From Alphaproteobacteria bacterium (GTDB lineage Bacteria > Pseudomonadota > Alphaproteobacteria > GCA-2731375): DNA of 64,000 nt. Every line of letters begins with the position of its first letter. Within the stretch, counting starts at the first letter, position 1. Under the pieces are notes generated by a model. That model worked only from the letters and a program-made list of their open reading frames with translations. It was not told where the DNA came from and searched no databases. The DNA is taken from assembly GCA_965225945.1 (NCBI GenBank), contig CBDDBZ010000036.1, positions 128,001 to 192,000 on the forward strand, read 5' to 3'. A program made the translations under genes and the position numbers. Of this stretch, positions 1-64,000 are shown in pieces.

Positions 1-527
1 GCTTCGAACAGTCTTACAACGCCCAGGCCACGGTGGCGGTCGACAGCCTGCTGGTGGTCACCAACGATGTGGTCCAGGCCCCCAACGACAAGCAACACAT
101 CGAGCCGGCGCTGGAAGCGCTCGAGCGGCTCTCCGAGGCGCTGGGCGCGCCCGAGACCCTGCTGGCGGACAGCGGCTACTTCAGCGAGGCCAACGTGAAG
201 GCCTGCGCCGAGGCCGGGATCGCGCCGCTGATCGCGCCCGCTCGGGAGCACCATCATCTCTCCTGGAAGGACCGCTTCGCCGGAGCACCGCCGCCCCCGG
301 AGAACCCGACGCCGCTGGAAGCGATGCGCCATCGACTGGCCTCGCCCGAGGGCCGGCAACTCTACGCCCTGCGCAAGCAAACGCCGGAACCGGTGTTCGG
401 CATCATCAAATCGGTGATGGGCTTCCGCCAGTTCTCGCTACGCGGCCTGGACAAGGTCAGGGGCGAATGGAACTTGGTGACCCTGGCTTGGAACATCAAA
501 AGACTGTTCACCCTGCAATACGCGTGA
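1..527 (+). CDS. IS1182-family DDE transposase, C-terminal part
   Basis: Motifs YNAQ, LLADSGYFSEAN, RKQTPEPVFGIIKSVMGFRQFSLRG, EWNLVTLAWNIKRL; frame open to the window edge. Confidence 0.9.
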   Translation, partial: FEQSYNAQATVAVDSLLVVTNDVVQAPNDKQHIEPALEALERLSEALGAPETLLADSGYFSEANVKACAEAGIAPLIAPAREHHHLSWKDRFAGAPPPPENPTPLEAMRHRLASPEGRQLYALRKQTPEPVFGIIKSVMGFRQFSLRGLDKVRGEWNLVTLAWNIKRLFTLQYA

Positions 528-701
528 GCAAGCGGCCCAACTCCGTGTCCTCGCGAAAGGGCCTAAAGTGTATGCTCGCCTCGCGATACACGCGAGCAAG
601 CGGCCGGACGCCATGTCCTCACGAAAGATGCCCGAACCCATGACCTCTCCACATCCCGATCCGTCCACACCCCTTCTCGCGGACCTCAGTCCGACAGGCT
701 G
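1..701 (+). mobile_element. IS1182-family insertion sequence, 3' part (left end outside the window)
   Basis: Transposase C-terminus, then a putative right end AGTCCGACAGGCTG (~688-701) followed by CTAG (702-705). The left IR cannot be checked here. Confidence 0.8.
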
Positions 702-727
702 CTAGGCTCGGAAGAAAGGCTCCGAAG

Positions 728-1153
728 ATGGCACTCAAGCTAACGCTTTCGCCCAACGAGAAGTTGGTGGTCAATGGCGCGGTGATCCAGAATGGTGACC
801 GCCGCGCCAGCGTCGTGATCCAGAACAAGGCCTCGATCCTGCGCGAGAAGGACATCCTGCTGCCCGAGCAGGCCGACACGCCCATGCGGCGGGTCTACTT
901 CGCGATCATGATGATGTACCTCGACGAGAGGCAGCCGAAGCCGCACTTCGAGGAGTTCACGACGCGGATCACCGAGTTCATGAACGCGATCCACGATTCC
1001 GACGCGCTGGCCGGCTGTGTCGAGATCATCCAACTCGTGCACGACAAGGAGTACTACAAGGCGCTCCTGGCGTGCCGGCGGCTCTACGATTTCGAGGAAG
1101 CGAGGTTGAACTATGTCCCTCCAGACATATCAGCGGATTCAGAACGCCACTGA
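728..1153 (+). CDS. flbT: Flagellar biosynthesis regulator FlbT
   Basis: MALKLTLSPNEKLVVNGAVIQNGDRR...ILREKDIL..ADTPMRRVYFAIMMMYL..YYKALLACRRL. Confidence 0.92.
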   Translation: MALKLTLSPNEKLVVNGAVIQNGDRRASVVIQNKASILREKDILLPEQADTPMRRVYFAIMMMYLDERQPKPHFEEFTTRITEFMNAIHDSDALAGCVEIIQLVHDKEYYKALLACRRLYDFEEARLNYVPPDISADSERH

Positions 1154-1454
1154 GGACGGGCGGCGGACCGAGTACCGCCTTTTCGCCCTGGTGACCAAGT
1201 CACTGCGCGACGCCGCCGAGAGCGACGACCGCTCGGCCCGGACCAAGGCGCTGCATTGGAACCGTCGGCTCTGGCTGACGCTGCAGGCGGATTGCGCCAC
1301 CGACGACAACGGGCTTCCCGAGCCGGTTCGCGCCGGCATCATCTCGCTCGCCATCTGGGTCGACCGACATTCCCGCGAGGTGATGCGAGGCGAGAGCGAG
1401 TTCGGGCCCTTGATCGACATCAACCGGTCGATGATGGAGGGTCTATCCTCCTGA
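1113..1454 (+). CDS. flaF: Flagellar biosynthesis regulator FlaF
   Basis: RRTEYRLF..ALHWNRRLWLTLQADCATDDNGLPEPVRAGIISLAIWV..LIDINRSMMEGL; overlaps flbT. Confidence 0.92.
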   Translation: MSLQTYQRIQNATEDGRRTEYRLFALVTKSLRDAAESDDRSARTKALHWNRRLWLTLQADCATDDNGLPEPVRAGIISLAIWVDRHSREVMRGESEFGPLIDINRSMMEGLSS

Positions 1455-1549
1455 CCGCCCGGCGCGCCGAACCCGGGGCGCCGCATTCTGGGTCGAACTC
1501 GTCGCCCACGAACTCGGCACCAACCGGGGGTGAGACGGCGCGCGCGGCC

Positions 1550-1870
1550 TCACTCGGCGGCGCGGCTGTCGGCCAACCCGTAGTCGCGATAGATCTCCGC
1601 GACCGAGATCCGATAATCGGCGAAGATCTCGCGCCGGCCGCGTTGCTGTGCCGCCTGGTGTTCGGCATGCGCGCGCCAAGTCTTCACCGCTTGCCTGTCC
1701 CGCCAGAAGGAGAGGGAGAGGAATTTTCCCGGCGTGGTCATGCTCTCGAAGCGTTCGACGGAGATGAAGCCGTCGATCCTCTCCAGCTCCGGGCGCAGCG
1801 TGGCCGCGATATCGAAATACTCGCCGGCGCGGCCGTCCTTGGGCGTCACCTGAAAGATCACCGCGATCAT
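1550..1870 (-). CDS. Antibiotic biosynthesis monooxygenase (ABM) family protein
   Basis: MIAVIFQVTP..YFDIAATLRPELERIDGFISVERFES..LSLSFWRD..HQAAQQRGRREIFADYRISVAE (3' part of the 1550..3007 ORF). Confidence 0.88.
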   Translation of the reverse strand: MIAVIFQVTPKDGRAGEYFDIAATLRPELERIDGFISVERFESMTTPGKFLSLSFWRDRQAVKTWRAHAEHQAAQQRGRREIFADYRISVAEIYRDYGLADSRAAE

Positions 1871-1899
1871 CGCCTTGGCTCCGCTTCGTTTTGAAGAAT

Positions 1900-3033
1900 T
1901 TACTGCCGTGCCGCCGTCGCGTCGAGGGCTCGACGCGGCGGCCGGTCGATGCCGCCGCCGAGGCTCGCGCGGTCGATCGCCACCGCCTTGACCACGGCGT
2001 GGACGGCCACGCCCGGGCGGATCGCCAACTCCTCCAGCGAGCGCCGCGTGATCCGGGCCCTGAGCGGCACGCCGATATCGACCAGGACGTCGACCTGCGG
2101 TCCCTCGGTGGCGCCGACCTCGATCACCTCGCCGGCGAAGACGTTGAGCACGCTGGAGCGTTCCGGCGGCATCAGGGCGAGGCTGACGTCCCGCGCGCGC
2201 ACCCGAACCCTGAGCCGGGCACCCGGGTCGAGATCGATCCGGGGGACCCAGAAACCGCCGCCGGGGAATCGGAGGTGGCTGAGGTCCCACCTCTCGTCGT
2301 GCGTCGCGACCTCGCAGGCGAAGGCGCTGCCGGCATCGAAGCGCCCGGTATCCGGTGTCAGGTCCAGTCGCGACAGCAGTTCCTCGACCCCGCCCTGGGC
2401 CGCGATCCGCCCCTCGGAGACCAGCACCAGCCGGTCGGCGAGGCGCAACACCTCCTCCATCGCGTGGGTGACGTAGACGATCGCCGTCGCCCCGCTCTCG
2501 GCCAGCCGCTCGATGAAAGGCAGAATCTCGTGCTTCAGCGCGGAATCGAGGCTGGCCAGCGGCTCGTCCATCAACAACACGCGCGGGCCGGCGAGCAACG
2601 CTCGACCGATCGCCACGCGTTGACGTTCGCCACCCGAGAGATCGGCTGGCCGTCTGGCCAGGAACGGCGCCAGGTCGAGCAGTCGGACAACCTCCCCGAA
2701 GTCGGCGCCAGGCGCGTCGCGCGGCGCGCGTCGGGCGCCGTAGCCGAGGTTCCGCGCCACCGTCATGTGGGGAAATAGCCGCGCGTCCTGGAAGACGTAG
2801 CCGAGGCGGCGGCGCTCCGGCGCGAGGTCGATGCCGCGATGCGAATCGAACAGGACGACGTCGTCGACCACCACCCGCCCGGCGGCCGGTCGCCTGAGCC
2901 CCGCCAGCGCCTCGACGATGCTGGTCTTGCCGGCGCCGGAGCGCCCGAATAGCGCCGTCACCCGCGCGTCGCTCTCGAATGTCGCGTCGAGTGCGAAATC
3001 GCCCCATCGCCCCGATATCTCCACCTCGAGCAT
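1900..3033 (-). CDS. modC: Molybdate ABC transporter ATP-binding protein
   Basis: Walker A GRSGAGKT, YVFQDARLFPH, LSGGERQRVAIGRALL, C-terminal TOBE/Mop-like region; ATG at 3033. Confidence 0.93.
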   Translation of the reverse strand: MLEVEISGRWGDFALDATFESDARVTALFGRSGAGKTSIVEALAGLRRPAAGRVVVDDVVLFDSHRGIDLAPERRRLGYVFQDARLFPHMTVARNLGYGARRAPRDAPGADFGEVVRLLDLAPFLARRPADLSGGERQRVAIGRALLAGPRVLLMDEPLASLDSALKHEILPFIERLAESGATAIVYVTHAMEEVLRLADRLVLVSEGRIAAQGGVEELLSRLDLTPDTGRFDAGSAFACEVATHDERWDLSHLRFPGGGFWVPRIDLDPGARLRVRVRARDVSLALMPPERSSVLNVFAGEVIEVGATEGPQVDVLVDIGVPLRARITRRSLEELAIRPGVAVHAVVKAVAIDRASLGGGIDRPPRRALDATAARQ

Positions 3034-3035
3034 GA

Positions 3036-3719
3036 CTATCCTCCGAGCCGCCGGGCGAGCCGGCGCGCCAGCCATTCGGAGCCGGCGAGCGCGGCCACGG
3101 AAACCACGACCGAGATGACGACCAGCCGCGTCGCCGCGGTCTCGCCCTCCACTGTCTGCAACACCGAATAGATGGCGAGCGGGAGCGTGCGCGTCTCGCC
3201 CGGAATGTTGGCGGCGAAGGTGATGGTGGCGCCGAATTCGCCCAGGCAGCGGGCGAAACCGAGCACCGCGCCGGCGAGGACGCCGGGAAGCGTCAGCGGC
3301 AGCGTGATGGTGAGGAAGACGTCGAGGCGGCCGGCGCCGAGCGTGCGGGCCGCCGTTTCCAGCCGCCGGTCCACCGCCTCCAACGACAGGCGGATCGCCC
3401 GCACGATCAGCGGGAAGGCCATGATGCCGGCGGCGAGCGCCGCGCCGGTCCAAGTGAAGATCAGCGTGACGCCTAGGCTTTCGTGCAGCCATGCGCCGAG
3501 GATGCCGTTCCGCCCGAAGCTCACGATCAACAGATAGCCGACCACCACCGGCGGCAACACCAGGGGCAGGTGAATCACGCCGTCGAGCAGGCTCTTTCCC
3601 GGGAACTCGAGCCGTGCCAGCACCACGGCCGCCAGCAGCGCCAGCGGCAAGGCCACGCCGACCGCCACGACCGACACCTTCGCCGACAGCGCGAGAACCT
3701 CGATCTCGCCGGCGGTCAT
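3036..3719 (-). CDS. modB: Molybdate ABC transporter permease
   Basis: HLPLVLPPVVVGYLL, FARCLGEFGATITFAANIPGETRTLPLAIY; start at 3719 or 3731. Confidence 0.93.
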   Translation of the reverse strand: MTAGEIEVLALSAKVSVVAVGVALPLALLAAVVLARLEFPGKSLLDGVIHLPLVLPPVVVGYLLIVSFGRNGILGAWLHESLGVTLIFTWTGAALAAGIMAFPLIVRAIRLSLEAVDRRLETAARTLGAGRLDVFLTITLPLTLPGVLAGAVLGFARCLGEFGATITFAANIPGETRTLPLAIYSVLQTVEGETAATRLVVISVVVSVAALAGSEWLARRLARRLGG

Positions 3720-3799
3720 ACCAACCGCCATAAATGGCGACTCCCCGCGCCGCCCCGCTCCCCGGTCTTCTCCCCTGGCCAAACCACCCGTGAGTCTTT

Positions 3800-4002
3800 G
3801 TCGCCACGCTGGCACGTGGCATGGCCCGGCCAGCCCGCCCCCCCGCCCGACGGGTTATTCGTCGCCACGCGTGCGCGTGGCATGGCCCGGCCGGCCCGCT
3901 CCCCCGCCCAACCACCCGAGCGCGCCGGCCGGGCCGATCCCGACTCGCCGCCGGGGCCTCCCGCTCCTGGGTGGTTGGGCGGGGGAGCGGGAGGCCCCGG
4001 CG
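3800..4002. repeat. Structured intergenic repeat between modA and modB
   Basis: ~49-bp direct repeat at 3800-3848 and 3861-3909; inverted pairs 3895-3917/3969-3991 and 3949-3967/3984-4002. Confidence 0.8.
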
Positions 4003-4088
4003 GGCCGCGCGAGCGGCCATCGACAAAGAACGCCGGCGGAGCGGGGCGGTCAGGACTTACGTCGGTTGGGATCAATTCGAGTCCCCGT

Positions 4089-4871
4089 TCAATCGCCGTC
4101 CGCGACGGCTATGAAGCCGTGTCGGCGGTAGACCTCCCGGGCCTCCGCCGAGACGAGAAAGGCCATGAAGGCCGGCGCCCGAGGGTGCTCGCCGCCCTCG
4201 ATCCGTGCCGCCGGATAGACGATCGGCGGGTGCGCCTCTCGGGGGAGGCGATAGGCAATCCGAACCGCCGTCGTCACCCGTGCGTCGGTCTCGTAGACGA
4301 TCCCCGCCGGCACCTCGGCCCTCGCGACCAAGGCCAGGGCCTCGCGTACCGAGCCCATGGGCGCGAGCCTGTCGACAAGCCCGCGCCAGAGGCCGAAGTG
4401 GCGCAGCGCCGCCTCGGCGTAACGTCCGGCGGGCACGTGGTCGGGATCGCCGATCGCCAGGCGGCCGTCGCCCAAGGCTTCGGCGAATGCCTCGCCTCGG
4501 CTCGGATGCGGAAATTCCCCTCGACGCTTGCTGGGCACGGCGACGACGAGACGATTGCGGAAGAGATCGCGTCGGCTGGCGGGGCGGATCGCGCCGCGAG
4601 CGGCCAAGTGATCCATCCAGGCGGCATCGGCCGAGATGTAGACGTCGGCCGGCGCGCCGCCCAGGATCTGGCGGGCGAGCGTGGAAGAGGCGGCGAAGTT
4701 GGTGCGCACCGCCGGGCCGCCCCGATCCTCGAAGCGCCGGGCGAGCGCGCTCACGACCTCGGTGGTGCTGGCCGCCGCGAAGACGGTGATCGGTTCCGCC
4801 TGCGCTTCGCCGGCGAGAATCGCGATGGCCAGGACGAGCGGCGCGAGGAGCGGCTTACTCGGTCCCGCCAT
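4089..4871 (-). CDS. modA: Molybdate ABC transporter substrate-binding protein
   Basis: Signal peptide, then [61 protein letters not shown]. Confidence 0.93.
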
Positions 4872-5277
4872 ACAGCTCCTCCGGCGGTACGACGACCTCG
4901 GCGATCGTGCGCAGTTTCCCCTCGCGCGGCGCCCGGAAGAAACAGCTTCGCCGCCCGGTGTGGCAGGCGACGCCCCGCTGATGGACCTTGAGCAGGACGG
5001 TGTCGCCATCGCAATCGAGCAGCAGGTCGACGACCGTCTGGGTCTGGCCCGAGCTCTCGCCCTTGCGCCAGAGTGTGCGGCGGGTTCGGGACCAATAGCA
5101 GGCACGGCCGGTGCGAAGCGTCTCCTCCAACGCCTCGCGGTTCATCCAGGCCATCATCAGGACCTGGCCGGTATCGGCCGCCTGGGCGATGGCCGGCACC
5201 AGGCCCTCCGCGTCGAAGGCGACCGCCGCCACCGTCTCGGCGATGCCGGCTTCGCTTGTGTCGAGGGGCGTGCTCAT
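4855..5277 (-). CDS. hisI: Phosphoribosyl-AMP cyclohydrolase
   Basis: [47 protein letters not shown]. Confidence 0.95.
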
Positions 5278-5296
5278 CGCTGACGCGTCTCCGTCC

Positions 5297-6472
5297 TCAG
5301 GCGGCGGCCCGCATCTGCTGGAATCCGGCCTCGAGGTCCAGGATCAGGTCCTCGACCGCCTCCAGCCCGGCGTGGAAGCGGAGCGTCGGCCCGGGATGGG
5401 GCCAGGCGGTGACGGAGCGCATGTCGTTGGGGTGCGTTACCAGGATCAAGCTCTCGTATCCGCCCCAGGAGGCACCGAGGTGGAAGAACCGCAACCGATC
5501 GACGAAGGCGGTCAAGGCTTGCTTGGAAAGCGGCTTCAAGGTCACGCCGAAGAGTCCGCTGGCGCCGAGAAAGTCGCGCTGCCAGATCTGGTGTCCCGGA
5601 TCTCTCGGATGGCCCGGATACATCACGCATTCGACCTCCGGGCGGGACCAGAACCAGTCGGCGAGCGCGAGCGCGTTCTCGGCGTGGCGCTGCAGGCGGA
5701 CGGCGAGGGTGCGGGCGCCGCGCTGGCCCAGATAAACGTCGTCCGGCCCCGCGCACTGACCGAGGTCGGTGGTGCATTCCGCCAACAGGGGCCAGGCCGC
5801 TTCGCTGGAGCTGGCGATGCCGAGCATGGCGTCGGAATGGCCCACGAGATACTTGGTCGCGGCGTGGATCGACACATCGATACCGTGCTGGAAGGGTTTG
5901 AAGAAGAGCGGCGAGGCCCAGGTGTTGTCCATCATCACCGTGGCCTCCTTGGCGCGGCCGAGGGCGGCCAGGCGCGGCACGTCCATCATCTCGAAGGTGA
6001 GCGAGCCCGGCGCTTCCAGGTAGAGCGCCTTGGTGTTCGGCTGAAAGAGAGCCTCGACCTCCTCCGGCCGGAGCGGATCGAAGAAGCTATGCGTGACGCC
6101 GAAGCGGGTGAGGAAGCGTTGGCAAAGGCGGCGGCACGGCCCATAGACGTTGTCGGCGACGAGGATGTGGTCGCCGGCGTTCAGATAGGCGGTCAGTACC
6201 GTGGCGATGGCCGCGATGCCCGAGGGAAAGAGCCGCGCCCGGTGTCCGCCCTCGAGCTCGGTCACGAAGTCCTCGAGCGCGAAGCTGGTCGGCGTGCCGG
6301 AGCGCCCGTAGAAGGTGCCGCGCTCGCCCGCTTCGCGCCGCCGCCGCGAGTCCTCCCATTCGCCGAGGGTCCGCGAAACGATGGTGGAGGCGTGATAGAC
6401 GGGCGGGTTGACCGCGCCCTCGTAGTTCTCCGGGTGACGGCCGGCGACGACGATCTTGCTTTCGTCCTTCAT
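5297..6472 (-). CDS. metC: Cystathionine beta-lyase
   Basis: [60 protein letters not shown]. Confidence 0.92.
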
Positions 6473-6597
6473 CTTCACTCCATGATGTTCGCGCGCTCCT
6501 TCGAGGCCGCGCATCTTACGCTCCAGCGCGTCCGATCGAGGCCGCGCATCCTACGCCCTTGGGCGCCGGGCGTCAGGCGCGAATATCGTCTCGGCCC

Positions 6598-8213
6598 TCA
6601 GGGTCGATCTTGCAGGATCATGTCGGAGGCCTTTTCCGCGATCATGATCGTGGGAGCGTTGGTGTTGCCGGAGGTGATGATCGGCATCACCGAGGCGTCG
6701 ACCACGCGAAGCCCGCCGAGGCCGTGGACCCGCAGGCGCGGATCGACCACAGCGCCCGAGTCTGCGCCCATCCGGCAGGTGCCGACGGGATGGAAGATGG
6801 TGGTGCCGATGTTGCCGGCCTCGCGCTCCAAGGCTTCCTGGGACTGGAACTCGGCGCCGGGCTTGTATTCCTCGGGCCGGAAGCGGGCCAGCGCCGGCGC
6901 GGCGCAGATCCGTCGGGTGAGCCGAATCGAGTCGGCCGCGACCTGGCGATCCTTGGCCGTCGAGAGGTAGTTCGGCTGAATCTCGGGCGGCGCCTTGGGA
7001 TCGGGCGAGGAAATTCGGATATGGCCCCGGCTCTCCGGGCGGAGGTTGCAGACCGAGGCGGTGAGGCCGGGGAAGGGGTGCAGGTCCGCGCCCAGCTTGT
7101 CGGTGCTGAGGGGCTGGATGTGATACTCGAGGTTCGCGGTGTCGTAGCTCGGATCGCTCTTGGCGAAGGCGCCGAGTTGGCTCGGCGCCATGGTCAGCGG
7201 ACCGCGCCGGAAGAGGACGTATTCGAGCCCCATCATCACCCGGCCGATTGCGCTGCCCGCCCGCTCGTTGAGCGTGATGGTATCGCCGACCTTGTAGACG
7301 AGGCGGAGCTGAAGGTGGTCCTGCAGGTTCTCGCCGACACCGCCGAGCTCGTGGCGGAGCTCGACGCCCTTGTCGCTCAGCACCTCGCCCGGCCCGATGC
7401 CCGAGACCTGCAGCAGGTGCGGCGAGCCGACGGCACCGCTCGCCAGGATCAGCTCGCCGGCCACCTCTGCCCGGGCCGGCGCGCCGTCGAGGCTGAAGGC
7501 GAGGCCGCTCGCGCGACCCTCCGCGAGCTCGATGCCGGTCGCCTGGGCGTTGACCAGGAGCTCGAGGTTGGGGCGGTGCAGCACCGGTCGGAGGAAGGCC
7601 TTGGCGTTGTTCCAGCGCACGCCCTTCTTCTGGTGGACCTTGAAATAGCCGACCCCTTCGTTGTCGCCACGATTGAAATCGTCGATCTTCGCCAGCCCCG
7701 CCTCGGCCGCCGCCTCGCGGAACGCATCCAGGATTTCCCAGGAGAGCCGCATGTTTTCGACCCGCAATTCGCCCCCGGTGGCGTGAAATTCATCGGCCCC
7801 CTCGGCGTAATCCTCCGACTTCAGGAAATAGGGCAGCACGTCGTCCCAGCCCCAGCCCGTATTGCCGAGCTGGCGCCAGAGGTCGTAGTCGCGCGCCTGG
7901 CCCCTGAGATAGAGCATCCCGTTGATCGAGCTGCAGCCGCCGAGCGTCTTGCCGCGCGGATAGGCGAGGGCCCGCCCGTTCAGCCCGGGTACCGCCTCGG
8001 TCATGAAGCACCAGTCGGTTCGGGGATTGTTCATCGTGTAGAGATAGCCGACCGGAATATGGATCCAGATGTAGCTGTCGCGCCCGCCCGCCTCCAACAA
8101 AAGCACCTGTTCCTCGGGTCCCGGGACAGCCGATTGGCGAGCACGCAGCCGGCCGAGCCCGCGCCCACCACGACGTAGTCGAACCTGCCGACATTCCTGG
8201 TCTCGCCCGCCAT
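6598..8213 (-). CDS. GMC-family (choline dehydrogenase-like) oxidoreductase with a -1 frameshift near 8106
   Basis: FAD motif [20 protein letters not shown] lies in ORF 8031..8237; the rest ([38 protein letters not shown]) lies in ORF 6598..8106. Sequencing error or pseudogene. Confidence 0.85.
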
Positions 8214-8313
8214 GTCTCTTTCCCGGTCCGGCGCCATGTTCCGCGCAACGATAATACGCTAGCCTCGTCGCGGAAGGGCAAGCCGGTCGGGCGAACAGGC
8301 GTAATGGTGAGAC

Positions 8314-8526
8314 ATGAAATACCTACTCGTCGTTTTTCTGTTGATGCAGGGGGAGTGGGTCCGCGGCGACACCCTGGAGGGCTGGGGCTCGATCGCCTAT
8401 CCGAGCCTCGAGGCCTGCGAGAAGAGCAAGAGCCGCGCGGAGGCCATCCAGACCGGGCTGGAGAGGTACAATTCGCGCGCCTACCAAAAGCGCTTCGCCT
8501 GCGAGAAGCGGCCGTCATCCAATTGA
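8314..8526 (+). CDS. Small putatively exported hypothetical protein (70 aa)
   Basis: Hydrophobic N-terminus MKYLLVVFLLM, two Cys (SLEAC..RFAC), GC-rich third codon positions, fills an intergenic gap. Confidence 0.6.
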   Translation: MKYLLVVFLLMQGEWVRGDTLEGWGSIAYPSLEACEKSKSRAEAIQTGLERYNSRAYQKRFACEKRPSSN

Positions 8527-8671
8527 TTATTCGGCCCATGTCGCGGTCGGGCGACCGGAAACCTGTTGCGGTGGCCCTGGCGTCTGGCTAGGCTCGCGCA
8601 TTGACCTCTTGAGGGGGGACGCGGGATCGTCCCCGTTGCGAAAAGAGGCTTGCCAAGGGAGGACGTTAGGA

Positions 8672-9712
8672 ATGAAACTGGTCAAATTCGCCGCCGCCTT
8701 CGCTGCGGCGGCTGGGTTGCTCGCCGCCGGCGCGACAGCCGCCTCGGCCGAGAGCACGCTCGAAATCGTCAAGAAGCGCGGCATGCTTCGCTGTCAGGTC
8801 GGCCCGCCGTCGCCCGGTTTCTACAATCTAGATGCCAGCGGCAACTGGTATGGCAGCGACGTGGCGGTCTGCAAGGCGATCGCGGCGGCGGTGCTGGGCG
8901 ATGTCAAGAAGCTCGAAATCCAGTCGGTCAGCACCCAGGCTCGCTTTACCGCCTTGGCCAACGGTGAATCGGACGTACTGTCGCGCACGACGACCTGGAC
9001 GCTGCTGCGCGACACGCAGCTCGGCCTCGACTTCACGGCGGTCAACTTTTACGACGGCCAGGGCTTCATGGTCTCGAAGGGCAGCGGCATCAAGAGCGCG
9101 CTCCAGCTCGAGGGCGCCACGGTCTGCGTGCTGACCGGCACCACGACCGAGCTGAACCTCGCCGACTACAACCGGAACAACAACCTGAAGATACAGCCGG
9201 TGACCTTCGAGGATCCCAACGTCCGCAACGACACCTACCTGCAGGGTGGCTGTGACGCGATGACCGGCGACAAGTCCGGCCTGGCATCGGCCAAGTCGAA
9301 TTTCCCCAACCCGGCCGAGCACGTGATTCTGCCCGAGACGATCTCGAAGGAACCGCTGGGTCCGGTCGTTCGGCAGAACGATTCGCAGTGGATGGACATC
9401 GTCAAGTGGACGGTCTTCGCGCTCGTCGCGGCCGAGGAGCTGGGCATCAACTCGAAGAACGTCGACAGGATGCGCACGAACCCGCCGAACCCGGAAGTCG
9501 GCCGCATGCTCGGTGTCGAGGGCAATCTGGAGAAGGGCCTCGGCCTCTCGAAGGATTGGGCCTACAACATCATCAAGCAGGTCGGCAACTACGGCGAGGT
9601 CTACGAGGCCTACATGGGTGGCGGCAAGCTCGGCATCGGCATCGGCCGGGCCGGTTCGCCGAACGCGCTGTGGACCAAGGGCGGTCTGCAGTATTCCCCG
9701 CCGTTCCGTTGA
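8672..9712 (+). CDS. aapJ: General L-amino acid ABC transporter substrate-binding protein
   Basis: Signal peptide; RFTALANGESDVLSRTTTWT, FYDGQGFMV, PETISKEPLGPVVRQND, IKQVGNYGE, GGLQYSPPFR; GGAGG upstream. Confidence 0.92.
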   Translation: MKLVKFAAAFAAAAGLLAAGATAASAESTLEIVKKRGMLRCQVGPPSPGFYNLDASGNWYGSDVAVCKAIAAAVLGDVKKLEIQSVSTQARFTALANGESDVLSRTTTWTLLRDTQLGLDFTAVNFYDGQGFMVSKGSGIKSALQLEGATVCVLTGTTTELNLADYNRNNNLKIQPVTFEDPNVRNDTYLQGGCDAMTGDKSGLASAKSNFPNPAEHVILPETISKEPLGPVVRQNDSQWMDIVKWTVFALVAAEELGINSKNVDRMRTNPPNPEVGRMLGVEGNLEKGLGLSKDWAYNIIKQVGNYGEVYEAYMGGGKLGIGIGRAGSPNALWTKGGLQYSPPFR

Positions 9713-9722
9713 GTTCGCAAAT

Positions 9723-9754
9723 GTGGCGTCCGAGTTCGCTCGGGCGCCACTTTC
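9723..9754 (+). terminator. Stem-loop after aapJ (partial terminator or mRNA stabiliser)
   Basis: GTGGCGTCCGAG-TTCG-CTCGGGCGCCAC-TTT: 12-bp stem with a UUCG tetraloop. Confidence 0.65.
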
Positions 9755-9803
9755 GCTGCTCTCGCGCGTTTCATCGATGACGTAAACAGCGACGGCGGGC
9801 GTC

Positions 9804-11003
9804 ATGGCGACCATGGATAAGGCGCCATCCACTGGGGGCGGCGGATTGGCGTTGCTCTACGACGAACGCGTCCGATCGGTTTTCTATCAGATCTTCACCT
9901 TCAGCGTGGTCGCCGCGCTCGCCTGGTATCTCGTCGACAACACGACGCGAAACCTGGCGGCCCGGGGCATGAGCTCCGGGTTCGATTTTATATGGTTGAC
10001 CGCCGGCTTCGATACCGATTTCTCGCTGATCGATTATGCCGCCGGCGATACCTATGGCCGCGTGCTCCTGGTCGGCATCCTGAACACGCTCTTCGTTTCA
10101 CTGATCGCCATCGTCGGCACGACGGCCCTCGGCTTCTTCATGGGGATCATGCGGCTGTCGTCCAACTGGCTGATCGCGAAGCTGGCCTCGGCCTATGTCG
10201 AGATCGTGCGCAACGTACCGCTCCTGATGCAGATCATCTTCTGGTACCTGGGCGTCTTCTCGCTGTTGCCGAGACCGAAGCAGAGCATCGACATGCTGGG
10301 CGGCGGCGTCTCGTTCCTCAACAACCGCGGCCTCTACATGCCGAGCCCGATCGCGGGCGAACTGTTCTGGGCCACGATCGTCGCCGCCGTCGTCGCCCTC
10401 GTCGCGGTCGTGGTCGTGAAGCGGTGGTCCAAGCGGCGCCAGGAGACCACGGGCGCGCAATTCCCCATGTTCTCGGCGGGGCTGGGTATCCTCGTGGTGC
10501 TGCCGACGCTGACCTTCCTCGTCACCGGTCAGCCCATGGAATGGGACATCCCCGCGCTCGAGGGCTTCAACTTCATCGGCGGCGCCCGGCTGCCGCCGGC
10601 GTTCCTGGCCCTGCTGATCGCCCTCATCATCTACCACTCCTCCTTTCTGGCGGAGGCGGTTCGGGCTGGCATTCTCTCGGTCGACAAGGGCCAGACGGAA
10701 GCCTCGGCCTCGGTCGGCATGCGGCCGGGCCGCACTCTGCGTTTGGTGATCATTCCGCAGGCGATGCGGGCCATCGTGCCGCCGTTGATCAGCCTCTGGA
10801 TGAACGTGGTCAAGAATTCCTCGCTGGCCATCGCGATCGGCTATCCCGACATCGTGGCGCTGTTCATGAACACCTCGCTCAACCAGTCGGGCTACGCGAT
10901 CGAGATCGTGGCCTTGACGATGCTGTTCTACATGACGGTCAGCCTGACCATCTCTGGTCTGCTCAATATTTACAATCGTCGCGTCCAGCTCAGGGAGCGC
11001 TGA
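9804..11003 (+). CDS. aapQ: Amino acid ABC transporter permease
   Basis: VGILNTL, RLSSNWL, RNVPLLMQI, AEAVRAGILSVDKGQTEA, KNSSLAIAIGYPD. Confidence 0.9.
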   Translation: MATMDKAPSTGGGGLALLYDERVRSVFYQIFTFSVVAALAWYLVDNTTRNLAARGMSSGFDFIWLTAGFDTDFSLIDYAAGDTYGRVLLVGILNTLFVSLIAIVGTTALGFFMGIMRLSSNWLIAKLASAYVEIVRNVPLLMQIIFWYLGVFSLLPRPKQSIDMLGGGVSFLNNRGLYMPSPIAGELFWATIVAAVVALVAVVVVKRWSKRRQETTGAQFPMFSAGLGILVVLPTLTFLVTGQPMEWDIPALEGFNFIGGARLPPAFLALLIALIIYHSSFLAEAVRAGILSVDKGQTEASASVGMRPGRTLRLVIIPQAMRAIVPPLISLWMNVVKNSSLAIAIGYPDIVALFMNTSLNQSGYAIEIVALTMLFYMTVSLTISGLLNIYNRRVQLRER

Positions 11004-11005
11004 GA

Positions 11006-12328
11006 ATGGTTGCCGCCGTTGAAGCAGGCGCGGGCGCCGCGCCCAAGGGGAAGCTGGATCCCGTTCGCTGGCTGAAGGAAAACCTCTTCAGCACCTGGTA
11101 CAACATCGTTCTGACGATCATCGCGCTGCTGATTGTCTACTATGTGGCGGCGGCGCTCTGGCAATGGGGCATCGCCGACGCGGTCTGGGTCGCGGAAGAC
11201 CGGCGGGAGTGCCTCACCAAGAACCCGAACGGCGCCTGCTGGGCGGGCGTGTTCGTCTGGTTCGAGGCCTTCATCTACGGTCGTTATCCCTTGACCGAGC
11301 GGTGGCGGATCAACCTCGGCGCGATCCTGCTCGTGCTCTGGATGGCGCCCTTGTGGCTGCCGCGCGTGCGGGCGAAGATCCTGATCGCCTTCAGCGTCGT
11401 CGCCTTCTATCCCTTCTTCGCCGCCTATCTCTTCAATGGTGGGGAAAAGGGCTTCGTCGTCCAGCCCATGATCTCGATCGCGCTGGTCTGCTTCGCGGGC
11501 GTCATCATTCATTCAATTATCGGCGTGACGAGCGGGGGCTCGATCGAGGAGACCGCGATCCGGATTCTGGGCCTCGCGGACAAGCCGGAGAAGACCCGGC
11601 GCAATATCCTGCTCGGCCTCGTCGTCGCGGCGATCGGGATCGTCTTCGTCGCGCAGATGAGCTGGACGCTCCCGGCCGTGTCCTGGGTCAAATGGGGCGG
11701 GCTATTCCTGACCCTGGTGATCGCGGGCGTCGGCATCACCACGGCGTTGCCGGCCGGCATCATCCTGGCGCTCGGCCGGCGTTCGCAACTGCCGGTGATC
11801 CGCGCGCTCTGCACCACCTTCATCGAAGTCTTCCGCTCGGTGCCGCTGATTACCGTGCTGTTCATGGCGACGACGATGTTCCCGCTGTTCCTGCCGCCGG
11901 GGTTCGAACTCAACAAGCTGGTGCAGGTGATCGTCGCGGTCTGTCTGTTCAGCGCCTGCTACATGGCGGAGATCGTGCGCGGCGGCCTGCAGGCGATTCC
12001 CCGCGGGCAGTACGAGGCGGCCCATGCCATGGGTCTCGGCTACTGGCGGATGATGGCTTTCGTCGTCATGCCGCAGGCCTTGAAGTTCATGATCGCGAAT
12101 ATCGTCGGCAACTTCATCGGCCTGTTGAAAGATACGACGCTGGTCGCCATCATCGGCCTGTTCGACATTTTGAGAATGCTCCAGGCGGCGAGCCAGGACG
12201 TGCCGTGGCGTGGCCTCCACAAGGAGCCGTTGTTCGTCGGCGCCGTCATCTTCTTCGTCATGTGCTTTTCCATGTCGAAATATAGCCAACATCTCGAACG
12301 AAAACTGAGCGCCGGCGACCAACGCTGA
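11006..12328 (+). CDS. aapM: Amino acid ABC transporter permease
   Basis: [68 protein letters not shown]. Confidence 0.9.
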
Positions 12329-12353
12329 AGGCGCCGTAGCGGAGGCAGGGGCA

Positions 12354-13145
12354 ATGTCATCGGTGGAAAACATTCAAGATCAGGAGGCGCTGGCCTCCGC
12401 CGCCTCGAGCGAGGTGATCATCCACATCGACGCGATGAACAAGTGGTTCGGACAGTTTCATGTCCTGAAGGACATCAACCTCTCGATCCACAAGGGGGAG
12501 CGGATCGTGATCTGCGGACCGTCGGGCTCCGGCAAGTCGACGCTGATCCGTTGCATGAACCGTCTGGAGGAACACCAGAAGGGTGACATCATCATCGACG
12601 GCGTGGCCCTCGACAACAACCTCAAGAACATCGACCAGATCCGCAGCGAAGTGGGCATGGTGTTCCAGTCCTTCAACCTCTTCCCTCATCTCTCGGTGCT
12701 GCAGAACTGCACGCTCGCGCTGATCTGGGTCCGCAAGATGGCGAAGTCGGAGGCGGAAGAGCTGGCGATGGAGTATCTCACCCGGGTCCGCATCCCCGAG
12801 CAGGCGGACAAGTACCCGGGGCAGCTCTCCGGCGGCCAGCAGCAGCGCGTCGCGATCGCCCGCGCGCTGTGCATGCGGCCTCGGATCATGCTGTTCGACG
12901 AGCCGACCTCGGCGCTCGATCCCGAGATGATCGCCGAGGTGCTGGAGGTGATGATCGAGCTGGCGGCGACCGGCATGACCATGCTCGTCGTCACCCACGA
13001 GATGGGCTTCGCCAACCGGGTCGCCGACCGGGTGATCTTCATGGACGAAGGCGTGATCGTGGAGCAGAACACGCCCCGGGAATTCTTCGAGAATCCCAAG
13101 AGCGAACGCACCAAGCTGTTCCTGAGCCAGATCCTGGCCCACTGA
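12354..13145 (+). CDS. aapP: Amino acid ABC transporter ATP-binding protein
   Basis: [45 protein letters not shown]. Confidence 0.93.
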
Positions 13146-13156
13146 GGCCATCTTCG

Positions 13157-13928
13157 CCGGGAGGATAAAGGGACACGGGAGGATACTTAGGGACTTTTCA
13201 AGTTAAGTATTGTGTCCGGGAGGATCCTTGCCTATCCGGGAGGATCACCCAGGGACCGGGACTATAAAGTGGCACCGGGAGGATAAAGGGACCGGGAGGT
13301 AAAGGGACTCGGTGAGGATCGAAGGGACCGGGAGGATATCTCCGGGATGCCGAGCAGGGACTCGGGACGGCATTGTAGCGACCTTTTAGGCGAGGACTTT
13401 AGGGACCGTGGTGGAAATCCTAATCATTGAGACCGGGATTTGGCATAAAGGGACCGGGAGCATAAAGGGACCGTCACTTCATTGAAATTTATCTGAAATC
13501 GGAGGATGAACGGGACCGATGGAATATTCCAGGAAACCGGGAGGCTTCATTGAATTGTAGGATCGAGTGCCGGGATTATTCACAAATAGACTCTGTGAAC
13601 TGGTTTTCAAGTTCGACTCAATACGTCATATGAAGTAACCGGATTGAGGATAAACGTTCTTGCGTGTCGCTTCGTCTTCGCTGCGACTCAAAACGCGCAG
13701 GAGACTAACAGGCGCGGACGGGGACCGCAACGATAAAGGGCCAGCGCGTCGCTTTCTTCGACCGGCTCAGAGGATAAAGGGACAGCAGGAGGATAAAGGG
13801 ACGTCCCCCGAATAAGTACGTGACTTAAACTCCTTCGGTTTTCAGAACAATCAAGAATTAGCCGGAAGTATTGTGTCCAAGGAGACACACTACATATAGT
13901 GGGTGTGGGTTTATCCTTTATCCTCCGG
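13157..13928. repeat. Degenerate tandem array of a ~17-bp unit CCGGGAGGATAAAGGGA with inverted terminal copy and REP-like hairpins
   Basis: Exact units at 13157 and 13275; variants at 13176, 13216, 13236, 13256, 13292, 13310, 13328, 13454, ~13770 and ~13788; inverted copy CCTTTATCCTCCGG at 13915-13928; AAGTATTGTGTCC at 13205 and 13866; visibly lower GC; no credible ORF. Confidence 0.85.
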
Positions 13929-13932
13929 TCCG

Positions 13933-15189
13933 TCAGACTGCGCGGACCAGCGCGTGGCGCTTGCGTCCGGCGCTGAGCTTGATCACGCCCTCGCCGTCCA
14001 GATCCCCGAGCGTGACCTCATGCAATTCGTCCCGCACCACCACGTCGTCGAGGCGGGCGCCACCCCCCTTGATCAGCCGCCGGGCCTCCGCGTTGGAAGC
14101 GCAGAGTTTGGCCTCCGCCAACAGGCGGAAGACGGCGATGCCCTCGGCCAGCGCGGCGCGGGGGACCTCGATCGTCGCCAGCTCTTGGCCCCGGCTGCCT
14201 TCCTCGAAGGTGCGCCGCGCCGTCTCCTCGGCCGCCGCCGCCGCGTCGGCCCCGTGTGCCAGCCCCGTCGCCGCCGTCGCCAGCAGCTTCTTGGCGTCGT
14301 TGATCTCCGCGCCGTCCAGCGCTTCCAGCCGGGCGATCTCGTCCCCCGCCAGCTCGGTGAAGAGGCGGAGGAAGCGGCCGACGTCGCCGTCCTCCGTATT
14401 GCGCCAGAATTGCCAGTAGTCGTAGGCCGAGAGCATGGTGTCGTCGAGCCAGACCGCGCCTTCGGCCGTCTTGCCCATCTTCTGGCCGGACGCGGTGGTG
14501 ATCAGCGCCGTGGTGAGGCCGAAGAGGGCGGTGCCGTCGACCCGGCGGGCGAGATCCACCCCACCCACGATATTTCCCCACTGGTCCGAGCCGCCCATTT
14601 GCAGCCGGCAAGCGTGGCGGCGGCTCAGCTCCACGAAGTCGTAGGCCTGCAGGATCATGTAGTTGAACTCGAGAAAGCTCAGCGGCTGCTCGCGCTCGAG
14701 GCGCAACTTCACGCTGTCGAAGCCCAGCATCCGGTTGACCGAGAAGTGGCGCCCGTAGTCGCGAAGAAAGGCGATGTATTCGAGGCTGTCGAGCCACACG
14801 GCGTTGTCGAGCATGATGGCGTCGCTCGGCCCGTCGCCGAAGTCGAGGAAGCGCTCGAAGACCGCCTTGATGCCGTCCATGTTGCGCGCGATGTCGGCCT
14901 CGCTCAGCAGCCGGCGCTGTTCGTCCTTGCCGGAGGGATCGCCCACCTTGGTGGTGCCGCCGCCCATCAGCACGATCGGCTTGTGGCCGCAGCGTTGCAA
15001 ATGACGCAGCATCATGATCGAGACCAGAGAGCCGACATGCAGGCTCGGCGCCGTCAAGTCGTAGCCGATATAGGCCACGACGCGCTCCTTCGCGGCCAAT
15101 GCGTCCAGCGCGTCCAGGTCGGTGCATTGGTGCAGGTAGCCGCGTTCGACCATGGTCTGGACGAATTCGGAGGCGTGGGCTCGGCTCAT
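13933..15189 (-). CDS. tyrS: Tyrosine--tRNA ligase
   Basis: [16 protein letters not shown] (HIGH-like), [29 protein letters not shown]-terminal S4-like KLSAGRKRH. Confidence 0.97.
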
Positions 15190-15235
15190 GGCGCTTCTGG
15201 CTTTACTGTCGCGTGGTTTCGGGCGCGCCATATGT

Positions 15236-15253
15236 TGGATTCTATCCACTAGC
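15236..15253. promoter_or_regulatory. 18-bp palindromic motif in the tyrS/anmK divergent region
   Basis: TGGATTCTATCCACTAGC is the exact reverse complement of 56591-56608; function unknown. Confidence 0.45.
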
Positions 15254-15284
15254 ATGAATGATGGCGATGTCTCAACGCCGACGG

Positions 15285-16367
15285 ATGACAATGGACATGA
15301 TAACCGCGATCGGATTGATGAGCGGCACCTCGCTCGACGGGGTCGACGTCGCCCTGATCCGCACCGAGGGCGAGCGGGTGGCGGCCGACGGGCCGTGGCG
15401 CTCCTACCCTTACGAGGCGGCGACGCGGGAGCTTGTTCGGAGCGTGCTCGGCGGCCGGGGCGACGTCGCCGTCGCGGCGCGGGCGGTGACCGAGGCGCAC
15501 GAGACGGCGGTCCGGACGTTCCTCGCGGAGACCGGGATCGAGGCCGCGGCAATCGCCGTCGTCGGCTTTCACGGCCAGACGATCCTGCATGAACCGGAGC
15601 AAGGCCGGACCTGGCAGATCGGCGACGGCGCGGCGCTGGCCCGGGGAATTGGCATCGACGTCGTATCCGATTTTCGCGCCGCCGACGTGGCGGCGGGCGG
15701 GGAGGGGGCGCCGCTGGCGCCGGTCTATCACCGCGCGCTGGCCCGTGATCTCCAACGGCCCCTCGCGGTATTGAACATCGGCGGCGTCGCCAACGTCACC
15801 TACATCGGGGAACACGATGAACTGATTGCCTTCGACACCGGCCCCGGTAACGCCTTGATCGACGATTGGGTCCGCCGCCGGCGGGCCGAGGCGATGGACG
15901 CCGACGGCCGGCTCGCGGCGCGAGGCACGGTCGAGCGGGCGGCGTTGGCGAGGCTTCTGGCCGATCCCTATTTCGCCAGGCCGGCGCCCAAGTCGCTCGA
16001 CCGCGACCACTTCGACGCCGGCCCGATCGAGGGGCTCGGAGATGCCGACGGGGCGGCGACGCTGGCCGCCTTCACGATCGCCGCCGCGGCGCGCGCGCGC
16101 GGGCACTTGCCCGAGCCGCCCGCGCGCTGGCTCGTCACCGGTGGGGGACGGCACAATGGTTTTCTCATGGCCGGGTTGCGCGCGGCGCTGGGCGTTGAGG
16201 TCGTGCCGGTGGAAGCCGTCGGCTGGCGCGGCGATGCGCTTGAAGCGGAGGCCTTCGCCTTCCTCGCCGTCCGTTCTCTGCGTGGTCTGCCGCTGAGCTT
16301 TCCCGCCACCACGGGCGTCGAGCGGCCGATGCCCGGCGGGCGGCATCATCCCGCGACGGGTGGATGA
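15285..16367 (+). CDS. anmK: Anhydro-N-acetylmuramic acid kinase
   Basis: [65 protein letters not shown]; start uncertain (15285-15297). Confidence 0.95.
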
Positions 16368-16374
16368 GGGATCG

Positions 16375-16716
16375 TTAGATCGAGAAGGAGGTGCCGCAGC
16401 CGCAGGAGGCCGTGGCGTTCGGATTGTTGATGCGGAAGGCGGCGCCGATCAGATCGTCGACGAAATCGATCTCGGCGCCCGCCATGTATTCGAGCGACAT
16501 CGAATCGACCAATACCGAAACGCCGTCCCGTTCGATCACCAAATCGTCGTCGGCGATCGCGTCGACGAAATCGAAGGCGTATTGAAAGCCGGAACAGCCG
16601 CCGCCCGTGACCTGCACGCGCAGCTTCAACTCCGCCCCGCCCTCGGCGGCGATCAGCTCGCCGATCCGCTCAGCCGCGCTGGCGGAGACGGTGATGTCGG
16701 GCCCCGGTGTCGACAT
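16375..16716 (-). CDS. erpA: Fe-S cluster insertion protein ErpA (HesB/IscA family)
   Basis: LRVQVTGGGCSGFQY..NPNATASCGCGTSFSI; conserved position next to dgt. Confidence 0.9.
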   Translation of the reverse strand: MSTPGPDITVSASAAERIGELIAAEGGAELKLRVQVTGGGCSGFQYAFDFVDAIADDDLVIERDGVSVLVDSMSLEYMAGAEIDFVDDLIGAAFRINNPNATASCGCGTSFSI

Positions 16717-16834
16717 CGTCGTGCCTCTTTCCTCGGCGCGGTCCCGCGCGCCGTCCCCCACGATATGTGATGGGGGAGGGGGGTTGTCAATTGCCTGCGT
16801 TGATCGCGCTCTGGGGAGGGCTTAGCTTCCGGCC

Positions 16835-18010
16835 ATGACCTCCGTCTCCGAACTCGCCCCCTACGCGACCCGCGCCGACGAGAGTCGGGGGCGCCGGGTG
16901 GCGGAACCGGAGAGCCCGACCCGAACCGTGTTCCAGCGCGACCGCGACCGTATCATCCATTCCACGGCGTTTCGCAGGCTGCAATACAAGACCCAGGTCT
17001 TCGTCTATCACGAGGGCGATCACTACAGGACCCGACTGACCCACAGCCTGGAGGTGGCGCAGATCGCGCGATCGGTCTGTCGCGTGCTGGGGCTCGACAG
17101 CGATCTCGCGGAAACCCTGGCGCTCGCCCACGACCTGGGCCACACGCCCTTCGGGCATGCCGGCGAGGAGGTGCTGAACGCACTGATGGCCGGGCACGGC
17201 GGCTTCGATCACAACGCCCAGACGCTCAAGATCGTGACCCGACTGGAGCGCCGCTACGCCGAGTTCGACGGCCTGAATCTCACCTGGGAAACGTTGGAAG
17301 GCACGGTCAAGCACAACGGTCCCCTCGTCCTCGACGGCGAGTGCGCGGACGTGGCGACGGCGATCCGGGAATACGACGCCGAGCACGACCTGGAGCTCCA
17401 CACCCATCCCGGACCCGAGGCGCAGGTCGCCTCCCTGGCCGACGATATCGCTTACAACAACCATGACCTGGACGACGGTCTCAGGGCCGGCCTCTTCACC
17501 CTGGAGGAGGTGGCGGAACTCGCCCTCGTCCGGCCGGTGTTGGCGGAGGTGCGGGCCCGCCACGGCGACATCGAGGCGCCGCGCATGAACCACGAAGTGA
17601 TCCGCCGGCTGATCAACACCATGGTCTTGGATCTGCTGGCCGAAAGCCGGGCCCGAATCGCGCGGGCGCGGCCCGGGGCTGTGCGGGAGGTCCGCGAGCT
17701 CGGCCGCTTCCTGATCGGCTTCTCGCCCGAGATGGTCGCCGGCGATGCCGAGCTGAAGGGCTTCTTGGGCGAGCGGATGTATCGCCACGCCCGTGTCACG
17801 GCCATGACCGACGAGGCACGGCTCGTTGTCAGCGACCTCTTCCGAGGCTATACCGCCGAGCCAAACCGGCTGCCGGCGGAATGGCGCGGGCATGCGGGCG
17901 CGACGGACGGTGCGACGGCCCGCGTGGTGGCCGATTTCATCGCCGGGATGACGGATCGTTTCGCCTTCGCCGAGCATCGTCGGCTGAAGGCGCCTGAACG
18001 GAACGGATAG
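16835..18010 (+). CDS. dgt: Deoxyguanosinetriphosphate triphosphohydrolase
   Basis: FQRDRDRIIHSTAFRRLQYKTQVF, RTRLTHSLEV, HDLGHTPFGHAGE, DFIAGMTDRFA. Confidence 0.95.
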   Translation: MTSVSELAPYATRADESRGRRVAEPESPTRTVFQRDRDRIIHSTAFRRLQYKTQVFVYHEGDHYRTRLTHSLEVAQIARSVCRVLGLDSDLAETLALAHDLGHTPFGHAGEEVLNALMAGHGGFDHNAQTLKIVTRLERRYAEFDGLNLTWETLEGTVKHNGPLVLDGECADVATAIREYDAEHDLELHTHPGPEAQVASLADDIAYNNHDLDDGLRAGLFTLEEVAELALVRPVLAEVRARHGDIEAPRMNHEVIRRLINTMVLDLLAESRARIARARPGAVREVRELGRFLIGFSPEMVAGDAELKGFLGERMYRHARVTAMTDEARLVVSDLFRGYTAEPNRLPAEWRGHAGATDGATARVVADFIAGMTDRFAFAEHRRLKAPERNG

Positions 18011-19765
18011 ATGGACATCTACGCGGAATTTCGCGACCTCCTGAGAGCGGAGATCGCCGGCCTCGCGGAGCGCGGACGGCTTCCCGCCGGTCTCGACCTC
18101 GCCGACGTGCAGGTCGAGCCGCCGCGTGATCCGAGCCACGGCGATCTCGCGACCAACGCGGCGTTGGCACTCGCCAAGCAAGCCAAGATGAAGCCGCGTG
18201 ATCTGGCGGTGCCGATCGCGGAGGCCCTGCGCGCGCGCGATGCCGTCGCCGAGGTGGAGATCGCCGGGCCCGGCTTCATCAATCTCCGCCTGCGCGACGA
18301 GGCTTGGCGGGACTGCATTCCCATCGTGCTGCGCGAGGGCATGAGCTTCGGCGACGGCGCGATCGGAAAGGACGAGGCGGTGAACGTCGAATTTGTTTCG
18401 GCCAATCCCACCGGACCGCTCCACGTCGGCCACGTGCGGGGCGCGGTGTTCGGCGATGCGCTGGCGGCGCTCCTCGCCAAGGCCGGGTTCGCCGTCACCA
18501 AGGAATACGTCATCAACGATTCCGGCGCCCAGATCACGGCGCTCGCCCGCTCGGTCCATCTCCGCTACCGGGAGGCATTGGGCGAGGCCATCGCAGAGAT
18601 CCCCGAAGGGCTCTATCCCGGCGACTACCTGGTGCCGGTGGGCCGGGCCATCGCCGAGGCGGACGGCGCGGCCTGGCGCGACCTGCCGGAGGCCGAGTGG
18701 CTGGAGCCGTTTCGCCGCCGCGCGGTCGAGGCGATGATGGTGCTGATCCGCGAAGATCTAGCGGCGATCGGGATCGAGCAGGACGTCTATTTCTCGGAAA
18801 ACGAGCTGCATCGAGACGGGCGGATCGAGGCCGCGCTGGCCTGGCTCGAGGAGAGGGGGCTGATCTACGTCGGCGTGCTGGAGCCGCCCAGGGGCAAGAC
18901 GCCCGAGGATTGGGAGCCCAGGCCGCAGACCCTCTTCAAGGCCTCCGAGTTCGGCGACGACCTCGATCGCCCGCTCCGGAAAGCCGACGGAAGCTGGACC
19001 TATTTCGCCGCCGACATCGCTTACCATTTGGACAAATACAAGCGCGGTTTCAACCGCATGATCGACGTCTGGGGCGCCGATCACGGCGGCTATGTGAAGC
19101 GCATGCGGGCGGCCGTGCGCGCGGTCTCGGACGGGCAAGCGGATCTCGACGTCCGGATCTGCCAGCTCGTCCGGTTGCTCCGGGACGGCGAGCCCGCCAA
19201 AATGTCGAAACGCGCCGGCGATTTCGTCACCCTGCGCGAGCTCGTCGACGAGGTCGGCCGCGATGTCGTCCGTTTCATCATGCTCACCCGGCGGAACGAC
19301 GCGCCCCTCGACTTCGATCTCGCCAAGGTTCTGGAGCAGTCGAAGGACAATCCGGTCTTCTACGTCCAATACGCGCATGCCCGGATCCGCTCGGTGATGC
19401 GCAACGCGCGGCGCGACGTCGAGGGAATCGACGTGGCGCCCGAGGCGCTGGCGACGGCCGACCTCTCGGCTCTGGTCGATTCGGCGGAATTGGATCTGAT
19501 GAAGCGGATCGCGCGCTGGCCGCGCACCGTCGAGGCCGCCGCGTTGGCCTGCGAGCCGCATCGAATTGCCTTTTATCTCAATGACTTGGCGGCCGAATTT
19601 CACGGGCTCTGGAACAAGGGGAACGAAAACCCGGCGCTTCGCTTTATTATCCCATCCGATCCGTCGCGAACGCTGGCGCGCCTCGCGCTGCTGCAGGCGA
19701 CCGCGACGGTGATCGCCTCCGGCCTCGCCATCCTCGGGGTCGAGCCGGCGGAGGAGATGCGATAG
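18011..19765 (+). CDS. argS: Arginine--tRNA ligase
   Basis: [52 protein letters not shown]. Confidence 0.97.
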
Positions 19766-19768
19766 GCC

Positions 19769-20563
19769 ATGAAGCTCGAGCGCGCGCACGATAGGCTCGA
19801 TGCGCCGTTGGAACGCCCGGCGCCACCGCCGGAGCACGCGCCGCGACACGCGCATGGCCGGCGACTGCCGCTGGTCGTCGCGGGGCTCGCCGTGCTGATC
19901 TTCGCCGCCAGCGTCGGCTACGCCTACCGCCAAGGCATGATCGACGCGCGCGGCGGCGGCGAAGTCCCGACGGTCCGCGCCGAGGACGGGCCGACCCGCC
20001 TGAAGCCGGAGGAACCGGGCGGTCTCCAGGTGCCGAACCAGGACAAGCTGGTTTACGAACGGATGACCGGCGCGAGGCCCGGCGAGCACGTCGAGCGCCT
20101 GCTGCCGCCACCGGAGATGCCGCTGCCCAAGCCGAGCGAGGCGCCGAGCCAGCCCGAGAGCGACATCAAGGTCGGCGTCACCACCGCGGTGGCGCTGAAG
20201 TTGCCGAAGGCGAAGCCGGAGGTCCCCGACGCGCCCCTCGCCAAGCCGACACCGGACAAGGCCGACGACGGCCTGCCACCCCTGCCGACGGCGCGCCCCA
20301 CGGCCTTGCCGAGCGGCTCTTTCGGCCTGCAGCTCGCGGCACTCCGCGATCCGAACGCGATCCCGTCGCTCTGGCGCAAGCTCCAGGCCTCGCACGATGG
20401 GATTCTCGGCAAGCTCAGGGTGAAGATCCTACGCATCACCATCGCCGAGAAGGGGGTGTTTCATCGCTTGCTTGCCGGGCCCTATCCGACCGAGGCGACG
20501 GCGCATGTCGCCTGCCAGTCGTTGAAATCGCGCAATCAGGATTGCTTCGTTGTCCGCTACTGA
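19769..20563 (+). CDS. SPOR-domain cell division protein (FtsN-like)
   Basis: One TM helix, KPEEPGG..NQDKLVYE, Pro-rich linker, C-terminal SPOR (LQLAAL..FHRLLAGPY..ACQSLKSRNQDCFVV); argS-SPOR-nagZ synteny. Confidence 0.85.
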   Translation: MKLERAHDRLDAPLERPAPPPEHAPRHAHGRRLPLVVAGLAVLIFAASVGYAYRQGMIDARGGGEVPTVRAEDGPTRLKPEEPGGLQVPNQDKLVYERMTGARPGEHVERLLPPPEMPLPKPSEAPSQPESDIKVGVTTAVALKLPKAKPEVPDAPLAKPTPDKADDGLPPLPTARPTALPSGSFGLQLAALRDPNAIPSLWRKLQASHDGILGKLRVKILRITIAEKGVFHRLLAGPYPTEATAHVACQSLKSRNQDCFVVRY

Positions 20564-21593
20564 TCGTGCCGAGGCGTCGCGGGCCGTCGTCCTGGGCTGC
20601 GCGGGCCCGAGCCTGACCCGGGACGAACGCGCCTTCTTTTCCGCCGCCCGGCCCTGGGGCTTCATCCTCTTCCAGCGGAACTGCGAGACGCCGGCGCAAG
20701 TCCACGCGCTGGTGGGGGAACTTCGCGATTGCCTGGGGCGAGACCGGGTGGCGATCCTGATCGACCAGGAAGGGGGGCGGGTGCGGCGCCTGCGGCCACC
20801 GCATTGGCCCGGCTATCCGCCGGCCGCCTGCTTCGGCCGTCTGGCCAAAACCGACATCGACCTCGCCGTTGAGGCGGCGTGGCTCGGCGCCCGGCTGATC
20901 GCCGACGATCTCGGCCGTCTCGCCATCACCGTCGATTGCCTGCCTTGTCTCGATGTCGCCGACGACCTGACCCACCAAGTGATCGGTGATCGAGCCTTCT
21001 CGAGCGACCCGGCGGTGGTCGCCCGCCTCGGGCGGGCCCAGGCCGAGGGCCTGTTGCAAGGCGGTGTTCTGCCGGTGATCAAGCACGTACCGGGGCATGG
21101 CCGCACGCGGGTCGACAGCCACGACACGCTGCCGGTGGTCGAGGCGGACCGCGCGAGTTTGGAGGCCATCGATTTCGCGCCGTTTCGCGCGCTCAGCCAC
21201 CTGCCTCTCGCCATGACGGCGCATATTCGCTACGACGCCGTCGATGGAAGCGCGCCGGCGACGCTCTCCTCCATACTTGTCGAAACGGTGATCCGCGACC
21301 ACATCGGCTTCGATGGCTTGTTGTTGTCGGACGATATTTCCATGGGCGCGCTCGGCGGCGACCTCGAGTCGCGCTCTGCGCGTGCCCTGGCCGCCGGCTG
21401 CGACGTGGTGCTGCACTGCAATGGCGATTTGGCCGAGATGCGGGCCGTGGTCGGGGCGACGGGGATGATGGAGTCGATTGCCGCGACACGTGCGCGCCGG
21501 GCGCTCGATTGCTTGCGCCCGGCGGAACCGTTCGACCGCAAGACGGCGGTGGCGCGGTTCCGGGCGCTGATCGCGGCTGGGGAAGGGGCCTGA
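20550..21593 (+). CDS. nagZ: Beta-N-acetylhexosaminidase (GH3)
   Basis: GFILFQRN, IDQEGGRVRRL, KHVPGHG..DSH, LLSDDISMGAL. Confidence 0.93.
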   Translation: MSATDRAEASRAVVLGCAGPSLTRDERAFFSAARPWGFILFQRNCETPAQVHALVGELRDCLGRDRVAILIDQEGGRVRRLRPPHWPGYPPAACFGRLAKTDIDLAVEAAWLGARLIADDLGRLAITVDCLPCLDVADDLTHQVIGDRAFSSDPAVVARLGRAQAEGLLQGGVLPVIKHVPGHGRTRVDSHDTLPVVEADRASLEAIDFAPFRALSHLPLAMTAHIRYDAVDGSAPATLSSILVETVIRDHIGFDGLLLSDDISMGALGGDLESRSARALAAGCDVVLHCNGDLAEMRAVVGATGMMESIAATRARRALDCLRPAEPFDRKTAVARFRALIAAGEGA

Positions 21594-21595
21594 TC

Positions 21596-22279
21596 GTGTT
21601 CGAGGACACTCTCCAGCTCGTCTCGGTCTGGGTCGTGCCGATCCTGCTCGCGGTCACCCTGCACGAAGCGGCGCACGCCTATGCCGCCCATTGGCGGGGC
21701 GACGATACCGCGGCGCGGGCAGGAAGGCTCAGCCTCAACCCGTTTCGCCATGTCGATCCGTTCGGCACCGTGCTTCTGCCGGGGATGCTGTTGCTGTTCA
21801 AGGCGCCGGTGCTGTTCGGCTACGCCAAGCCGGTGCCGGTGGCGTTCGCTCGATTGCGCCAGCCGAAGCGCGATATGATTATCGTCGCGGCGGCGGGACC
21901 TGCCGCCAATCTGGCCCTGGCGATCGGCGCCGCGGTGGCCATGCATGCCGCGCCACTGTTCTCGGGCGCGGTGGGCGAGTGGGTTTTGATGAATTTGAGC
22001 AACATGATCTTGCTCAATCTGTTGCTGGCGGTCTTCAACATGTTGCCCTTGCCGCCGCTCGACGGTGGCCGCGTGCTGATCGGATTGCTACCTCCCCCCC
22101 TCGACGCGAAGCTCGCGCGGCTCGAGCGTCACGGCATGATGATTCTACTGGGCCTCCTCTTCATCGTGCCGATCGTCGCCAGCCTATTCGGCAAGAACTG
22201 GCACCCGCTGGCCGAGGTCGTTTGGCCGATCACCCGGATGCTCTATAATTTTGTCGCCATGATCACCGGGCTCGCGTGA
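21596..22279 (+). CDS. Site-2 protease family (M50) membrane metalloprotease
   Basis: TLHEAAHA (HExxH), GRLSLNPFRHVDPFGT, AAGPAAN, FNMLPLPPLDGGR; GTG start at 21596. Confidence 0.9.
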   Translation: MFEDTLQLVSVWVVPILLAVTLHEAAHAYAAHWRGDDTAARAGRLSLNPFRHVDPFGTVLLPGMLLLFKAPVLFGYAKPVPVAFARLRQPKRDMIIVAAAGPAANLALAIGAAVAMHAAPLFSGAVGEWVLMNLSNMILLNLLLAVFNMLPLPPLDGGRVLIGLLPPPLDAKLARLERHGMMILLGLLFIVPIVASLFGKNWHPLAEVVWPITRMLYNFVAMITGLA

Positions 22280-22293
22280 TATATCGAGGCGCC

Positions 22294-23085
22294 ATGACAA
22301 CGACGTCCCAAATCGACAGCTTCGAGGAAGATCCGCCGGAAGGCCCCGTGGCCGGCGCCTTCGTCGTCGATCTGGAAGGCTTCGAAGGGCCGCTCGACCT
22401 TCTGTTGACACTGGCGCGCCAACAGAAGGTCGATCTCACCAACATTTCGATCCTGAAACTGGCGGAACAATATCTCGACTATATTAAAGTGGCGCGCCGA
22501 TTGCGCCTGGAGGTCGCGGCGGACTATCTGGTGATGGCGGCTTGGCTCGCCTACCTGAAGTCGCGAATGCTGCTGCCCGCGCCGACGGCCGACGAGGAGC
22601 CGACGGGCGAGGAGATGGCCCTTCGCCTGCAATTCCAACTCGAGCGACTTCAGGCCATGCGCAAGGTGATGGACGAGCTGTTGGCCCGCGATCGGATGGG
22701 GATCGATCTGCACCCCCGGGGCGCGCCCGAGGGTGTGCGCGTGATCCGCCAGACCGATTGGGAATGCTCCCTCTTCGAGTTGATGCAGGCCTATGCCGGC
22801 CAGGCCGTGCGCGGCAAGGTGACATCGCTCTACTTGAGCCCGTCCAAGGCCTACTCGATGGAGGAGGCGCTCCGCCGGCTCGAGACCCTGCTCGGGCGAA
22901 TGCCCGATTGGGCGAGCCTGGAGACCTTTCTGCCGCGCGAGATCGCGCGCGGCTTCGAGCGCCGCAGCGCGCTCGCCTCGACCTTCGCGGCGAGCCTGGA
23001 ATTGGCTCGCGACGGCCGCGTGACGCTCAGACAGGGGCAGCCCTTCGGGCCGATCTTCGTCAAGGCGAGGGAACGCGAAGCATGA
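22294..23085 (+). CDS. scpA: Segregation/condensation protein A
   Basis: FEGPLDLLLTLAR, AADYLVMAAWLAYLKSR, ASTFAASLELARDG..LRQ. Confidence 0.93.
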   Translation: MTTTSQIDSFEEDPPEGPVAGAFVVDLEGFEGPLDLLLTLARQQKVDLTNISILKLAEQYLDYIKVARRLRLEVAADYLVMAAWLAYLKSRMLLPAPTADEEPTGEEMALRLQFQLERLQAMRKVMDELLARDRMGIDLHPRGAPEGVRVIRQTDWECSLFELMQAYAGQAVRGKVTSLYLSPSKAYSMEEALRRLETLLGRMPDWASLETFLPREIARGFERRSALASTFAASLELARDGRVTLRQGQPFGPIFVKAREREA

Positions 23086-23747
23086 GCGAGATCAGCCCGG
23101 CCGAGCTTCGCATGATCGAGGCGTTGCTGTTCGCGGCCGAGGAGCCGCTGGACGAGGCGACGCTGGTCGCCCGCCTGCCGGAGGGGACGGAGGTGCCGGC
23201 GCTCCTGGCGCGGCTTCAAGCGGAATACGAGGGCCGGGGCGTCAACCTGGCCCACGTCGCCGGCAAGTGGTGCTTCCGGACCGCCGCCGATCTCCGTTAC
23301 CTGTTGGAACTACATCGCCGCGAGCCGCGCCGGCTCTCCCGCGCGGCGCTGGAGACCCTGGCGATCATCGCCTATCACCAGCCGATCACGCGCGCGGAGG
23401 TCGAGGAAGTGCGGGGCGTCGGGCTGTCGAAGGGCACCCTCGACATCTTGATGGAGATCGGCTGGGTTCGCCCGCGTGGACGCAAGCGGGTGCCCGGGCG
23501 ACCGATCACTTACGGCACGACGGATAGCTTCCTCGGGCATTTCGATCTGGAGGACCTGCAGTCGCTTCCCGGCCTTGCCGAGTTGAAGGCCGCCGGCCTG
23601 CTGGACGCGACCCCGCCGCCGTTCCCGATTTCGACCGCCGAAGGGGACGAGGAGCCGCTGGAGGAGACGGACGAGGAGGCGAGCGCCGCCGTGCCGCCGA
23701 CGCCGGGGGATGAAGGGCGCGCGCCGCACGGCGTCGAGGCGCCATGA
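23082..23747 (+). CDS. scpB: Segregation/condensation protein B
   Basis: IEALLFAA, LSRAALETLAIIAYHQPITRAEVEEVRGV, PGRPITYGTT. Confidence 0.94.
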   Translation: MSEISPAELRMIEALLFAAEEPLDEATLVARLPEGTEVPALLARLQAEYEGRGVNLAHVAGKWCFRTAADLRYLLELHRREPRRLSRAALETLAIIAYHQPITRAEVEEVRGVGLSKGTLDILMEIGWVRPRGRKRVPGRPITYGTTDSFLGHFDLEDLQSLPGLAELKAAGLLDATPPPFPISTAEGDEEPLEETDEEASAAVPPTPGDEGRAPHGVEAP

Positions 23748-24796
23748 GCGGCGTCGGAATCCAACTCGAAGGCGTTTGCCACGTCTATGGGGACAACCAG
23801 GTGGTCACCGACCTGACCCTCGCCGTGGCACCGGGTGAACTGGTCTGTCTGCTGGGCCCGACGGGTTGCGGCAAGACGACGACGCTACGCCTCGCCGCGG
23901 GGCTGGAGCCGCTGCAAAGCGGCCGGGTGACGGTCGGAGATCGCGAGGTCGCCCGGCCCGGCCACGAGTTGCCGCCCGAGGCGCGTGGCGTCGGCATGGT
24001 GTTTCAGGACTTCGCGCTCTTTCCGCATTTGAACGCGCTGGAAAACATTTGCTTTGGGCTCGACCGGATGGGCCGGGCCGAGCGGCGGGGGATCGGCCTG
24101 GATCTTCTGCGCCGCCTGCGGCTCGAGGATTTCGCCGACGCCTACCCGCACACGCTCTCCGGTGGGGAGCAGCAGCGCGTGGCGCTCGCCCGCGCGCTGG
24201 CGCCTCGGCCCGACGTCATGTTGATGGACGAGCCGTTCTCGGGCCTCGACGTCAGATTGCGCGACGCGGTCCGCGAGGACACGCTGGCGCTCCTGGGGGA
24301 CGAAGGCACGGCCACTCTGTTGGTGACGCACGATCCCGACGAGGCGATGCGAATGGCCGACCGCATCGCCGTGATGCGGGATGGCCGGATCGTTCAGGAA
24401 GGCGCGCCAGACGAGATTTATTGCCGCCCCGCCGATCGCTTCATCGCCGAGTTCTTCGGCGAGCTGAACGTGTTGCATGCGGAGGTCGAGGCCGATGGGC
24501 GGATCACCACCCCCGCCGGCTGCTTGGAGGCGCCGGAGATTTGCCGCGGCACGCCGGTCGAGGTGCTGGTGCGGCCGGAGGCCCTGCGCCTCGAGGGTGC
24601 GGACAACGGACATTCGGCGCGCGTCGTCCAGACGCGGTCGCTCGGGCCCTTCGCCATCGTCGAGTTGGCGGTGGAGGGTCGGCAATGTCATCTCCGCTGC
24701 CGCGTGCCGCGCCGCGACCTGCCGGACGTGGGCGCGGCCGTCGGCATCGCTCTCGATCCGGAGCAGACCTTCGTTTTTCCCAGGTCCGTGGAATAG
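23744..24796 (+). CDS. ABC transporter ATP-binding protein (FbpC/PotA-like), no adjacent permease
   Basis: [40 protein letters not shown]-like C-terminus. Confidence 0.88.
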
Positions 24797-24912
24797 GTCC
24801 ATCGAACGGCGGCGCGGACGGGCCGCCGGGCGGTTTCGTTGCACGGGATCGGGCTTTCTGCCATAGTTCGCCGCAAGGAGGCGAAAACCTTAGGAAATCA
24901 GGAGTTTCGCGC

Positions 24913-25122
24913 ATGACACCGAGTTTTTGGCAGATTGGCATTGTGCTTGTTCTGTTGGTTCTTCTGTTCGGCCGGGGCAAGATCTCCGAGCTGATGGGCG
25001 ATGTCGCCCGCGGTATCAAGAGCTTCAAGAAGGGCATGCGAGACGACGAGACGGTCGCCCAGACCGAGCAAGAATCCATCGATGCCGCCTCGGCCGCGAA
25101 GGACGAAACGGCCAAGGGATAA
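24913..25122 (+). CDS. tatA: Twin-arginine translocase TatA
   Basis: [37 protein letters not shown]. Confidence 0.93.
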
Positions 25123-25173
25123 GGGCGCCTTCGGGCCACCCGCGAGGGACGGGATGCGCCGGAGTGGACCACG

Positions 25174-25659
25174 ATGATCGATATCGGCTGGATGGAATTG
25201 CTGGTGGTCGCGATGGTGGCGCTCGTGGTCATCGGGCCCAAGGATTTGCCGCGCGCGTTGCGCACGGCCGGCAAATGGGTCGGAAAGGTCCGCGGAGTCG
25301 CCCGGGAGTTTCAGAACAGCGTCGACGACATGATCCAGGAATCCGAGCTGGAGGAATACCAGAAGGAGTTCAAGGATCTCGTCAAGACCAGTGGGTCCGA
25401 CGACTGGGAAAATGGGATCGATCCGACCGGCCGCCCTGCCTTCCCGGCCGGCGCCGCCGCGATCGACGATGGGTCCCGGTCCGAGCCGACCGTGGCGCCC
25501 ACCGCGCCACCGCCGGAAGAGGAGGAGATCGAGGTCGCCGGCGAGCGGCCCGCCTCGATCGCCCCCGCCTCGATCGCCCCCGCCTCGATCGCCCCCGCCT
25601 CGATCGCCCCCGCCTCGATCGCCGAGGATGTTCCCGGGGGGGTGCGGACCGGGACGTGA
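25174..25659 (+). CDS. tatB: Twin-arginine translocase TatB
   Basis: DIGWMELLVVAMVALVVIGPKDLP..EFQ. Confidence 0.92.
   Translation: MIDIGWMELLVVAMVALVVIGPKDLPRALRTAGKWVGKVRGVAREFQNSVDDMIQESELEEYQKEFKDLVKTSGSDDWENGIDPTGRPAFPAGAAAIDDGSRSEPTVAPTAPPPEEEEIEVAGERPASIAPASIAPASIAPASIAPASIAEDVPGGVRTGT
25549..25623 (+). repeat. 15-bp in-frame tandem repeat, 5 perfect copies, in the tatB tail
   Basis: (CCCGCCTCGATCGCC)x5 encoding (PASIA)5. Confidence 0.92.
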
Positions 25660-25668
25660 GCGGCCGCC

Positions 25669-26505
25669 GTGACTGACGAGCCGGATCGCCTCGAGGATGG
25701 TTCCGAGGGAGACGCTTCACCCGACGAGGTCGAGCGCAGCCGCATGCCCTTGCTGGATCATCTGATCGAGCTGCGCCAACGTCTCCTCTATTCCCTCGTC
25801 GCGCTCTCCATCGCTTTCGTCGCCTGCTATTTCGTCGCCGAGGAGATCTACGCATTTCTGGTGCAGCCCCTCGCGGACCTGATGGAAGGTCAGGAGGGGC
25901 GGCGGCTGATCTACACCGGCCTGCACGAGGCCTTCTTCACCTACCTCAAGGTGGCTTTCTTCGCGGCGGTCTGCCTCGCTTTTCCGCTGATCGTCGGGCA
26001 GCTCTGGGTCTTCGTCGCGCCGGGTCTCTACCGCAACGAAAAGCGCGCGTTTTTGCCCTTCCTGCTGGCGACGCCGGTGCTGTTCATACTCGGCGCGTCG
26101 CTGGTCTACTACCTGATCTTTCCGCTGGCCTGGCGGTTCTTCCTCGGCTTCGAGTCGGAAGGTGGTGACGGTACGCTGCCGATCCAGCTCGAAGCCCGGG
26201 TCGGCGAGTATCTCTCCCTGGTGATGAAGCTGATTCTGGCCTTCGGCATCTCCTTCCAATTGCCGGTGCTGCTGATGTTGATGGCGCGCGTCGGCCTGGT
26301 GACTTCGGCCGGACTCGCGAAGAAACGGAAATACGCCATCGTCATCGTCTTTCTGGTTGCCGCCTTCTTGACGCCGCCCGATATCATCAGCCAGATCGGC
26401 CTTGGACTGCCGATCCTGCTGCTCTACGAAGTCTCGATCATCGGCATCAGGCTCGTCGAGCGGAAGCGGGACGCGGAGCGCGCCCGGGCCGACAACGCCA
26501 CGTGA
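25669..26505 (+). CDS. tatC: Twin-arginine translocase TatC
   Basis: PLLDHLIELRQRL, EAFFTYLK, FVAPGLYRNEK, AFGISFQLP, LTPPDIISQ, LYEVSI. Confidence 0.95.
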   Translation: MTDEPDRLEDGSEGDASPDEVERSRMPLLDHLIELRQRLLYSLVALSIAFVACYFVAEEIYAFLVQPLADLMEGQEGRRLIYTGLHEAFFTYLKVAFFAAVCLAFPLIVGQLWVFVAPGLYRNEKRAFLPFLLATPVLFILGASLVYYLIFPLAWRFFLGFESEGGDGTLPIQLEARVGEYLSLVMKLILAFGISFQLPVLLMLMARVGLVTSAGLAKKRKYAIVIVFLVAAFLTPPDIISQIGLGLPILLLYEVSIIGIRLVERKRDAERARADNAT

Positions 26506-26560
26506 GCACAGCCCCGGCGCTTGCGAACGGCGCCGTATGGGTCTATATGGCGGCGATCTG

Positions 26561-26701
26561 AAACCTCACACGGGGTATGCGCGCGCGGGAGAGACAGCCC
26601 CCGCCGCCTTCCGGTGTTCGCCCGCCGGCGGTCCGATTGGGCTCGGACGGTCGGCGGCGTGAATTGACACCCCCGTGGCGGAGAGAACCGGAGAACGAAG
26701 C
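26561..26701 (+). promoter_or_regulatory. rpsB 5' leader (probable S2 autoregulatory, t44-like RNA element)
   Basis: ~140-nt leader with CACACGGGG...GCCTTCCGGTG...CCCCGTGGCGGAG...AACCGGAG; ACGGGG can pair with CCCCGT. Family assignment is from recall. Confidence 0.55.
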
Positions 26702-27760
26702 ATGAGCGTAGCCCAACTGCCCGACTTCACGATGCGCCAGCTCCTGGAGGCCGGCGTGCACTTCGGCCATCAGACGCATCGCTGGAATCCGAAGATGGCG
26801 CCCTACATTTATGGCGCCCGCAACAACATCCATATCATCGATCTGCGCGAGACGGTGCCGCTGCTGCATCAGGCCTTGGTGACCGTGCGCGACGTGATCG
26901 GCGGTGGCGGACGCTTGCTCTTCGTCGGTACCAAGCGGCAGGCCTCGGCGATGGTCGCCGACGCGGCCGGGCGTTGTGGTCAGTACTACGTCAACCACCG
27001 TTGGCTCGGTGGCATGCTGACCAATTGGAAGACCATCTCCAACTCGATCCGACGCCTGCGCGAGCTGGACGAGCAGATGGACGGCGACAACGTCGGCTTC
27101 ACCAAGAAGGAGCTGCTGCGGTTGACGCGCGAGCGGGAGAAGCTGCACCGCGCGTTGGGCGGGATCAAGGACATGGGCGGGCTGCCCGACATGCTCTTCG
27201 TGATCGACATCATCAAAGAGGAGATCGCGGTCAAGGAGGCGATCAAGCTCTCCATTCCGATCATCGGCGTGGTCGACACCAACGTCGACCCGGACCTGAT
27301 CACCTATCCGGTGCCCGGTAACGACGATGCGGCGCGCGCGATCGAGCTCTATCTCGATCTGGTCTCGCGCTCGGTCCTCTCCGGCCTGCAGCACGAGCTG
27401 CAGTCGGCGGGTGTCGACATCGGAGCGGCCGAGGAGTTGCCGGAGCAGGTGATCCTCGCGGACGCGCCGGCCGAGGTTCAGGTGCCCGAGTCTCCGGCGG
27501 CCGAGGCCGAGGTGCCCGAGCCTCCGGCGGCCGAGGCCCAGGTGTCCGAGGAGCCTCCGGCGGCCGAGGCCGCGGCGGAACCACCTGCCGAGGAAGCCGC
27601 CACCGAGGACGCCGCCACCGAGGACGCCGCCACCGAGGAGCCGCCACCGAGGACGCCGCCACCGAGGACGCCGCCACCGAGGAACGCCGCCACCGAGGAA
27701 GCCACCACCGAGGAAGCCACCACCGAGGAAGCCACCACCAAGGCGACTCCCGCGTCCTAG
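26702..27760 (+). CDS. rpsB: 30S ribosomal protein S2 with long acidic repetitive tail
   Basis: [50 protein letters not shown]. Confidence 0.97.
27470..27739 (+). repeat. 30-bp (x3) and 15-bp (~x9) tandem repeats in the rpsB tail
   Basis: GCCGAGG..AGGTGCCCGAG.CTCCGGCG units, then GCCRCCACCGAGGAM units; one 14-bp and one 16-bp unit. Confidence 0.9.
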
Positions 27761-28839
27761 TGTACCGACTCTAACGCCTGTCGCCCACGAGCGACTTTTT
27801 CGAGTATGGCGGTGGCGGAAGCGGTCCATACGAAGGGTTTTGGATCGGCATTGTGGTGCTCGAGGTATTCCTGAATGGCTGTTTCGAGTTCGGCGACGCT
27901 CTTGAACACGCCGCAACGGATTTGATCGCTGGTGATCAGGCCGAAGAAGCGTTCGACCTGGCTGAGCCAGGAGGCGGATGTCGGAGTGAAGTGCATATGG
28001 AAGCGAGGATGTTTTGCCAACCACGCCTTGACCTTGGGATGCTTGTGGGTGGCGTAGTTGTCGGCGATCAGATGCAGGTCGAGCTTCTTGGGCGTCTCGG
28101 CGTCGATACGGCGCAGGAATTTCAGCCATTCCTGATGGCGGTGCCGCTTCATGCAGTGGCCGATGACCTTGCCGGTGGCGACGTCGAGCGCGGCGAACAA
28201 TGTCGTCGTGCCGTGGCGCTTGTAGTCATGCGTCATGGTGCCGGCTCGGCCCTTCTTGATCGGCAAGCCGGGCTGTGTGCGGTCGAGCGCCTGGATCTGG
28301 CTCTTCTCGTCGACCGAGAGAACCAGCGCCTTGTCCGGCGGATCGAGATAGAGACCGACGATATCGCGCACCTTCTCGACGAAGTGCTCGTCATTCGACA
28401 GCTTGAAGGTCTTCACCAGGTGCGGCTTGAGGCCGTGCGCCTTCCAGATCCGCTGCACGCTGGTGTAGCTGAGGCCGACGGCACGGGCCATCTTGCGGAT
28501 GCTCCAATGCGTCGCCGCCTCCGGCGTCTCGTGCAAGGTCTTATGCACAACCCGCTCGATCACCTCGGCGCTCAGCGGCGGCTTGCGTCCCGGTCGCGTC
28601 GCATCGCGGCGCAGTCCGGCGATGCCTTTGGCAAGGTAGCGCTCCTGCCAGCGCCACACCGTCACCTTACTTTTGCCGACCAACCGGACGATCGTCATCG
28701 TGCCGATCCCGTCAGCCGACAGCAACACGATCCGTGCCCGCCAAACCAGCTTCTGCGGCGTGTTCCGCCCAGAAACCAACCCTTCCAGCGTCGCCCGCTC
28801 CGCGGGAGACAGCCAGATGCATGCCAATGTCTTCGTCAT
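27757..28839 (-). CDS. IS630-family transposase (360 aa, single intact ORF)
   Basis: HTH region ([16 protein letters not shown]), [62 protein letters not shown]. Confidence 0.95.
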
Positions 28840-28896
28840 TCCCCCAGAATCGCAGAACGCAAGCCCTTTGGGAAACTTTTGTTAGGATCGGAACAC
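27760..28896 (-). mobile_element. IS630-family insertion sequence, complete
   Basis: Terminal IRs GTGTACCGACTCTAAC and GTTAGGATCGGAACAC; TA duplicated at 27758-9 and 28897-8 in a CTAG context. Confidence 0.93.
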
Positions 28897-28961
28897 TAGA
28901 TGGCGTGGACGATCGCTTGAAAACAAACCGTGAAAGAAAATTTTCGCAAAGAGGTCGAAAC

Positions 28962-29855
28962 ATGACGCAGATCACGGCGGCGCAGGTGAAGGCGCTTCGC
29001 GATCAGACCGGGGCCGGCATGATGGACTGCAAGAAGGCCCTGACGGTAACCGCGGGCGATATCGAGGCCGCCACCGACTGGCTGCGCGCCAAGGGCTTGG
29101 CGGCGGCGCAGAAAAAGGCGGCTCGGGTCGCCGCCGAGGGCCTGATCGCGGTCCGGGTCGATGCCGGTCGGGGTGGCATGGTCGAGATCAACTCGGAGAC
29201 CGATTTCGTCGCCCGCAACGAGGACTTCCAGTCCTTCGTCGAGCATGTCGCGGACATGGTCAACGCCTGCGAGGGCGACACCGAGGCCCTCAAGAAGCTC
29301 GGCTATCCGGACGCCGGCCACAGCGTCGAGGAGGAGTTGACCCGCCTCGTCGGCACCATCGGCGAGAACTTGCGAATTCGCCGCGCGACCAGCATCGCCG
29401 TCGGCGCGGGCGTCGTCGGCAGCTATGTGCATTCGGCGGTCAAGCCGGGCCTCGGGCGGATCGGCGTCTTGGTCGGGCTCGAGTCCGAGGGCGAGGCGGC
29501 GCCGTTGGAGGCGCTCGCCAAGCAGGTGGCGATGCACGTCGCGGCCACGGCGCCACAATCGGTGGACGTCGATTCGCTGGCGCCGGAGGTGGTCGAGCGC
29601 GAACGCGCGGTGCTGACCGAGCAGGCCCGCGACAGCGGCCGGCCCGACGATATCATCCAGAAGATGGTCGACGGCCGGATGCGCAAGTTTTATCAGGAAT
29701 CGGTACTGCTGGAGCAGACCTGGGTGCATGACTCGGATCTCACGGTGGCCAAGGCGATCGCGAGAGCGGAGACGGAAGTCGGCGCCGAGATCAGCGTCGC
29801 CATGTTCCAGCGCTTCGTCCTCGGCGAGGGCATCGAGGCCGCCGCCGAGGGGTAA
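28962..29855 (+). CDS. tsf: Elongation factor Ts
   Basis: VKALRDQTGAGMMDCKKAL, AAEG, EINSETDFVARN, RFVLGEGIE. Confidence 0.97.
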   Translation: MTQITAAQVKALRDQTGAGMMDCKKALTVTAGDIEAATDWLRAKGLAAAQKKAARVAAEGLIAVRVDAGRGGMVEINSETDFVARNEDFQSFVEHVADMVNACEGDTEALKKLGYPDAGHSVEEELTRLVGTIGENLRIRRATSIAVGAGVVGSYVHSAVKPGLGRIGVLVGLESEGEAAPLEALAKQVAMHVAATAPQSVDVDSLAPEVVERERAVLTEQARDSGRPDDIIQKMVDGRMRKFYQESVLLEQTWVHDSDLTVAKAIARAETEVGAEISVAMFQRFVLGEGIEAAAEG

Positions 29856-30018
29856 CTCGGCGCGGCCACCTCCGACGCCTTCGCTGGCTCTTGAATTTCG
29901 TGTAAGGTGACCCGATAAACACGTGATTCCCGTAGTCGCGACGACTAGGCGAATAGCCGCTCGGGGCGACGGGGAGGGCGGGGCATCGATGACGTCACCG
30001 GCCCGAAGGGGAGGCCCC

Positions 30019-30777
30019 ATGTCACGTAGCGAGCCGAAACTAGCCGAGGCGGCGGCCGACGTCCCGCGATACCGCCGCGTCCTGTTGAAGGTTTCGGGCG
30101 AGGCGCTCATGGGCGAGGCGAATTACGGCATCGATTACGCCGTGGCGCGCCGGATCGCCGAGGACATTCGCGACGTGCGCGATCAGGGCGTGGAGGTATG
30201 CCTGGTCATCGGTGGCGGCAACATCTTTCGCGGCGTCTCGGGCGCGACGCTCGGCATGTCGCGCGCGAACGCCGACTACATGGGCATGATGGCGACGGTC
30301 ATCAACGCGCTGGCGCTCCAGAATGCGTTGGAACAGGCCGGTCTGGACACTCGGGTGCAGTCGGCGATCCCGATGGACACCGTGTGCGAGCCCTACATCC
30401 GCCGTCGCGCCATGCGCCATATGGAGCGGGGCCGCATCGTGATCTTCGCCGCCGGCACCGGCAATCCCTTCTTCACCACGGATACCACGGCGGCGTTGCG
30501 CGCGGCGGAAATGGAGTGCGACGCGTTGTTGAAAGGCACCCAGGTAGACGGTGTCTACAGCGCCGACCCACAAGTCGATCCCGACGCGAAGCGTTACGAA
30601 CGCCTGACATATCATGAGGTGCTGGCGCTCGACCTCAAGGTCATGGACGCCTCGGCGATCTCGCTCGCGCGGGAGAACGAGATCCCCATTTTGGTCTTTT
30701 CGGTGCGTCAGGAGGGCGCCTTCAAGGCGGTGTTGAGCGGTCGCGGGCGCTTCACCATCGTCGGAGGAGGGGATTAG
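30019..30777 (+). CDS. pyrH: UMP kinase
   Basis: [43 protein letters not shown]. Confidence 0.97.
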
Positions 30778-30780
30778 CGC

Positions 30781-31338
30781 ATGGCGGATCCGGATCTCGA
30801 TGATATCGAACGGCGGATGAACGGCGCGCGTGAGGTCCTGCGCTCGGAGTTCGGCGGCCTGAGGACCGGCCGGGCCTCGGCGAGCCTGTTGGACCCGATC
30901 ATGGTGGATGCTTATGGCGCGCAAATGCCGCTCAACCAGGTCGGCACGGTGAGCGTGCCCGAGCCGCGCATGATCTCGGTCCAGGTCTGGGACGGGAGCT
31001 TGGTGCGCGCCGTCGAGAAGGCGATCCGCAACTCCGGGCTCGGCCTCAACCCGATCGTCGACGGCCAGATGCTCCGCCTGCCGATCCCGGAACTCACCGA
31101 GGAGCGGCGGCAGGAGATCAGCAAGATCGCCGCGCGCTATACCGAGCAGGCACGGATCGCGGTCCGCAACGTGCGCCGCGACGGCATGGACAAACTGAAG
31201 CGCCTGGAGCGGGAGGGCGAGATCAGCCAGGATGAACAGCACGCGTACGGTGATGATATCCAGACGCTTACCGATGACATCATCGCCAACATCGATCTCC
31301 TTCTCGAGGAGAAGGAAAAGGAGATCATGCAGGTCTGA
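30781..31338 (+). CDS. frr: Ribosome recycling factor
   Basis: [41 protein letters not shown]. Confidence 0.97.
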
Positions 31339-31341
31339 GCC

Positions 31342-32076
31342 ATGGCCAAACCCTCTCCCAGAACCGCCGCCCCGACGGCGCCCCGCCACGTCGCCATTAT
31401 CATGGACGGCAACGGGCGTTGGGCGAAGGCCAGGGGGCTGCCCAGAATCGCCGGGCACCAGAGGGGTGCCGAGTCGGTGCGCCGGACGGTCGAGGCGGCG
31501 CGGGAGCTCGGCATCGGCTATCTGACGCTTTACGCCTTCTCCTCGGAGAACTGGAAACGCCCGCCGGCCGAGGTGGACGATCTCATGGGACTCTTGCGGC
31601 TCTACTTGAGGCGGGAACTGGCGGAGCTCGACAGGAATGACGTGCGGATACGTTTCATTGGCGATCGCGATCGCCTGGCCGGAGACATCGTCGAGCTGAT
31701 CATCGAGGCCGAGGAGAGGACCGGGGGCAATCAGTCGTTGACCCTGATGATCGCGCTCAATTACGGCAGCCACGCCGAGATCGCGCGTGCCGCGCGGGCG
31801 CTCGCCAGCGAGGCGTGTCGGGGCCTGATCGACCCCGAGACGATCGACGAGGAGACCTTCGCGCGCAAGCTCCACACGACCGGCATTCCCGATCCCGATC
31901 TCGTGATCCGCACGAGCGGCGAGCAACGTTTGAGCAACTTCCTACTGTGGCAGGCCGCCTATGCCGAGCTCGTCTTCATGGACACGCTCTGGCCGGATTT
32001 TACCAAGGACAGCCTACGTGAGGCGATCGATGAGTTTCATCGCCGCGAGCGGCGATATGGCGCTACCAACGGCTGA
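31342..32076 (+). CDS. uppS: Undecaprenyl diphosphate synthase
   Basis: [46 protein letters not shown]. Confidence 0.96.
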
Positions 32077-32869
32077 GCCCGCGGGCTCGTCGTTGCGAAC
32101 GCGGCTCTTGGCCGCGCTCGTCCTCGCGCCCGTGGCGCTCGCCCTGGTGGTGGCTGGCGGCTGGGCTTTCGCCGCCTTCGTCGCGCTCGGCGCGGCGCTG
32201 ATGGCGCGAGAATGGAGCGAGCTGACCGGCGATGGGGGGTCCTGGACGAGCGTTATTTCGTTGGCGGCCGCTCCGGTGCTCGCCTGTTTTCTCGCCGTCG
32301 GAGGGTGGATCGACATCGCCTTGGGGCTCGTCCTGCTGGCCGTGCCGATGGTTGCGCTCGGCGCGCGGCTCCTGGGGGCGGCGCCGACCTGGTCGGCGGC
32401 GGGTGCTGCGTGGATCGGCCTGCCCTGTCTCGCCCTCGTCTGGCTGCGCGAGGTGCCGGACCAGGGCCTCGTTCTCGTGCTTTGGGTCATGCTGGTGGTC
32501 TGGGCCTGCGATTCGCTCGCATATTTCGCCGGCCGGGCCATCGGTGGCCCGAAATTGGCGCCCCGAATTAGCCCGAAGAAGACCTGGGCGGGTCTCGGCG
32601 GAGGCTGTCTCGGCGCGGCGCTGGTCGGCGCCGCCATGTCGCCCTGGCTCGGCTTCGGCTCGGCCGTCGTGGCGCCGGCGATCGCCATCTTGTTGGCGGT
32701 GGTGGCGCAGACCGGCGACCTCGCGGAAAGTTGGGTGAAGCGACGATTCGACGTCAAGGACAGCGGCCGGTTGATTCCGGGGCACGGCGGCATCTGGGAT
32801 CGGGTCGACGGTCTGTTGTTCGCGGCCCCGGCGGTGGCGGCGTTCGTGTTTCTTGGAGAAGGGGGCTGA
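32057..32869 (+). CDS. cdsA: Phosphatidate cytidylyltransferase
   Basis: [54 protein letters not shown]. Confidence 0.94.
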
Positions 32870-32870
32870 C

Positions 32871-34066
32871 ATGAGCGCTTCGCTTGCTCGCGCGGATGGG
32901 GAGCCGCGCCGCTTGTCCATTCTCGGCGCCACGGGGTCGATCGGTTGCAGCACTCTCGATCTGGTGACGCGCAATCCCGCGGCCTACGAGGTCGAGGTGT
33001 TGACGGCCTATCGCAACGTCGATGCGCTCGCCCGGCAGGCCCGCACGGTCGATGCCACGCTCGCCGTCGTCGGCGACGCGAACCTTTACAAGGAACTCCG
33101 TGACAGCCTGTCCGGCACCAAAACGGAGGTCGCGGCCGATCCGATGCCCTGGTGGAGGCGGCGACCCGACCCTCGGAATGGGTGATGGCCGGCATCGTCG
33201 GCGCGGCGGGTCTGGCCCCGACGCTGGCGGCGGTGCGCCGAGGCGCGGTGGTGGCGCTTGCCAACAAGGAATGTCTCGTCTGCGCCGGCGAGTTGATGCT
33301 GGCCGAGGTGAAGGCGAACGCGGCGACGCTGCTGCCGGTCGACTCCGAGCATAACGCGATTTTCCAGGTCTTCGACTTCGAGCGTCCGGAACGGGTCGAG
33401 CGGATCATCCTCACCGCCTCCGGCGGTCCGTTCCTGGAGATGGAAGTGGCGGACCTCGCCAACGTCACGCCCGAGCAAGCGGTGGCGCATCCCATCTGGG
33501 ACATGGGCGCCAAGATCTCGGTCGATTCCGCGACGATGATGAACAAGGGCCTGGAGATGATCGAGGCCAATCATCTCTTCCCCGTGGCGCCGGGCCAGAT
33601 CGAGGTGTTGATGCATCCCCAGTCGGTGGTTCACAGCCTGGTCGGCTATGTCGACGGCTCGGTGTTGGCGCAACTGGGCCAGCCGGACATGCGGACGCCG
33701 ATCGCCTACACGCTCGCCTGGCCGGATCGCATCGACACGCCGGCGGCGCGGTTGGATTTGGCCCGGATCGGCGCGCTCACCTTTCAGGCCCCCGACGAGG
33801 TCCGCTTTCCGGCGTTGCGTCTCGCGCGCGCGGCGATGGAGGCCGGGGGGGCCGCGCCGATCATTCTCAACGGCGCCAACGAGATCGCGGTCGAGGCCTT
33901 CCTGGCGCGCCGGATCGGCTTTCTCGACATCGTCGAAACCGTGGAGCGGACCCTGGCGACGATCCCGCATACGGACGTCACCAGTCTCGACGAGGTCCTG
34001 TTGGTGGACGGCGAGGCGCGACGGTTCGCGGGCGAAATCGTGACCACCCGGGCCGGAGCGGCCTAG
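32871..34066 (+). CDS. dxr: 1-deoxy-D-xylulose 5-phosphate reductoisomerase with a frameshift near 33138
   Basis: ILGATGSIG in ORF 32853..33185; [46 protein letters not shown] in ORF 33152..34066. Confidence 0.93.
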
Positions 34067-34188
34067 TGCGGCGTCCGGCGACAGCAAACCACCCGATAGC
34101 CATCCATGGCGCGGTAGCCTCGGCGTGGTCGGGGGCGGGTGGCCGGGCTGGACCCGGGATGCGGATCGTGCTGTAGGCGGAGCCGACC

Positions 34189-35598
34189 ATGGAGTACGTC
34201 CTCGACGTTGCGATCTACGTCGTCCCGTTTCTCGTGTTGATAACGGTGCTCGTCTACATCCACGAAATGGGCCACTACCTCGTCGCGCGCTGGTGCGACG
34301 TCCGGGTCGATACCTTTTCCATCGGCTTCGGGCGGGAGATCTATGGTTGGACCAACAGGCACGGCACGCGTTGGAAGATCTCCTGGCTTCCGCTCGGCGG
34401 TTACGTCAAGTTCTTCGGCGACATGAACGCCACCAGCGCGCCGAACGGAGAGATCCTCGATGCCCTGACGCCCGAGGAGCGCGAGGTGGCGTTCCATCAC
34501 AAGCGGCTCTGGCAGCGGACGGCGATCGTGATGGGCGGACCGGCCGCCAACCTGATTTACGCCGTGCTGGTGTTGGCGGTGGTGTTCATGACTTTCGGCG
34601 ACCGGCTCACGCGGCCCGAGGTGGGCTATGTCGTGCCCGACGGCGCCGCCGCCACCGCCGGCCTCGAGCGGGGCGATGTCATCCTGGCGGTCGACGGACG
34701 CGGGGTCGATCGCTTCGAGGCTGTGGCGCAGGTCGCCTTTCTCAATCCTGGCAAGCCCATGGAGCTCGACATTCGCCGGGGCGATTCTGAGTTGCGACTG
34801 CGCCTCGTGCCGACGCCGGTGACCACGGACCGTCTGGATGGCGTGGAGCGGACGATTGGCGATATCGGCTTTATCGCGGCGAGCCCCCCGCTGGTGGGCG
34901 GCGTGCGGGTCGGCAGCCCGGCGGAAGCGGCGGGTTTCCAACCGGGCGATCGAATCGTCGCGGTCGACGGCGTGGCGGTGGACGTGTTCTGGCAGCTCCA
35001 GGACATCGTCCGCGCGAGCGCCGGGCGCTCGCTGGATGTCGAGGTTCGTCGTGGCGAGGAGATGGTGAGGCTCGGCGTCGCGGCGGAAAAGACGGCGCTG
35101 CCGGACGGCTCGGGCGGGACCGTGGAGCGCTATCTGATCGGCATTCACGGCGCCCCGCCACCGCCGGTCCGCCTCGGCGTGTCGAAGGCTTTGTCGAGGG
35201 CGCTGACGTATTCCGTCGATCTGGTCGATCAGACGGTCGAATACCTGGGCCAGGTCGTGGCCGGCGATCGCGGCACCGAGGATCTGGGCGGGCCGATCCG
35301 AATCGCCCATGTTTCCGGTTTAGCGGCGAAACACGGTTTGGAGTCGTTCATAATGCTCTCGGTCCTCCTTTCGCTGAATCTCGGCCTGATCAACTTGCTG
35401 CCCGTGCCGGTGCTCGACGGCGGGCATTTGCTGTTGTACGGCCTCGAGGCGTTGCGTGGGCGTCCGCTGACGGAGCGCATGCAGGAGTACGCTTTTCGAT
35501 TTGGGCTCGTGGTGATATTGAGCTTGGCCATATTCGTGACCTGGAACGACCTGGTGCAGCTCCGCATCGTCGACGTCGTCGCCGGCTTGTTCTCGTAG
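34189..35598 (+). CDS. rseP: RIP metalloprotease RseP (two PDZ domains)
   Basis: HEMGH, FSIGFG, PLGGYVKF, GGPAAN, NLLPVPVLDGGHL. Confidence 0.95.
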   Translation: MEYVLDVAIYVVPFLVLITVLVYIHEMGHYLVARWCDVRVDTFSIGFGREIYGWTNRHGTRWKISWLPLGGYVKFFGDMNATSAPNGEILDALTPEEREVAFHHKRLWQRTAIVMGGPAANLIYAVLVLAVVFMTFGDRLTRPEVGYVVPDGAAATAGLERGDVILAVDGRGVDRFEAVAQVAFLNPGKPMELDIRRGDSELRLRLVPTPVTTDRLDGVERTIGDIGFIAASPPLVGGVRVGSPAEAAGFQPGDRIVAVDGVAVDVFWQLQDIVRASAGRSLDVEVRRGEEMVRLGVAAEKTALPDGSGGTVERYLIGIHGAPPPPVRLGVSKALSRALTYSVDLVDQTVEYLGQVVAGDRGTEDLGGPIRIAHVSGLAAKHGLESFIMLSVLLSLNLGLINLLPVPVLDGGHLLLYGLEALRGRPLTERMQEYAFRFGLVVILSLAIFVTWNDLVQLRIVDVVAGLFS

Positions 35599-35620
35599 AA
35601 CACCGGTCTCGGGAGGGGGA

Positions 35621-37897
35621 ATGAAGCTACGCGCCGCGTTCGTCGCGACCTTGGCCGCGATCGTGCTTCTGTTCGTCCTGCTCCAGGCGGCATGGGCACA
35701 GGGCGGCGTCATTCGTGAAATCCGCGTCGTCGGCAACAACCGCATCGAGGCGGACACCGTACTCTCTCGCATGCTGCTGGCGCCGGGCGACGCATACGAT
35801 GCGGCGCGCGCCGACCGCTCGCTCAAGGCGCTGTTTGATTCGGGTCTCTTCGCCGACGTCGTCTTCCACCTTCAGGGCGAGGTGTTGGTAGTGACAGTGC
35901 TGGAGAACCCGGTGATCAACCGGATTGCCTTCGAGGGCAACAAGCGCATACCCGACGAGAGCATGGAGCAGGAGGTGGCCCTCAGGCCGCGCGAGGTCTA
36001 CACGCGCAGCAAGATCCAGTCCGCCTCGAACCGCATTATCCAGCTCTATCGCCGCTCGGGTCGCTTCGCCGCCACCGTCGAGCCGAAGATCATCAACCTC
36101 GAGCAGAATCGCGTCGACGTCGCCTTCGAGATCAACGAGGGGCCGCTGACCGGTGTCGGCAAGATCGACTTCATCGGCAATCGCGCCTTCGACGACGGCG
36201 ATCTGCGCGATGTGATCGTGACCAAGGAGACAGCATGGTATCGCTTTCTGACCTCCGCCGATTCCTACGATCCCGATCGCCTGACGCTCGATCGCGACCA
36301 GCTTCGCCGGCACTACCGCGACGAAGGCTACGCCGATTTCCGCGTGCTCTCCTCGGTGGCCGAGCTCACCGCCGATCGCAGGTCCTTCTTCATCACCTTC
36401 AGCGTGGACGAGGGCGAGCCGTATGATTTCGGCGAGATCGACTTGACGACGACGCTCAAGAACTTGGATGTGGAGCAGCTGCGCGGTGAATTGACGACGA
36501 TCCAGGGCGAACGCTTCGACGCCTCCACGATCGAGGACTCGCGGGTCAATCTGGCCGACGCGCTCGGCCAGCTCGGCTATGCCTTCGTCGAGATCCGCCC
36601 CCGGATCAGCCGCGATCGGGAGGCGTTGACCATAGCGATTGCTTACGAGGTCAACGAGGGGCCGAGGGTCTATGTCGAGCGAATCAACATCACCGGCAAC
36701 GTGCGCACGCTCGACAAGGTGATCCGCCGCGAGTTCCGTTTCGCCGAGGGGGATGCCTTCAATACCTCGAAGTACCGCCGATCGCGTCAACGCGTACGCA
36801 AACTGGGCTTCTTCGACCGGGTCGAGTTGACTCGCCAGCCCGGCAGCCAGCCGGACCGCGTGATCGTCAACTTGGACGTGCAGGAGCGCTCGACCGGCGA
36901 GCTGATCTTCGGCGCCGGCTTCTCGAGCTCGGAGGCGCTGATCGGCGACATCTCGATCCGCGAGCGCAACCTGTTGGGCCGCGGCCAAGATCTCAGGATT
37001 TCCGTCGCTGCGTCTTTCGTTCGTCAGCAGATCGACATCTCCTTCACCGAGCCCTACTTTCTGGATCGCGAGTTGGCCTTCGGCGTCGACGCCTTTCACA
37101 CCCGCCGCGATCTCCAAGCGCGGAGCTCGTTCGATCAGAGGTTGACCGGGGGCCGCCTTCGCACCGCGTTCGACATTAACGAACGGCTGCGCGCCTCGCT
37201 CAACTACGGGTTACGGATCGACGTGATCAACGACGTCGATGCCTCCGCCTCGGAGTTCATTAAAGCCGAGGAGGGCGAGGAAGTGACCTCGTCCATCGGC
37301 TATCGGTTGGCTTACGATACCTTGGACGATCGGTTCCTGCCGACCACCGGCTACCGCGTGTCGGTGGTCCAGGAGTTCGCCGGTCTCGGTGGCAGCTCCC
37401 GCTATGTCCAGACCACCGCCAAGTTCGTCTACTACTACCCCTTCACCGACGACTGGGTCGGCAGCATTTTGTTGAATGGCGGTCAGATCATCGGGATCGA
37501 CGACGACATCGGCATCATCAATAGATTCTTCCTCGGCGGCGATAACCTACAGGGCTTTGAGTCCGGCGGCGTCGGTCCGAGGGACGCGGTGACCGACGAC
37601 TCTCTCGGCGGCAACATCTTCGCCGCGGCGACGGCGGAACTCCGCGTGCCGCTCGAATTTTTCAGTGACCTCGGCGTGAGCGGCCGCCTCTTTACCGACA
37701 TCGGTACCCTCTACGACATCGACGTCAACGGCGGCGGTACCTTGCTCGATTCGACCGCGCCCCGCATGTCGGTCGGTGCCGGGATTTCCTGGCGCTCGCC
37801 GTTCGGACCGATCCGGATGGACTTCGCACAGGCGATCGTCAAGGAGAATTTCGACAAGGAGGAGTTCTTCCGTTTCAGCTTTGGCACGAGGTTCTGA
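35621..37897 (+). CDS. bamA: Outer membrane protein assembly factor BamA
   Basis: POTRA repeats (GNNRIE, GNVRTLDKVIRRE), SFTEPYFLD, SPFGPIRMD, C-terminal FSFGTRF. Confidence 0.96.
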   Translation: MKLRAAFVATLAAIVLLFVLLQAAWAQGGVIREIRVVGNNRIEADTVLSRMLLAPGDAYDAARADRSLKALFDSGLFADVVFHLQGEVLVVTVLENPVINRIAFEGNKRIPDESMEQEVALRPREVYTRSKIQSASNRIIQLYRRSGRFAATVEPKIINLEQNRVDVAFEINEGPLTGVGKIDFIGNRAFDDGDLRDVIVTKETAWYRFLTSADSYDPDRLTLDRDQLRRHYRDEGYADFRVLSSVAELTADRRSFFITFSVDEGEPYDFGEIDLTTTLKNLDVEQLRGELTTIQGERFDASTIEDSRVNLADALGQLGYAFVEIRPRISRDREALTIAIAYEVNEGPRVYVERINITGNVRTLDKVIRREFRFAEGDAFNTSKYRRSRQRVRKLGFFDRVELTRQPGSQPDRVIVNLDVQERSTGELIFGAGFSSSEALIGDISIRERNLLGRGQDLRISVAASFVRQQIDISFTEPYFLDRELAFGVDAFHTRRDLQARSSFDQRLTGGRLRTAFDINERLRASLNYGLRIDVINDVDASASEFIKAEEGEEVTSSIGYRLAYDTLDDRFLPTTGYRVSVVQEFAGLGGSSRYVQTTAKFVYYYPFTDDWVGSILLNGGQIIGIDDDIGIINRFFLGGDNLQGFESGGVGPRDAVTDDSLGGNIFAAATAELRVPLEFFSDLGVSGRLFTDIGTLYDIDVNGGGTLLDSTAPRMSVGAGISWRSPFGPIRMDFAQAIVKENFDKEEFFRFSFGTRF

Positions 37898-37900
37898 GCC

Positions 37901-38473
37901 GTGTTGGGGACTGTCCCGCGCGCGGCGTTGCTCGCCCTGGCGATTCATATGTGCTTGCCGCTGATCTGGGATAGCGGAGCGCGCGCCGCCGAGGCGATGC
38001 CTCCCGCCTTGATCGCAATTCTCGACTTCAAGCGGGTGATGCGGGACAGCGCGGCGTCCAAGGACATCCGGCGCCAGATCGAAGCCCACCGAAAGTCGTT
38101 TCAAGCGGAAATCAAGCGGGCCGAGGGTAAGTTGCGCGAGGAGGAGGAGAGCCTCAAACGGCAGCGCGCAACCATGGCACCCGATGTCTTCGCCAAGCGG
38201 CGGCGCGCATTCGAAAAAAAAGTGATCGCGCTGCAACGCAAGGTCCAGAATCGCACCCGCGCCCTCGACAATGCTCATAGCCGAGCCATGGCGGAACTCA
38301 GGAAGCCTTTCAGAAAGTTGATCTCCGACTTGGCCAAGGAACGCGGTTACAACTTCATCATCGACAACCGGCACATCTACATCAAAATCGACGGTTACGA
38401 CATCACTCCAGAGGTGATGCGACGTCTCGACGAGAAGGTGCCGAAGATCATGGTGCCCAGGCCGGAAAAATGA
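37901..38473 (+). CDS. OmpH/Skp-family periplasmic chaperone
   Basis: Signal peptide, IAILDFKRVM..S.A, long coiled coil, DITPEVMRRLD; directly after bamA. Confidence 0.85.
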   Translation: MLGTVPRAALLALAIHMCLPLIWDSGARAAEAMPPALIAILDFKRVMRDSAASKDIRRQIEAHRKSFQAEIKRAEGKLREEEESLKRQRATMAPDVFAKRRRAFEKKVIALQRKVQNRTRALDNAHSRAMAELRKPFRKLISDLAKERGYNFIIDNRHIYIKIDGYDITPEVMRRLDEKVPKIMVPRPEK

Positions 38474-38925
38474 ACGAGGGCGAGGGCGAGGTCGTCGACA
38501 TCTCGCGGATCATGGCGATGATTCCCCATCGCTACCCGATGCTGTTGATCGATCGGGTGGTCGATGTGGTGGCGGGCAGCTCGGCCCGAGGGATCAAGAA
38601 CGTCACGATCAACGAGCCGTATTTTCAGGGCCACTTTCCGAACTTGCCCGTGATGCCGGGTGTGCTGATCGTCGAGGCCATGGCGCAGACGGCGGCGATC
38701 TTGGTGGTACATAGCCTCGGCGCGGAGGCGGAGGGGCGCCACGTCTACTTCGTGTCCATCGACGATTGTCGCTTTCGCCGCCCCGTCAGACCGGGGGACG
38801 TGATGTATATCGACGTCGAGAAGCTTCAGGCTCGGCGCAACGTCTGGCGCTTCAGCGGTACCGTCTTGGTCGGCGGACAACGCGCGGCCGAGGCGAAGTT
38901 CGCCGCGATGATCCTCGACGATTAG
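38470..38925 (+). CDS. fabZ: 3-hydroxyacyl-ACP dehydratase
   Basis: IPHRYPMLLIDRV, KNVTINEPYFQGHFP..PVMPGVLIVEAMAQ, FRRPVRPGD. Confidence 0.96.
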   Translation: MNEGEGEVVDISRIMAMIPHRYPMLLIDRVVDVVAGSSARGIKNVTINEPYFQGHFPNLPVMPGVLIVEAMAQTAAILVVHSLGAEAEGRHVYFVSIDDCRFRRPVRPGDVMYIDVEKLQARRNVWRFSGTVLVGGQRAAEAKFAAMILDD

Positions 38926-38988
38926 AGCCATTCAAGATTGCTAGAACCCACTCGTTCCCCCGGCCCGGCGCTTCGGCGGATGCCCATG

Positions 38989-39189
38989 CTATAGCAGGTA
39001 GAGGAGGGTGGCCGACGCGACCGCCACGAGCGCCAGCCAAGCGCTCGCGCGGCGAAACATTGGGCGCGGCGGCTTCGAATTGTCGTTCGCGCCCTGGAGT
39101 CGCGCGCGCCGGGCGAGGCCGAGGTAGCTGGCCGCCGTCCGCGTCGGTGGCGCCAGTGCCCGGGGCCGATGGTCCGCGCTCCGCTTCAT
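38989..39189 (-). CDS. Small hypothetical tail-anchored membrane protein (66 aa)
   Basis: Purine-rich upstream GAGGGGCGAGG; ANDN motif; C-terminal hydrophobic helix AWLALVAVASATLLYLL; co-oriented downstream of gltA. Confidence 0.5.
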   Translation of the reverse strand: MKRSADHRPRALAPPTRTAASYLGLARRARLQGANDNSKPPRPMFRRASAWLALVAVASATLLYLL

Positions 39190-39222
39190 CCTCGCCCCTC
39201 GCCCCGGTCCGCGCTCGAGTCT

Positions 39223-40518
39223 TCAGCCCCGCCGGTGAAGTGGCACGTACTTGCGCGGCTTCTCGCCGGTGTAGATCTGCCTCGGTCGGCCGATCTTCTG
39301 CATTGGATCCTCGATCATCTCGTTCCATTGCGCGATCCAGCCGACGGTGCGGGCGAGCGCGAAGATCGCCGTGAACATGCTGGTCGGGAAGCCCATGGCC
39401 CGGAGAATGATGCCGGAATAGAAGTCGACGTTGGGATAGAGCTTGCGCTCGACGAAATAAGCATCCTCCAGCGCGATTTTCTCCAGCTCCATCGCCAGTT
39501 TCAGCGTCGGCTCGCTCTTGACCCCCAGCTCGTCAAGCACCTCATGGCAGGTCTGCTGCATCACCTTGGCGCGCGGATCGTAGTTCTTGTAAACCCGATG
39601 GCCGAAGCCCATGAGCCGGAAGGGGTCATCCTTATCCTTCGCCTTGGCGATGAATTGGTTGATTTTCGAGACATCACCGATCTCGCCCAGCATGGCGAGC
39701 ACGGCCTCGTTGGCGCCGCCGTGCGCCGGGCCCCACAGACAGGCGATGCCGGCCGCGATACAGGCGAAGGGATTGGCCCCGGAGGAGCCGGCGAGCCGCA
39801 CCGTCGAGGTCGAGGCGTTCTGTTCATGGTCGGCGTGGAGGATGAAGATGCGGTCCATCGCCCGGATCAACACGGGGTTGGGCTCGTAGTCCTCCGCCGG
39901 CACGCCGAAGGTCATGCGCAGGAAGTTCTCCGTGTAGCTCTGATCGTTCCTGGGATAGAGGAAGGGTTGGCCGATGGAATATTTGTACGCCATCGCCGCG
40001 ATCGTCGGCATCTTGGCGATCAGCCGGTAACTCGCCACCATTCGGTGATGGGGATCGTCGATATCCAGGCTGTCGTGATAGAAGGCGGAGAGGGCACCGA
40101 CCACGCCGACCATGATCGCCATCGGGTGCGCATCGCGGCGGAAGCCGCGGAAGAACTGCACCAACTGCTCGTGGATCATCGTGTGGTAGGTGACGTTGTG
40201 CTCGAACTCGTCCTTCTCATCGCGCGTCGGCAGGGCGCCATAGAGCAGCAGGTAGCAGACCTCCATGAAGTCGCTGTGTTCGGCCAAATCGTCGATCGAA
40301 TAGCCGCGGTAGAGCAGGATGCCTTCATCGCCGTCGATGAAGGTGATCTTGCTCTCGCAGCTCGCCGTCGCGACGAAACCGGGATCATAGGTGAAATGGC
40401 CAGTCTCCGCGTAGAGGCGGCGGATGTCGATCGCTTTTGGGCCCATCGAGCCACTCATCAGCGGGAGCTCGTAGCCCTGGTTCGTGGTGGCGTCGGTCAG
40501 CGTGACGTTTTCGGTCAT
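39223..40518 (-). CDS. gltA: Citrate synthase
   Basis: [59 protein letters not shown]. Confidence 0.97.
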
Positions 40519-40721
40519 TCGTTGGTCCCGATTCGTTGTGGCACCGCGTCGTGGGGCGCCATGGCGCGGACGAGGCGTCATGAACCGCCGCGCGGCTCGA
40601 TGTATCCTTCCCCGTACTATAGGCGAAGCCGGTCAAGCCGGAAATGGGTTCGATTCCCAGGTCGCGTCGGGCGCCGATCAAAAAGATTAACCACGATAAT
40701 TAAGTGCTTGAATAACAATAA

Positions 40722-42128
40722 TTATTCGGCATTGATATCTTCCAGGCGAGCGAGACTTTCCGCGCGCCCGAGCGACCACAGCACGTCATAGATTCCGGGC
40801 GAGACGGCACGTCCCGTCAGCGCGGCGCGTAGCGGTTGGGCGACCTTGCCGAGCTTCAGCCCGCGGTCCTCGACGAAGCCGGCGATGCTCGCCTCCAAGC
40901 TTTCCGGCGACCAAGGCTCGATCGCGCCGAGGATTCCGGCGACCTCGCCCAGGAGTGCCCGCGCGTCGGCGTTGCTGAGCGCCTTGGCCGCCTTCTGGTC
41001 GGGAGCGAGCGGGCGTTCGGCGAGGCAGAAGGCCGCTGCCTCGGCCAACTCGACCACCGTCTTGGCTCGGCTGGCGAGCGCCGGCAGCGCGCGGCGGAGG
41101 CGGGAGACCGTCTCCTCGCCGAGGGTGCGACCGGTCTCCCGCTCGATTTGGGCGACGAGATGCGGCAACAGCAGGTCCTCGCCGGCGGTCCTGAGGTAGT
41201 GGGCGTTGACGCTGTTCAGCTTGGCGAAATCGAAGCGCGCCGCCCCCTTGTTGACGGCGGCGAGGTCGAACCATTCGATCGCCCTAGGCCGGCTGATGAT
41301 CTCGTCGTCGCCGTGGCTCCAGCCGAGACGCAGCAGGTAGTTGCAGATCGCCTCCGCCAGATAGCCCATGTCGCGATAGTCCTGGACGCCAAGCGCCCCA
41401 TGCCGCTTGGAAAGCTTGGCCCCGTCTTCGCCGTGAATCAGGGGGATGTGCGCGAAGGCCGGTGGCGTCCAGCCCATCGCCTGGTAGATCGTCAGTTGCC
41501 GCGCGGCGTTGGTCAGGTGATCGTCGCCCCGGATCACGTGGCTCACCTCCATGTCGTGATCGTCGACCACCACCGCCAGCATGTAAGTCGGCGTGCCGTC
41601 GCTCCGCAGCAGCACCATGTCGTCGATCTGCGCGTTCTGGGTCACCACGTCACCCTGGACCGAATCGTGGACGATCGTCTCGCCCTCGCGCGGCGCCTTG
41701 ATGCGAATCACCGGGTCGCCGCCAGCGGGCGCTTCCGCCGGGTCGCGGTCGCGCCAGCGCCCGTCATAGAGCATCGAACGTCCTTCGGCCCGGGCGGCCG
41801 CGCGCATCGCCGCCAACTCCTCCGGAGTGGCCCAGCAGCGATAGGCCTCGCCCTGGCGCACCAATTCGCGCGCCACCTCGGCGTGCCGCTCGGCCCGGGC
41901 GAATTGCGAGACCACCTCGCCGTCCCAATCGAGGCCGAGCCATTCGAGGCCGTCGAGAATGGCGGCGATCGCCGCCTCGCTCGATCGGGCGCGGTCGGTA
42001 TCCTCGATCCTGAGGCGGAAGCGACCGCCGTGGTGGCGGGTGAAGAGCCAGTTGAAGAGCGCCGTGCGCGCGCCACCGATATGGAGGAATCCCGTCGGCG
42101 AGGGGGCGAAGCGGGTGACGACGGTCAT
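40722..42128 (-). CDS. gltX: Glutamate--tRNA ligase
   Basis: [40 protein letters not shown]. Confidence 0.97.
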
Positions 42129-42214
42129 TCGTGTTCCCCGAAGGATGACAAGGGGAGCGGAAGAGCGGCACACTCCCTAGCACAACCTCCGGATCATGGC
42201 GATAGAACCCAATC

Positions 42215-44366
42215 ATGACGGTCGAGAGCAGATCGGGCCGACGTCGCGAAGGTGCCATCGGGGCAGCTTCGAGGTCCGTCTCCGCCTGGGCGCGAGGTCC
42301 GGGCTTGGTGATCGGGGCGCGGCTGGCGGCGGAGCGCGATCGTCTCGCGCTGTGGACGCCGGTGGCGATCGGTCTCGGCATCGCGGTCTATTTCGCCTTG
42401 CCGGCGGAGCCGAGCGATCACGTCGGTCCCGCGCTGCTGGCGCTCGCCGTCTTCGGGTTGCTGGTCAGCCGGTATCGAGGGCCGTTCCTGCTGCTGGCGC
42501 TTGGCTTCGGGGCGGCGGCGGTCGGCTTCCAGGCGGCCGCTTGGCGCACCGCCTGGGTCGCGGCGCCGGTGCTCGAGAAAGACATCGGGCCGACATGGGT
42601 CACCGGGCGGATCGTGGAGACCTCGATCAAGGGGCGGGGCTGGCGGCTCGTTCTCGACCAACTGGAGATTCCCCGTCTCGATCCGGCGCGTGTCCCGGCG
42701 CGCGCGCGGATCTAAGGTCTGGAGCCTCGGTGACGCGCCCGTCCGGGTCGGCGATTCCGTGCGTCTCCTGGCGAAACTGATGCCGCCATCGGGACCGGCC
42801 GCGCCGGGCGCTCACGACTTCGCCCGCGCCGCCTACTACCAGCGATTGGGCGCGGTCGGCTTCGCCCTGTCGTCGCCCGAGCGTTCGGCCCTCGGCGAGG
42901 CGAGCCGGTGGGATTGGCGGATCCACGTGGCCGCCTGGCGGGAGGCGATCTCGGCCCGGGTGCGAGACGCCCTCCCGGGCGCGCCGGGTGCCGTCGCCGC
43001 GGCCCTGATGACCGGCGATCGCGGCGCCATCGCCGAATCCGTCCTGAAAGATCTCCGCAATTCCGGTCTCGCCCATCTCCTCGCCATATCGGGGCTGCAC
43101 ATCGGCTTGATCGCGGCGGTGCTGTTTTTCGCCAGCCGCGCCGGCCTGGCGCTGATCGAGCCCTTGGCGCTCTGTCGGCCGATCAAGAAATGGGCGGCGC
43201 TGATCGCCCTCGTCGGCGCCTTCGGCTATCTCGTCCCCACCGGAGCGACGGTGCCGACGCAGCGTGCCTTCGTGATGACCGCCTTGGTGCTGATCGCGGT
43301 GCTGATGGATCGACGGGCGATTTCGATGCGGCTCGTCGCGTGGGCGGCGGCGCTGGTCCTGCTGTCGGCGCCGGAAAGCCTGCTTTCGGTCAGCTTCCAG
43401 ATGTCCTTCGCCGCGGTCGTGGCCTTGATCGCGGGCTACGAGACTCTCGGTCCGCGATTCTCAGCGTGGCGCGCGGGCGGCGGGCCGGGCCGGAGAATAC
43501 CGCTCTACGTCGCCGGCGTCGCGCTCACGACGGTCATCGCGAGCCTCGCCACCGCGCCCTTCGCCGCCTATCACTTCAATCGCATCGCCCATTTCGGCCT
43601 TCTGGCGAACCTCCTCGCCGTGCCGACCATGGCGCTCTGGATCATGCCCTGGGCGGTGCTGACCTATGTCGTGATGCCGCTCGGCCTCGAGGCCGCGCTG
43701 CTCGCCATGATGGGCTTGGGCATCGAGGCGGTCCTGGCGACGGCGCGGACCGTCGCCGAATTGCCGAACGCCACGAGCCAAGTCGCCTCGATGGCGCCGT
43801 TCACGCTGGCGCTCACCGCTCTCGGCGGCCTTTGGCTCTGCCTCTGGCGTGGCAGATGGCGCCTGTTCGGCCTCGGTGCGGTTCTGATCGCTTTCCTCGC
43901 GGTCCCGTTCTCGCGGCCGCCGGACATTCTGATCGACGGGCAGGGCAAAATCGTCGCGCTCAGGGACGAGGCGGGCCGAGTGCACCTTTCCATGCGGCGG
44001 GTCAAGGGATACGTGCCGTCCGTCTGGCTTCGCCGCGCGGGCGAGGCGGCGTTCCACCACGATGCCTGGCGTTGTGACGGGCTCGGCTGTATCGCGCGGC
44101 TAAAGACGCGGCGGATCGCTCATGTCTGGGACGCGCGTGCCTTGCACGAAGACTGTACCCTCGTCGCCATCGTCCTCAGCAGGACACCCGTTCGCGACTG
44201 CCCGGGCCCGCAAATCGTGCTCGATCGATTCGCTCTCTGGCGCGAGGGACCGCATGCCATTTGGCTGGAGGAGGGCGGCGCGCGCGTCGTCTCGAGCGCC
44301 GCCGTGCGAGGCGACTGGCCCTGGGTGCCGAAACGCGCCCGGGGTGGGCGCCGGGGAACTCAATAG
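42215..44366 (+). CDS. comEC: ComEC/Rec2 competence channel with a +1 frameshift near 42713
   Basis: N-terminal half ([14 protein letters not shown]) stops at TAA 42713-5; continues in another frame with [44 protein letters not shown]. Confidence 0.88.
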
Positions 44367-45049
44367 CGGCGAATGAGGCCGACCAGACGGCCCTGGATGT
44401 GAACGCGGTCGGGCGGGAAAATACGGGTCTCGTAGGCTTGGTTGGCGGGCTCCAGCGCGACCGAATTGCCCCGCCGGCGCAGCCGCTTCAGCGTCGCCTC
44501 CTCCCGATCCACGAGGGCGACCACGATGGTTCCGTTCTCCGCCGTCTCGCACCGCTCGATGATCGCGGTATCGCCATCCAGAATGCCGGCTTCCAGCATC
44601 GAATCGCCGGCCACTTCCAGCGCGAAATGCTCGCCCCCGCCCAGCATGCCGGCCGGCAGGGTGATCGAACTCGACGGATCGCTCAACGCCTCGATCGGCA
44701 TGCCGGCGGCGATCCGGCCAAATAGCGGTATACTCACGAAGTCGTCGTCGATGTCCCGCGCCCGGGAAGTGCCATCGTTGCGCCCCCCTTCCACCACGCT
44801 CGGTCGGAAGCCGCGACGCAATTGCGGCACCACCGCCGCCGGCAGCTTGATCACCTCCAACGCCCGCGCCCGGTGCGCCAAGCGGCGGATGAAACCGCGT
44901 TCGTCCAGCGCCGTGATGAGGCGATGAATGCCACTTTTCGACTTGAGGCCGAGGGCGGTCTTCATTTCGTCGAACGACGGCGAAATCCCCTTGTCGCGCA
45001 AGTGTTTGTCGATGAAGACGAGAAGTTCGTGCTGCTTTTTGGTCAACAT
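44360..45049 (-). CDS. lexA: SOS repressor LexA
   Basis: [37 protein letters not shown] cleavage site, GDSM, EATLKR. Confidence 0.97.
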
Positions 45050-45085
45050 CTTGTCACCTGCCCCCTGTCGCTTGCACAAGATATG

Positions 45086-45134
45086 GAACAAATCCGAAAC
45101 GTTCACTGATGTTCTAGTTTGGTTCCGGTCGTTC
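45086..45134. promoter_or_regulatory. Alphaproteobacterial LexA (SOS) boxes upstream of lexA
   Basis: Perfect GTTC-N7-GTTC at 45111-45125; GAAC-N7-AAAC at 45086-45100; extra GTTC at 45101 and 45131. Confidence 0.85.
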
Positions 45135-45192
45135 GTCAAGGGGGAAATCGGCCTCAGCCCCGAATTTTTGCCGCCGCACCGCGGGCGGCCGG

Positions 45193-46410
45193 TCAGATCC
45201 CGCCGAACTCGGCCCCCAGCGGCACGATCTCCACCACCTCGCCCGCCGTTGCGGCCGGAGCGTGGGGCGCGCGCACCACCAGGCAGTCGGCGCGGGCGAG
45301 AGCGGAGAGCATCGACGAATCCTGCTGCCCGAAGGGCGTCGCCACCAGGGCCCCCGCCTCGTCCCTATGCAGTTCGGCGCGCAGATAGTCCTCGCGCCGG
45401 TCGTTGGCCGCGAGATCGCGGCCGAGCCGGGCCGTCGCGCGGGCATCGGCCGTCGGTTCCAAGCCCAACATGGCGCGGATCGCCGGGCGCAGAAAGATCA
45501 AGCCGCAGACCAGCGAGGAGACGGGATTTCCCGGCAAGCCCAACATCACCGTGCGATCCAGGCGGCCGAACATCAGCGGCTTTCCGGGCCGCATCGCGAT
45601 CCGCCAGAAATCGAGCTCGAGACCTCGCCTCGATAGCGCGTCGCGCACCAGGTCGTGATCGCCGACCGAGGCGCCCCCCAAGGTCACGAGCATGTCGGCG
45701 CCCACCGCGCCGTCGACCAGACGGTCGATCGAGGCCTCGTCGTCGCGCGCGATGCCGAGATCCAGCGCCTCCCCACCGCTGCCCTGGATCAAGCTGGCGA
45801 GGGCGAGGGTGTTGGAGCTGACGATCTGGTTGTCGGCGATCGGCTCGCCCGGTCGGACGATCTCGTCGCCGGTCGCCAAGAGCCCCACCCGGGGGCGCCG
45901 GCGGACCACCAGCCAGGGCACGTTCATCGCCGCCGCGAGCCCGATGTCGCGCGCGCCGAGGCGGGTGCCCGTGCTCAAGCCCACGGTGCCGGCGCTGAAA
46001 TCCAATCCGGCGGGGCGGATATAGCTACCAGCCTCGACGCTCTCGCTGATTTCCACCACGCCCCCGGTGACGGTCTCGGTGTTTTCCTGGATGACGATGG
46101 CGTCAGCGCCCGCCGGCACCGGCGCCCCGGTGAAGATGCGCACCGCCTCTCCGGGGCCGAGCGCGCCGTCGTGGGCAGCGCCCGCCGGCGCCTCACCAAC
46201 GACCCGCAGGCGCGCCGGCACCGTGGCGACATCCGCCGCTCGGACGGCATAACCGTCCATTGCCGAGACGTCCTTGGGCGGCTGCGTCACGCGGGCGGTC
46301 ACGTCTTCCGCGAGTGCCCGGCCATGGGCGTGCGCCAGATCGACGACTTCCCTCGGCGTGCGTCCGAGGGGGGCCAGAATGCGCGCGCGCGCTTCCGAGA
46401 CGGAAATCAT
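45193..46410 (-). CDS. moeA: Molybdopterin molybdotransferase
   Basis: [59 protein letters not shown]. Confidence 0.95.
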
Positions 46411-46419
46411 CCAAACACT

Positions 46420-46896
46420 CTATTTCGCATTGTAATCGTCTGATTTTCCGCCAGATTTGTGCGTCAGGCGAATGGCGTCGATCCGCATGCCCCGGTCCAC
46501 GGCCTTGCACATGTCGTAGATCGTCAAGGCGGCGACCGAAACCGCCGTGAGCGCTTCCATCTCGACCCCGGTCCGCCCCGTGGTCTTGACCGTGGCCTCG
46601 ATCGAGACCGCTTCGCCGCCGGCTTCCGGCGCCAGCGCCAGCTCGATCGAGGCGAGCGAGAGCGGATGGCAGAGCGGGATCAGATCGGCCGTCCGCTTCG
46701 CCGCCATGATGCCGGCGAGGCGCGCCACTTGGAACACGTCCCCCTTGGCGATGCCGCCCTTGGCGATCCGGGCGAGCGTCGCCGCCGCCATTTCGACCCG
46801 TCCCCTGGCGACGGCGATGCGGGCGCTCTCGGCTTTTTCGGAAACGTCGACCATGCGGGCGTTGCCGGCATCGTCGAAATGCGTGAGATCGCTCAC
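46420..46896 (-). CDS. moaC: Cyclic pyranopterin monophosphate synthase
   Basis: [56 protein letters not shown]. Confidence 0.96.
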
Positions 46897-47717
46897 GAAT
46901 TCACCTCCAGGGCTCGCTCGCCGGCCGGCGGGGCCAGCAGGGCACGGGTCGCGGCCGCCACATCCGTTTGCCGCATCAAGGATTCGCCGACCAGGAAGCC
47001 CCGGTAACCGGCCCGCGCCATCCGCGCCAAGTCCTGGGGACCGTCGAGGCCGCTTTCACTGACGCGGAAGGCCGCGTTCGGCATCCGCGCCGCCAGCGTC
47101 TCCGAAGTCGCGAGATCGACCGCGAGGGTCTGGAGGTTCCGGTTGTTGACGCCGACGAGACGGCTGTTCAACCGAAGGGCACGATCCAGCTCCTCGCCGT
47201 CGTGCACCTCGACCAGCACGTCCATTGCCCAGGCTTCCGCCTCGGCTTCCATCTCGGCCGCCGGCCCGTCGGCAAGCGCCGCCATGATCAATAGGATGCA
47301 GTCGGCGCCGAGGGCACGGGCTTCCGCGACCTGGTAGGGATCGACCATGAAGTCCTTGCGCAACACCGGCAGCCCGACAGCCTCGCGGGCGGCGGTCAAA
47401 TAGGCGTCCTCACCCTGGAAATATGGCGGGTCGGTCAGCACCGAAAGGCAAGTGGCGCCACCCGCCTCAAAGGCCCGGGCGAGCCTCGGCGGATCGAAAT
47501 CGGCCCGGATCAACCCCTTGGAGGGCGAGGCCTTCTTGATCTCGGCGATCAGCGCCGGGCGACCCTGCGCCGCCGTCGCCTCCAGCCGGGCGCGGAAACC
47601 CCGAGGCGGCGGCGCGACCCGGGCCGCCCGCTCGACCTCGGCGAGGGGACGATCGCGGCGCCGGGCCGCGACATGGGCCCGCTTGGCCTCGCAAATCTCG
47701 TCGAGCACGGTGCTCAT
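46893..47717 (-). CDS. trpC: Indole-3-glycerol phosphate synthase
   Basis: [52 protein letters not shown]. Confidence 0.96.
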
Positions 47718-48754
47718 TGCGGGCTCTCGGCGCGATTGGTGATCTCCACCAGGCGGTCGAGGCAAATTTGCGCGCGCCCGGCATCGATCGCCTCGGCCGC
47801 GATGGCGACACCGTCGCACAAATTTTCGGTGCGTTCGGCGATCAATAGGGCGGCCGCGGCATTGTAGAGCGCTGCGTCGCGAAAGGCGCCGGCCTCGCCT
47901 TCGAGGAGGTTGCGAAGCGCCGCCGCGTTCGCCTCCGGAACGCCGCCCTTGATCGCCTCCAGCTCGTGCACCGGGAGGCCCGCCGCTTCGGGCGAGATCT
48001 CGAACTCGCGGATTTCGCCCTCCTCGAGCGCCGCGACGTGCGAGGGGCCGGTCGGCGTCAGCTCGTCGCTGCCGTCGCCGCCGTGCACCACCCAGACCCG
48101 CTGCGCGCCTAATTCGCGCATGGTTTCGGCCATCGGGCGGACCCAGTGACGCGCGAAGGTGCCGATCAGCAGCCGCTTGACGCCCGCGGGATTGGACATC
48201 GGTCCGAGCAAATTGAAGATGGTGCGGGTGCCGAGTTCCACCCGGGCGCCGGCGACGTTGCGCATCGCGCCGTGATGGCGCGGGGCCAGCATGAAACAGA
48301 TTCCGGCCTCCCACACCGCCTCGCGCACGAGCGCCATGTCGGCGTCCAGATTTACGCCGAGATGGCTCAGCACGTCGGCCGCGCCGGTCTTGGAGGAAAG
48401 CGCGCGGTTGCCGTGCTTCGCCACCGGCAGGCCGCAGGCCGCCGTCACCAGCGCCGAGGCGGTCGAAATGTTGAGGGTGCCGATCCCGTCGCCACCGGTG
48501 CCGACGATGTCGATCGCATCGTCTGGCGCCTCGATCCGGGTCATCTTGGCGCGCATGGTCATGGCACCGCCGGTGATTTCCGCCACGCTTTCGCCGCGCA
48601 CGCGAAGCGCCATCAGGAAGCCGCCCATCTGCGCCGGTGTCGCGTCGCCCGACATCATGATGTCGAAGGCACGGTTCGCCTCCTCGACGCTCAATGTGGC
48701 GCCGTCGGCGACACGGGCGATCAAGGCCCTGAAGTCGGTTTGCTGCTCCGCCAC
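47714..48754 (-). CDS. trpD: Anthranilate phosphoribosyltransferase
   Basis: [45 protein letters not shown]; GTG start approximate. Confidence 0.95.
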
Positions 48755-48982
48755 GACCCACCTCTCCGATGGACGTCGCGCGCGCCCGCCGCGCCGCGCC
48801 CTGCCCATATATACGCCACCGCCAAGCATCGCGCGACGGGGCAATTCGCGCCGCCGAGTTTTGCCGAAGGTTGGATCGAAAGGGCGCAAGCCCCAACCGA
48901 GGCGCGCTCGCGGCAACGTCCTGGCTCGCGTTCCGGTCCCTCTGTATAGTCCGGTCGAGTCGTTGGCAAGCAGGCGCGGGCG

Positions 48983-50185
48983 ATGCAACAGGACGTCATC
49001 GGCAAGTCGGCGCTCATCGCGCTTGCCGGCTTCATGACCAGCGTCGTCATCGTGGCGGGAGGCGTGATTGTGGCCCCCCCCTCGGAGATGGAGCGGCCGC
49101 GCGAGCTACCGGCGCCCGCCGCGCCGCGCCCCACCGAGGTCGCTGCCGCGCCAGCCCCACTCGCCACGCCGGAGGTCGCGCGGGAGCGGGCGGGCATCGA
49201 CGATGCGGTGGAGCCCTGGCCCTCGTTGCTGGCCTCGGTCAGGGGCCCGAGGGAGCTCGAGGGGCGGGTCCTGGCGCCGCGTCCGGCACTGAAATCCGCT
49301 GGCGTCGTCGCCAAGGCGCCCGCCGCGCCGAAGCCCAGCTCACCGAAGTCCGAAACGACCACGCGGCTCGCCGCCGTGGCGCCGAGCCGCGACGCGGATC
49401 CAGCGAGAGCATCTTCGGGGCGGCGCACGGCGCCCCGCGACGTTCCCGCCGGCCCGCCCGGCGTGCCGCCTTGGCGCCGCTACGCGGCCTTGCCTCCGAG
49501 CGACGACAGCCGTCCGATGATCGTCGTGATCATTGACGATCTGGGCCTCAACGCCGGGCGCATGCGCCGGGCGATGGCCTTGCCGAAACCGATGACGCTG
49601 GCGGTTCTGCCCTATGGCGACGAGGTCGCGCGGCTTGCCGGGCTCGCCCGCCAGGCCGGCCACGAGGTGCTGCTGCACCTGCCGATGGAGCCGCATTCAC
49701 GGCGCGAGAATCCCGGTCCGAATGCGCTTCTGGTCGATCTCGATCCGGGCGAGGTGGCGCGTCGGATCGAGTGGAACCTCGACCGTTTCGCCGGCTATGT
49801 CGGCGTCAACAACCATATGGGTAGTCGTTTCACGGAACGTTGGGACAAGCTCGACCCCTTGATGCGTCGCCTCAGGTCGCGGGGCCTGCTATTCGTCGAT
49901 TCGGTGACCTCCGTCAACTCCGTCGCCGGCGAGGCGGCGCGGAGCTACGGCATCCCCACGGTCTCGCGCGACGTCTTCATCGACCATGTGATCGATCGCC
50001 GCAGTATCGAGGCACAGCTTCGCCGGGTGGAGCGGGTGGCGCGCCGGCGGGGCCAGGCGATCGCCTTGGGCCATCCCCACCGCGAGACCTTGGAGGCGCT
50101 CGAGCGCTGGTTGCCGAGCCTGCGGGCGAAGGGTTTTTCGCTGGCGCCGGTGAGTGCCGTCGTCGCCCGGCGGAGAACGGGATAG
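48983..50185 (+). CDS. Divergent polysaccharide deacetylase family (YibQ-like) protein
   Basis: N-terminal anchor, Pro-rich linker, [42 protein letters not shown]. Confidence 0.92.
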
Positions 50186-50190
50186 GCGCG

Positions 50191-51534
50191 GTGTCCCGGG
50201 CCGGCCGTATCGCTGAAAGCAATTCCGACTGGACGGATGCTGCTCTAGCGGCCGGGCTCGCGGCGGCTTTCCTCTGGATTTTTCCAAGCCTCGCACAAGA
50301 CCTCGGGACCGCGAGCACCGTCGAGGGGCTGCGCTGGGTCGACCCCGGGACGGGCCGGATCGGCGTGGTGGAGCGACCCCGGCGATATCTGGCCGACGTG
50401 GTCCGGGGTGGTCGCCTCTCCAACCTGGCGCGACTGGGTGAGCTCGCCTTTCGCCAGCCGGGCGTGCTCGGGGGCGAGGCCCGTCTCGCCGCGCTCTCCT
50501 GCGCGACGTGTCATCCGAACGGCGGCGCCAATACCGATTTTCTGGTGCCCGGGCTCTCCGACAAACCCGGCAACGTCGACGTCACACATAGGCTCTTCGC
50601 CGACTTTCTCGACGACGGGCGCTTCAACCCGCTCAACATCCCGAGCCTGCGCGGGATCGCGGCGACGGCGCCTTACGGTCGTGACGGGCGGATTGCGAGC
50701 CTCCGCGAGTTCACCCGGCAAGTGATCGTGCAGGAGTTCATGGGCGAGGAGCCGGCGCCTTGGCTGCTGGATGCGCTGACCGCCTATCAGAATCAACTCG
50801 CCTTTCCACCGGCGCCAGACGGTGTGAGCGACGATTCGGCGATAGCGCGGGGGCGCGCGCTCTTCCGGCGGCCGTTCCCCGCGGCGCCGGGCTCGAGTTG
50901 CGCGGCCTGCCATCCCGCTGGCGCCGCCTTCCTGGACGGGCGGCGGCACGACGTCGGGACCGGGCGCCCCCCCGGGCACTTGTTCGACACGCCGAGCCTG
51001 CTGGGGCTCGCCGAGACGGCGCCCTATTTTCACGATGGACGGGCGCCGGACCTCGCGGCGGTGGTGACGCACTTCGATACCGCTTTCGCCCTCGCGCTGA
51101 CGAGGGGAGAAGTCGACGACCTGGTGGCCTATCTGGGCCACGTCGGCCGCGTGCCGGAGGCGAGGACGCCGATCATGCTCGAGCGCGAAGTCGGGCGGCT
51201 GTTGTCGTTCCTTCCGCTCCTCGATTGGGCGGGGAAGCGGGAGTTCGCGCAAATCGGCGGCTTCGTTTCGACCGCGCTCCGGCGGGAGGCCGGGTTGATT
51301 CACGCGCGGCTGCCACGTGCGGAGGGCGCGCGGACAATCCTGCTCGGCTGGTCCAGGGCTCTCCGCGCGATGCGGGAGCGTTTCGAGCGCCGCGACTTCA
51401 TCGCCGCCAGGCGCGCCTACCGGGGCCTGGCGGAAAAACTGTCGTCCGAGGCGAGGGGGGTGACGGCGGCCGCGCCGGGCTCGCTCTATCGAGACGGCGA
51501 AATCGAGGCGGAGCGCCAGCGTCGTCAGCGATAA
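50191..51534 (+). CDS. Di-heme cytochrome c (CcP/MauG-like) protein
   Basis: Two CxxCH motifs (CATCH, CAACH), IPSLRG..TAPYGRDGR, DTPSLLG..TAPYFHDG; start approximate. Confidence 0.8.
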   Translation: MSRAGRIAESNSDWTDAALAAGLAAAFLWIFPSLAQDLGTASTVEGLRWVDPGTGRIGVVERPRRYLADVVRGGRLSNLARLGELAFRQPGVLGGEARLAALSCATCHPNGGANTDFLVPGLSDKPGNVDVTHRLFADFLDDGRFNPLNIPSLRGIAATAPYGRDGRIASLREFTRQVIVQEFMGEEPAPWLLDALTAYQNQLAFPPAPDGVSDDSAIARGRALFRRPFPAAPGSSCAACHPAGAAFLDGRRHDVGTGRPPGHLFDTPSLLGLAETAPYFHDGRAPDLAAVVTHFDTAFALALTRGEVDDLVAYLGHVGRVPEARTPIMLEREVGRLLSFLPLLDWAGKREFAQIGGFVSTALRREAGLIHARLPRAEGARTILLGWSRALRAMRERFERRDFIAARRAYRGLAEKLSSEARGVTAAAPGSLYRDGEIEAERQRRQR

Positions 51535-53429
51535 TTCGGACTGTCGAAGATCGAGTTCAGGACGCGGTCGTTGACCTCGACGACATGGATCTTCTCCAGG
51601 CCGCGATTGAACTGCTCCAGCAGGTCGTCGGTCATCGATTGCTCGAGCCCCCGCGCCAGCGTCTTCAGCTCGTCGCCCGACTTGGCGAATTCCACTTCGA
51701 CCACGTCGAGGACGCGCACGACCACCTGCGCCTCGCCGCCGACCGCCCCGCCCTGGACCACGTCATCCAACTTCGCGGCGAAGACCTCGTCGACCACGCC
51801 GGGGGAAAGCCCGGCCGCGCGGCCCATTTGCCGCCGATCGAGCTTTTCGCGTTTGGCGACGCTCATCCCAGCGCCCTTGGCGAGGCTCGGGAGCGCTGCG
51901 CCACCCCGAGCCTTCCGGGCGAGTTCCTCGACCCGCTTTTCGGCCGCCGCGCGCCGCGCCTCCCGGGTCCAGTCGGCCAGCACGGACTCGCGAATTTCCG
52001 CCAGCCGGCGCGGCGCCGGCGGCTTGATGGCGTCGACCCGCACGGCATAATAGGCGCCGACGTCGGTCTCCTCGAGCCTCGGCTCCTCGCCGCGCTCGAT
52101 CGAGAACGCCTGTCGAAGGAGGCCGGGAATTCGGGGAATGGCGGCGACCGGCTTCCCGTCGGGACCCCGGCCGTTGGCGTCGACCTGGGCGACCTTGGTC
52201 ACTTTCAAATCCAGCTCGCCCGCCGTCTGCTCGAGCGTGGCCCCGCCGGCGAGCGCGTCCTCGACTTTGTTGGTGAGCTCGAAGAGCGCGTCGCCCGCCC
52301 GTTGCAGCCGAATCTCGCCCTCGATCCGCTTGGCCACCTCCTCGAAGCTCCGCACGCCGCCGGGGGTGAGTTTCGTCACCCGGAACAGGTACCAGCCGAA
52401 CGGACCTTGCACCGGCTGGGAAATCTCGCCCTCTTTCAAGGCCTGAATCGTGGCCTCGACCTCGCCCGGCAGATCGCCCTTGCGGACGGTGCCGAGCTTG
52501 ACCTGGCCCTCCCCGAGGCCCGCCATCTCCTTGGCCAACGCGAGGAAGTCGCCACCGGCGGCGAGTCGCTCCGAGATCTCGCGGGCCTTGTCCTCCGCTT
52601 GGACCCGGATCTGCTCGACCTCGCGCGCCTCCAGGACGGTGAATTCGTCGATGCGATTATCGTAACTCTCGCGGACCTCGCCTGCGGTGACGGAGACCAG
52701 CTCCAGGAGGTTCTCGGGCCGCAGGACCAGGAAGGAAAGGGTGCGATACTCCGGCGCGATGTAGCGGGTGAGGTGCGCCTCATGATAGCTCTCCAGCACA
52801 TCGTCGCCGGGTATCTGGGGCGCCGGCAGGGCGTCGTGCTTCAAGGTCAGGACCTCGACCGAGCGGCGCTGGCGCTGATGGCGCAGGATCGCCTCCACCA
52901 TCGCCTTCGGCGCGTGGCCGCCGAGGGTTACGGAATCGATGAGCTGCTGGAGGCGCAAATCGCTCCGCCGGTTCTGCAGAAAGAACGGCTCCGACATGCC
53001 GTTCTGCCGCAGGACCTGCTGGAATGTTTCGGCGTCGAACTGGCCGGTCGGCCCCTGGAAGGCGGGGTTGGTGGCGATCTCTCGGCGGATGACGTCGTCG
53101 GCGACGGCAAGGCCCAGATCGCGCGTCGCCTGGTCGTAGAGCGCGCGATTGACGAGGCTCCGTAGTGTCTCGTCGGCGAGGCCCATCTGGCGGGCCTGCT
53201 GAGCGTCCATGTTGCCGCCGAATTGGCGCTGCAAGCGCGAGAGGGCGTTGTTGAAGGCGGTCGTGAATTCGCCCTGGCCGATCTCGATGTCGCCGACCTC
53301 GGCCACCGCCGTGTCGGGGCTGACGCGGAAAATGTCGCCGATGCCCCAAACCGCGAAACTCAGGACGAGGACGCCGAGAAAGATCTTGACGATCCAGGTA
53401 CCGGCGCCGCGCCGCAAGGAATCCAGCAT
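51525..53429 (-). CDS. PpiD/SurA-like peptidyl-prolyl isomerase chaperone
   Basis: KIFLGVLVLSFAVWGIGDIF, VAEVG..EI, F.G.TGQFD, rotamase region ISQPVQGPFGW; divergent from tpiA. Confidence 0.88.
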   Translation of the reverse strand: MLDSLRRGAGTWIVKIFLGVLVLSFAVWGIGDIFRVSPDTAVAEVGDIEIGQGEFTTAFNNALSRLQRQFGGNMDAQQARQMGLADETLRSLVNRALYDQATRDLGLAVADDVIRREIATNPAFQGPTGQFDAETFQQVLRQNGMSEPFFLQNRRSDLRLQQLIDSVTLGGHAPKAMVEAILRHQRQRRSVEVLTLKHDALPAPQIPGDDVLESYHEAHLTRYIAPEYRTLSFLVLRPENLLELVSVTAGEVRESYDNRIDEFTVLEAREVEQIRVQAEDKAREISERLAAGGDFLALAKEMAGLGEGQVKLGTVRKGDLPGEVEATIQALKEGEISQPVQGPFGWYLFRVTKLTPGGVRSFEEVAKRIEGEIRLQRAGDALFELTNKVEDALAGGATLEQTAGELDLKVTKVAQVDANGRGPDGKPVAAIPRIPGLLRQAFSIERGEEPRLEETDVGAYYAVRVDAIKPPAPRRLAEIRESVLADWTREARRAAAEKRVEELARKARGGAALPSLAKGAGMSVAKREKLDRRQMGRAAGLSPGVVDEVFAAKLDDVVQGGAVGGEAQVVVRVLDVVEVEFAKSGDELKTLARGLEQSMTDDLLEQFNRGLEKIHVVEVNDRVLNSIFDSPNYR

Positions 53430-53599
53430 GATCTTATTGCTTCCCGTCGTCTCGTCGTCGGCCCCCGCCCAAAACCCCCGGCGAAGACGCCGCATCATAA
53501 ATAGGCCACCATTCGGGAACAAGCTGGCGAGCCCCCGAGGCCTCTGCTAAATGAGCCCCGGAACGACCGGCGTCAACGCTGGAAGAAGGGAGGCGGACC

Positions 53600-54358
53600 G
53601 TGGCCGAAATTCGCCCGCTGATCGCCGGGAACTGGAAGATGAACGGCGCGCGACGCCAAGCCCTCGCGGAGGTGCGAAAAGTGGCCCGCGCCCTGGCGCG
53701 GCGCAGCCGAGGCGAGGCGGAGGTATTGCTCTGTCCGCCCGCGATCCTCGTCCCCGTCCTGGCCGAAACGCTCGCCGCCGCCGGCATCCACGTCGGCGGC
53801 CAGGATTGCCACGCCCGGGAGGCGGGCGCCCATACCGGCGATCTGAGCGCCGAGATGTTGGCCGAGGCCGGCTGCGGCTATTGTCTCGTCGGCCATTCCG
53901 AGCGCCGGGCCGACCACGGCGAGACCGACGCGATGGTCCGCACCAAGGCGGCGGCGGCGCATCGCGCGGGTTTGGTCGCGATCGTGTGCGTCGGCGAGAC
54001 CAAGGCGGCTCGCCGCCGGGGCCAGGCGCTCGATGTCGTGGCGCGCCAGCTCTCCCGCTCGCTCCCGACGGCGTGCACCGCCACCGACACCGTCGTGGCT
54101 TACGAGCCGGTATGGGCGATCGGTACCGGCCTGGTGGCGACCGTGGCCGACGTGGCGGAGATGCATGCCATGATCCGCGCCCGTCTGCGCCGTCGCTTCC
54201 GGGGCGAGGGTGCGGCGATGCGAATCCTCTATGGCGGCTCGGTCAATGCCGGCAACGCGGCGGAACTGCTGTCGGTGGCGGAGGTGAACGGCGCCCTGGT
54301 CGGAGGCGCGAGCCTGACGGCCGAGGCCTTTCGGCCGATCATCAAGGCGGCGGGCTGA
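53600..54358 (+). CDS. tpiA: Triosephosphate isomerase
   Basis: [45 protein letters not shown]. Confidence 0.97.
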
Positions 54359-54454
54359 GCGAAACGGTGGCACGACGGCGATGTCTGGTGTAAAAGCGGC
54401 GCCGCCGACCCTATCTATTCTGGGGTGCGCGGCGCAGCGGGCGGTAGAGCGACC

Positions 54455-54775
54455 ATGACCGAAGGCTTAGTGGTGATCCACCTGATCCTGGCGATCTCGA
54501 TCGTCGTGCTGGTCCTGCTGCAACGTAGCGAGGGCGGTGCTCTGGGCATCGGCGGCAGCGGCAACCTCGGCGGGTTGGTGAGCGGGCGGGCCGCCGGCAG
54601 CTTCTTGACCAAGGCGACGGCGGGAATGGCGGCGGGCTTTATGCTGACCTCGATGCTGTTGACGATCCTCGCCGGCAATACCGGGGAGCGGCGCTCGATC
54701 GCCGACGAAATCGAGGGTCGGGGCGCGAATCAGGAGGCGCCGGTCAGCGGGCCGCAGGTGCCGAAGAGCAAATAG
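54455..54775 (+). CDS. secG: Preprotein translocase subunit SecG
   Basis: VLLQRSEGGALGIGG..GRAAGSFLTKAT; tpiA-secG-pyrG synteny. Confidence 0.93.
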   Translation: MTEGLVVIHLILAISIVVLVLLQRSEGGALGIGGSGNLGGLVSGRAAGSFLTKATAGMAAGFMLTSMLLTILAGNTGERRSIADEIEGRGANQEAPVSGPQVPKSK

Positions 54776-54797
54776 CACCCGAAAAAGGCGCTGAATT

Positions 54798-54870
54798 CCG
54801 GCATTCGTTCGCGACGATCACGGTTTTGCTTGGGTGGCCCGGCATTCGTTCGCGACGATCACGGTTTTGC

Positions 54871-54884
<14 letters not shown>
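54798..54884 (+). repeat. Perfect 41-bp tandem duplication upstream of pyrG
   Basis: CCGGCATTCGTTCGCGACGATCACGGTTTTGCTTGGGTGGC at 54798 and 54839, followed by a third CCGGC at 54880. Confidence 0.93.
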
Positions 54885-56536
<1,652 letters not shown>

Positions 56537-56590
56537 GGACCACCGCCGTTCGTTTTGACAGCCGGCGAGGCCGACGTTAAGGAGGCGGGC

Positions 56591-56611
56591 GCTAGTGGAT
56601 AGAATCCACTA
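56591..56611. promoter_or_regulatory. Palindrome upstream of eno
   Basis: TAGTGGAT-AGA-ATCCACTA with perfect 8-bp arms; 18 bp shared with 15236-15253. Confidence 0.45.
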
Positions 56612-56612
56612 A

Positions 56613-57914
<1,302 letters not shown>

Positions 57915-57976
57915 GCGCCGAATCAAACCAGAACAAGGATTCCGAGGCGAAGCCGAGGGATATTTTTTACGATCGG

Positions 57977-59158
57977 CTAGCGGGGCTCGACCCTGAGGAT
58001 GCGTCCCTCGGCGGAATCGGTCAGCAGATAGAGGTAGCCGTCCGGGCCTTGGCGGACGTCGCGGATGCGCTCGTCGAGCCCTTGCAGCATGCGCTCCTCC
58101 GCCACGATCCTTTCGCCGTCGAGCGTGAGGCGCGCCACCAGTTGGTACTTGAGGGCGCCCACCAGCAGGTTGCCGCGCCACTTCGGAAACTTGTCGCCGG
58201 TATAGAAGGCCATGCCCGACGGCGCGATCGAGGGATCCCAATAGTAGATCGGTTGCTCGAGGCCGGCCTTGTGGGTGCCCTCGCCGATGCGGCCGCCCAA
58301 GTAGTGGCGGCCATAGGCGATCAGCGGCCAGCCGTAGTTCAGACCCGCCGCCGGCACGTTGATCTCGTCGCCGCCCCGGGCCCCATGCTCGTGAATCCAG
58401 AGCTTGCCGGTCTCTGGATGCAGGGCCGCGCCCTGCGGGTTGCGGTGGCCATAAGACCAGACCTCGGGTCGCCTGCCGGCCACGCCGACGAAGGGGTTGT
58501 CGGCCGGGATTTGGCCGTTGGGCCGGATGCGGATCACCTGCCCTCGGTTGATGGTGAAGTCCTGCGCCCGATCGCGCTCTCCCCGCTCGCCGATGGTGAT
58601 GAACAGGCCGCCGTCGCGCGCGAACACCAGGCGGGAGCCGAAGTGCACGCCACCGCCGCTTTTCGGAAGCTGGCGAAAAATCACTTTCAGTTCGCTCAAC
58701 CGATTACCGGCGAGATCCAGCCGCGCCCGGACCACCGCCGTGCCGGCCCCGCCGCGACCGGGCTCGGCATGGGAGAGATAGATCCAACGATTTCTCGGAA
58801 AGTCGGGATCGATCGCCACGTCCAGCATGCCGCCCTGACCGGAGGCGACGACGCGGGGCGCGCCGGCGAGCGGTGCTCCGAGCCGCCCGCGCGCGTCGAC
58901 CACGCGGACCGCTCCCTCGCGCTCCGTCACCACCATGGCGCCGCCGGGGAGGAAGGCCAGGCCCCAGGGATGATCCAGACCCTCGACCAGGGTGACGACG
59001 CCGAGGTCGTAATGCTCCGAGGTGAAGGTCTGTCCGCCGGCGCCGGACGCCGCCGGGAGTGTGGCGGCGAGAGCGGCGAGGAAGCGGGCCAGATGAACGC
59101 TTTGCAGCAAGCCCAGGGGCCTCGATTGGTGTGGCGAGTTCGAAGGCGCGCACATCAC
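57977..59158 (-). CDS. PQQ-dependent soluble sugar dehydrogenase (YliI/GdhB-like)
   Basis: LDHPWGLAFLP, GQGGMLDV, HFGSRLVF, WSYGHRNPQG, EHGARGGDEIN, NYGWP, SIAPSG, RIRDVRQGPDG; start uncertain. Confidence 0.9.
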   Translation of the reverse strand: MMCAPSNSPHQSRPLGLLQSVHLARFLAALAATLPAASGAGGQTFTSEHYDLGVVTLVEGLDHPWGLAFLPGGAMVVTEREGAVRVVDARGRLGAPLAGAPRVVASGQGGMLDVAIDPDFPRNRWIYLSHAEPGRGGAGTAVVRARLDLAGNRLSELKVIFRQLPKSGGGVHFGSRLVFARDGGLFITIGERGERDRAQDFTINRGQVIRIRPNGQIPADNPFVGVAGRRPEVWSYGHRNPQGAALHPETGKLWIHEHGARGGDEINVPAAGLNYGWPLIAYGRHYLGGRIGEGTHKAGLEQPIYYWDPSIAPSGMAFYTGDKFPKWRGNLLVGALKYQLVARLTLDGERIVAEERMLQGLDERIRDVRQGPDGYLYLLTDSAEGRILRVEPR

Positions 59159-59284
59159 GTCTCCTTCCCGGCTGGGGGAGGTCTGCGATTATTGTGGCAT
59201 CGACGCGTCCCGAACGCACCGCCGGCGTGCCCGGGCGGGGTGAAACCTATAGCATCGGGGCGGTCCATTCCCGGGAGGTGAGCC

Positions 59285-59797
59285 ATGATCCGACGCTGCG
59301 GCGAGGCGGACACCGAGCGGATCCTCGACATCATCAACGACGCGGCCGAGGCCTATCGCGGCCAGATACCCGAGGACTGCTTCCACGACCCCTACATGGG
59401 GGCGGGCGAGCTGGCGGCGGAAATCGCCGCCGGCATCGAGTTCCGGGGCTGGGAGGAGGCGGGGCGGCTCGTCGCGGTGATGGGTTTGCAGGCGGTTCGC
59501 GACGTTACCTTGATCCGCCATGCCTACGTCGCCACGGCGCTGCGGCGACGGGGCATCGGCAGCCAGTTGCTGAGGCGGTTGCTGGCGGAGTCCGAGACAC
59601 CGCTGCTGATCGGCACCTGGAGGGCGGCCACCTGGGCCATCGACTTCTATCTGAAGCACGGCTTCGAGGTGGCCTCGAGGGCGGAGACTCGCGATCTCCT
59701 GAAGCGCTATTGGACGGTGCCCGATCGCCAGATCGAGAGCTCGGTCGTGTTGGCGGCCGGGGGCTGGTTGGCTTTGAACCGAGGGGAAACGAGATGA
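59285..59797 (+). CDS. GNAT-family N-acetyltransferase
   Basis: IINDAAEAYRG.IP.D, LIRHAYV..RRRGIG, LIGTW..A.WAIDFY.KHGF, RQIESSVVL. Confidence 0.88.
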   Translation: MIRRCGEADTERILDIINDAAEAYRGQIPEDCFHDPYMGAGELAAEIAAGIEFRGWEEAGRLVAVMGLQAVRDVTLIRHAYVATALRRRGIGSQLLRRLLAESETPLLIGTWRAATWAIDFYLKHGFEVASRAETRDLLKRYWTVPDRQIESSVVLAAGGWLALNRGETR

Positions 59798-61011
59798 GCG
59801 ACATTTTCGAACGCCTGGGCGTGGCGACCATCGTCAACGCCAAGGGCACGTCGACCCGGCTGAGCGGCGCCATCCTGTCGCCCGAGGTGGCCGAGGCGAT
59901 GCGCCAGGCCTCGACCTCTTGCGTCGAGATGACCCAATTACAGGCCCGGGCGAGCGAGATCATCGCCGAGGCGACGGGGGCCGAGGCGGGCTACGTCACG
60001 TCGGGCGCGGCGGCCGGCCTGCTGCTCGGCACGGCGGCGGCGGTCACCGGTCTCGATCCGGCGCGGATGAACCGGCTGCCCGATACCACCGGCATGGCGA
60101 ACCAGGTTGTGGTGGCGCGAAGCCACCGCAACTTCTACGACCATGCGGTACGAACCGTGGGCGTCGAGCTGGTCGAGGTCGGGCTCGCCGATCGCTTCGC
60201 CGGCGCGGGCGTCCGCGACACCGAGGCATGGGAGATCGCCGAGGCGATCGGCGAGCGGACGGCGGCGGTGCTCTATGTCGCCCAGCCGCATGCGCGGCCC
60301 TCGCTGGCGGAGGTGGCGGCGGCGGCGCATGGCAAGGGTGTTCCGGTGATCGTCGACGCGGCCGGGCAACTGCCGCCGGCGGCCAACCTCACCCGCTTCC
60401 TCGCCGAGGGCGCGGACCTGGTGGCGTTCAGCGGCGGCAAGGCGCTAGGCGGGCCGCAATGTTCCGGCATCCTGGCCGGCCGCCGCGATCTGATCCAGGC
60501 GGCGGCGCTGCAGAACCTCGACACCGACATCTTCTTCGAACAGTGGAATCCGCCGCCCGGTTTCCTCGACAAGTCTCGCCTGCCGGGGCTGCCACAGCAT
60601 GGAATCGGCCGACCCTGCAAGGTCGGGCGCGAGGAGGTGGTGGGCTTGCTGACGGCGCTCGGCCAATTCATCGAGGAGGGCGACGAGGCCCGCGCTCGGG
60701 TCTGGACGGCGACGGCCGAAGCCCTGCGCGACGCCCTCGCCGGCACGCCCTCGGCGGAGATCACGCTGGTGGCGGACAGCTATCGCCCCGGCATGGCGGG
60801 CGTCGTGCTCAAACTGGACGAAGCGGCGGCCGGCATGAGCGCGATGGATCTGCTGTGTCGCCTGCAGGATGGCGAGCCGGGCGTGCATGTCGACAACGCG
60901 CGGGTCCATGACGGCGTCATCGGCTTCGCGCCGGTTTGCCTCCGCCCCGGCGACATCGAGATCATCGCGCGCCGCGTCGGGGAGGAACTGGGCCGGAACT
61001 GGCGCCCTTAG
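59794..61011 (+). CDS. SelA-like PLP-dependent enzyme (DgaE/SelA-related)
   Basis: IVNAKGTSTRLSG, YVTSGAAAG, VIVDAAG, GADLVAFSGGKALGGPQ, IGRPCKVGREE. Confidence 0.85.
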   Translation: MSDIFERLGVATIVNAKGTSTRLSGAILSPEVAEAMRQASTSCVEMTQLQARASEIIAEATGAEAGYVTSGAAAGLLLGTAAAVTGLDPARMNRLPDTTGMANQVVVARSHRNFYDHAVRTVGVELVEVGLADRFAGAGVRDTEAWEIAEAIGERTAAVLYVAQPHARPSLAEVAAAAHGKGVPVIVDAAGQLPPAANLTRFLAEGADLVAFSGGKALGGPQCSGILAGRRDLIQAAALQNLDTDIFFEQWNPPPGFLDKSRLPGLPQHGIGRPCKVGREEVVGLLTALGQFIEEGDEARARVWTATAEALRDALAGTPSAEITLVADSYRPGMAGVVLKLDEAAAGMSAMDLLCRLQDGEPGVHVDNARVHDGVIGFAPVCLRPGDIEIIARRVGEELGRNWRP

Positions 61012-61279
61012 CCCGCATTTCTCACCGTGCCCACGGCCTCAGTCGACCTGGGCCGAGTCGATCGCCGAGGAGAAAGCCTGAAAGCGTAGCGGGGCCTACG
61101 GTGAAGGCCTTCGACACGGCGGGCGGCCGGCCCAGGTCGACCCCCTGGGCGTCGCTGTCGGCCCGACAGGGTGCGTCGCGCCGCTTGCCCGATGCGCCCC
61201 CGCATCGCGCGGCGCGGCGCTCCTGCCCTGTCGGGCCGACAGCGACGCTGAGGCCATGGGCACGGTGAGAAATGCGGGC
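61011..61279. mobile_element. MITE (269 bp, non-coding)
   Basis: 32-bp terminal IRs GCCCGCATTTCTCACCGTGCCCAYGGCCTCAG with 1 mismatch (61011-61042 and 61248-61279); TA on both flanks (61009-10, 61280-1); internal hairpins. Confidence 0.85.
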
Positions 61280-61291
61280 TAGCCTTCGTAG

Positions 61292-61759
61292 TCAGAAGAT
61301 CCCGGCCTCCAGTCCGGCCGCCATCAGCGTTCCGATCTCCTCGCACTGCGCGACGAAGGCCTCTTGCCATGCGCCCCGACAGATCAGCGGCTCGGCGACG
61401 GCGCGCCATCTGAGGCCGGTGACGATGGCCTCGACCCCGCGCCGGGTGCCGGTGCCGTCATGGCCCGCCCGGATATAGAGCGCGTAGGCCAAGCCCTGCG
61501 TCTCCTCCAGGCAGGGGTAGTAGGCACGATCGAAGAAGTCCTTCAGCGCCCCGCTCATGTAGCCGAGGTTCTCGGTCGTGCCGAGGATGATGGCATCGGC
61601 CGCGAGGACGTCGTCGGGACCGGCGTCGAACGGCGCCCGTAGCACCACCTCGACGCCGGCGATATCGCGATGCCGCGCGCCGCGCGCCACCGCCTCGCGC
61701 AAACGGACCGTGTTCTCGGACGGTCCGTGCGCGACGATCAGCAGTCGGCGCTCGGCCAC
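61292..61759 (-). CDS. Flavodoxin-family (WrbA-like fold) protein
   Basis: LLIVAHGPSENT, ILGTTENLGYMSGALKDFFDR, AGHDGTG. Confidence 0.85.
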   Translation of the reverse strand: MAERRLLIVAHGPSENTVRLREAVARGARHRDIAGVEVVLRAPFDAGPDDVLAADAIILGTTENLGYMSGALKDFFDRAYYPCLEETQGLAYALYIRAGHDGTGTRRGVEAIVTGLRWRAVAEPLICRGAWQEAFVAQCEEIGTLMAAGLEAGIF

Positions 61760-61789
61760 CGGTCTCGAAGCCTCGCGCCTCGCCCGGCG

Positions 61790-62104
61790 CTACCTGATCG
61801 GCGAGAAGGGGGCTGGGATCAGGATCCGGCTCTTCTGGCTCTTGATCCAGGTCCGCACCTTGGAGACGTAGCCGAGCCACTGTTTATTCTCGAACAGCCG
61901 CGCACGCCGGCTGGCTCGGTCGTTCAGGTCCGTATAGCCCCACATGTGGATCAGCAGGTTCAGATCGCCGATGTCGGTGGTGAAATAGCCGACCATGTTG
62001 CCCAGGATCTCCTTCTGGACCTTCATGCCCTCGGCCTCGTAGAGCGCCAACATCTCCGCCAGCTTGCCGACCTCAATCTCGTAAATCCGTTCCTCGACGA
62101 TCAT
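61790..62104 (-). CDS. NIPSNAP-family protein
   Basis: MIVEERIY, GYFTTDIGDLN..IHMWGY..L.DR..RR, ILIPAPFSP. Confidence 0.9.
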   Translation of the reverse strand: MIVEERIYEIEVGKLAEMLALYEAEGMKVQKEILGNMVGYFTTDIGDLNLLIHMWGYTDLNDRASRRARLFENKQWLGYVSKVRTWIKSQKSRILIPAPFSPIR

Positions 62105-62176
62105 CGTGGCTCTCCTCCCCTGGTTTCTCCGGGCGCCAGTCTAGCGGTCGAGCGTGGCGGCGGGAAAGCCGTTGGT

Positions 62177-63499
62177 TCAATCGTAGCCGAGCAGCACCCG
62201 GGGCAGCCAGAGCGTCAGCTCGGGAAACCACATCACCAGGCCCAGCACCGCGAAGTGCAGCGCGATGAACGGCGTCACGCCGCGATACATGTCGAGCAGG
62301 GTGATTTCCGGCGGCGAGATCGCGCGGAGATAGAAGATCGCGCCCGCCATCGGCGGGGTCAGCAGGCTCGTCTGCATCATGATCAGTAGGAGAATCGCGA
62401 ACCAGACCGTGTCGAAGCCGAAGCCGACCATCAGCGGAATCGCCAAGGGCACGATGATCAACATGATCGTGATGAGGTCGAGGATGAAGCCGGCGACGAA
62501 GGTGATCAGCAGGATCATCCAGAGCGTGCCCCAGGCGCCGAGCCCGAGGCCGCCCATCAGCGCCTCGATCCGCGCCAGGCCGCCGGCGGCGGCGAAGACG
62601 CCGCCGAACATGGTGCCGCCGACGACGATGGTCAGAATCATCGCCGTGATGGTGATGGTCTTCACCATCGCCTGCTTCAGCACCGCGTGCGAATAAGTGC
62701 GGTAGACGAGGGTCAGTATCACACTGCCGGCGGCACCCACGGCCGCGGCCTCGGTCGGCACCGCGACCGCGAAGATGATGGAGCCGAGAACACCGGCGAT
62801 CAGTGCCAGCGGCGGCACGAAGGCGACCAGCGTGATGACCAGCTTCTGGACGAAACTGGGCTCGTCGGTGGCCCGGGGCAGGCTCGGGCCCGCCGAGGGT
62901 TGGAGCGTGCAGCGGGTCAGGATGTAGATGATGTAGAGCCCCGCCAGGCTCAGCCCCGGCAGCAGCATCGCCGCGAACAGGTCGCCGATGCCGAGATCGG
63001 CGATCGTCGCCAGGATCACCACCAGGACCGAGGGGGGGATGATCGAGCCGAGCGAGCCGCCGGCGCAGATCGTGCCGGAAATAAGGTCGTTGTCGTAGCC
63101 GTGGCGCAGCATCACCGGGATCGCGAGCATGCCGACCACGGTTTCGGTCGCGCCGACGACGCCGCTGGAGGCGGCGAAGACCACGCACATCACAATCGTG
63201 GCGACGGCGAGCCCGCCGGGCAGGCGCCGGGTCCAGAGGTGGATCGCCTCGAACAGGCGGTTGGCGATGCCGGAGCGCTCCAGCATCGCGCCCATGAAGA
63301 TGAACAGCGGCGCGGCCGCCAGGATATGCGAGGAGGAGATGTCCTGGACCTTGTGGGCGAACATGGTGACCACGCTGTCGCCCAGCACCGCGAGGCCAAA
63401 GACGAAGGCGACCGCCATCAATCCGAAGGCGACGGGCACGCCGAGCAAGATCACCCCCAGCAAGACCGGAAACATCCAGAGCGCGAGGGCGCCGCTCAT
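62177..63499 (-). CDS. TRAP transporter large permease (DctM family)
   Basis: AAPLFIFMG.MLERSG, GTICAGGSLG.IIPPS, PTEAAAVG, LTPPM, FPELTLWLP. Confidence 0.92.
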   Translation of the reverse strand: MSGALALWMFPVLLGVILLGVPVAFGLMAVAFVFGLAVLGDSVVTMFAHKVQDISSSHILAAAPLFIFMGAMLERSGIANRLFEAIHLWTRRLPGGLAVATIVMCVVFAASSGVVGATETVVGMLAIPVMLRHGYDNDLISGTICAGGSLGSIIPPSVLVVILATIADLGIGDLFAAMLLPGLSLAGLYIIYILTRCTLQPSAGPSLPRATDEPSFVQKLVITLVAFVPPLALIAGVLGSIIFAVAVPTEAAAVGAAGSVILTLVYRTYSHAVLKQAMVKTITITAMILTIVVGGTMFGGVFAAAGGLARIEALMGGLGLGAWGTLWMILLITFVAGFILDLITIMLIIVPLAIPLMVGFGFDTVWFAILLLIMMQTSLLTPPMAGAIFYLRAISPPEITLLDMYRGVTPFIALHFAVLGLVMWFPELTLWLPRVLLGYD

Positions 63500-63993
63500 G
63501 GGGCGTCGCTGGCCTTGTCGTGGCCGAGGACGACGCGGCCGCGCTTCACGATCTCGGCCACGATCTGCAGGGCGAACATCGCGAAGCCGAAGCCGACCAC
63601 CGCGTGGAGCGGCCAGATCACCGGGTTCCAGGCGCTCTCGCCCGAGACCTCGCCGACGGCGAAGGCGGTCCAGGCGATCTCGAGCAGGCGCCAGGTCAAC
63701 CACCCGACCACCGGCAGCAGAAAGCCGACATGGAGCACCAGGTCGATGCCCGCGCGCAGGCGCCGGGGGAAGCGGGCATGCAGGAAGTCGATGCGGACAT
63801 GCGCGTCCTCGCGCAGCACGTAGGCGACGCCGAGCGCGTAATGCGCGCCGGTCATCATGTAGGCGAGTTCGTAGGCCCAGAAGGTCGGCAGATCGAAGAA
63901 GAAGCGCGCCACCACCTCGTAGACCATGACGGTGAAGAGAGGCAGCACGAGACAGGCGCCGCCGAAGCCGACGGCGCCCGTCAAACGATCCAT
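63496..63993 (-). CDS. TRAP transporter small permease (DctQ family); start may lie beyond the window
   Basis: YEVVARFFF..PT.WAYEL, HVRIDF, four TM segments. Confidence 0.88.
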   Translation of the reverse strand: MDRLTGAVGFGGACLVLPLFTVMVYEVVARFFFDLPTFWAYELAYMMTGAHYALGVAYVLREDAHVRIDFLHARFPRRLRAGIDLVLHVGFLLPVVGWLTWRLLEIAWTAFAVGEVSGESAWNPVIWPLHAVVGFGFAMFALQIVAEIVKRGRVVLGHDKASDAP

Positions 63994-64000
63994 CAGGCGC

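Follow-up and report, generated by a model that had tools for sequence, protein, structure and literature searches.

The 787-bp gap (13146–13932) between aapP and tyrS in the analyzed window, a stretch of 64,000 nucleotides of an alphaproteobacterial genome, probably combines two known kinds of mobile DNA with a consensus blend. We read its content as the relic of a palindromic repeat, here called P, whose arms have been re-copied, together with a copy of a 757-bp MITE, here called MITE A. The fine interleaving of the two most likely arose when the consensus of a mixed long-read sample blended two alleles, and we give this explanation as a whole a probability of roughly 60%. An earlier note, made from the sequence alone, had interpreted the locus as a substrate of a REP-type HUH nuclease that amplifies one arm and collects foreign segments. 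Its HUH/REP intuition was right, but its repeat/spacer and foreign-uptake reading was not: the locus is neither a free-standing repeat/spacer array nor a new spacer-collecting locus.

The setting of the locus was confirmed as first described, i.e., a stretch between aapP and tyrS that is AT-richer than its surroundings and lacks a credible ORF. GC content is 0.465–0.58 in the gap vs. 0.59–0.76 in the flanks, the longest ORF in the gap has 66 aa, and both neighboring genes were identified by their Pfam domains (PF00005 and PF00579; Table 1). The native part of the gap amounts to 15 bp (13146–13156 plus 13929–13932), and the insert to 772 bases (13157–13928). A comparison with relatives had been proposed as a check, and in two genomes of the same genus the aapP–tyrS gap measures 30 bp (G002) and 9 bp (G001), with the insert absent from both. 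The gap of 787 bp is a genuine feature of the assembly, and since it is just 30 and 9 bp long in these relatives, the insert is lineage-specific. A search of positions 12800–14300 of the window against Rfam gave no match at the gathering score; two matches were returned, both with E-values above 2.

Table 1. Features of the aapP–tyrS locus (positions in the window) and broken P-type Y1 homologs in the same genome (positions in the respective contigs)
Feature	Location	Strand	Basis or remark
ABC-transporter ATPase gene (aapP-like), left flank	12354..13145	+	263-aa ORF; PF00005, E 9.4e-39
Native intergenic bases left of the insert	13146..13156	.	sequence; orthologous gaps of 30 and 9 bp
Stretch densest in 17-nt arm units, over P core and MITE left end	13157..13345	+	~9–10 full or partial units
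Left outer arm of P, into first core bases (GGGACAC)	13157..13176	+	same arm as GGATAAAGGGAC subfamily
P core palindrome (GGGACAC..ATACTTA..TTAAGTATTGTGTCC), broken by GGGAGG and GGGAC pieces	13170..13217	.	comparison with intact copies
MITE A copy, consensus positions 1–738	13226..13910	+	global alignment; 30-odd colinear perfect blocks
Two further arm units (AGAGGATAAAGGGAC, GGAGGATAAAGGGAC), in place of 14 and 51 nt of MITE	13769..13802	+	
Core right arm AAGTATTGTGTCC, second copy, in place of 38 nt of MITE	13866..13878	.	
Outer arm of P on the right (TTTATCC TTTATCCTCCGG), in inverted orientation to the left arm	13910..13928	-	
tyrS, right flank	13933..15552 (open frame)	-	PF00579, E 8.4e-72; catalytic domain at frame residues 155–449
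P-type Y1 homolog, split by a copy of MITE A	C11:16832-18257		
P-type Y1 homologs, stopped or frameshifted	C36:103383-104053; C26:155594-156245		
P-type Y1 homolog, truncated fragment	C30:15920-16120		

The insert opens with CCGGGAGGATAAAGGGACAC (13157–13176) and closes with the inverted form, ...TTTATCCTTTATCCTCCGG, its last base being 13928. The 17-nt unit repeated in between is the exact outer arm of the GGATAAAGGGAC subfamily of P, which starts at its outermost CCGG and extends up to the first core GGGA(C), and this subfamily is present at five further places in the genome. The 15-mer GGAGGATAAAGGGAC (≤3 mismatches) matched seven times in the 64-kb window, six times on the plus and once on the minus strand, and all matches fell within the locus; 0.83 matches were expected, and none of 100 shuffles reached seven. 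The count of 15–20 tightly tandem copies given previously was overstated, as only six near-complete same-strand units are present and the remainder are irregularly spaced fragments (16 GGGAC and 15 CGGGA). No constant phase modulo 17 was found for the GGGAC positions of the locus, and Tandem Repeats Finder called only 13251–13338, with 3.6–4.9 copies and 76–84% matches. The DNA fold of the broken P core reaches only −9.4 kcal/mol, vs. −36.3 and −31.9 kcal/mol for intact copies. Furthermore, the plus strand of the locus carries 31 GGG tracts and two CCC tracts. G-quadruplex formation had been considered possible on these grounds; the potential is weak, with four motifs at loops ≤12 nt but none at loops ≤7 nt.

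P is a perfect palindrome of roughly 60 bp that consists of two inverted TIRs (arm ..GGATAAAGGGACACAATACTTA..). Counting both strands, the genome has 27 matches to the 13-mer GGACACAATACTT, most of them in inverted pairs 27–32 nt apart, and 13 copies of P are intact, folding as DNA into perfect 29–32-bp hairpins of −32 to −36 kcal/mol. The motif is thus found elsewhere in the genome, and the suggestion that the two ends of the locus are the arms of one REP-type palindrome is borne out. We then searched a collection of species-representative genomes for the exact 28-nt core of P (two 14-mers with a 4–20-nt center). Letter-identical cores were present at at least 117 loci with a locus GC of 0.35–0.66, in records labelled Alpha- and Gammaproteobacteria, Omnitrophota, Elusimicrobia, Desulfofustis, Saccharibacteria, Actinomycetes, Planctomycetales, and others. 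REPIN–RAYT systems are usually pictured as vertically inherited and lineage-specific (parts of the RAREFAN preprint), and a 28-nt core that is identical across genomes labelled as many phyla is at odds with this picture. Five other genomes contain 9–14 copies each, vs. none for a reversed-pattern control. These copies occupy intergenic sites next to unrelated housekeeping genes; no specific neighbor gene was found, the neighbors including Maf, L20, DUF302, a response regulator, and citrate synthase, among others. For ten clean P loci, Rfam matches were restricted to generic hairpins (miRNA precursors) that stayed under the gathering score, and a literature string search with 11-mers of the P core listed no paper naming the palindrome, the listed matches being unrelated by title and mostly from animal or cell biology.

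Several origins of P were considered. A phage element is not indicated, with just one locus in a viral contig collection. A MITE of an IS66-family IS is rejected: this IS has its own TIR (GTAACTGCC..), an 8-bp TSD, and ~20 identical copies, and six other copies have unrelated flanks. P arms flank the IS66-family IS at C16 and C30 because the IS inserted into a P. Mobilization by an IS1595-family transposase found no support: the gene is present in three of five P-bearing genomes and none of the five fetched loci has P arms at its ends.

Y1_Tnp genes were present in all five P-bearing genomes examined, and four of the 15 Y1 loci fetched from them are linked to P. At two of these loci P arms flank the Y1 gene (L181 and L182, with the arms 786 and 719 nt apart), and at two others P lies within ~70 nt of it (L178 and L176). 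The P-type Y1 proteins share 54–69% identity with each other, and the NHxH and RYVExNP motifs (HUH and Tyr) are invariant in the alignment. Their sole NCBIfam match is REP_Tyr_transpos (NF047646) at 72.0, 72.8, and 78.7 bits, which stays below the cut-off of 80. In a class-wide sample of 201 genomes, 19 contained a homolog at E ≤1e-40; at 18 of 24 intact homolog loci the gene is bordered by an exact inverted repeat of ≥12 nt carrying GG[GT]GACA[CG], and two of the 24 have the P-type arm. P itself carries GGGGACAC, a GGGGWSAS-type motif, and its relatives carry GGTGACAG, GGGACAG, and GGGGTCAG.

These features correspond to TIRtrons (TIRYT), described in parts of Di Nocera et al. 2013 (PMC3733652) as RAYT-like genes flanked by TIRs sharing GGGGWSAS, with TIR families that are also found, in moderate abundance, as gene-free singles, dimers, and clusters. 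For P, we found a gene with flanking TIRs, the GGGGWSAS-type motif, and dispersed TIRs without a gene. An intact cognate transposase in the same genome was not found: at least four P-type Y1 homologs are present in the window's genome and all are broken (Table 1), and its three intact Y1 genes are only 35–38% identical to the P-type and have different flanks, which contain AAAGTAG. P is the gene-less derivative of a TIRtron, i.e., of a RAYT-like Y1 HUH gene flanked by GGGGWSAS-type TIRs. The earlier proposal of a REP/REPIN-like substrate of an HUH nuclease stands in so far as P arms flank Y1 genes elsewhere; in this genome the matching genes are all broken. The check for a Y1/RAYT gene turned up three intact and at least four broken genes, the intact ones being of the distant type with other flanks.

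Re-copied arms are not confined to the locus. Counting as an arm copy any 12-mer of the outer arm with ≤1 mismatch, we found at least two outer-arm copies on at least one side at 23 of 115 usable P loci in other genomes, with a maximum of four. Two arm copies also occur at 3 of 18 transposase loci, five to six partial units lie beside the Y1 gene of L178, and in the window's genome ~7 irregular units lie beside a broken Y1 gene (C26:155474–155570). Short same-strand arm arrays are a trait of the P family, and the claim that one arm is amplified was correct. The arm copies break off 4–8 nt into the GGGGACA/GGTGACA motif. We infer that the Y1 transposase nicks single-stranded hairpin DNA near the arm/core boundary and then rejoins it, the nick site being placed solely by this break-off point. 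If rejoining were repeated or slipped, the outer arm would be copied anew, and short same-strand arrays would result. If the partial arm copies are true scars of nick-and-rejoin, they would mark the cleavage site of this Y1 enzyme family. In terms of size, an array of ~10 units would be the largest of the family, as arrays elsewhere have 2–7 units.

The sequence between the arm units was identified by a search against the window's own genome, in which 13335–13762, 13818–13866, and 13875–13910 were ~90% like dozens of other sites. The matched element is MITE A (757 bp, with a 44-bp TIR and an 8-bp TSD), which is present in 65 full-length copies; compared with the reference copy, 46 of them have a rounded identity of 100%, 10 of 99%, and 9 of 80–98%. 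MITE A encodes no transposase but a 102-aa ORF with an LRV_2 domain (E 2.6e-08), and its first 127 nt match the ends of 1.1–1.66-kb elements encoding DDE_Tnp_IS1595 proteins at 76%. At the locus, the right arm of P stands in place of its last 19 nt. The alignment of the locus copy with MITE A comprises 800 bases, 532 nt in blocks and 268 nt in patches (flanks included). Of the 16 patches of ≥3 nt, 13 replace MITE sequence, and the replacements are often like-sized (32 nt for 24, 14 for 12, 11 for 14, 9 for 5, and 7 for 5). Nine further patches of 1–2 nt each create GGGAC or GAC, and unrelated substitutions are completely missing. In a 7-mer labelling with MITE A, the outer arm of P, and the core of P as templates, 744 of the 772 inserted bases were covered: 464 were assigned to the MITE only, 147 to both the MITE and arm or P, and 133 to the arm unit or P only, leaving 28 with no template. 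When the unit and P were shuffled, the arm/P-only count of 133 was not reached (mean 6.7, maximum 71 in 200 trials).

The supposedly unique stretches of 10–60 bp are therefore segments of a single 757-bp repeat, with ~90% identity to dozens of its copies. What separates the arm units is this resident MITE in ordered blocks (532 of 800 aligned bases) and not foreign DNA, and the claims of foreign uptake and of a hypervariable repeat/spacer locus both fail for this reason. A trans-acting RAYT that amplifies one arm, captures foreign segments, and so builds up a hypervariable repeat/spacer record would be in line with the REP-type arms at the ends, with the Y1 genes of the genome, three intact and at least four broken, and with arm amplification as a family trait. 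We nevertheless find this model scarcely credible: its "spacers" are ordered pieces of the MITE with only 28 of 772 bases unexplained, the 115 P loci elsewhere have arm copies without captured segments, and Cas1 was not found in the genome. A selected G- or GGA-rich element of the plus strand, acting as a CsrB/RsmZ-type protein-sponge RNA or as a G-quadruplex cluster, appears highly improbable as well. It would account for the excess of GGG over CCC tracts (31 vs. 2) and for single-base patches that all create GGGAC or GAC. However, ~25 motif-creating changes with zero neutral ones are unlike selection on ordinary mutations, a CsrA gene was not found in the 96.55%-complete genome, the locus has no Rfam family match and no canonical G4 motif with loops ≤7 nt, and the two genomes of the same genus lack the element at this position.

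Mosaics of MITE A with other sequences were identified at further loci of the assembly. At C28:77645–78527, ~12 MITE blocks alternate with 12 blocks of an unrelated IS1595-family IS (roughly 1,020 bp); the IS blocks keep a near-constant offset of 38–51 nt, and the IS tiles 222 nt vs. a maximum of 83 with the IS shuffled. The mosaic at C29:77295–78170 is built likewise (102 nt vs. a maximum of 65), while for the MITE mosaic on C24 the IS tiles 57 nt vs. a shuffled maximum of 72. At C38:162500–164300, the left half of the MITE contains 109 nt that copy its downstream flank at 94.5%, as expected from "empty-site" reads placed over a "filled-site" draft. MITE copies at C9 and C36:314k consist of perfect blocks with many deletions.

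The sequenced sample is a mixed population and the consensus is noisy. Contig C16 (19,317 nt) equals C30:142458–162227 at 99.9% except that it lacks one 757-nt MITE, C19:1–16578 equals part of C33 minus two MITEs, and C1 and C15 share a 15.3-kb overlap. Across these three redundant contig pairs we counted 36 single-base indels, 22 of them in homopolymers, and 43 mismatches. CheckM contamination is 5.58% at a completeness of 96.55%. Unique sequence is accurate, with 973 flank bases identical to independent contigs, and the assembly is therefore not generally poor.

Public runs were compared with the locus, and three of them carry the flanks of the same organism. A contig of run X3 equals 12980–13176 without a difference, and contigs of runs X1 and X4 equal 13915–14500 likewise. 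The flank contigs of three public runs have 13 or 17 further letters that do not align with the printed insert; the X3 flank contig passes the first unit and continues without stopping, X3 being only about 3x deep. None of the public runs contained more than 0.12 of the locus words. In the four runs aligned, bins 13240–13303 and 13752–13815 were without cover except for 3.27 in one X4 bin, missing cover not being evidence in itself, and cover of the MITE parts of the locus was limited to their consensus form. A 19-mer reaching across two units had no match in genome contigs and five in metagenome contigs, the window's genome possibly being left out of these collections; each of the five was an isolated chance match in a contig of low GC. 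No allele with many arm units was found in the public runs, genomes, and metagenome contigs examined.

Taking these data together, we propose that two mobile elements, P and MITE A, came to lie in a gap with a native length of about 15 bp, and that MITE A, an IS1595-type element of 757 bp, inserted at or beside the right arm of P. The assembly consensus would then have merged, in register, reads of this MITE-bearing allele with reads of a MITE-free allele that probably has an expanded left-arm array of ~10 units. Owing to such merging, the printed sequence would alternate MITE blocks (the "spacers") and arm pieces (the "repeats"). That this particular locus is a blend, and how its second allele is composed, we infer; the following layout fits the printed sequence and is held loosely. 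The first allele, P with the MITE at its right arm, would give the core at 13170–13217, the MITE from 13226 onward, and the duplicated right-end TTTATCC. The MITE-free array allele would give the unit-rich stretch 13157–13345 where its reads are anchored in the left flank, and the units at 13769–13802, the second core arm at 13866–13878, and the right arm at 13910–13928 where they are anchored in the right flank. We favor a blend because ordinary insertions would not be accompanied by losses of equal length, because ordinary divergence would show up as random substitutions, because an alignment-based consensus overlays alleles in register, and by analogy with the other MITE mosaics of this mixed-sample assembly. 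Against it speak the lack of a many-unit allele in the public data examined, the X3 contig that continues past the first unit, the accuracy of unique sequence in the assembly, and the array of ~10 units, larger than any other in the family.

A variant of this explanation dispenses with the array. Both alleles would be the canonical P with one arm per side, with or without the MITE, no molecule would contain an arm array, and the extra arm units would arise from a consensus step that forces gapped reads onto the MITE-bearing draft. We consider this doubtful, though it has several observations on its side: contigs of public runs join both flanks to a seemingly single arm and leave the printed sequence within 13–17 nt, the presence/absence polymorphism of the MITE is directly shown by the redundant contigs, and the units at 13157 and 13788 lie where left- and right-anchored copies of one short P would fall. 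However, the left arm would be present once per read, so six near-complete same-strand units are hard to obtain in this way. The other blends in the assembly copy their second template once, in order, and free of such echoes, and arm arrays are a real family trait in independent short-read assemblies.

It is improbable, in our view, that the sequence is real as printed. Replication or repair would then have switched repeatedly between the MITE and hairpin-arm templates and rewritten the MITE in patches, by microhomology-mediated copy choice that was perhaps started by nicks of the Y1 transposase. Such a process is consistent with patch ends that share 2–5 nt with the arm unit (GGA, GAC, CGG), with a long perfect palindrome next door that could stall forks, with a patch density that drops away from P, and with the ability of Y1 HUH enzymes to cut and rejoin single strands (parts of PMC3733652). 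On the other hand, the MITE is interleaved likewise with an unrelated IS at a constant offset and with its own downstream flank, the matching Y1 genes of the genome are all broken, and the window-specific junctions were not found in the four public runs aligned. Furthermore, we know of no cellular process that overlays two unrelated sequences in register. The broader version, in which copy-choice rewriting templated by the hairpin arm, and possibly started by a Y1 nick, also produced the other in-register mosaics, seems very unlikely; if true, it would represent a new kind of bacterial templated hypermutation. The consensus blend of two alleles remains our preferred reading, and a practical check can be drawn from it for repeat/spacer finds in mixed-sample long-read assemblies, i.e., tiling the locus with the genome's own repeats and seeking redundant contigs.

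With regard to known systems, the locus resembles a CRISPR array as a non-coding stretch of repeats separated by other sequence. However, its units vary irregularly in length and spacing, its "spacers" are the colinear parts of a single MITE, and Cas1 (PF01867) was not found in the 96.55%-complete genome, so that the earlier verdict against CRISPR is upheld. MITE A shares with IS1595-family MITEs the TIRs, the TSD, the high copy number, the missing transposase, and ends like those of an autonomous IS, and belongs to this class; its 102-aa LRV_2 ORF is an unusual cargo for a MITE. REPIN–RAYT systems (Bertels & Rainey 2011, PMC3116915, in part) are similar to P in their inverted-doublet hairpins, in being extragenic and multi-copy, in clustering beside a Y1 gene, and in the mobilization in trans that was proposed for them. 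P differs from what these parts of PMC3116915 describe: its arms carry no GTAG tag, its stems are perfect and much longer, and REPIN clusters are tandem whole REPINs plus flanking DNA rather than copies of one arm. RAYTs are moreover described there as single-copy, whereas P-type Y1 genes lie inside their own TIRs in an IS-like manner. The closest counterpart is the TIRtron/TIRYT. An identical 28-nt core at at least 117 loci and partial arm copies ending just after GGGGACA are features beyond those reported in the parts of PMC3733652 considered here; like TIRtrons, however, P has TIRs with the GGGGWSAS motif and also occurs without a gene, with 9–14 copies per genome in five genomes and 13 in the genome of the window.

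The genome from which the window derives (G000) carries a heavy genome-wide load of insertion sequences. An IS1595-family IS of ~1,020 bp with TIR GGCTCAATTCGTGAATTGTATGCGTCAC is present in ~59 copies, an IS66-family IS with TIR GTAACTGCC.. and an 8-bp TSD in ~20 identical copies, and two further repeats of ~2.5 kb and ~4.1 kb occur on many contigs. MITE A, the IS1595-type element that supplies the spacer blocks of the window locus, is 757 bp long across the genome, with a TIR of 44 bp and a TSD of 8 bp, and its cargo, in place of a transposase, is an ORF of 102 aa that encodes an LRV_2 domain. Genome-wide, 65 full-length copies were counted, 46 of them with a rounded identity of 100% (examples in the table). 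Relatives were found in G002, a genome of the same genus, in G029, from a different family (86%), and in G017, there located at contig ends.

Three pairs of contigs are redundant, with an identity of 99.6-99.9% within pairs; what sets the partners apart is whether 757-nt MITE copies are present, together with single-base indels. The G000 sample is a mixed population, of which alternative versions were retained in the assembly. At several sites, MITE copies are in-register mosaics, the partner being an unrelated IS, an unknown sequence or the copy's own flank; other aberrant copies consist of perfect blocks with many deletions. The six aberrant copies are probably consensus blends, and annotators of this assembly should not trust these stretches.

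Positions of repeat elements, redundant contigs and Y1 genes in G000
Feature	Position	Remark
MITE A, example copy	C39:242212-242968	
MITE A, example copy	C36:59804-60542	
Redundant contig pair	C16 vs C30:142458-162227	
Redundant contig pair	C19:1-16578 vs C33:190567-208722	
Redundant contig pair	C1:36497-51795 vs C15:1-15295	
Aberrant MITE copy	C28:77645-78527	mosaic or deletion-rich
Aberrant MITE copy	C29:77295-78170	mosaic or deletion-rich
Aberrant MITE copy	C24:106405-107285	mosaic or deletion-rich
Aberrant MITE copy	C38:162500-164300	mosaic or deletion-rich
Aberrant MITE copy	C9:37498-37865	mosaic or deletion-rich
Aberrant MITE copy	C36:314353-314692	mosaic or deletion-rich
Second TIRtron type	C26:155440-156400	broken Y1 gene, arm GGATTACGGTGACAGTGCACT
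Second TIRtron type	C36:103230-104220	broken Y1 gene, ~25 kb upstream of window
Intact RAYT-like gene (one of L001-L003)	C22:27676-28332	
Intact RAYT-like gene (one of L001-L003)	C35:366192-366848	
Intact RAYT-like gene (one of L001-L003)	C37:31749-32360	

At C28:76605-76700, a copy of the palindrome P carries two additional 15-nt right-arm units and is immediately followed by a MITE A end; nearby (C28:77645-79200), another MITE A copy has the target duplication GGATAAA(G), identical in sequence to the P arm box. The P-arm sequence may be a favoured target of MITE A, with the window locus as a like case. Elements are also nested: a longer P-like element is interrupted by the IS66-family IS (TSD TACTTATC) at C16:2040-3960 and C30:144500-147100, and in the C30 version MITE A sits inside this IS, giving a three-deep nesting.

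The P-type Y1 transposase gene at C11:16832-18257 is split by a MITE A copy at residue 88, and its product shares 67-68% identity with the L182 protein. In a second TIRtron type, arms of the sequence GGATTACGGTGACAGTGCACT surround broken Y1 genes at both C26 and C36; the C26 representative, ~1.2 kb from a contig end, is bordered by irregular tandem arm units, ~7 at one flank and three at the opposite flank. Three intact RAYT-like genes, with products of 220-223 aa, make up a repeated unit of ~733 bp; the GTAG-containing sequence of the gene flanks (..AAAGTAGAATGACCCCTTTTTC..) resembles the P arm at 14 of 22 positions when compared by eye.

P copies vary in their centre (2-24 nt) and outer arm. 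The 28-nt core is letter-identical at at least 117 loci (L029-L145, genome_contigs; G041-G045), in genomes labelled as many phyla and at a locus GC of 0.35-0.66. Identity of the core across phyla is atypical of REP-like repeats and suggests that the TIRtron has spread horizontally.

Follow-up and report, generated by a model that had tools for sequence, protein, structure and literature searches.

Organization of the skp-fabZ-gltA locus

Does an alphaproteobacterium whose bamA-skp-fabZ cluster contains no lpxD, lpxA, lpxI or lpxB gene lack lipopolysaccharide (LPS) altogether? The question is raised by the window analysed here, a 64,000-nucleotide stretch of a draft genome (G000; 6.27 Mb in 39 contigs, 96.55% complete, 5.58% contamination), which was compared with the other two species of its genus, G001 (98% complete, 20 contigs) and G002 (96% complete, 5 contigs), and with G004 and G009 of the same family. 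The two congeners have genomes of 7.4 and 8.0 Mb, and their low contig counts suggest that they are cultured isolates.

The syntenic locus of G004 has the order skp, lpxD (LpxD and Hexapep domains), fabZ, lpxA (Hexapep and Acetyltransf_11), lpxI (LpxI_N and LpxI_C), lpxB (LpxB), gltA, gltX (the latter two on the minus strand) and comEC, with LpxA, LpxI and LpxB encoded at positions 7940-10798 of locus L017. Two scars, at which genes present in relatives are missing between retained neighbours, are found in the window, one at skp/fabZ/gltA and one at pyrG/eno (Table 1). At the former, an initial annotation of this DNA had placed the flanking genes in the expected order rseP-bamA-skp-fabZ-gltA-gltX-comEC, with which the Pfam assignments agree. 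The ATGA overlap of skp and fabZ that it described is confirmed in the sequence, and the interval that it put at about 300 bp between fabZ and the gltA stop codon measures 297 bp. It had further reported no hexapeptide-repeat or LpxB remnant after fabZ; tblastn of the LpxD, LpxA, LpxI and LpxB proteins of G004 and G009 (E<=10) against window positions 37800-39300 likewise detected no lpx remnant, the best chance fragments scoring at most 21.6 bits. The bamA-skp-fabZ-gltA layout recurs collinearly in G001 and G002. The DNA of the fabZ-gltA spacer is not conserved in G001.

Table 1. Features of the window at the two scars and in their flanks (positions are those of the window)
Feature	Position	Strand	Evidence
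rseP (M50 protease with PDZ domains), conserved upstream flank	34189..35598	+	Pfam Peptidase_M50 1.6e-65; 58% identity to G009 orthologue
bamA (outer-membrane beta-barrel assembly)	35621..37897	+	Pfam Omp85 9.9e-70 and 5 POTRA; 65% identity to G009 BamA
skp (OmpH-like periplasmic chaperone)	37901..38473	+	Pfam OmpH 1.1e-23
Scar 1a: ATGA common to skp stop and fabZ start; site of lpxD in relatives	38470..38473	+	Sequence; skp and fabZ separated by a 342-aa LpxD gene in G004
fabZ (3-hydroxyacyl-ACP dehydratase), kept	38470..38925	+	Pfam FabA 1.2e-36; 66-72% identity to G004/G009
Scar 1b: 297-bp fabZ-gltA spacer; site of lpxA-lpxI-lpxB (~3 kb) in relatives	38926..39222	.	Comparison with G004
gltA (citrate synthase), conserved downstream flank	39223..40581	-	Pfam Citrate_synt 1.6e-142; 79-81% identity to G004/G009
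gltX (glutamyl-tRNA synthetase), flank	40722..42173	-	Pfam tRNA-synt_1c 9e-90
comEC, flank	42501..44366	+	Pfam Competence 1.6e-65
pyrG (CTP synthase), flank of scar 2	54908..56536	+	Pfam CTP_synth_N and GATase; 77% identity to G009
Scar 2: 103-bp spacer; kdsA and 186-aa gene at same place in G009	56537..56639	.	Comparison with G009 locus L022
eno (enolase), flank of scar 2	56640..57914	+	Pfam Enolase_N/Enolase_C

Absence of LPS genes across the genus

LpxC gave no match in HMM searches of G000, G001 and G002. It is found above cut-off in 28 of the 33 genomes of the order, with seven LPS-bearing sister genera within the family, and the negatives outside the genus are G013 (81% complete) and G047 (77% complete). 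This retention of LpxC indicates an independent loss confined to the genus. The genus is an independent new case of an already known kind of envelope. LpxA, LpxB, LpxK, LpxD, LptD, LptF/G and LptA/LptD_N also lack HMM matches above cut-off in all three species, each being recovered in two of the five genomes searched, namely G004 and G009. No tblastn match was obtained for LpxI or an LpxL-type gene, LptC gave no match, the best match of LptB is a generic ABC ATPase (36% identity), and no MsbA-like orthologue was found in the three genomes by HMM and tblastn searches. KdsB exceeds its cut-off in 30/33 genomes, none of which belongs to this genus, and no member of the CTP_transf_3 family occurs in G000. 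The KdsA HMM found no match in G000 or G001; one species of the genus carries an accessory KdsA, and otherwise both KdsA and KdsB are missing from it. The loss of the whole system is thus read from LpxA/B/C/D/I/K/L, KdsA/B, the MsbA-like protein and LptA/B/C/D/F/G, a set that sister genera retain in full.

The second scar of the window concerns Kdo supply. Locus L022 of G009 has the order pyrG, kdsA (DAHP_synth_1; 5.2e-70), a 186-aa open reading frame and eno, and neither the kdsA nor the 186-aa gene has a tblastn match anywhere in G000. Further scars with their flanks kept are located between pepA and surA (lptF-lptG-lptD), between an RNaseD-like gene and rpoN (lptC-lptA-lptB) and beside ftsZ (lpxC), while waaA is the sole survivor of a set comprising msbA-like, DUF374, waaA, lpxK and lpxL genes. 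The flanking genes abut on one contig at each scar, and gaps in the assembly cannot explain the clean excisions seen at six different loci.

The initial annotation had proposed a search of the whole genome and its relatives for lpx, kds and lpt genes, and had named intact lpxA, lpxC, lpxD, lpxB, lpxK and waaA elsewhere in the genome as the finding that would speak against a loss. The search was negative for the genus and positive for G004 and G009, and no such genes were found in G000 apart from a lone altered waaA-like gene. The clean loss of the Raetz pathway that it had postulated is upheld by the intact flanks at the scars, the lack of remnants and the same state in G001 and G002. In gene content the lineage is unlike the Sphingomonadales with which it had been compared, as LpxC is kept in 28 of the 33 genomes of its order, and the genome of G000 is not reduced.

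On the basis of gene content, it is very probable that the genus lost its whole LPS system before the three species diverged and kept an outer membrane that would now be LPS-free, with the replacement lipids being candidates only. The loss would extend to the genes that make lipid A (lpxA, lpxB, lpxC, lpxD, lpxI, lpxK and an acyltransferase gene of the lpxL type), those that supply Kdo (kdsA and kdsB), the gene for an MsbA-like flippase together with the adjacent DUF374 gene, and the genes of the Lpt bridge (lptA, lptB, lptC, lptD, lptF and lptG), apparently through precise excision, gene by gene or operon by operon, that left the housekeeping neighbours in place. BamD (YfiO; 2e-53) and SurA are present in G000, and BamA and Skp in the window; their retention suggests that an outer membrane is still built, from which we infer that it is LPS-free. 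The outer leaflet may be filled by extended hopanoids (hpnB-hpnD-shc-hpnH), a sphingoid-type amino-alcohol lipid and/or inositol-based lipids, which are the best candidates, their pathways being mostly lacking in LPS-bearing relatives, while the WaaA-like GT30 protein, kept without a donor pathway or acceptor, probably has another role now.

The retained WaaA-like glycosyltransferase

The WaaA-like protein contains the Glycos_transf_N domain in all three species (PF04413; Bitscore: 164.9-169; cut-off: 23.9) and shares 47% amino acid identity with WaaA of the LPS-bearing G009. The gene is intact in 3/3 species and is under purifying selection (dN/dS: 0.19-0.22, as compared to 0.13-0.31 for its neighbours). 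A waaA-like gene under selection is unexpected under complete loss. To our knowledge, the GT30 family is known for Kdo transfer only. The protein shares its domain with the WaaA/KdtA GT30 Kdo transferase of A. aeolicus (2XCI/2XCU), but is an orphan, as lpxK, lpxL, the msbA-like and the DUF374 genes are gone, and with respect to the CMP-Kdo donor and the lipid IVA acceptor, neither KdsA nor KdsB is present in G000 or G001 and there are no Lpx enzymes.

When residues are numbered after A. aeolicus WaaA (an offset of 21, inferred from the alignment), E31, E98, W102, N273 and E276 are kept, as is K162 in two species, with R in G002. S28 is replaced by G in 3/3 species and G30 by S in 2/3, the position of R212 reads H/R/F across the genus (H in G000, F in G002), and the STH motif reads G(I/T)D. 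In A. aeolicus WaaA, G30, E31, E98 and R212, and also S28, S54 and R56, are supported by mutagenesis, and R212 binds the CMP phosphate (PMC6286764). Relatives show no variation at the positions of the substitutions common to all three species. The number of deviating columns is weakened as proof of a degenerate protein, as a canonical distant WaaA (G158) deviates in 22/95 columns against 16-20/95 in the genus; what is informative is solely which motif residues have changed, and to what. A WaaA-like gene is absent in 17 of the 19 other LpxC-negative Alphaproteobacteria searched, and another LpxC-negative lineage (G113) contains an orphan GT30 that has lost the same motifs.

Candidate replacement lipids

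Among the replacement-lipid genes for which the initial annotation had advised a search, those for hopanoids are above their cut-offs, and no oxoamine synthase exceeds the cut-offs for serine palmitoyltransferase (SPT). The hopanoid cluster (G000:C26:29120-35774) encodes Shc (NCBIfam Bitscore: 826.8; cut-off: 431), HpnH (555.6; 225), HpnD (301.8; 279) and HpnB (509.8; 379), and shc is present in 4/33 genomes of the order, these being the three of the genus and G007. Each genome of the genus encodes only two oxoamine synthases, namely HemA and an SPT-like protein (AOS) that forms part of an MFS-AOS-SDR operon conserved in all three species, the candidate source of the sphingoid-type lipid. AOS is at least 83% identical among these 3/33 genomes, and the others reach at most 39%, save for a 46% fragment in G010. 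Its closest solved relative in the PDB is a serine palmitoyltransferase, but it falls under every NCBIfam equivalog cut-off (BioF: 356 against 426 bits; SPT models: 222-324 against 500-670), and most of its neighbours in the ESM Atlas carry the label 8-amino-7-oxononanoate synthase. Judged by NCBIfam, the PDB, the ESM Atlas and the names of the 120 homologues listed, its predicted class is ambiguous between SPT-like and BioF/Kbl-like. Homologues with 44-49% identity in other Alphaproteobacteria cluster with SDR, inositol-1-phosphate synthase (MIPS), DUF4833 and phosphonate-headgroup genes and LptF/G-like permeases. A PKS-linked enzyme is among its closest homologues on plasmids, and AOS may serve secondary metabolism instead of membrane-lipid synthesis.

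MIPS occurs in 4/33 genomes of the order, and a PIP-synthase-like gene with at least 69% identity is found in the genus only, its product being below both NCBIfam cut-offs (140 against 180 bits and 91 against 170). Besides MIPS, the inositol set includes three CDP-alcohol phosphotransferases, a GT4 glycosyltransferase and an adjoining ABC half-transporter, and its genes are spread over three contigs. The predicted cluster of MIPS, an IMPase-family protein and an NTP-transferase with CDP-alcohol transferase would also fit inositol-phosphate solute synthesis. PEP mutase, considered as a genus marker for a phosphonolipid headgroup, was rejected, as seven LPS-bearing genomes have it; like it, shc and MIPS also occur outside the genus. 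The genus is almost alone in its order in carrying hopanoid genes, the SPT-like operon, MIPS and the PIP-synthase-like gene, for which a replacement role may be proposed, and these are the candidates for an alternative outer-leaflet lipid. Since all of these gains co-vary with a single clade, they represent one evolutionary event and do not support each other independently.

Alternative explanations

It is extremely improbable that existing LPS genes escaped detection by being unassembled, relocated or too divergent for the models. G000 is an incomplete draft, and lpxD is relocated in some lineages, as the initial annotation had cautioned, but around 20 genes at seven or more loci are gone together from all three assemblies, which are independent and one of which consists of 5 contigs, with the flanks abutting on single contigs at every scar. 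Furthermore, the same HMMs reach 300-370 bits in sister genera, and same-family tblastn queries yield nothing above hexapeptide-repeat noise. A monoderm organism, or one becoming so through loss of the outer membrane along with LPS, would likewise account for the absence of all tested LPS synthesis and transport genes, but is scarcely credible given the intact BamA (five POTRA domains), Skp, BamD and SurA, which share 47-66% identity with the orthologues of LPS-bearing relatives. A functional LPS analogue, for which non-homologous enzymes would build a glycolipid anchor, whether lipid A-like or of another type, and the WaaA-like GT30 would glycosylate it, appears very unlikely. The intact and selected gene would suit such an analogue, and its shared substitutions at otherwise invariant positions suggest a fixed new state. 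Against it stand the lack of a Kdo synthase or CMP-Kdo synthetase in G000 and G001 and of CTP_transf_3 in G000, the missing Lpt machinery for export, and the replacement of the residue that binds the CMP phosphate in A. aeolicus WaaA by H in G000 and F in G002 (PMC6286764).

An LPS-free outer membrane of glycerophospholipid and lipoproteins without a dedicated substitute, the lipid genes of the genus serving stress tolerance, osmolytes or secondary metabolism, has a modest but appreciable probability. AOS stays below the cut-off of every SPT and BioF model; the MIPS cluster is similar to a pathway for a CDP-inositol solute (PMC9246714); and shc, MIPS and PEP mutase are also found in a few LPS-bearing relatives. 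However, the clade without LPS is precisely the one in which the four lipid-related capacities are concentrated, the clusters of AOS homologues elsewhere look like membrane-lipid synthesis and export, and lipid A loss in Caulobacter is reported to require an anionic sphingolipid (PMC9393093).

Comparison with known LPS-free envelopes

LPS loss in the Anaplasmataceae occurs in obligate intracellular Alphaproteobacteria, alongside genome reduction. Lipid A genes are absent in these as in the present genus, whose genomes of 6.27, 7.4 and 8.0 Mb are, however, not of the reduced, endosymbiont type; the class sample contains 49 LpxC-negative genomes, many of them of 0.5-2 Mb. Sphingomonas spp. are naturally without lipid A and carry anionic sphingolipids on their surface (PMC9393093). 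The genus shares with the bearers of this glycosphingolipid-type envelope its class, a free-living habit, two predicted membranes and the lack of a lipid A pathway, but belongs to a different order, keeps a WaaA-like gene and has no protein at the NCBIfam cut-off for alphaproteobacterial SPT (222 against 670 bits). The same study reports that Caulobacter crescentus survives deletion of lpxC when fur is absent and ceramide phosphoglycerate is present (PMC9393093), so that an alphaproteobacterial outer membrane can exist without lipid A given an anionic sphingolipid. The genus looks like a natural counterpart, with the difference that Caulobacter represents a laboratory mutant with suppressors, whereas the loss here is natural and complete, including Lpt. 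For the Bacteroidetes, a putative alternative CDP-inositol pathway and inositol-lipid and sphingolipid clusters have been described (PMC9246714), and by Pfam the MIPS gene adjoining an NTP-transferase and CDP-alcohol phosphatidyltransferase in the genus resembles that pathway; the PIP-synthase-like gene is a further point of similarity. In contrast to the Bacteroidetes, no HAD-type PI-DHC synthase was identified in the genus, and the genes lie on three contigs.

Implications for LPS-free diderms

Lipid A is regarded as near-essential in Gram-negative bacteria, where polymyxins as well as LpxC and Lpt inhibitors are directed against it, and natural LPS-free diderms are few. A large-genome, soil-type alphaproteobacterium with two sister species would thus constitute a natural experiment in Gram-negative life without LPS. 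As the loss is genus-deep and set against seven LPS-bearing sister genera, it provides a far cleaner contrast than Sphingomonas against all others, and allows one to ask which gains (candidates being hopanoids, the SPT-like operon and inositol lipid genes) and which retained genes (BamA, BamD, SurA, Skp and the remodelled WaaA) permit LPS loss in a large-genome, free-living bacterium. A bolder reading, which we consider unlikely, is that the outer leaflet was rebuilt as a eukaryote-like mix of hopanoids, as sterol surrogates, and inositol-phosphoryl sphingoid lipids or glycerolipids, with the WaaA-like GT30 glycosylating the new anchor with a non-Kdo sugar. If true, this would be the first GT30 activity beyond Kdo transfer, and the repurposing may be convergent with the altered orphan GT30 of G113. 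An orphan GT30 under selection in an LPS-free genus may in any case offer a route to a new activity in its family.

Excision of the LPS genes

The window corresponds to C36:128001-192000 of the G000 draft genome (6.27 Mb, 39 contigs, 66% G+C), which is 96.55% complete and 5.58% contaminated. On the basis of ORF listing and Pfam searches, the gene order in the window is pyrH, frr, uppS, cdsA, dxr, rseP, bamA, skp, fabZ, gltA(-), gltX(-) and comEC. Syntenic regions from two LPS-bearing genomes of the same family, G004 (4.9 Mb, 2 contigs) and G009 (7.4 Mb, 4 contigs), were used as reference loci. The order in G004 is cdsA, dxr, rseP, bamA, skp, lpxD, fabZ, lpxA, lpxI, lpxB, gltA(-), gltX(-) and comEC, with the four lpx genes confirmed by Pfam. 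All flanking genes of the reference locus have counterparts in the window (47-81% identity), while none were found there for lpxD, lpxA, lpxI and lpxB. The skp stop overlaps the fabZ start (ATGA, 38470-38473) and a 297-bp spacer separates fabZ from the gltA end. Relaxed tblastn searches (E≤10) with eight Lpx proteins of G004 and G009 yielded only chance fragments (≤21.6 bits) at 37800-39300, while across the whole of G000 the best matches were two hexapeptide-repeat paralogues (E: 1.5e-4 and 6e-3). The initial annotation, which described the overlap, the short gap and the lack of lpx genes, was correct in coordinates and description by ORF, Pfam and tblastn analysis. A 158-aa ORF on the minus strand (38852-39328) spans this spacer, overlaps the 3′ ends of fabZ and gltA and has no Pfam match; as the spacer shows no DNA-level conservation with G001, it is probably not a gene.

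The profile search for LpxC (PF03331) spanned the order (one family, eight genera; 33 genomes) and gave matches in 28. The five negatives are G000, the remaining species of its genus, G001 (98% complete; 7.4 Mb in 20 contigs) and G002 (96% complete; 8.0 Mb in 5 contigs), and two less complete genomes, G013 (81%) and G047 (77%). Among the three congeners, G004 and G009, only the latter two harbor LpxA (TIGR01852), LpxD (TIGR01853), LpxB, LpxK, LptD, LptF/G and LptA/LptD_N above cut-off. KdsB exceeds its cut-off in 30/33 genomes of the order, but is absent from G000 and G001 and represented in G002 by no more than two sub-threshold fragments, while G000 contains no CTP_transf_3 family member at all. 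KdsA was likewise not found in G000 or G001, and in G002 occurs in another contig region, with neighbours lacking G000 counterparts. In this region (G002:C2:921968-926977; loci L024 and L119), kdsA is accompanied by a kdsB that is split and scores below threshold, both amid genes absent from G000; the cluster probably serves an accessory polysaccharide containing Kdo rather than LPS.

Excision scars, where relatives carry LPS genes and the genus has the flanking genes only, were mapped by tblastn of ORFs from the relatives' loci against the whole of G000, with Pfam on both sides. At every locus examined, the LPS genes are excised and the flanks kept. The best LptB match is a generic ABC ATPase (36% identity), the MsbA-like query retrieved only paralogues at 38% identity, and the DUF374, LpxK and lpxL-type acyltransferase queries had no tblastn matches in G000. 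Since bamA-skp-fabZ-gltA is collinear across G000, G001 and G002, and synonymous divergence among them is 0.4-0.95, the loss is older than the divergence of the three species, and an assembly artefact is excluded. The clean, old loss of the Raetz pathway initially proposed is therefore supported by genus-wide absence, retained flanks and an origin before the species split. Intact BamA (Omp85 and five POTRA stretches), Skp, BamD (YfiO; e-value: 2e-53) and SurA are encoded in G000; the outer membrane is still built, and from the gene content it would be free of LPS.

Features of the G000 genome relevant to LPS loss and candidate replacement lipids (C numbers, contigs)
Feature	Position	Strand	Basis or remark
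rseP	window 34189-35598		ORF listing + Pfam
bamA	window 35621-37897		ORF listing + Pfam
skp	window 37901-38473		ORF listing + Pfam
fabZ	window 38470-38925		ORF listing + Pfam
gltA	window 39223-40581	minus	ORF listing + Pfam
gltX	window 40722-42173	minus	ORF listing + Pfam
comEC	window 42501-44366		ORF listing + Pfam
Scar pyrG / kdsA + 186-aa gene / eno	window, pyrG 54908-56536, eno 56640-57914		103-bp spacer; tblastn + Pfam
Scar pepA / lptF lptG lptD / surA	pepA C33:113465-114955, surA C33:115412-116722		tblastn + Pfam
Scar RNase D-like gene / lptC lptA lptB / rpoN	flanks C25:132405-133019 and 130660-132201		203 bp apart; tblastn + Pfam
Scar ftsZ / lpxC / bamD-recN	ftsQAZ ends C32:154442; bamD-recN now C31:50395-52981		no lpxC after ftsQAZ; tblastn + Pfam
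msbA-like ABC, DUF374, waaA, lpxK, lpxL-type acyltransferase set	C37		waaA alone left; tblastn + Pfam
WaaA-like gene	C37:95939-97441 (locus L019 7940-9442), probably 96143-97441		outside window
hpnB-hpnD-shc-(228-aa ORF)-hpnH	C26:29120-35774		hpnB, hpnD, shc, hpnH over NCBIfam cut-offs
Oxoamine synthase (AOS) gene	C35:129924-131240		in MFS / AOS / SDR operon
MIPS, IMPase-family gene, NTP-transferase/CDP-alcohol-transferase fusion	C34:363460-366838		Pfam
PIP-synthase-like CDP-alcohol phosphatidyltransferase gene	C35:137731-138450		adjoins ABC half-transporter
DUF4833 / CDP-alcohol transferase / GT4 trio	C29:81345-83861		Pfam

An orphan WaaA-like gene

Of an intact lpx set and waaA elsewhere in the genome, which the initial annotation had set against the loss, the lpx genes were not found, but an altered WaaA-like gene is retained. 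A full-length GT30 gene is present in all three species, in G000 and G001 within genomes lacking any Kdo pathway. Upstream of the G000 copy are a GGDEF-EAL gene and a cluster of transposase genes (IS66, IS21 and IS1595). The Pfam scores of the genus (166-169 bits) are the three lowest among the 32 genomes of the order with a match (rest: 189-213), and identity to the G009 WaaA is 46-47%, compared with 49-59% for other genera. Species pairs of the genus give dN/dS values of 0.19-0.22, against 0.13-0.31 for five neighbouring or comparison genes; the WaaA-like gene is therefore under purifying selection.

The 32 sequences of the order were aligned, 29 of them from LpxC-bearing or incomplete relatives (three of these rows partial). 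Of 95 columns invariant outside the genus, 28 deviate in one or more of its species (20, 16 and 19 per genome), while leave-one-genus-out controls gave 0-11 deviations in 95-106 columns. As proof of an altered WaaA this count is weak alone, since the canonical but distant WaaA of G158 deviates at 22/95. More telling is the identity of the altered residues: the motifs SVGE, STH and PRH of the relatives are replaced by GE(S/G)E, G(I/T)D and P(H/R/F)(E/D), respectively. Residues were mapped to A. aeolicus WaaA by HMMER alignment, taking the published number as chain index minus 21, an offset inferred because S28, G30, E31, S54, R56, E98, W102, K162, P211, R212, F247, G248, L250, N273 and E276 then match in letter. 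The S28 equivalent is G in all three species and that of G30 is S in two. R212, described in the review consulted as engaging the CMP phosphate and needed for activity (PMC6286764), corresponds to H in G000, R in G001 and F in G002. The equivalents of E31, E98, W102, N273 and E276 are kept, as is K162 in two species (R in G002). Judged from dN/dS and these alignments, the WaaA-like protein is constrained yet altered at acceptor-side and leaving-group positions.

Only three of 20 LpxC-negative Alphaproteobacteria searched, G000 included, have a GT30 match. G158 retains canonical motifs, while G113, a 3.5-Mb genome from another family, lacks the motifs that are altered in the genus and deviates at 50/95 invariant columns. 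In this orphan GT30 (L176; G113:C23:22446-25967) SVGE is replaced by ETSE and the PRH arginine is gone, which may reflect convergent repurposing or convergent decay.

Candidate replacement lipids

Four lipid-related capacities are concentrated in the genus among the 33 genomes of the order, and may have a replacement-lipid role; all these gains track one clade and thus count as one event. Hopanoid and serine palmitoyltransferase (SPT) genes had been suggested as places to look: the hopanoid cluster scores above cut-offs, while the SPT-like oxoamine synthase (AOS) falls below every NCBIfam equivalog cut-off. Squalene-hopene cyclase occurs in four genomes, the three congeners and G007. Hopanoids order lipid A-containing membranes.

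AOS matches at 83-100% identity are restricted to the three species, in all of which the MFS/AOS/SDR operon is conserved; elsewhere in the order identity is ≤39%, save for a 203-residue fragment (46%) in G010. The best solved relative is the Sphingobacterium SPT (237 bits, compared with 211 for a BioF/Kbl enzyme and 193 for the Sphingomonas SPT), while automatic names of homologues are mostly 8-amino-7-oxononanoate synthase. In G000, hemA (5-aminolevulinate synthase; C33:93734-95022) is present as two overlapping ORFs (319 and 122 aa) both matching TIGR01821; the split is due to a frameshift or to misassembly.

In three named alphaproteobacterial records, an SDR homologue comes after an AOS homologue of 44-49% identity. 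The Psychromarinibacter halotolerans cluster (L132; NZ_JARGYD010000001.1, locus 2911-14319) encodes a PEP mutase/NTP-transferase, phosphonopyruvate-decarboxylase-like protein, aminotransferase, AOS, DUF4833 protein, inositol-1-phosphate synthase (MIPS), SDR and two LptF/G-like permeases, and looks like a system that makes and exports a sphingoid lipid carrying a headgroup. Homologues of all but the permeases and one hypothetical protein are found in G000, spread over several contigs. True PEP mutase was rejected as a genus-specific marker, being present in 10/33 genomes, seven of them LPS-bearing. In G009 (C2:5890199-5895391) an SPT-like oxoamine synthase gene likewise adjoins an LptF/LptG-like permease pair. 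This adjacency suggests that some LptFG-like exporters may be dedicated to sphingoid, inositol or phosphono-lipids, not LPS.

MIPS is present in the three congeners and G046, a metagenome-assembled genome with 7% contamination. The G000 MIPS cluster has similarities to the di-myo-inositol-phosphate solute pathway as well as to the putative Bacteroidetes pathway for CDP-inositol lipids, and fits a CDP-inositol solute pathway equally well; solute and lipid uses of CDP-inositol are both mentioned in PMC9246714. Within the order, the PIP-synthase-like gene is restricted to the genus at ≥69% identity.

LPS loss across the Alphaproteobacteria

LpxC was sought in 401 alphaproteobacterial genomes, G000 among them, drawn evenly with ≥90% completeness requested; it was present in 352 and absent from 49. 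The positives include G239 and G065, which are unpublished and were used for this tally alone. Some negatives are 0.5-2 Mb in size, while others, of 3.5-5.7 Mb, belong to other families, among them G133 (5.7 Mb), G098 (5.4 Mb) and G061 (4.6 Mb). The family of G133 also has LpxC-positive members, which hints at further genus-level losses. The class has thus lost LPS repeatedly, and the genus adds a further independent case. Natural lipid A-free diderms named in PMC9393093 are Sphingomonas, Borrelia and Treponema, and the survival of a Caulobacter lpxC mutant is described there as requiring both fur inactivation and an anionic sphingolipid. A topic search of the literature found no reports of further LPS-free Alphaproteobacteria, which is no proof of absence. 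The genus is a new, independent, genus-level addition to the known class of LPS-free diderms, and the value of the case lies in its close LPS-bearing relatives and its orphan, remodelled WaaA.
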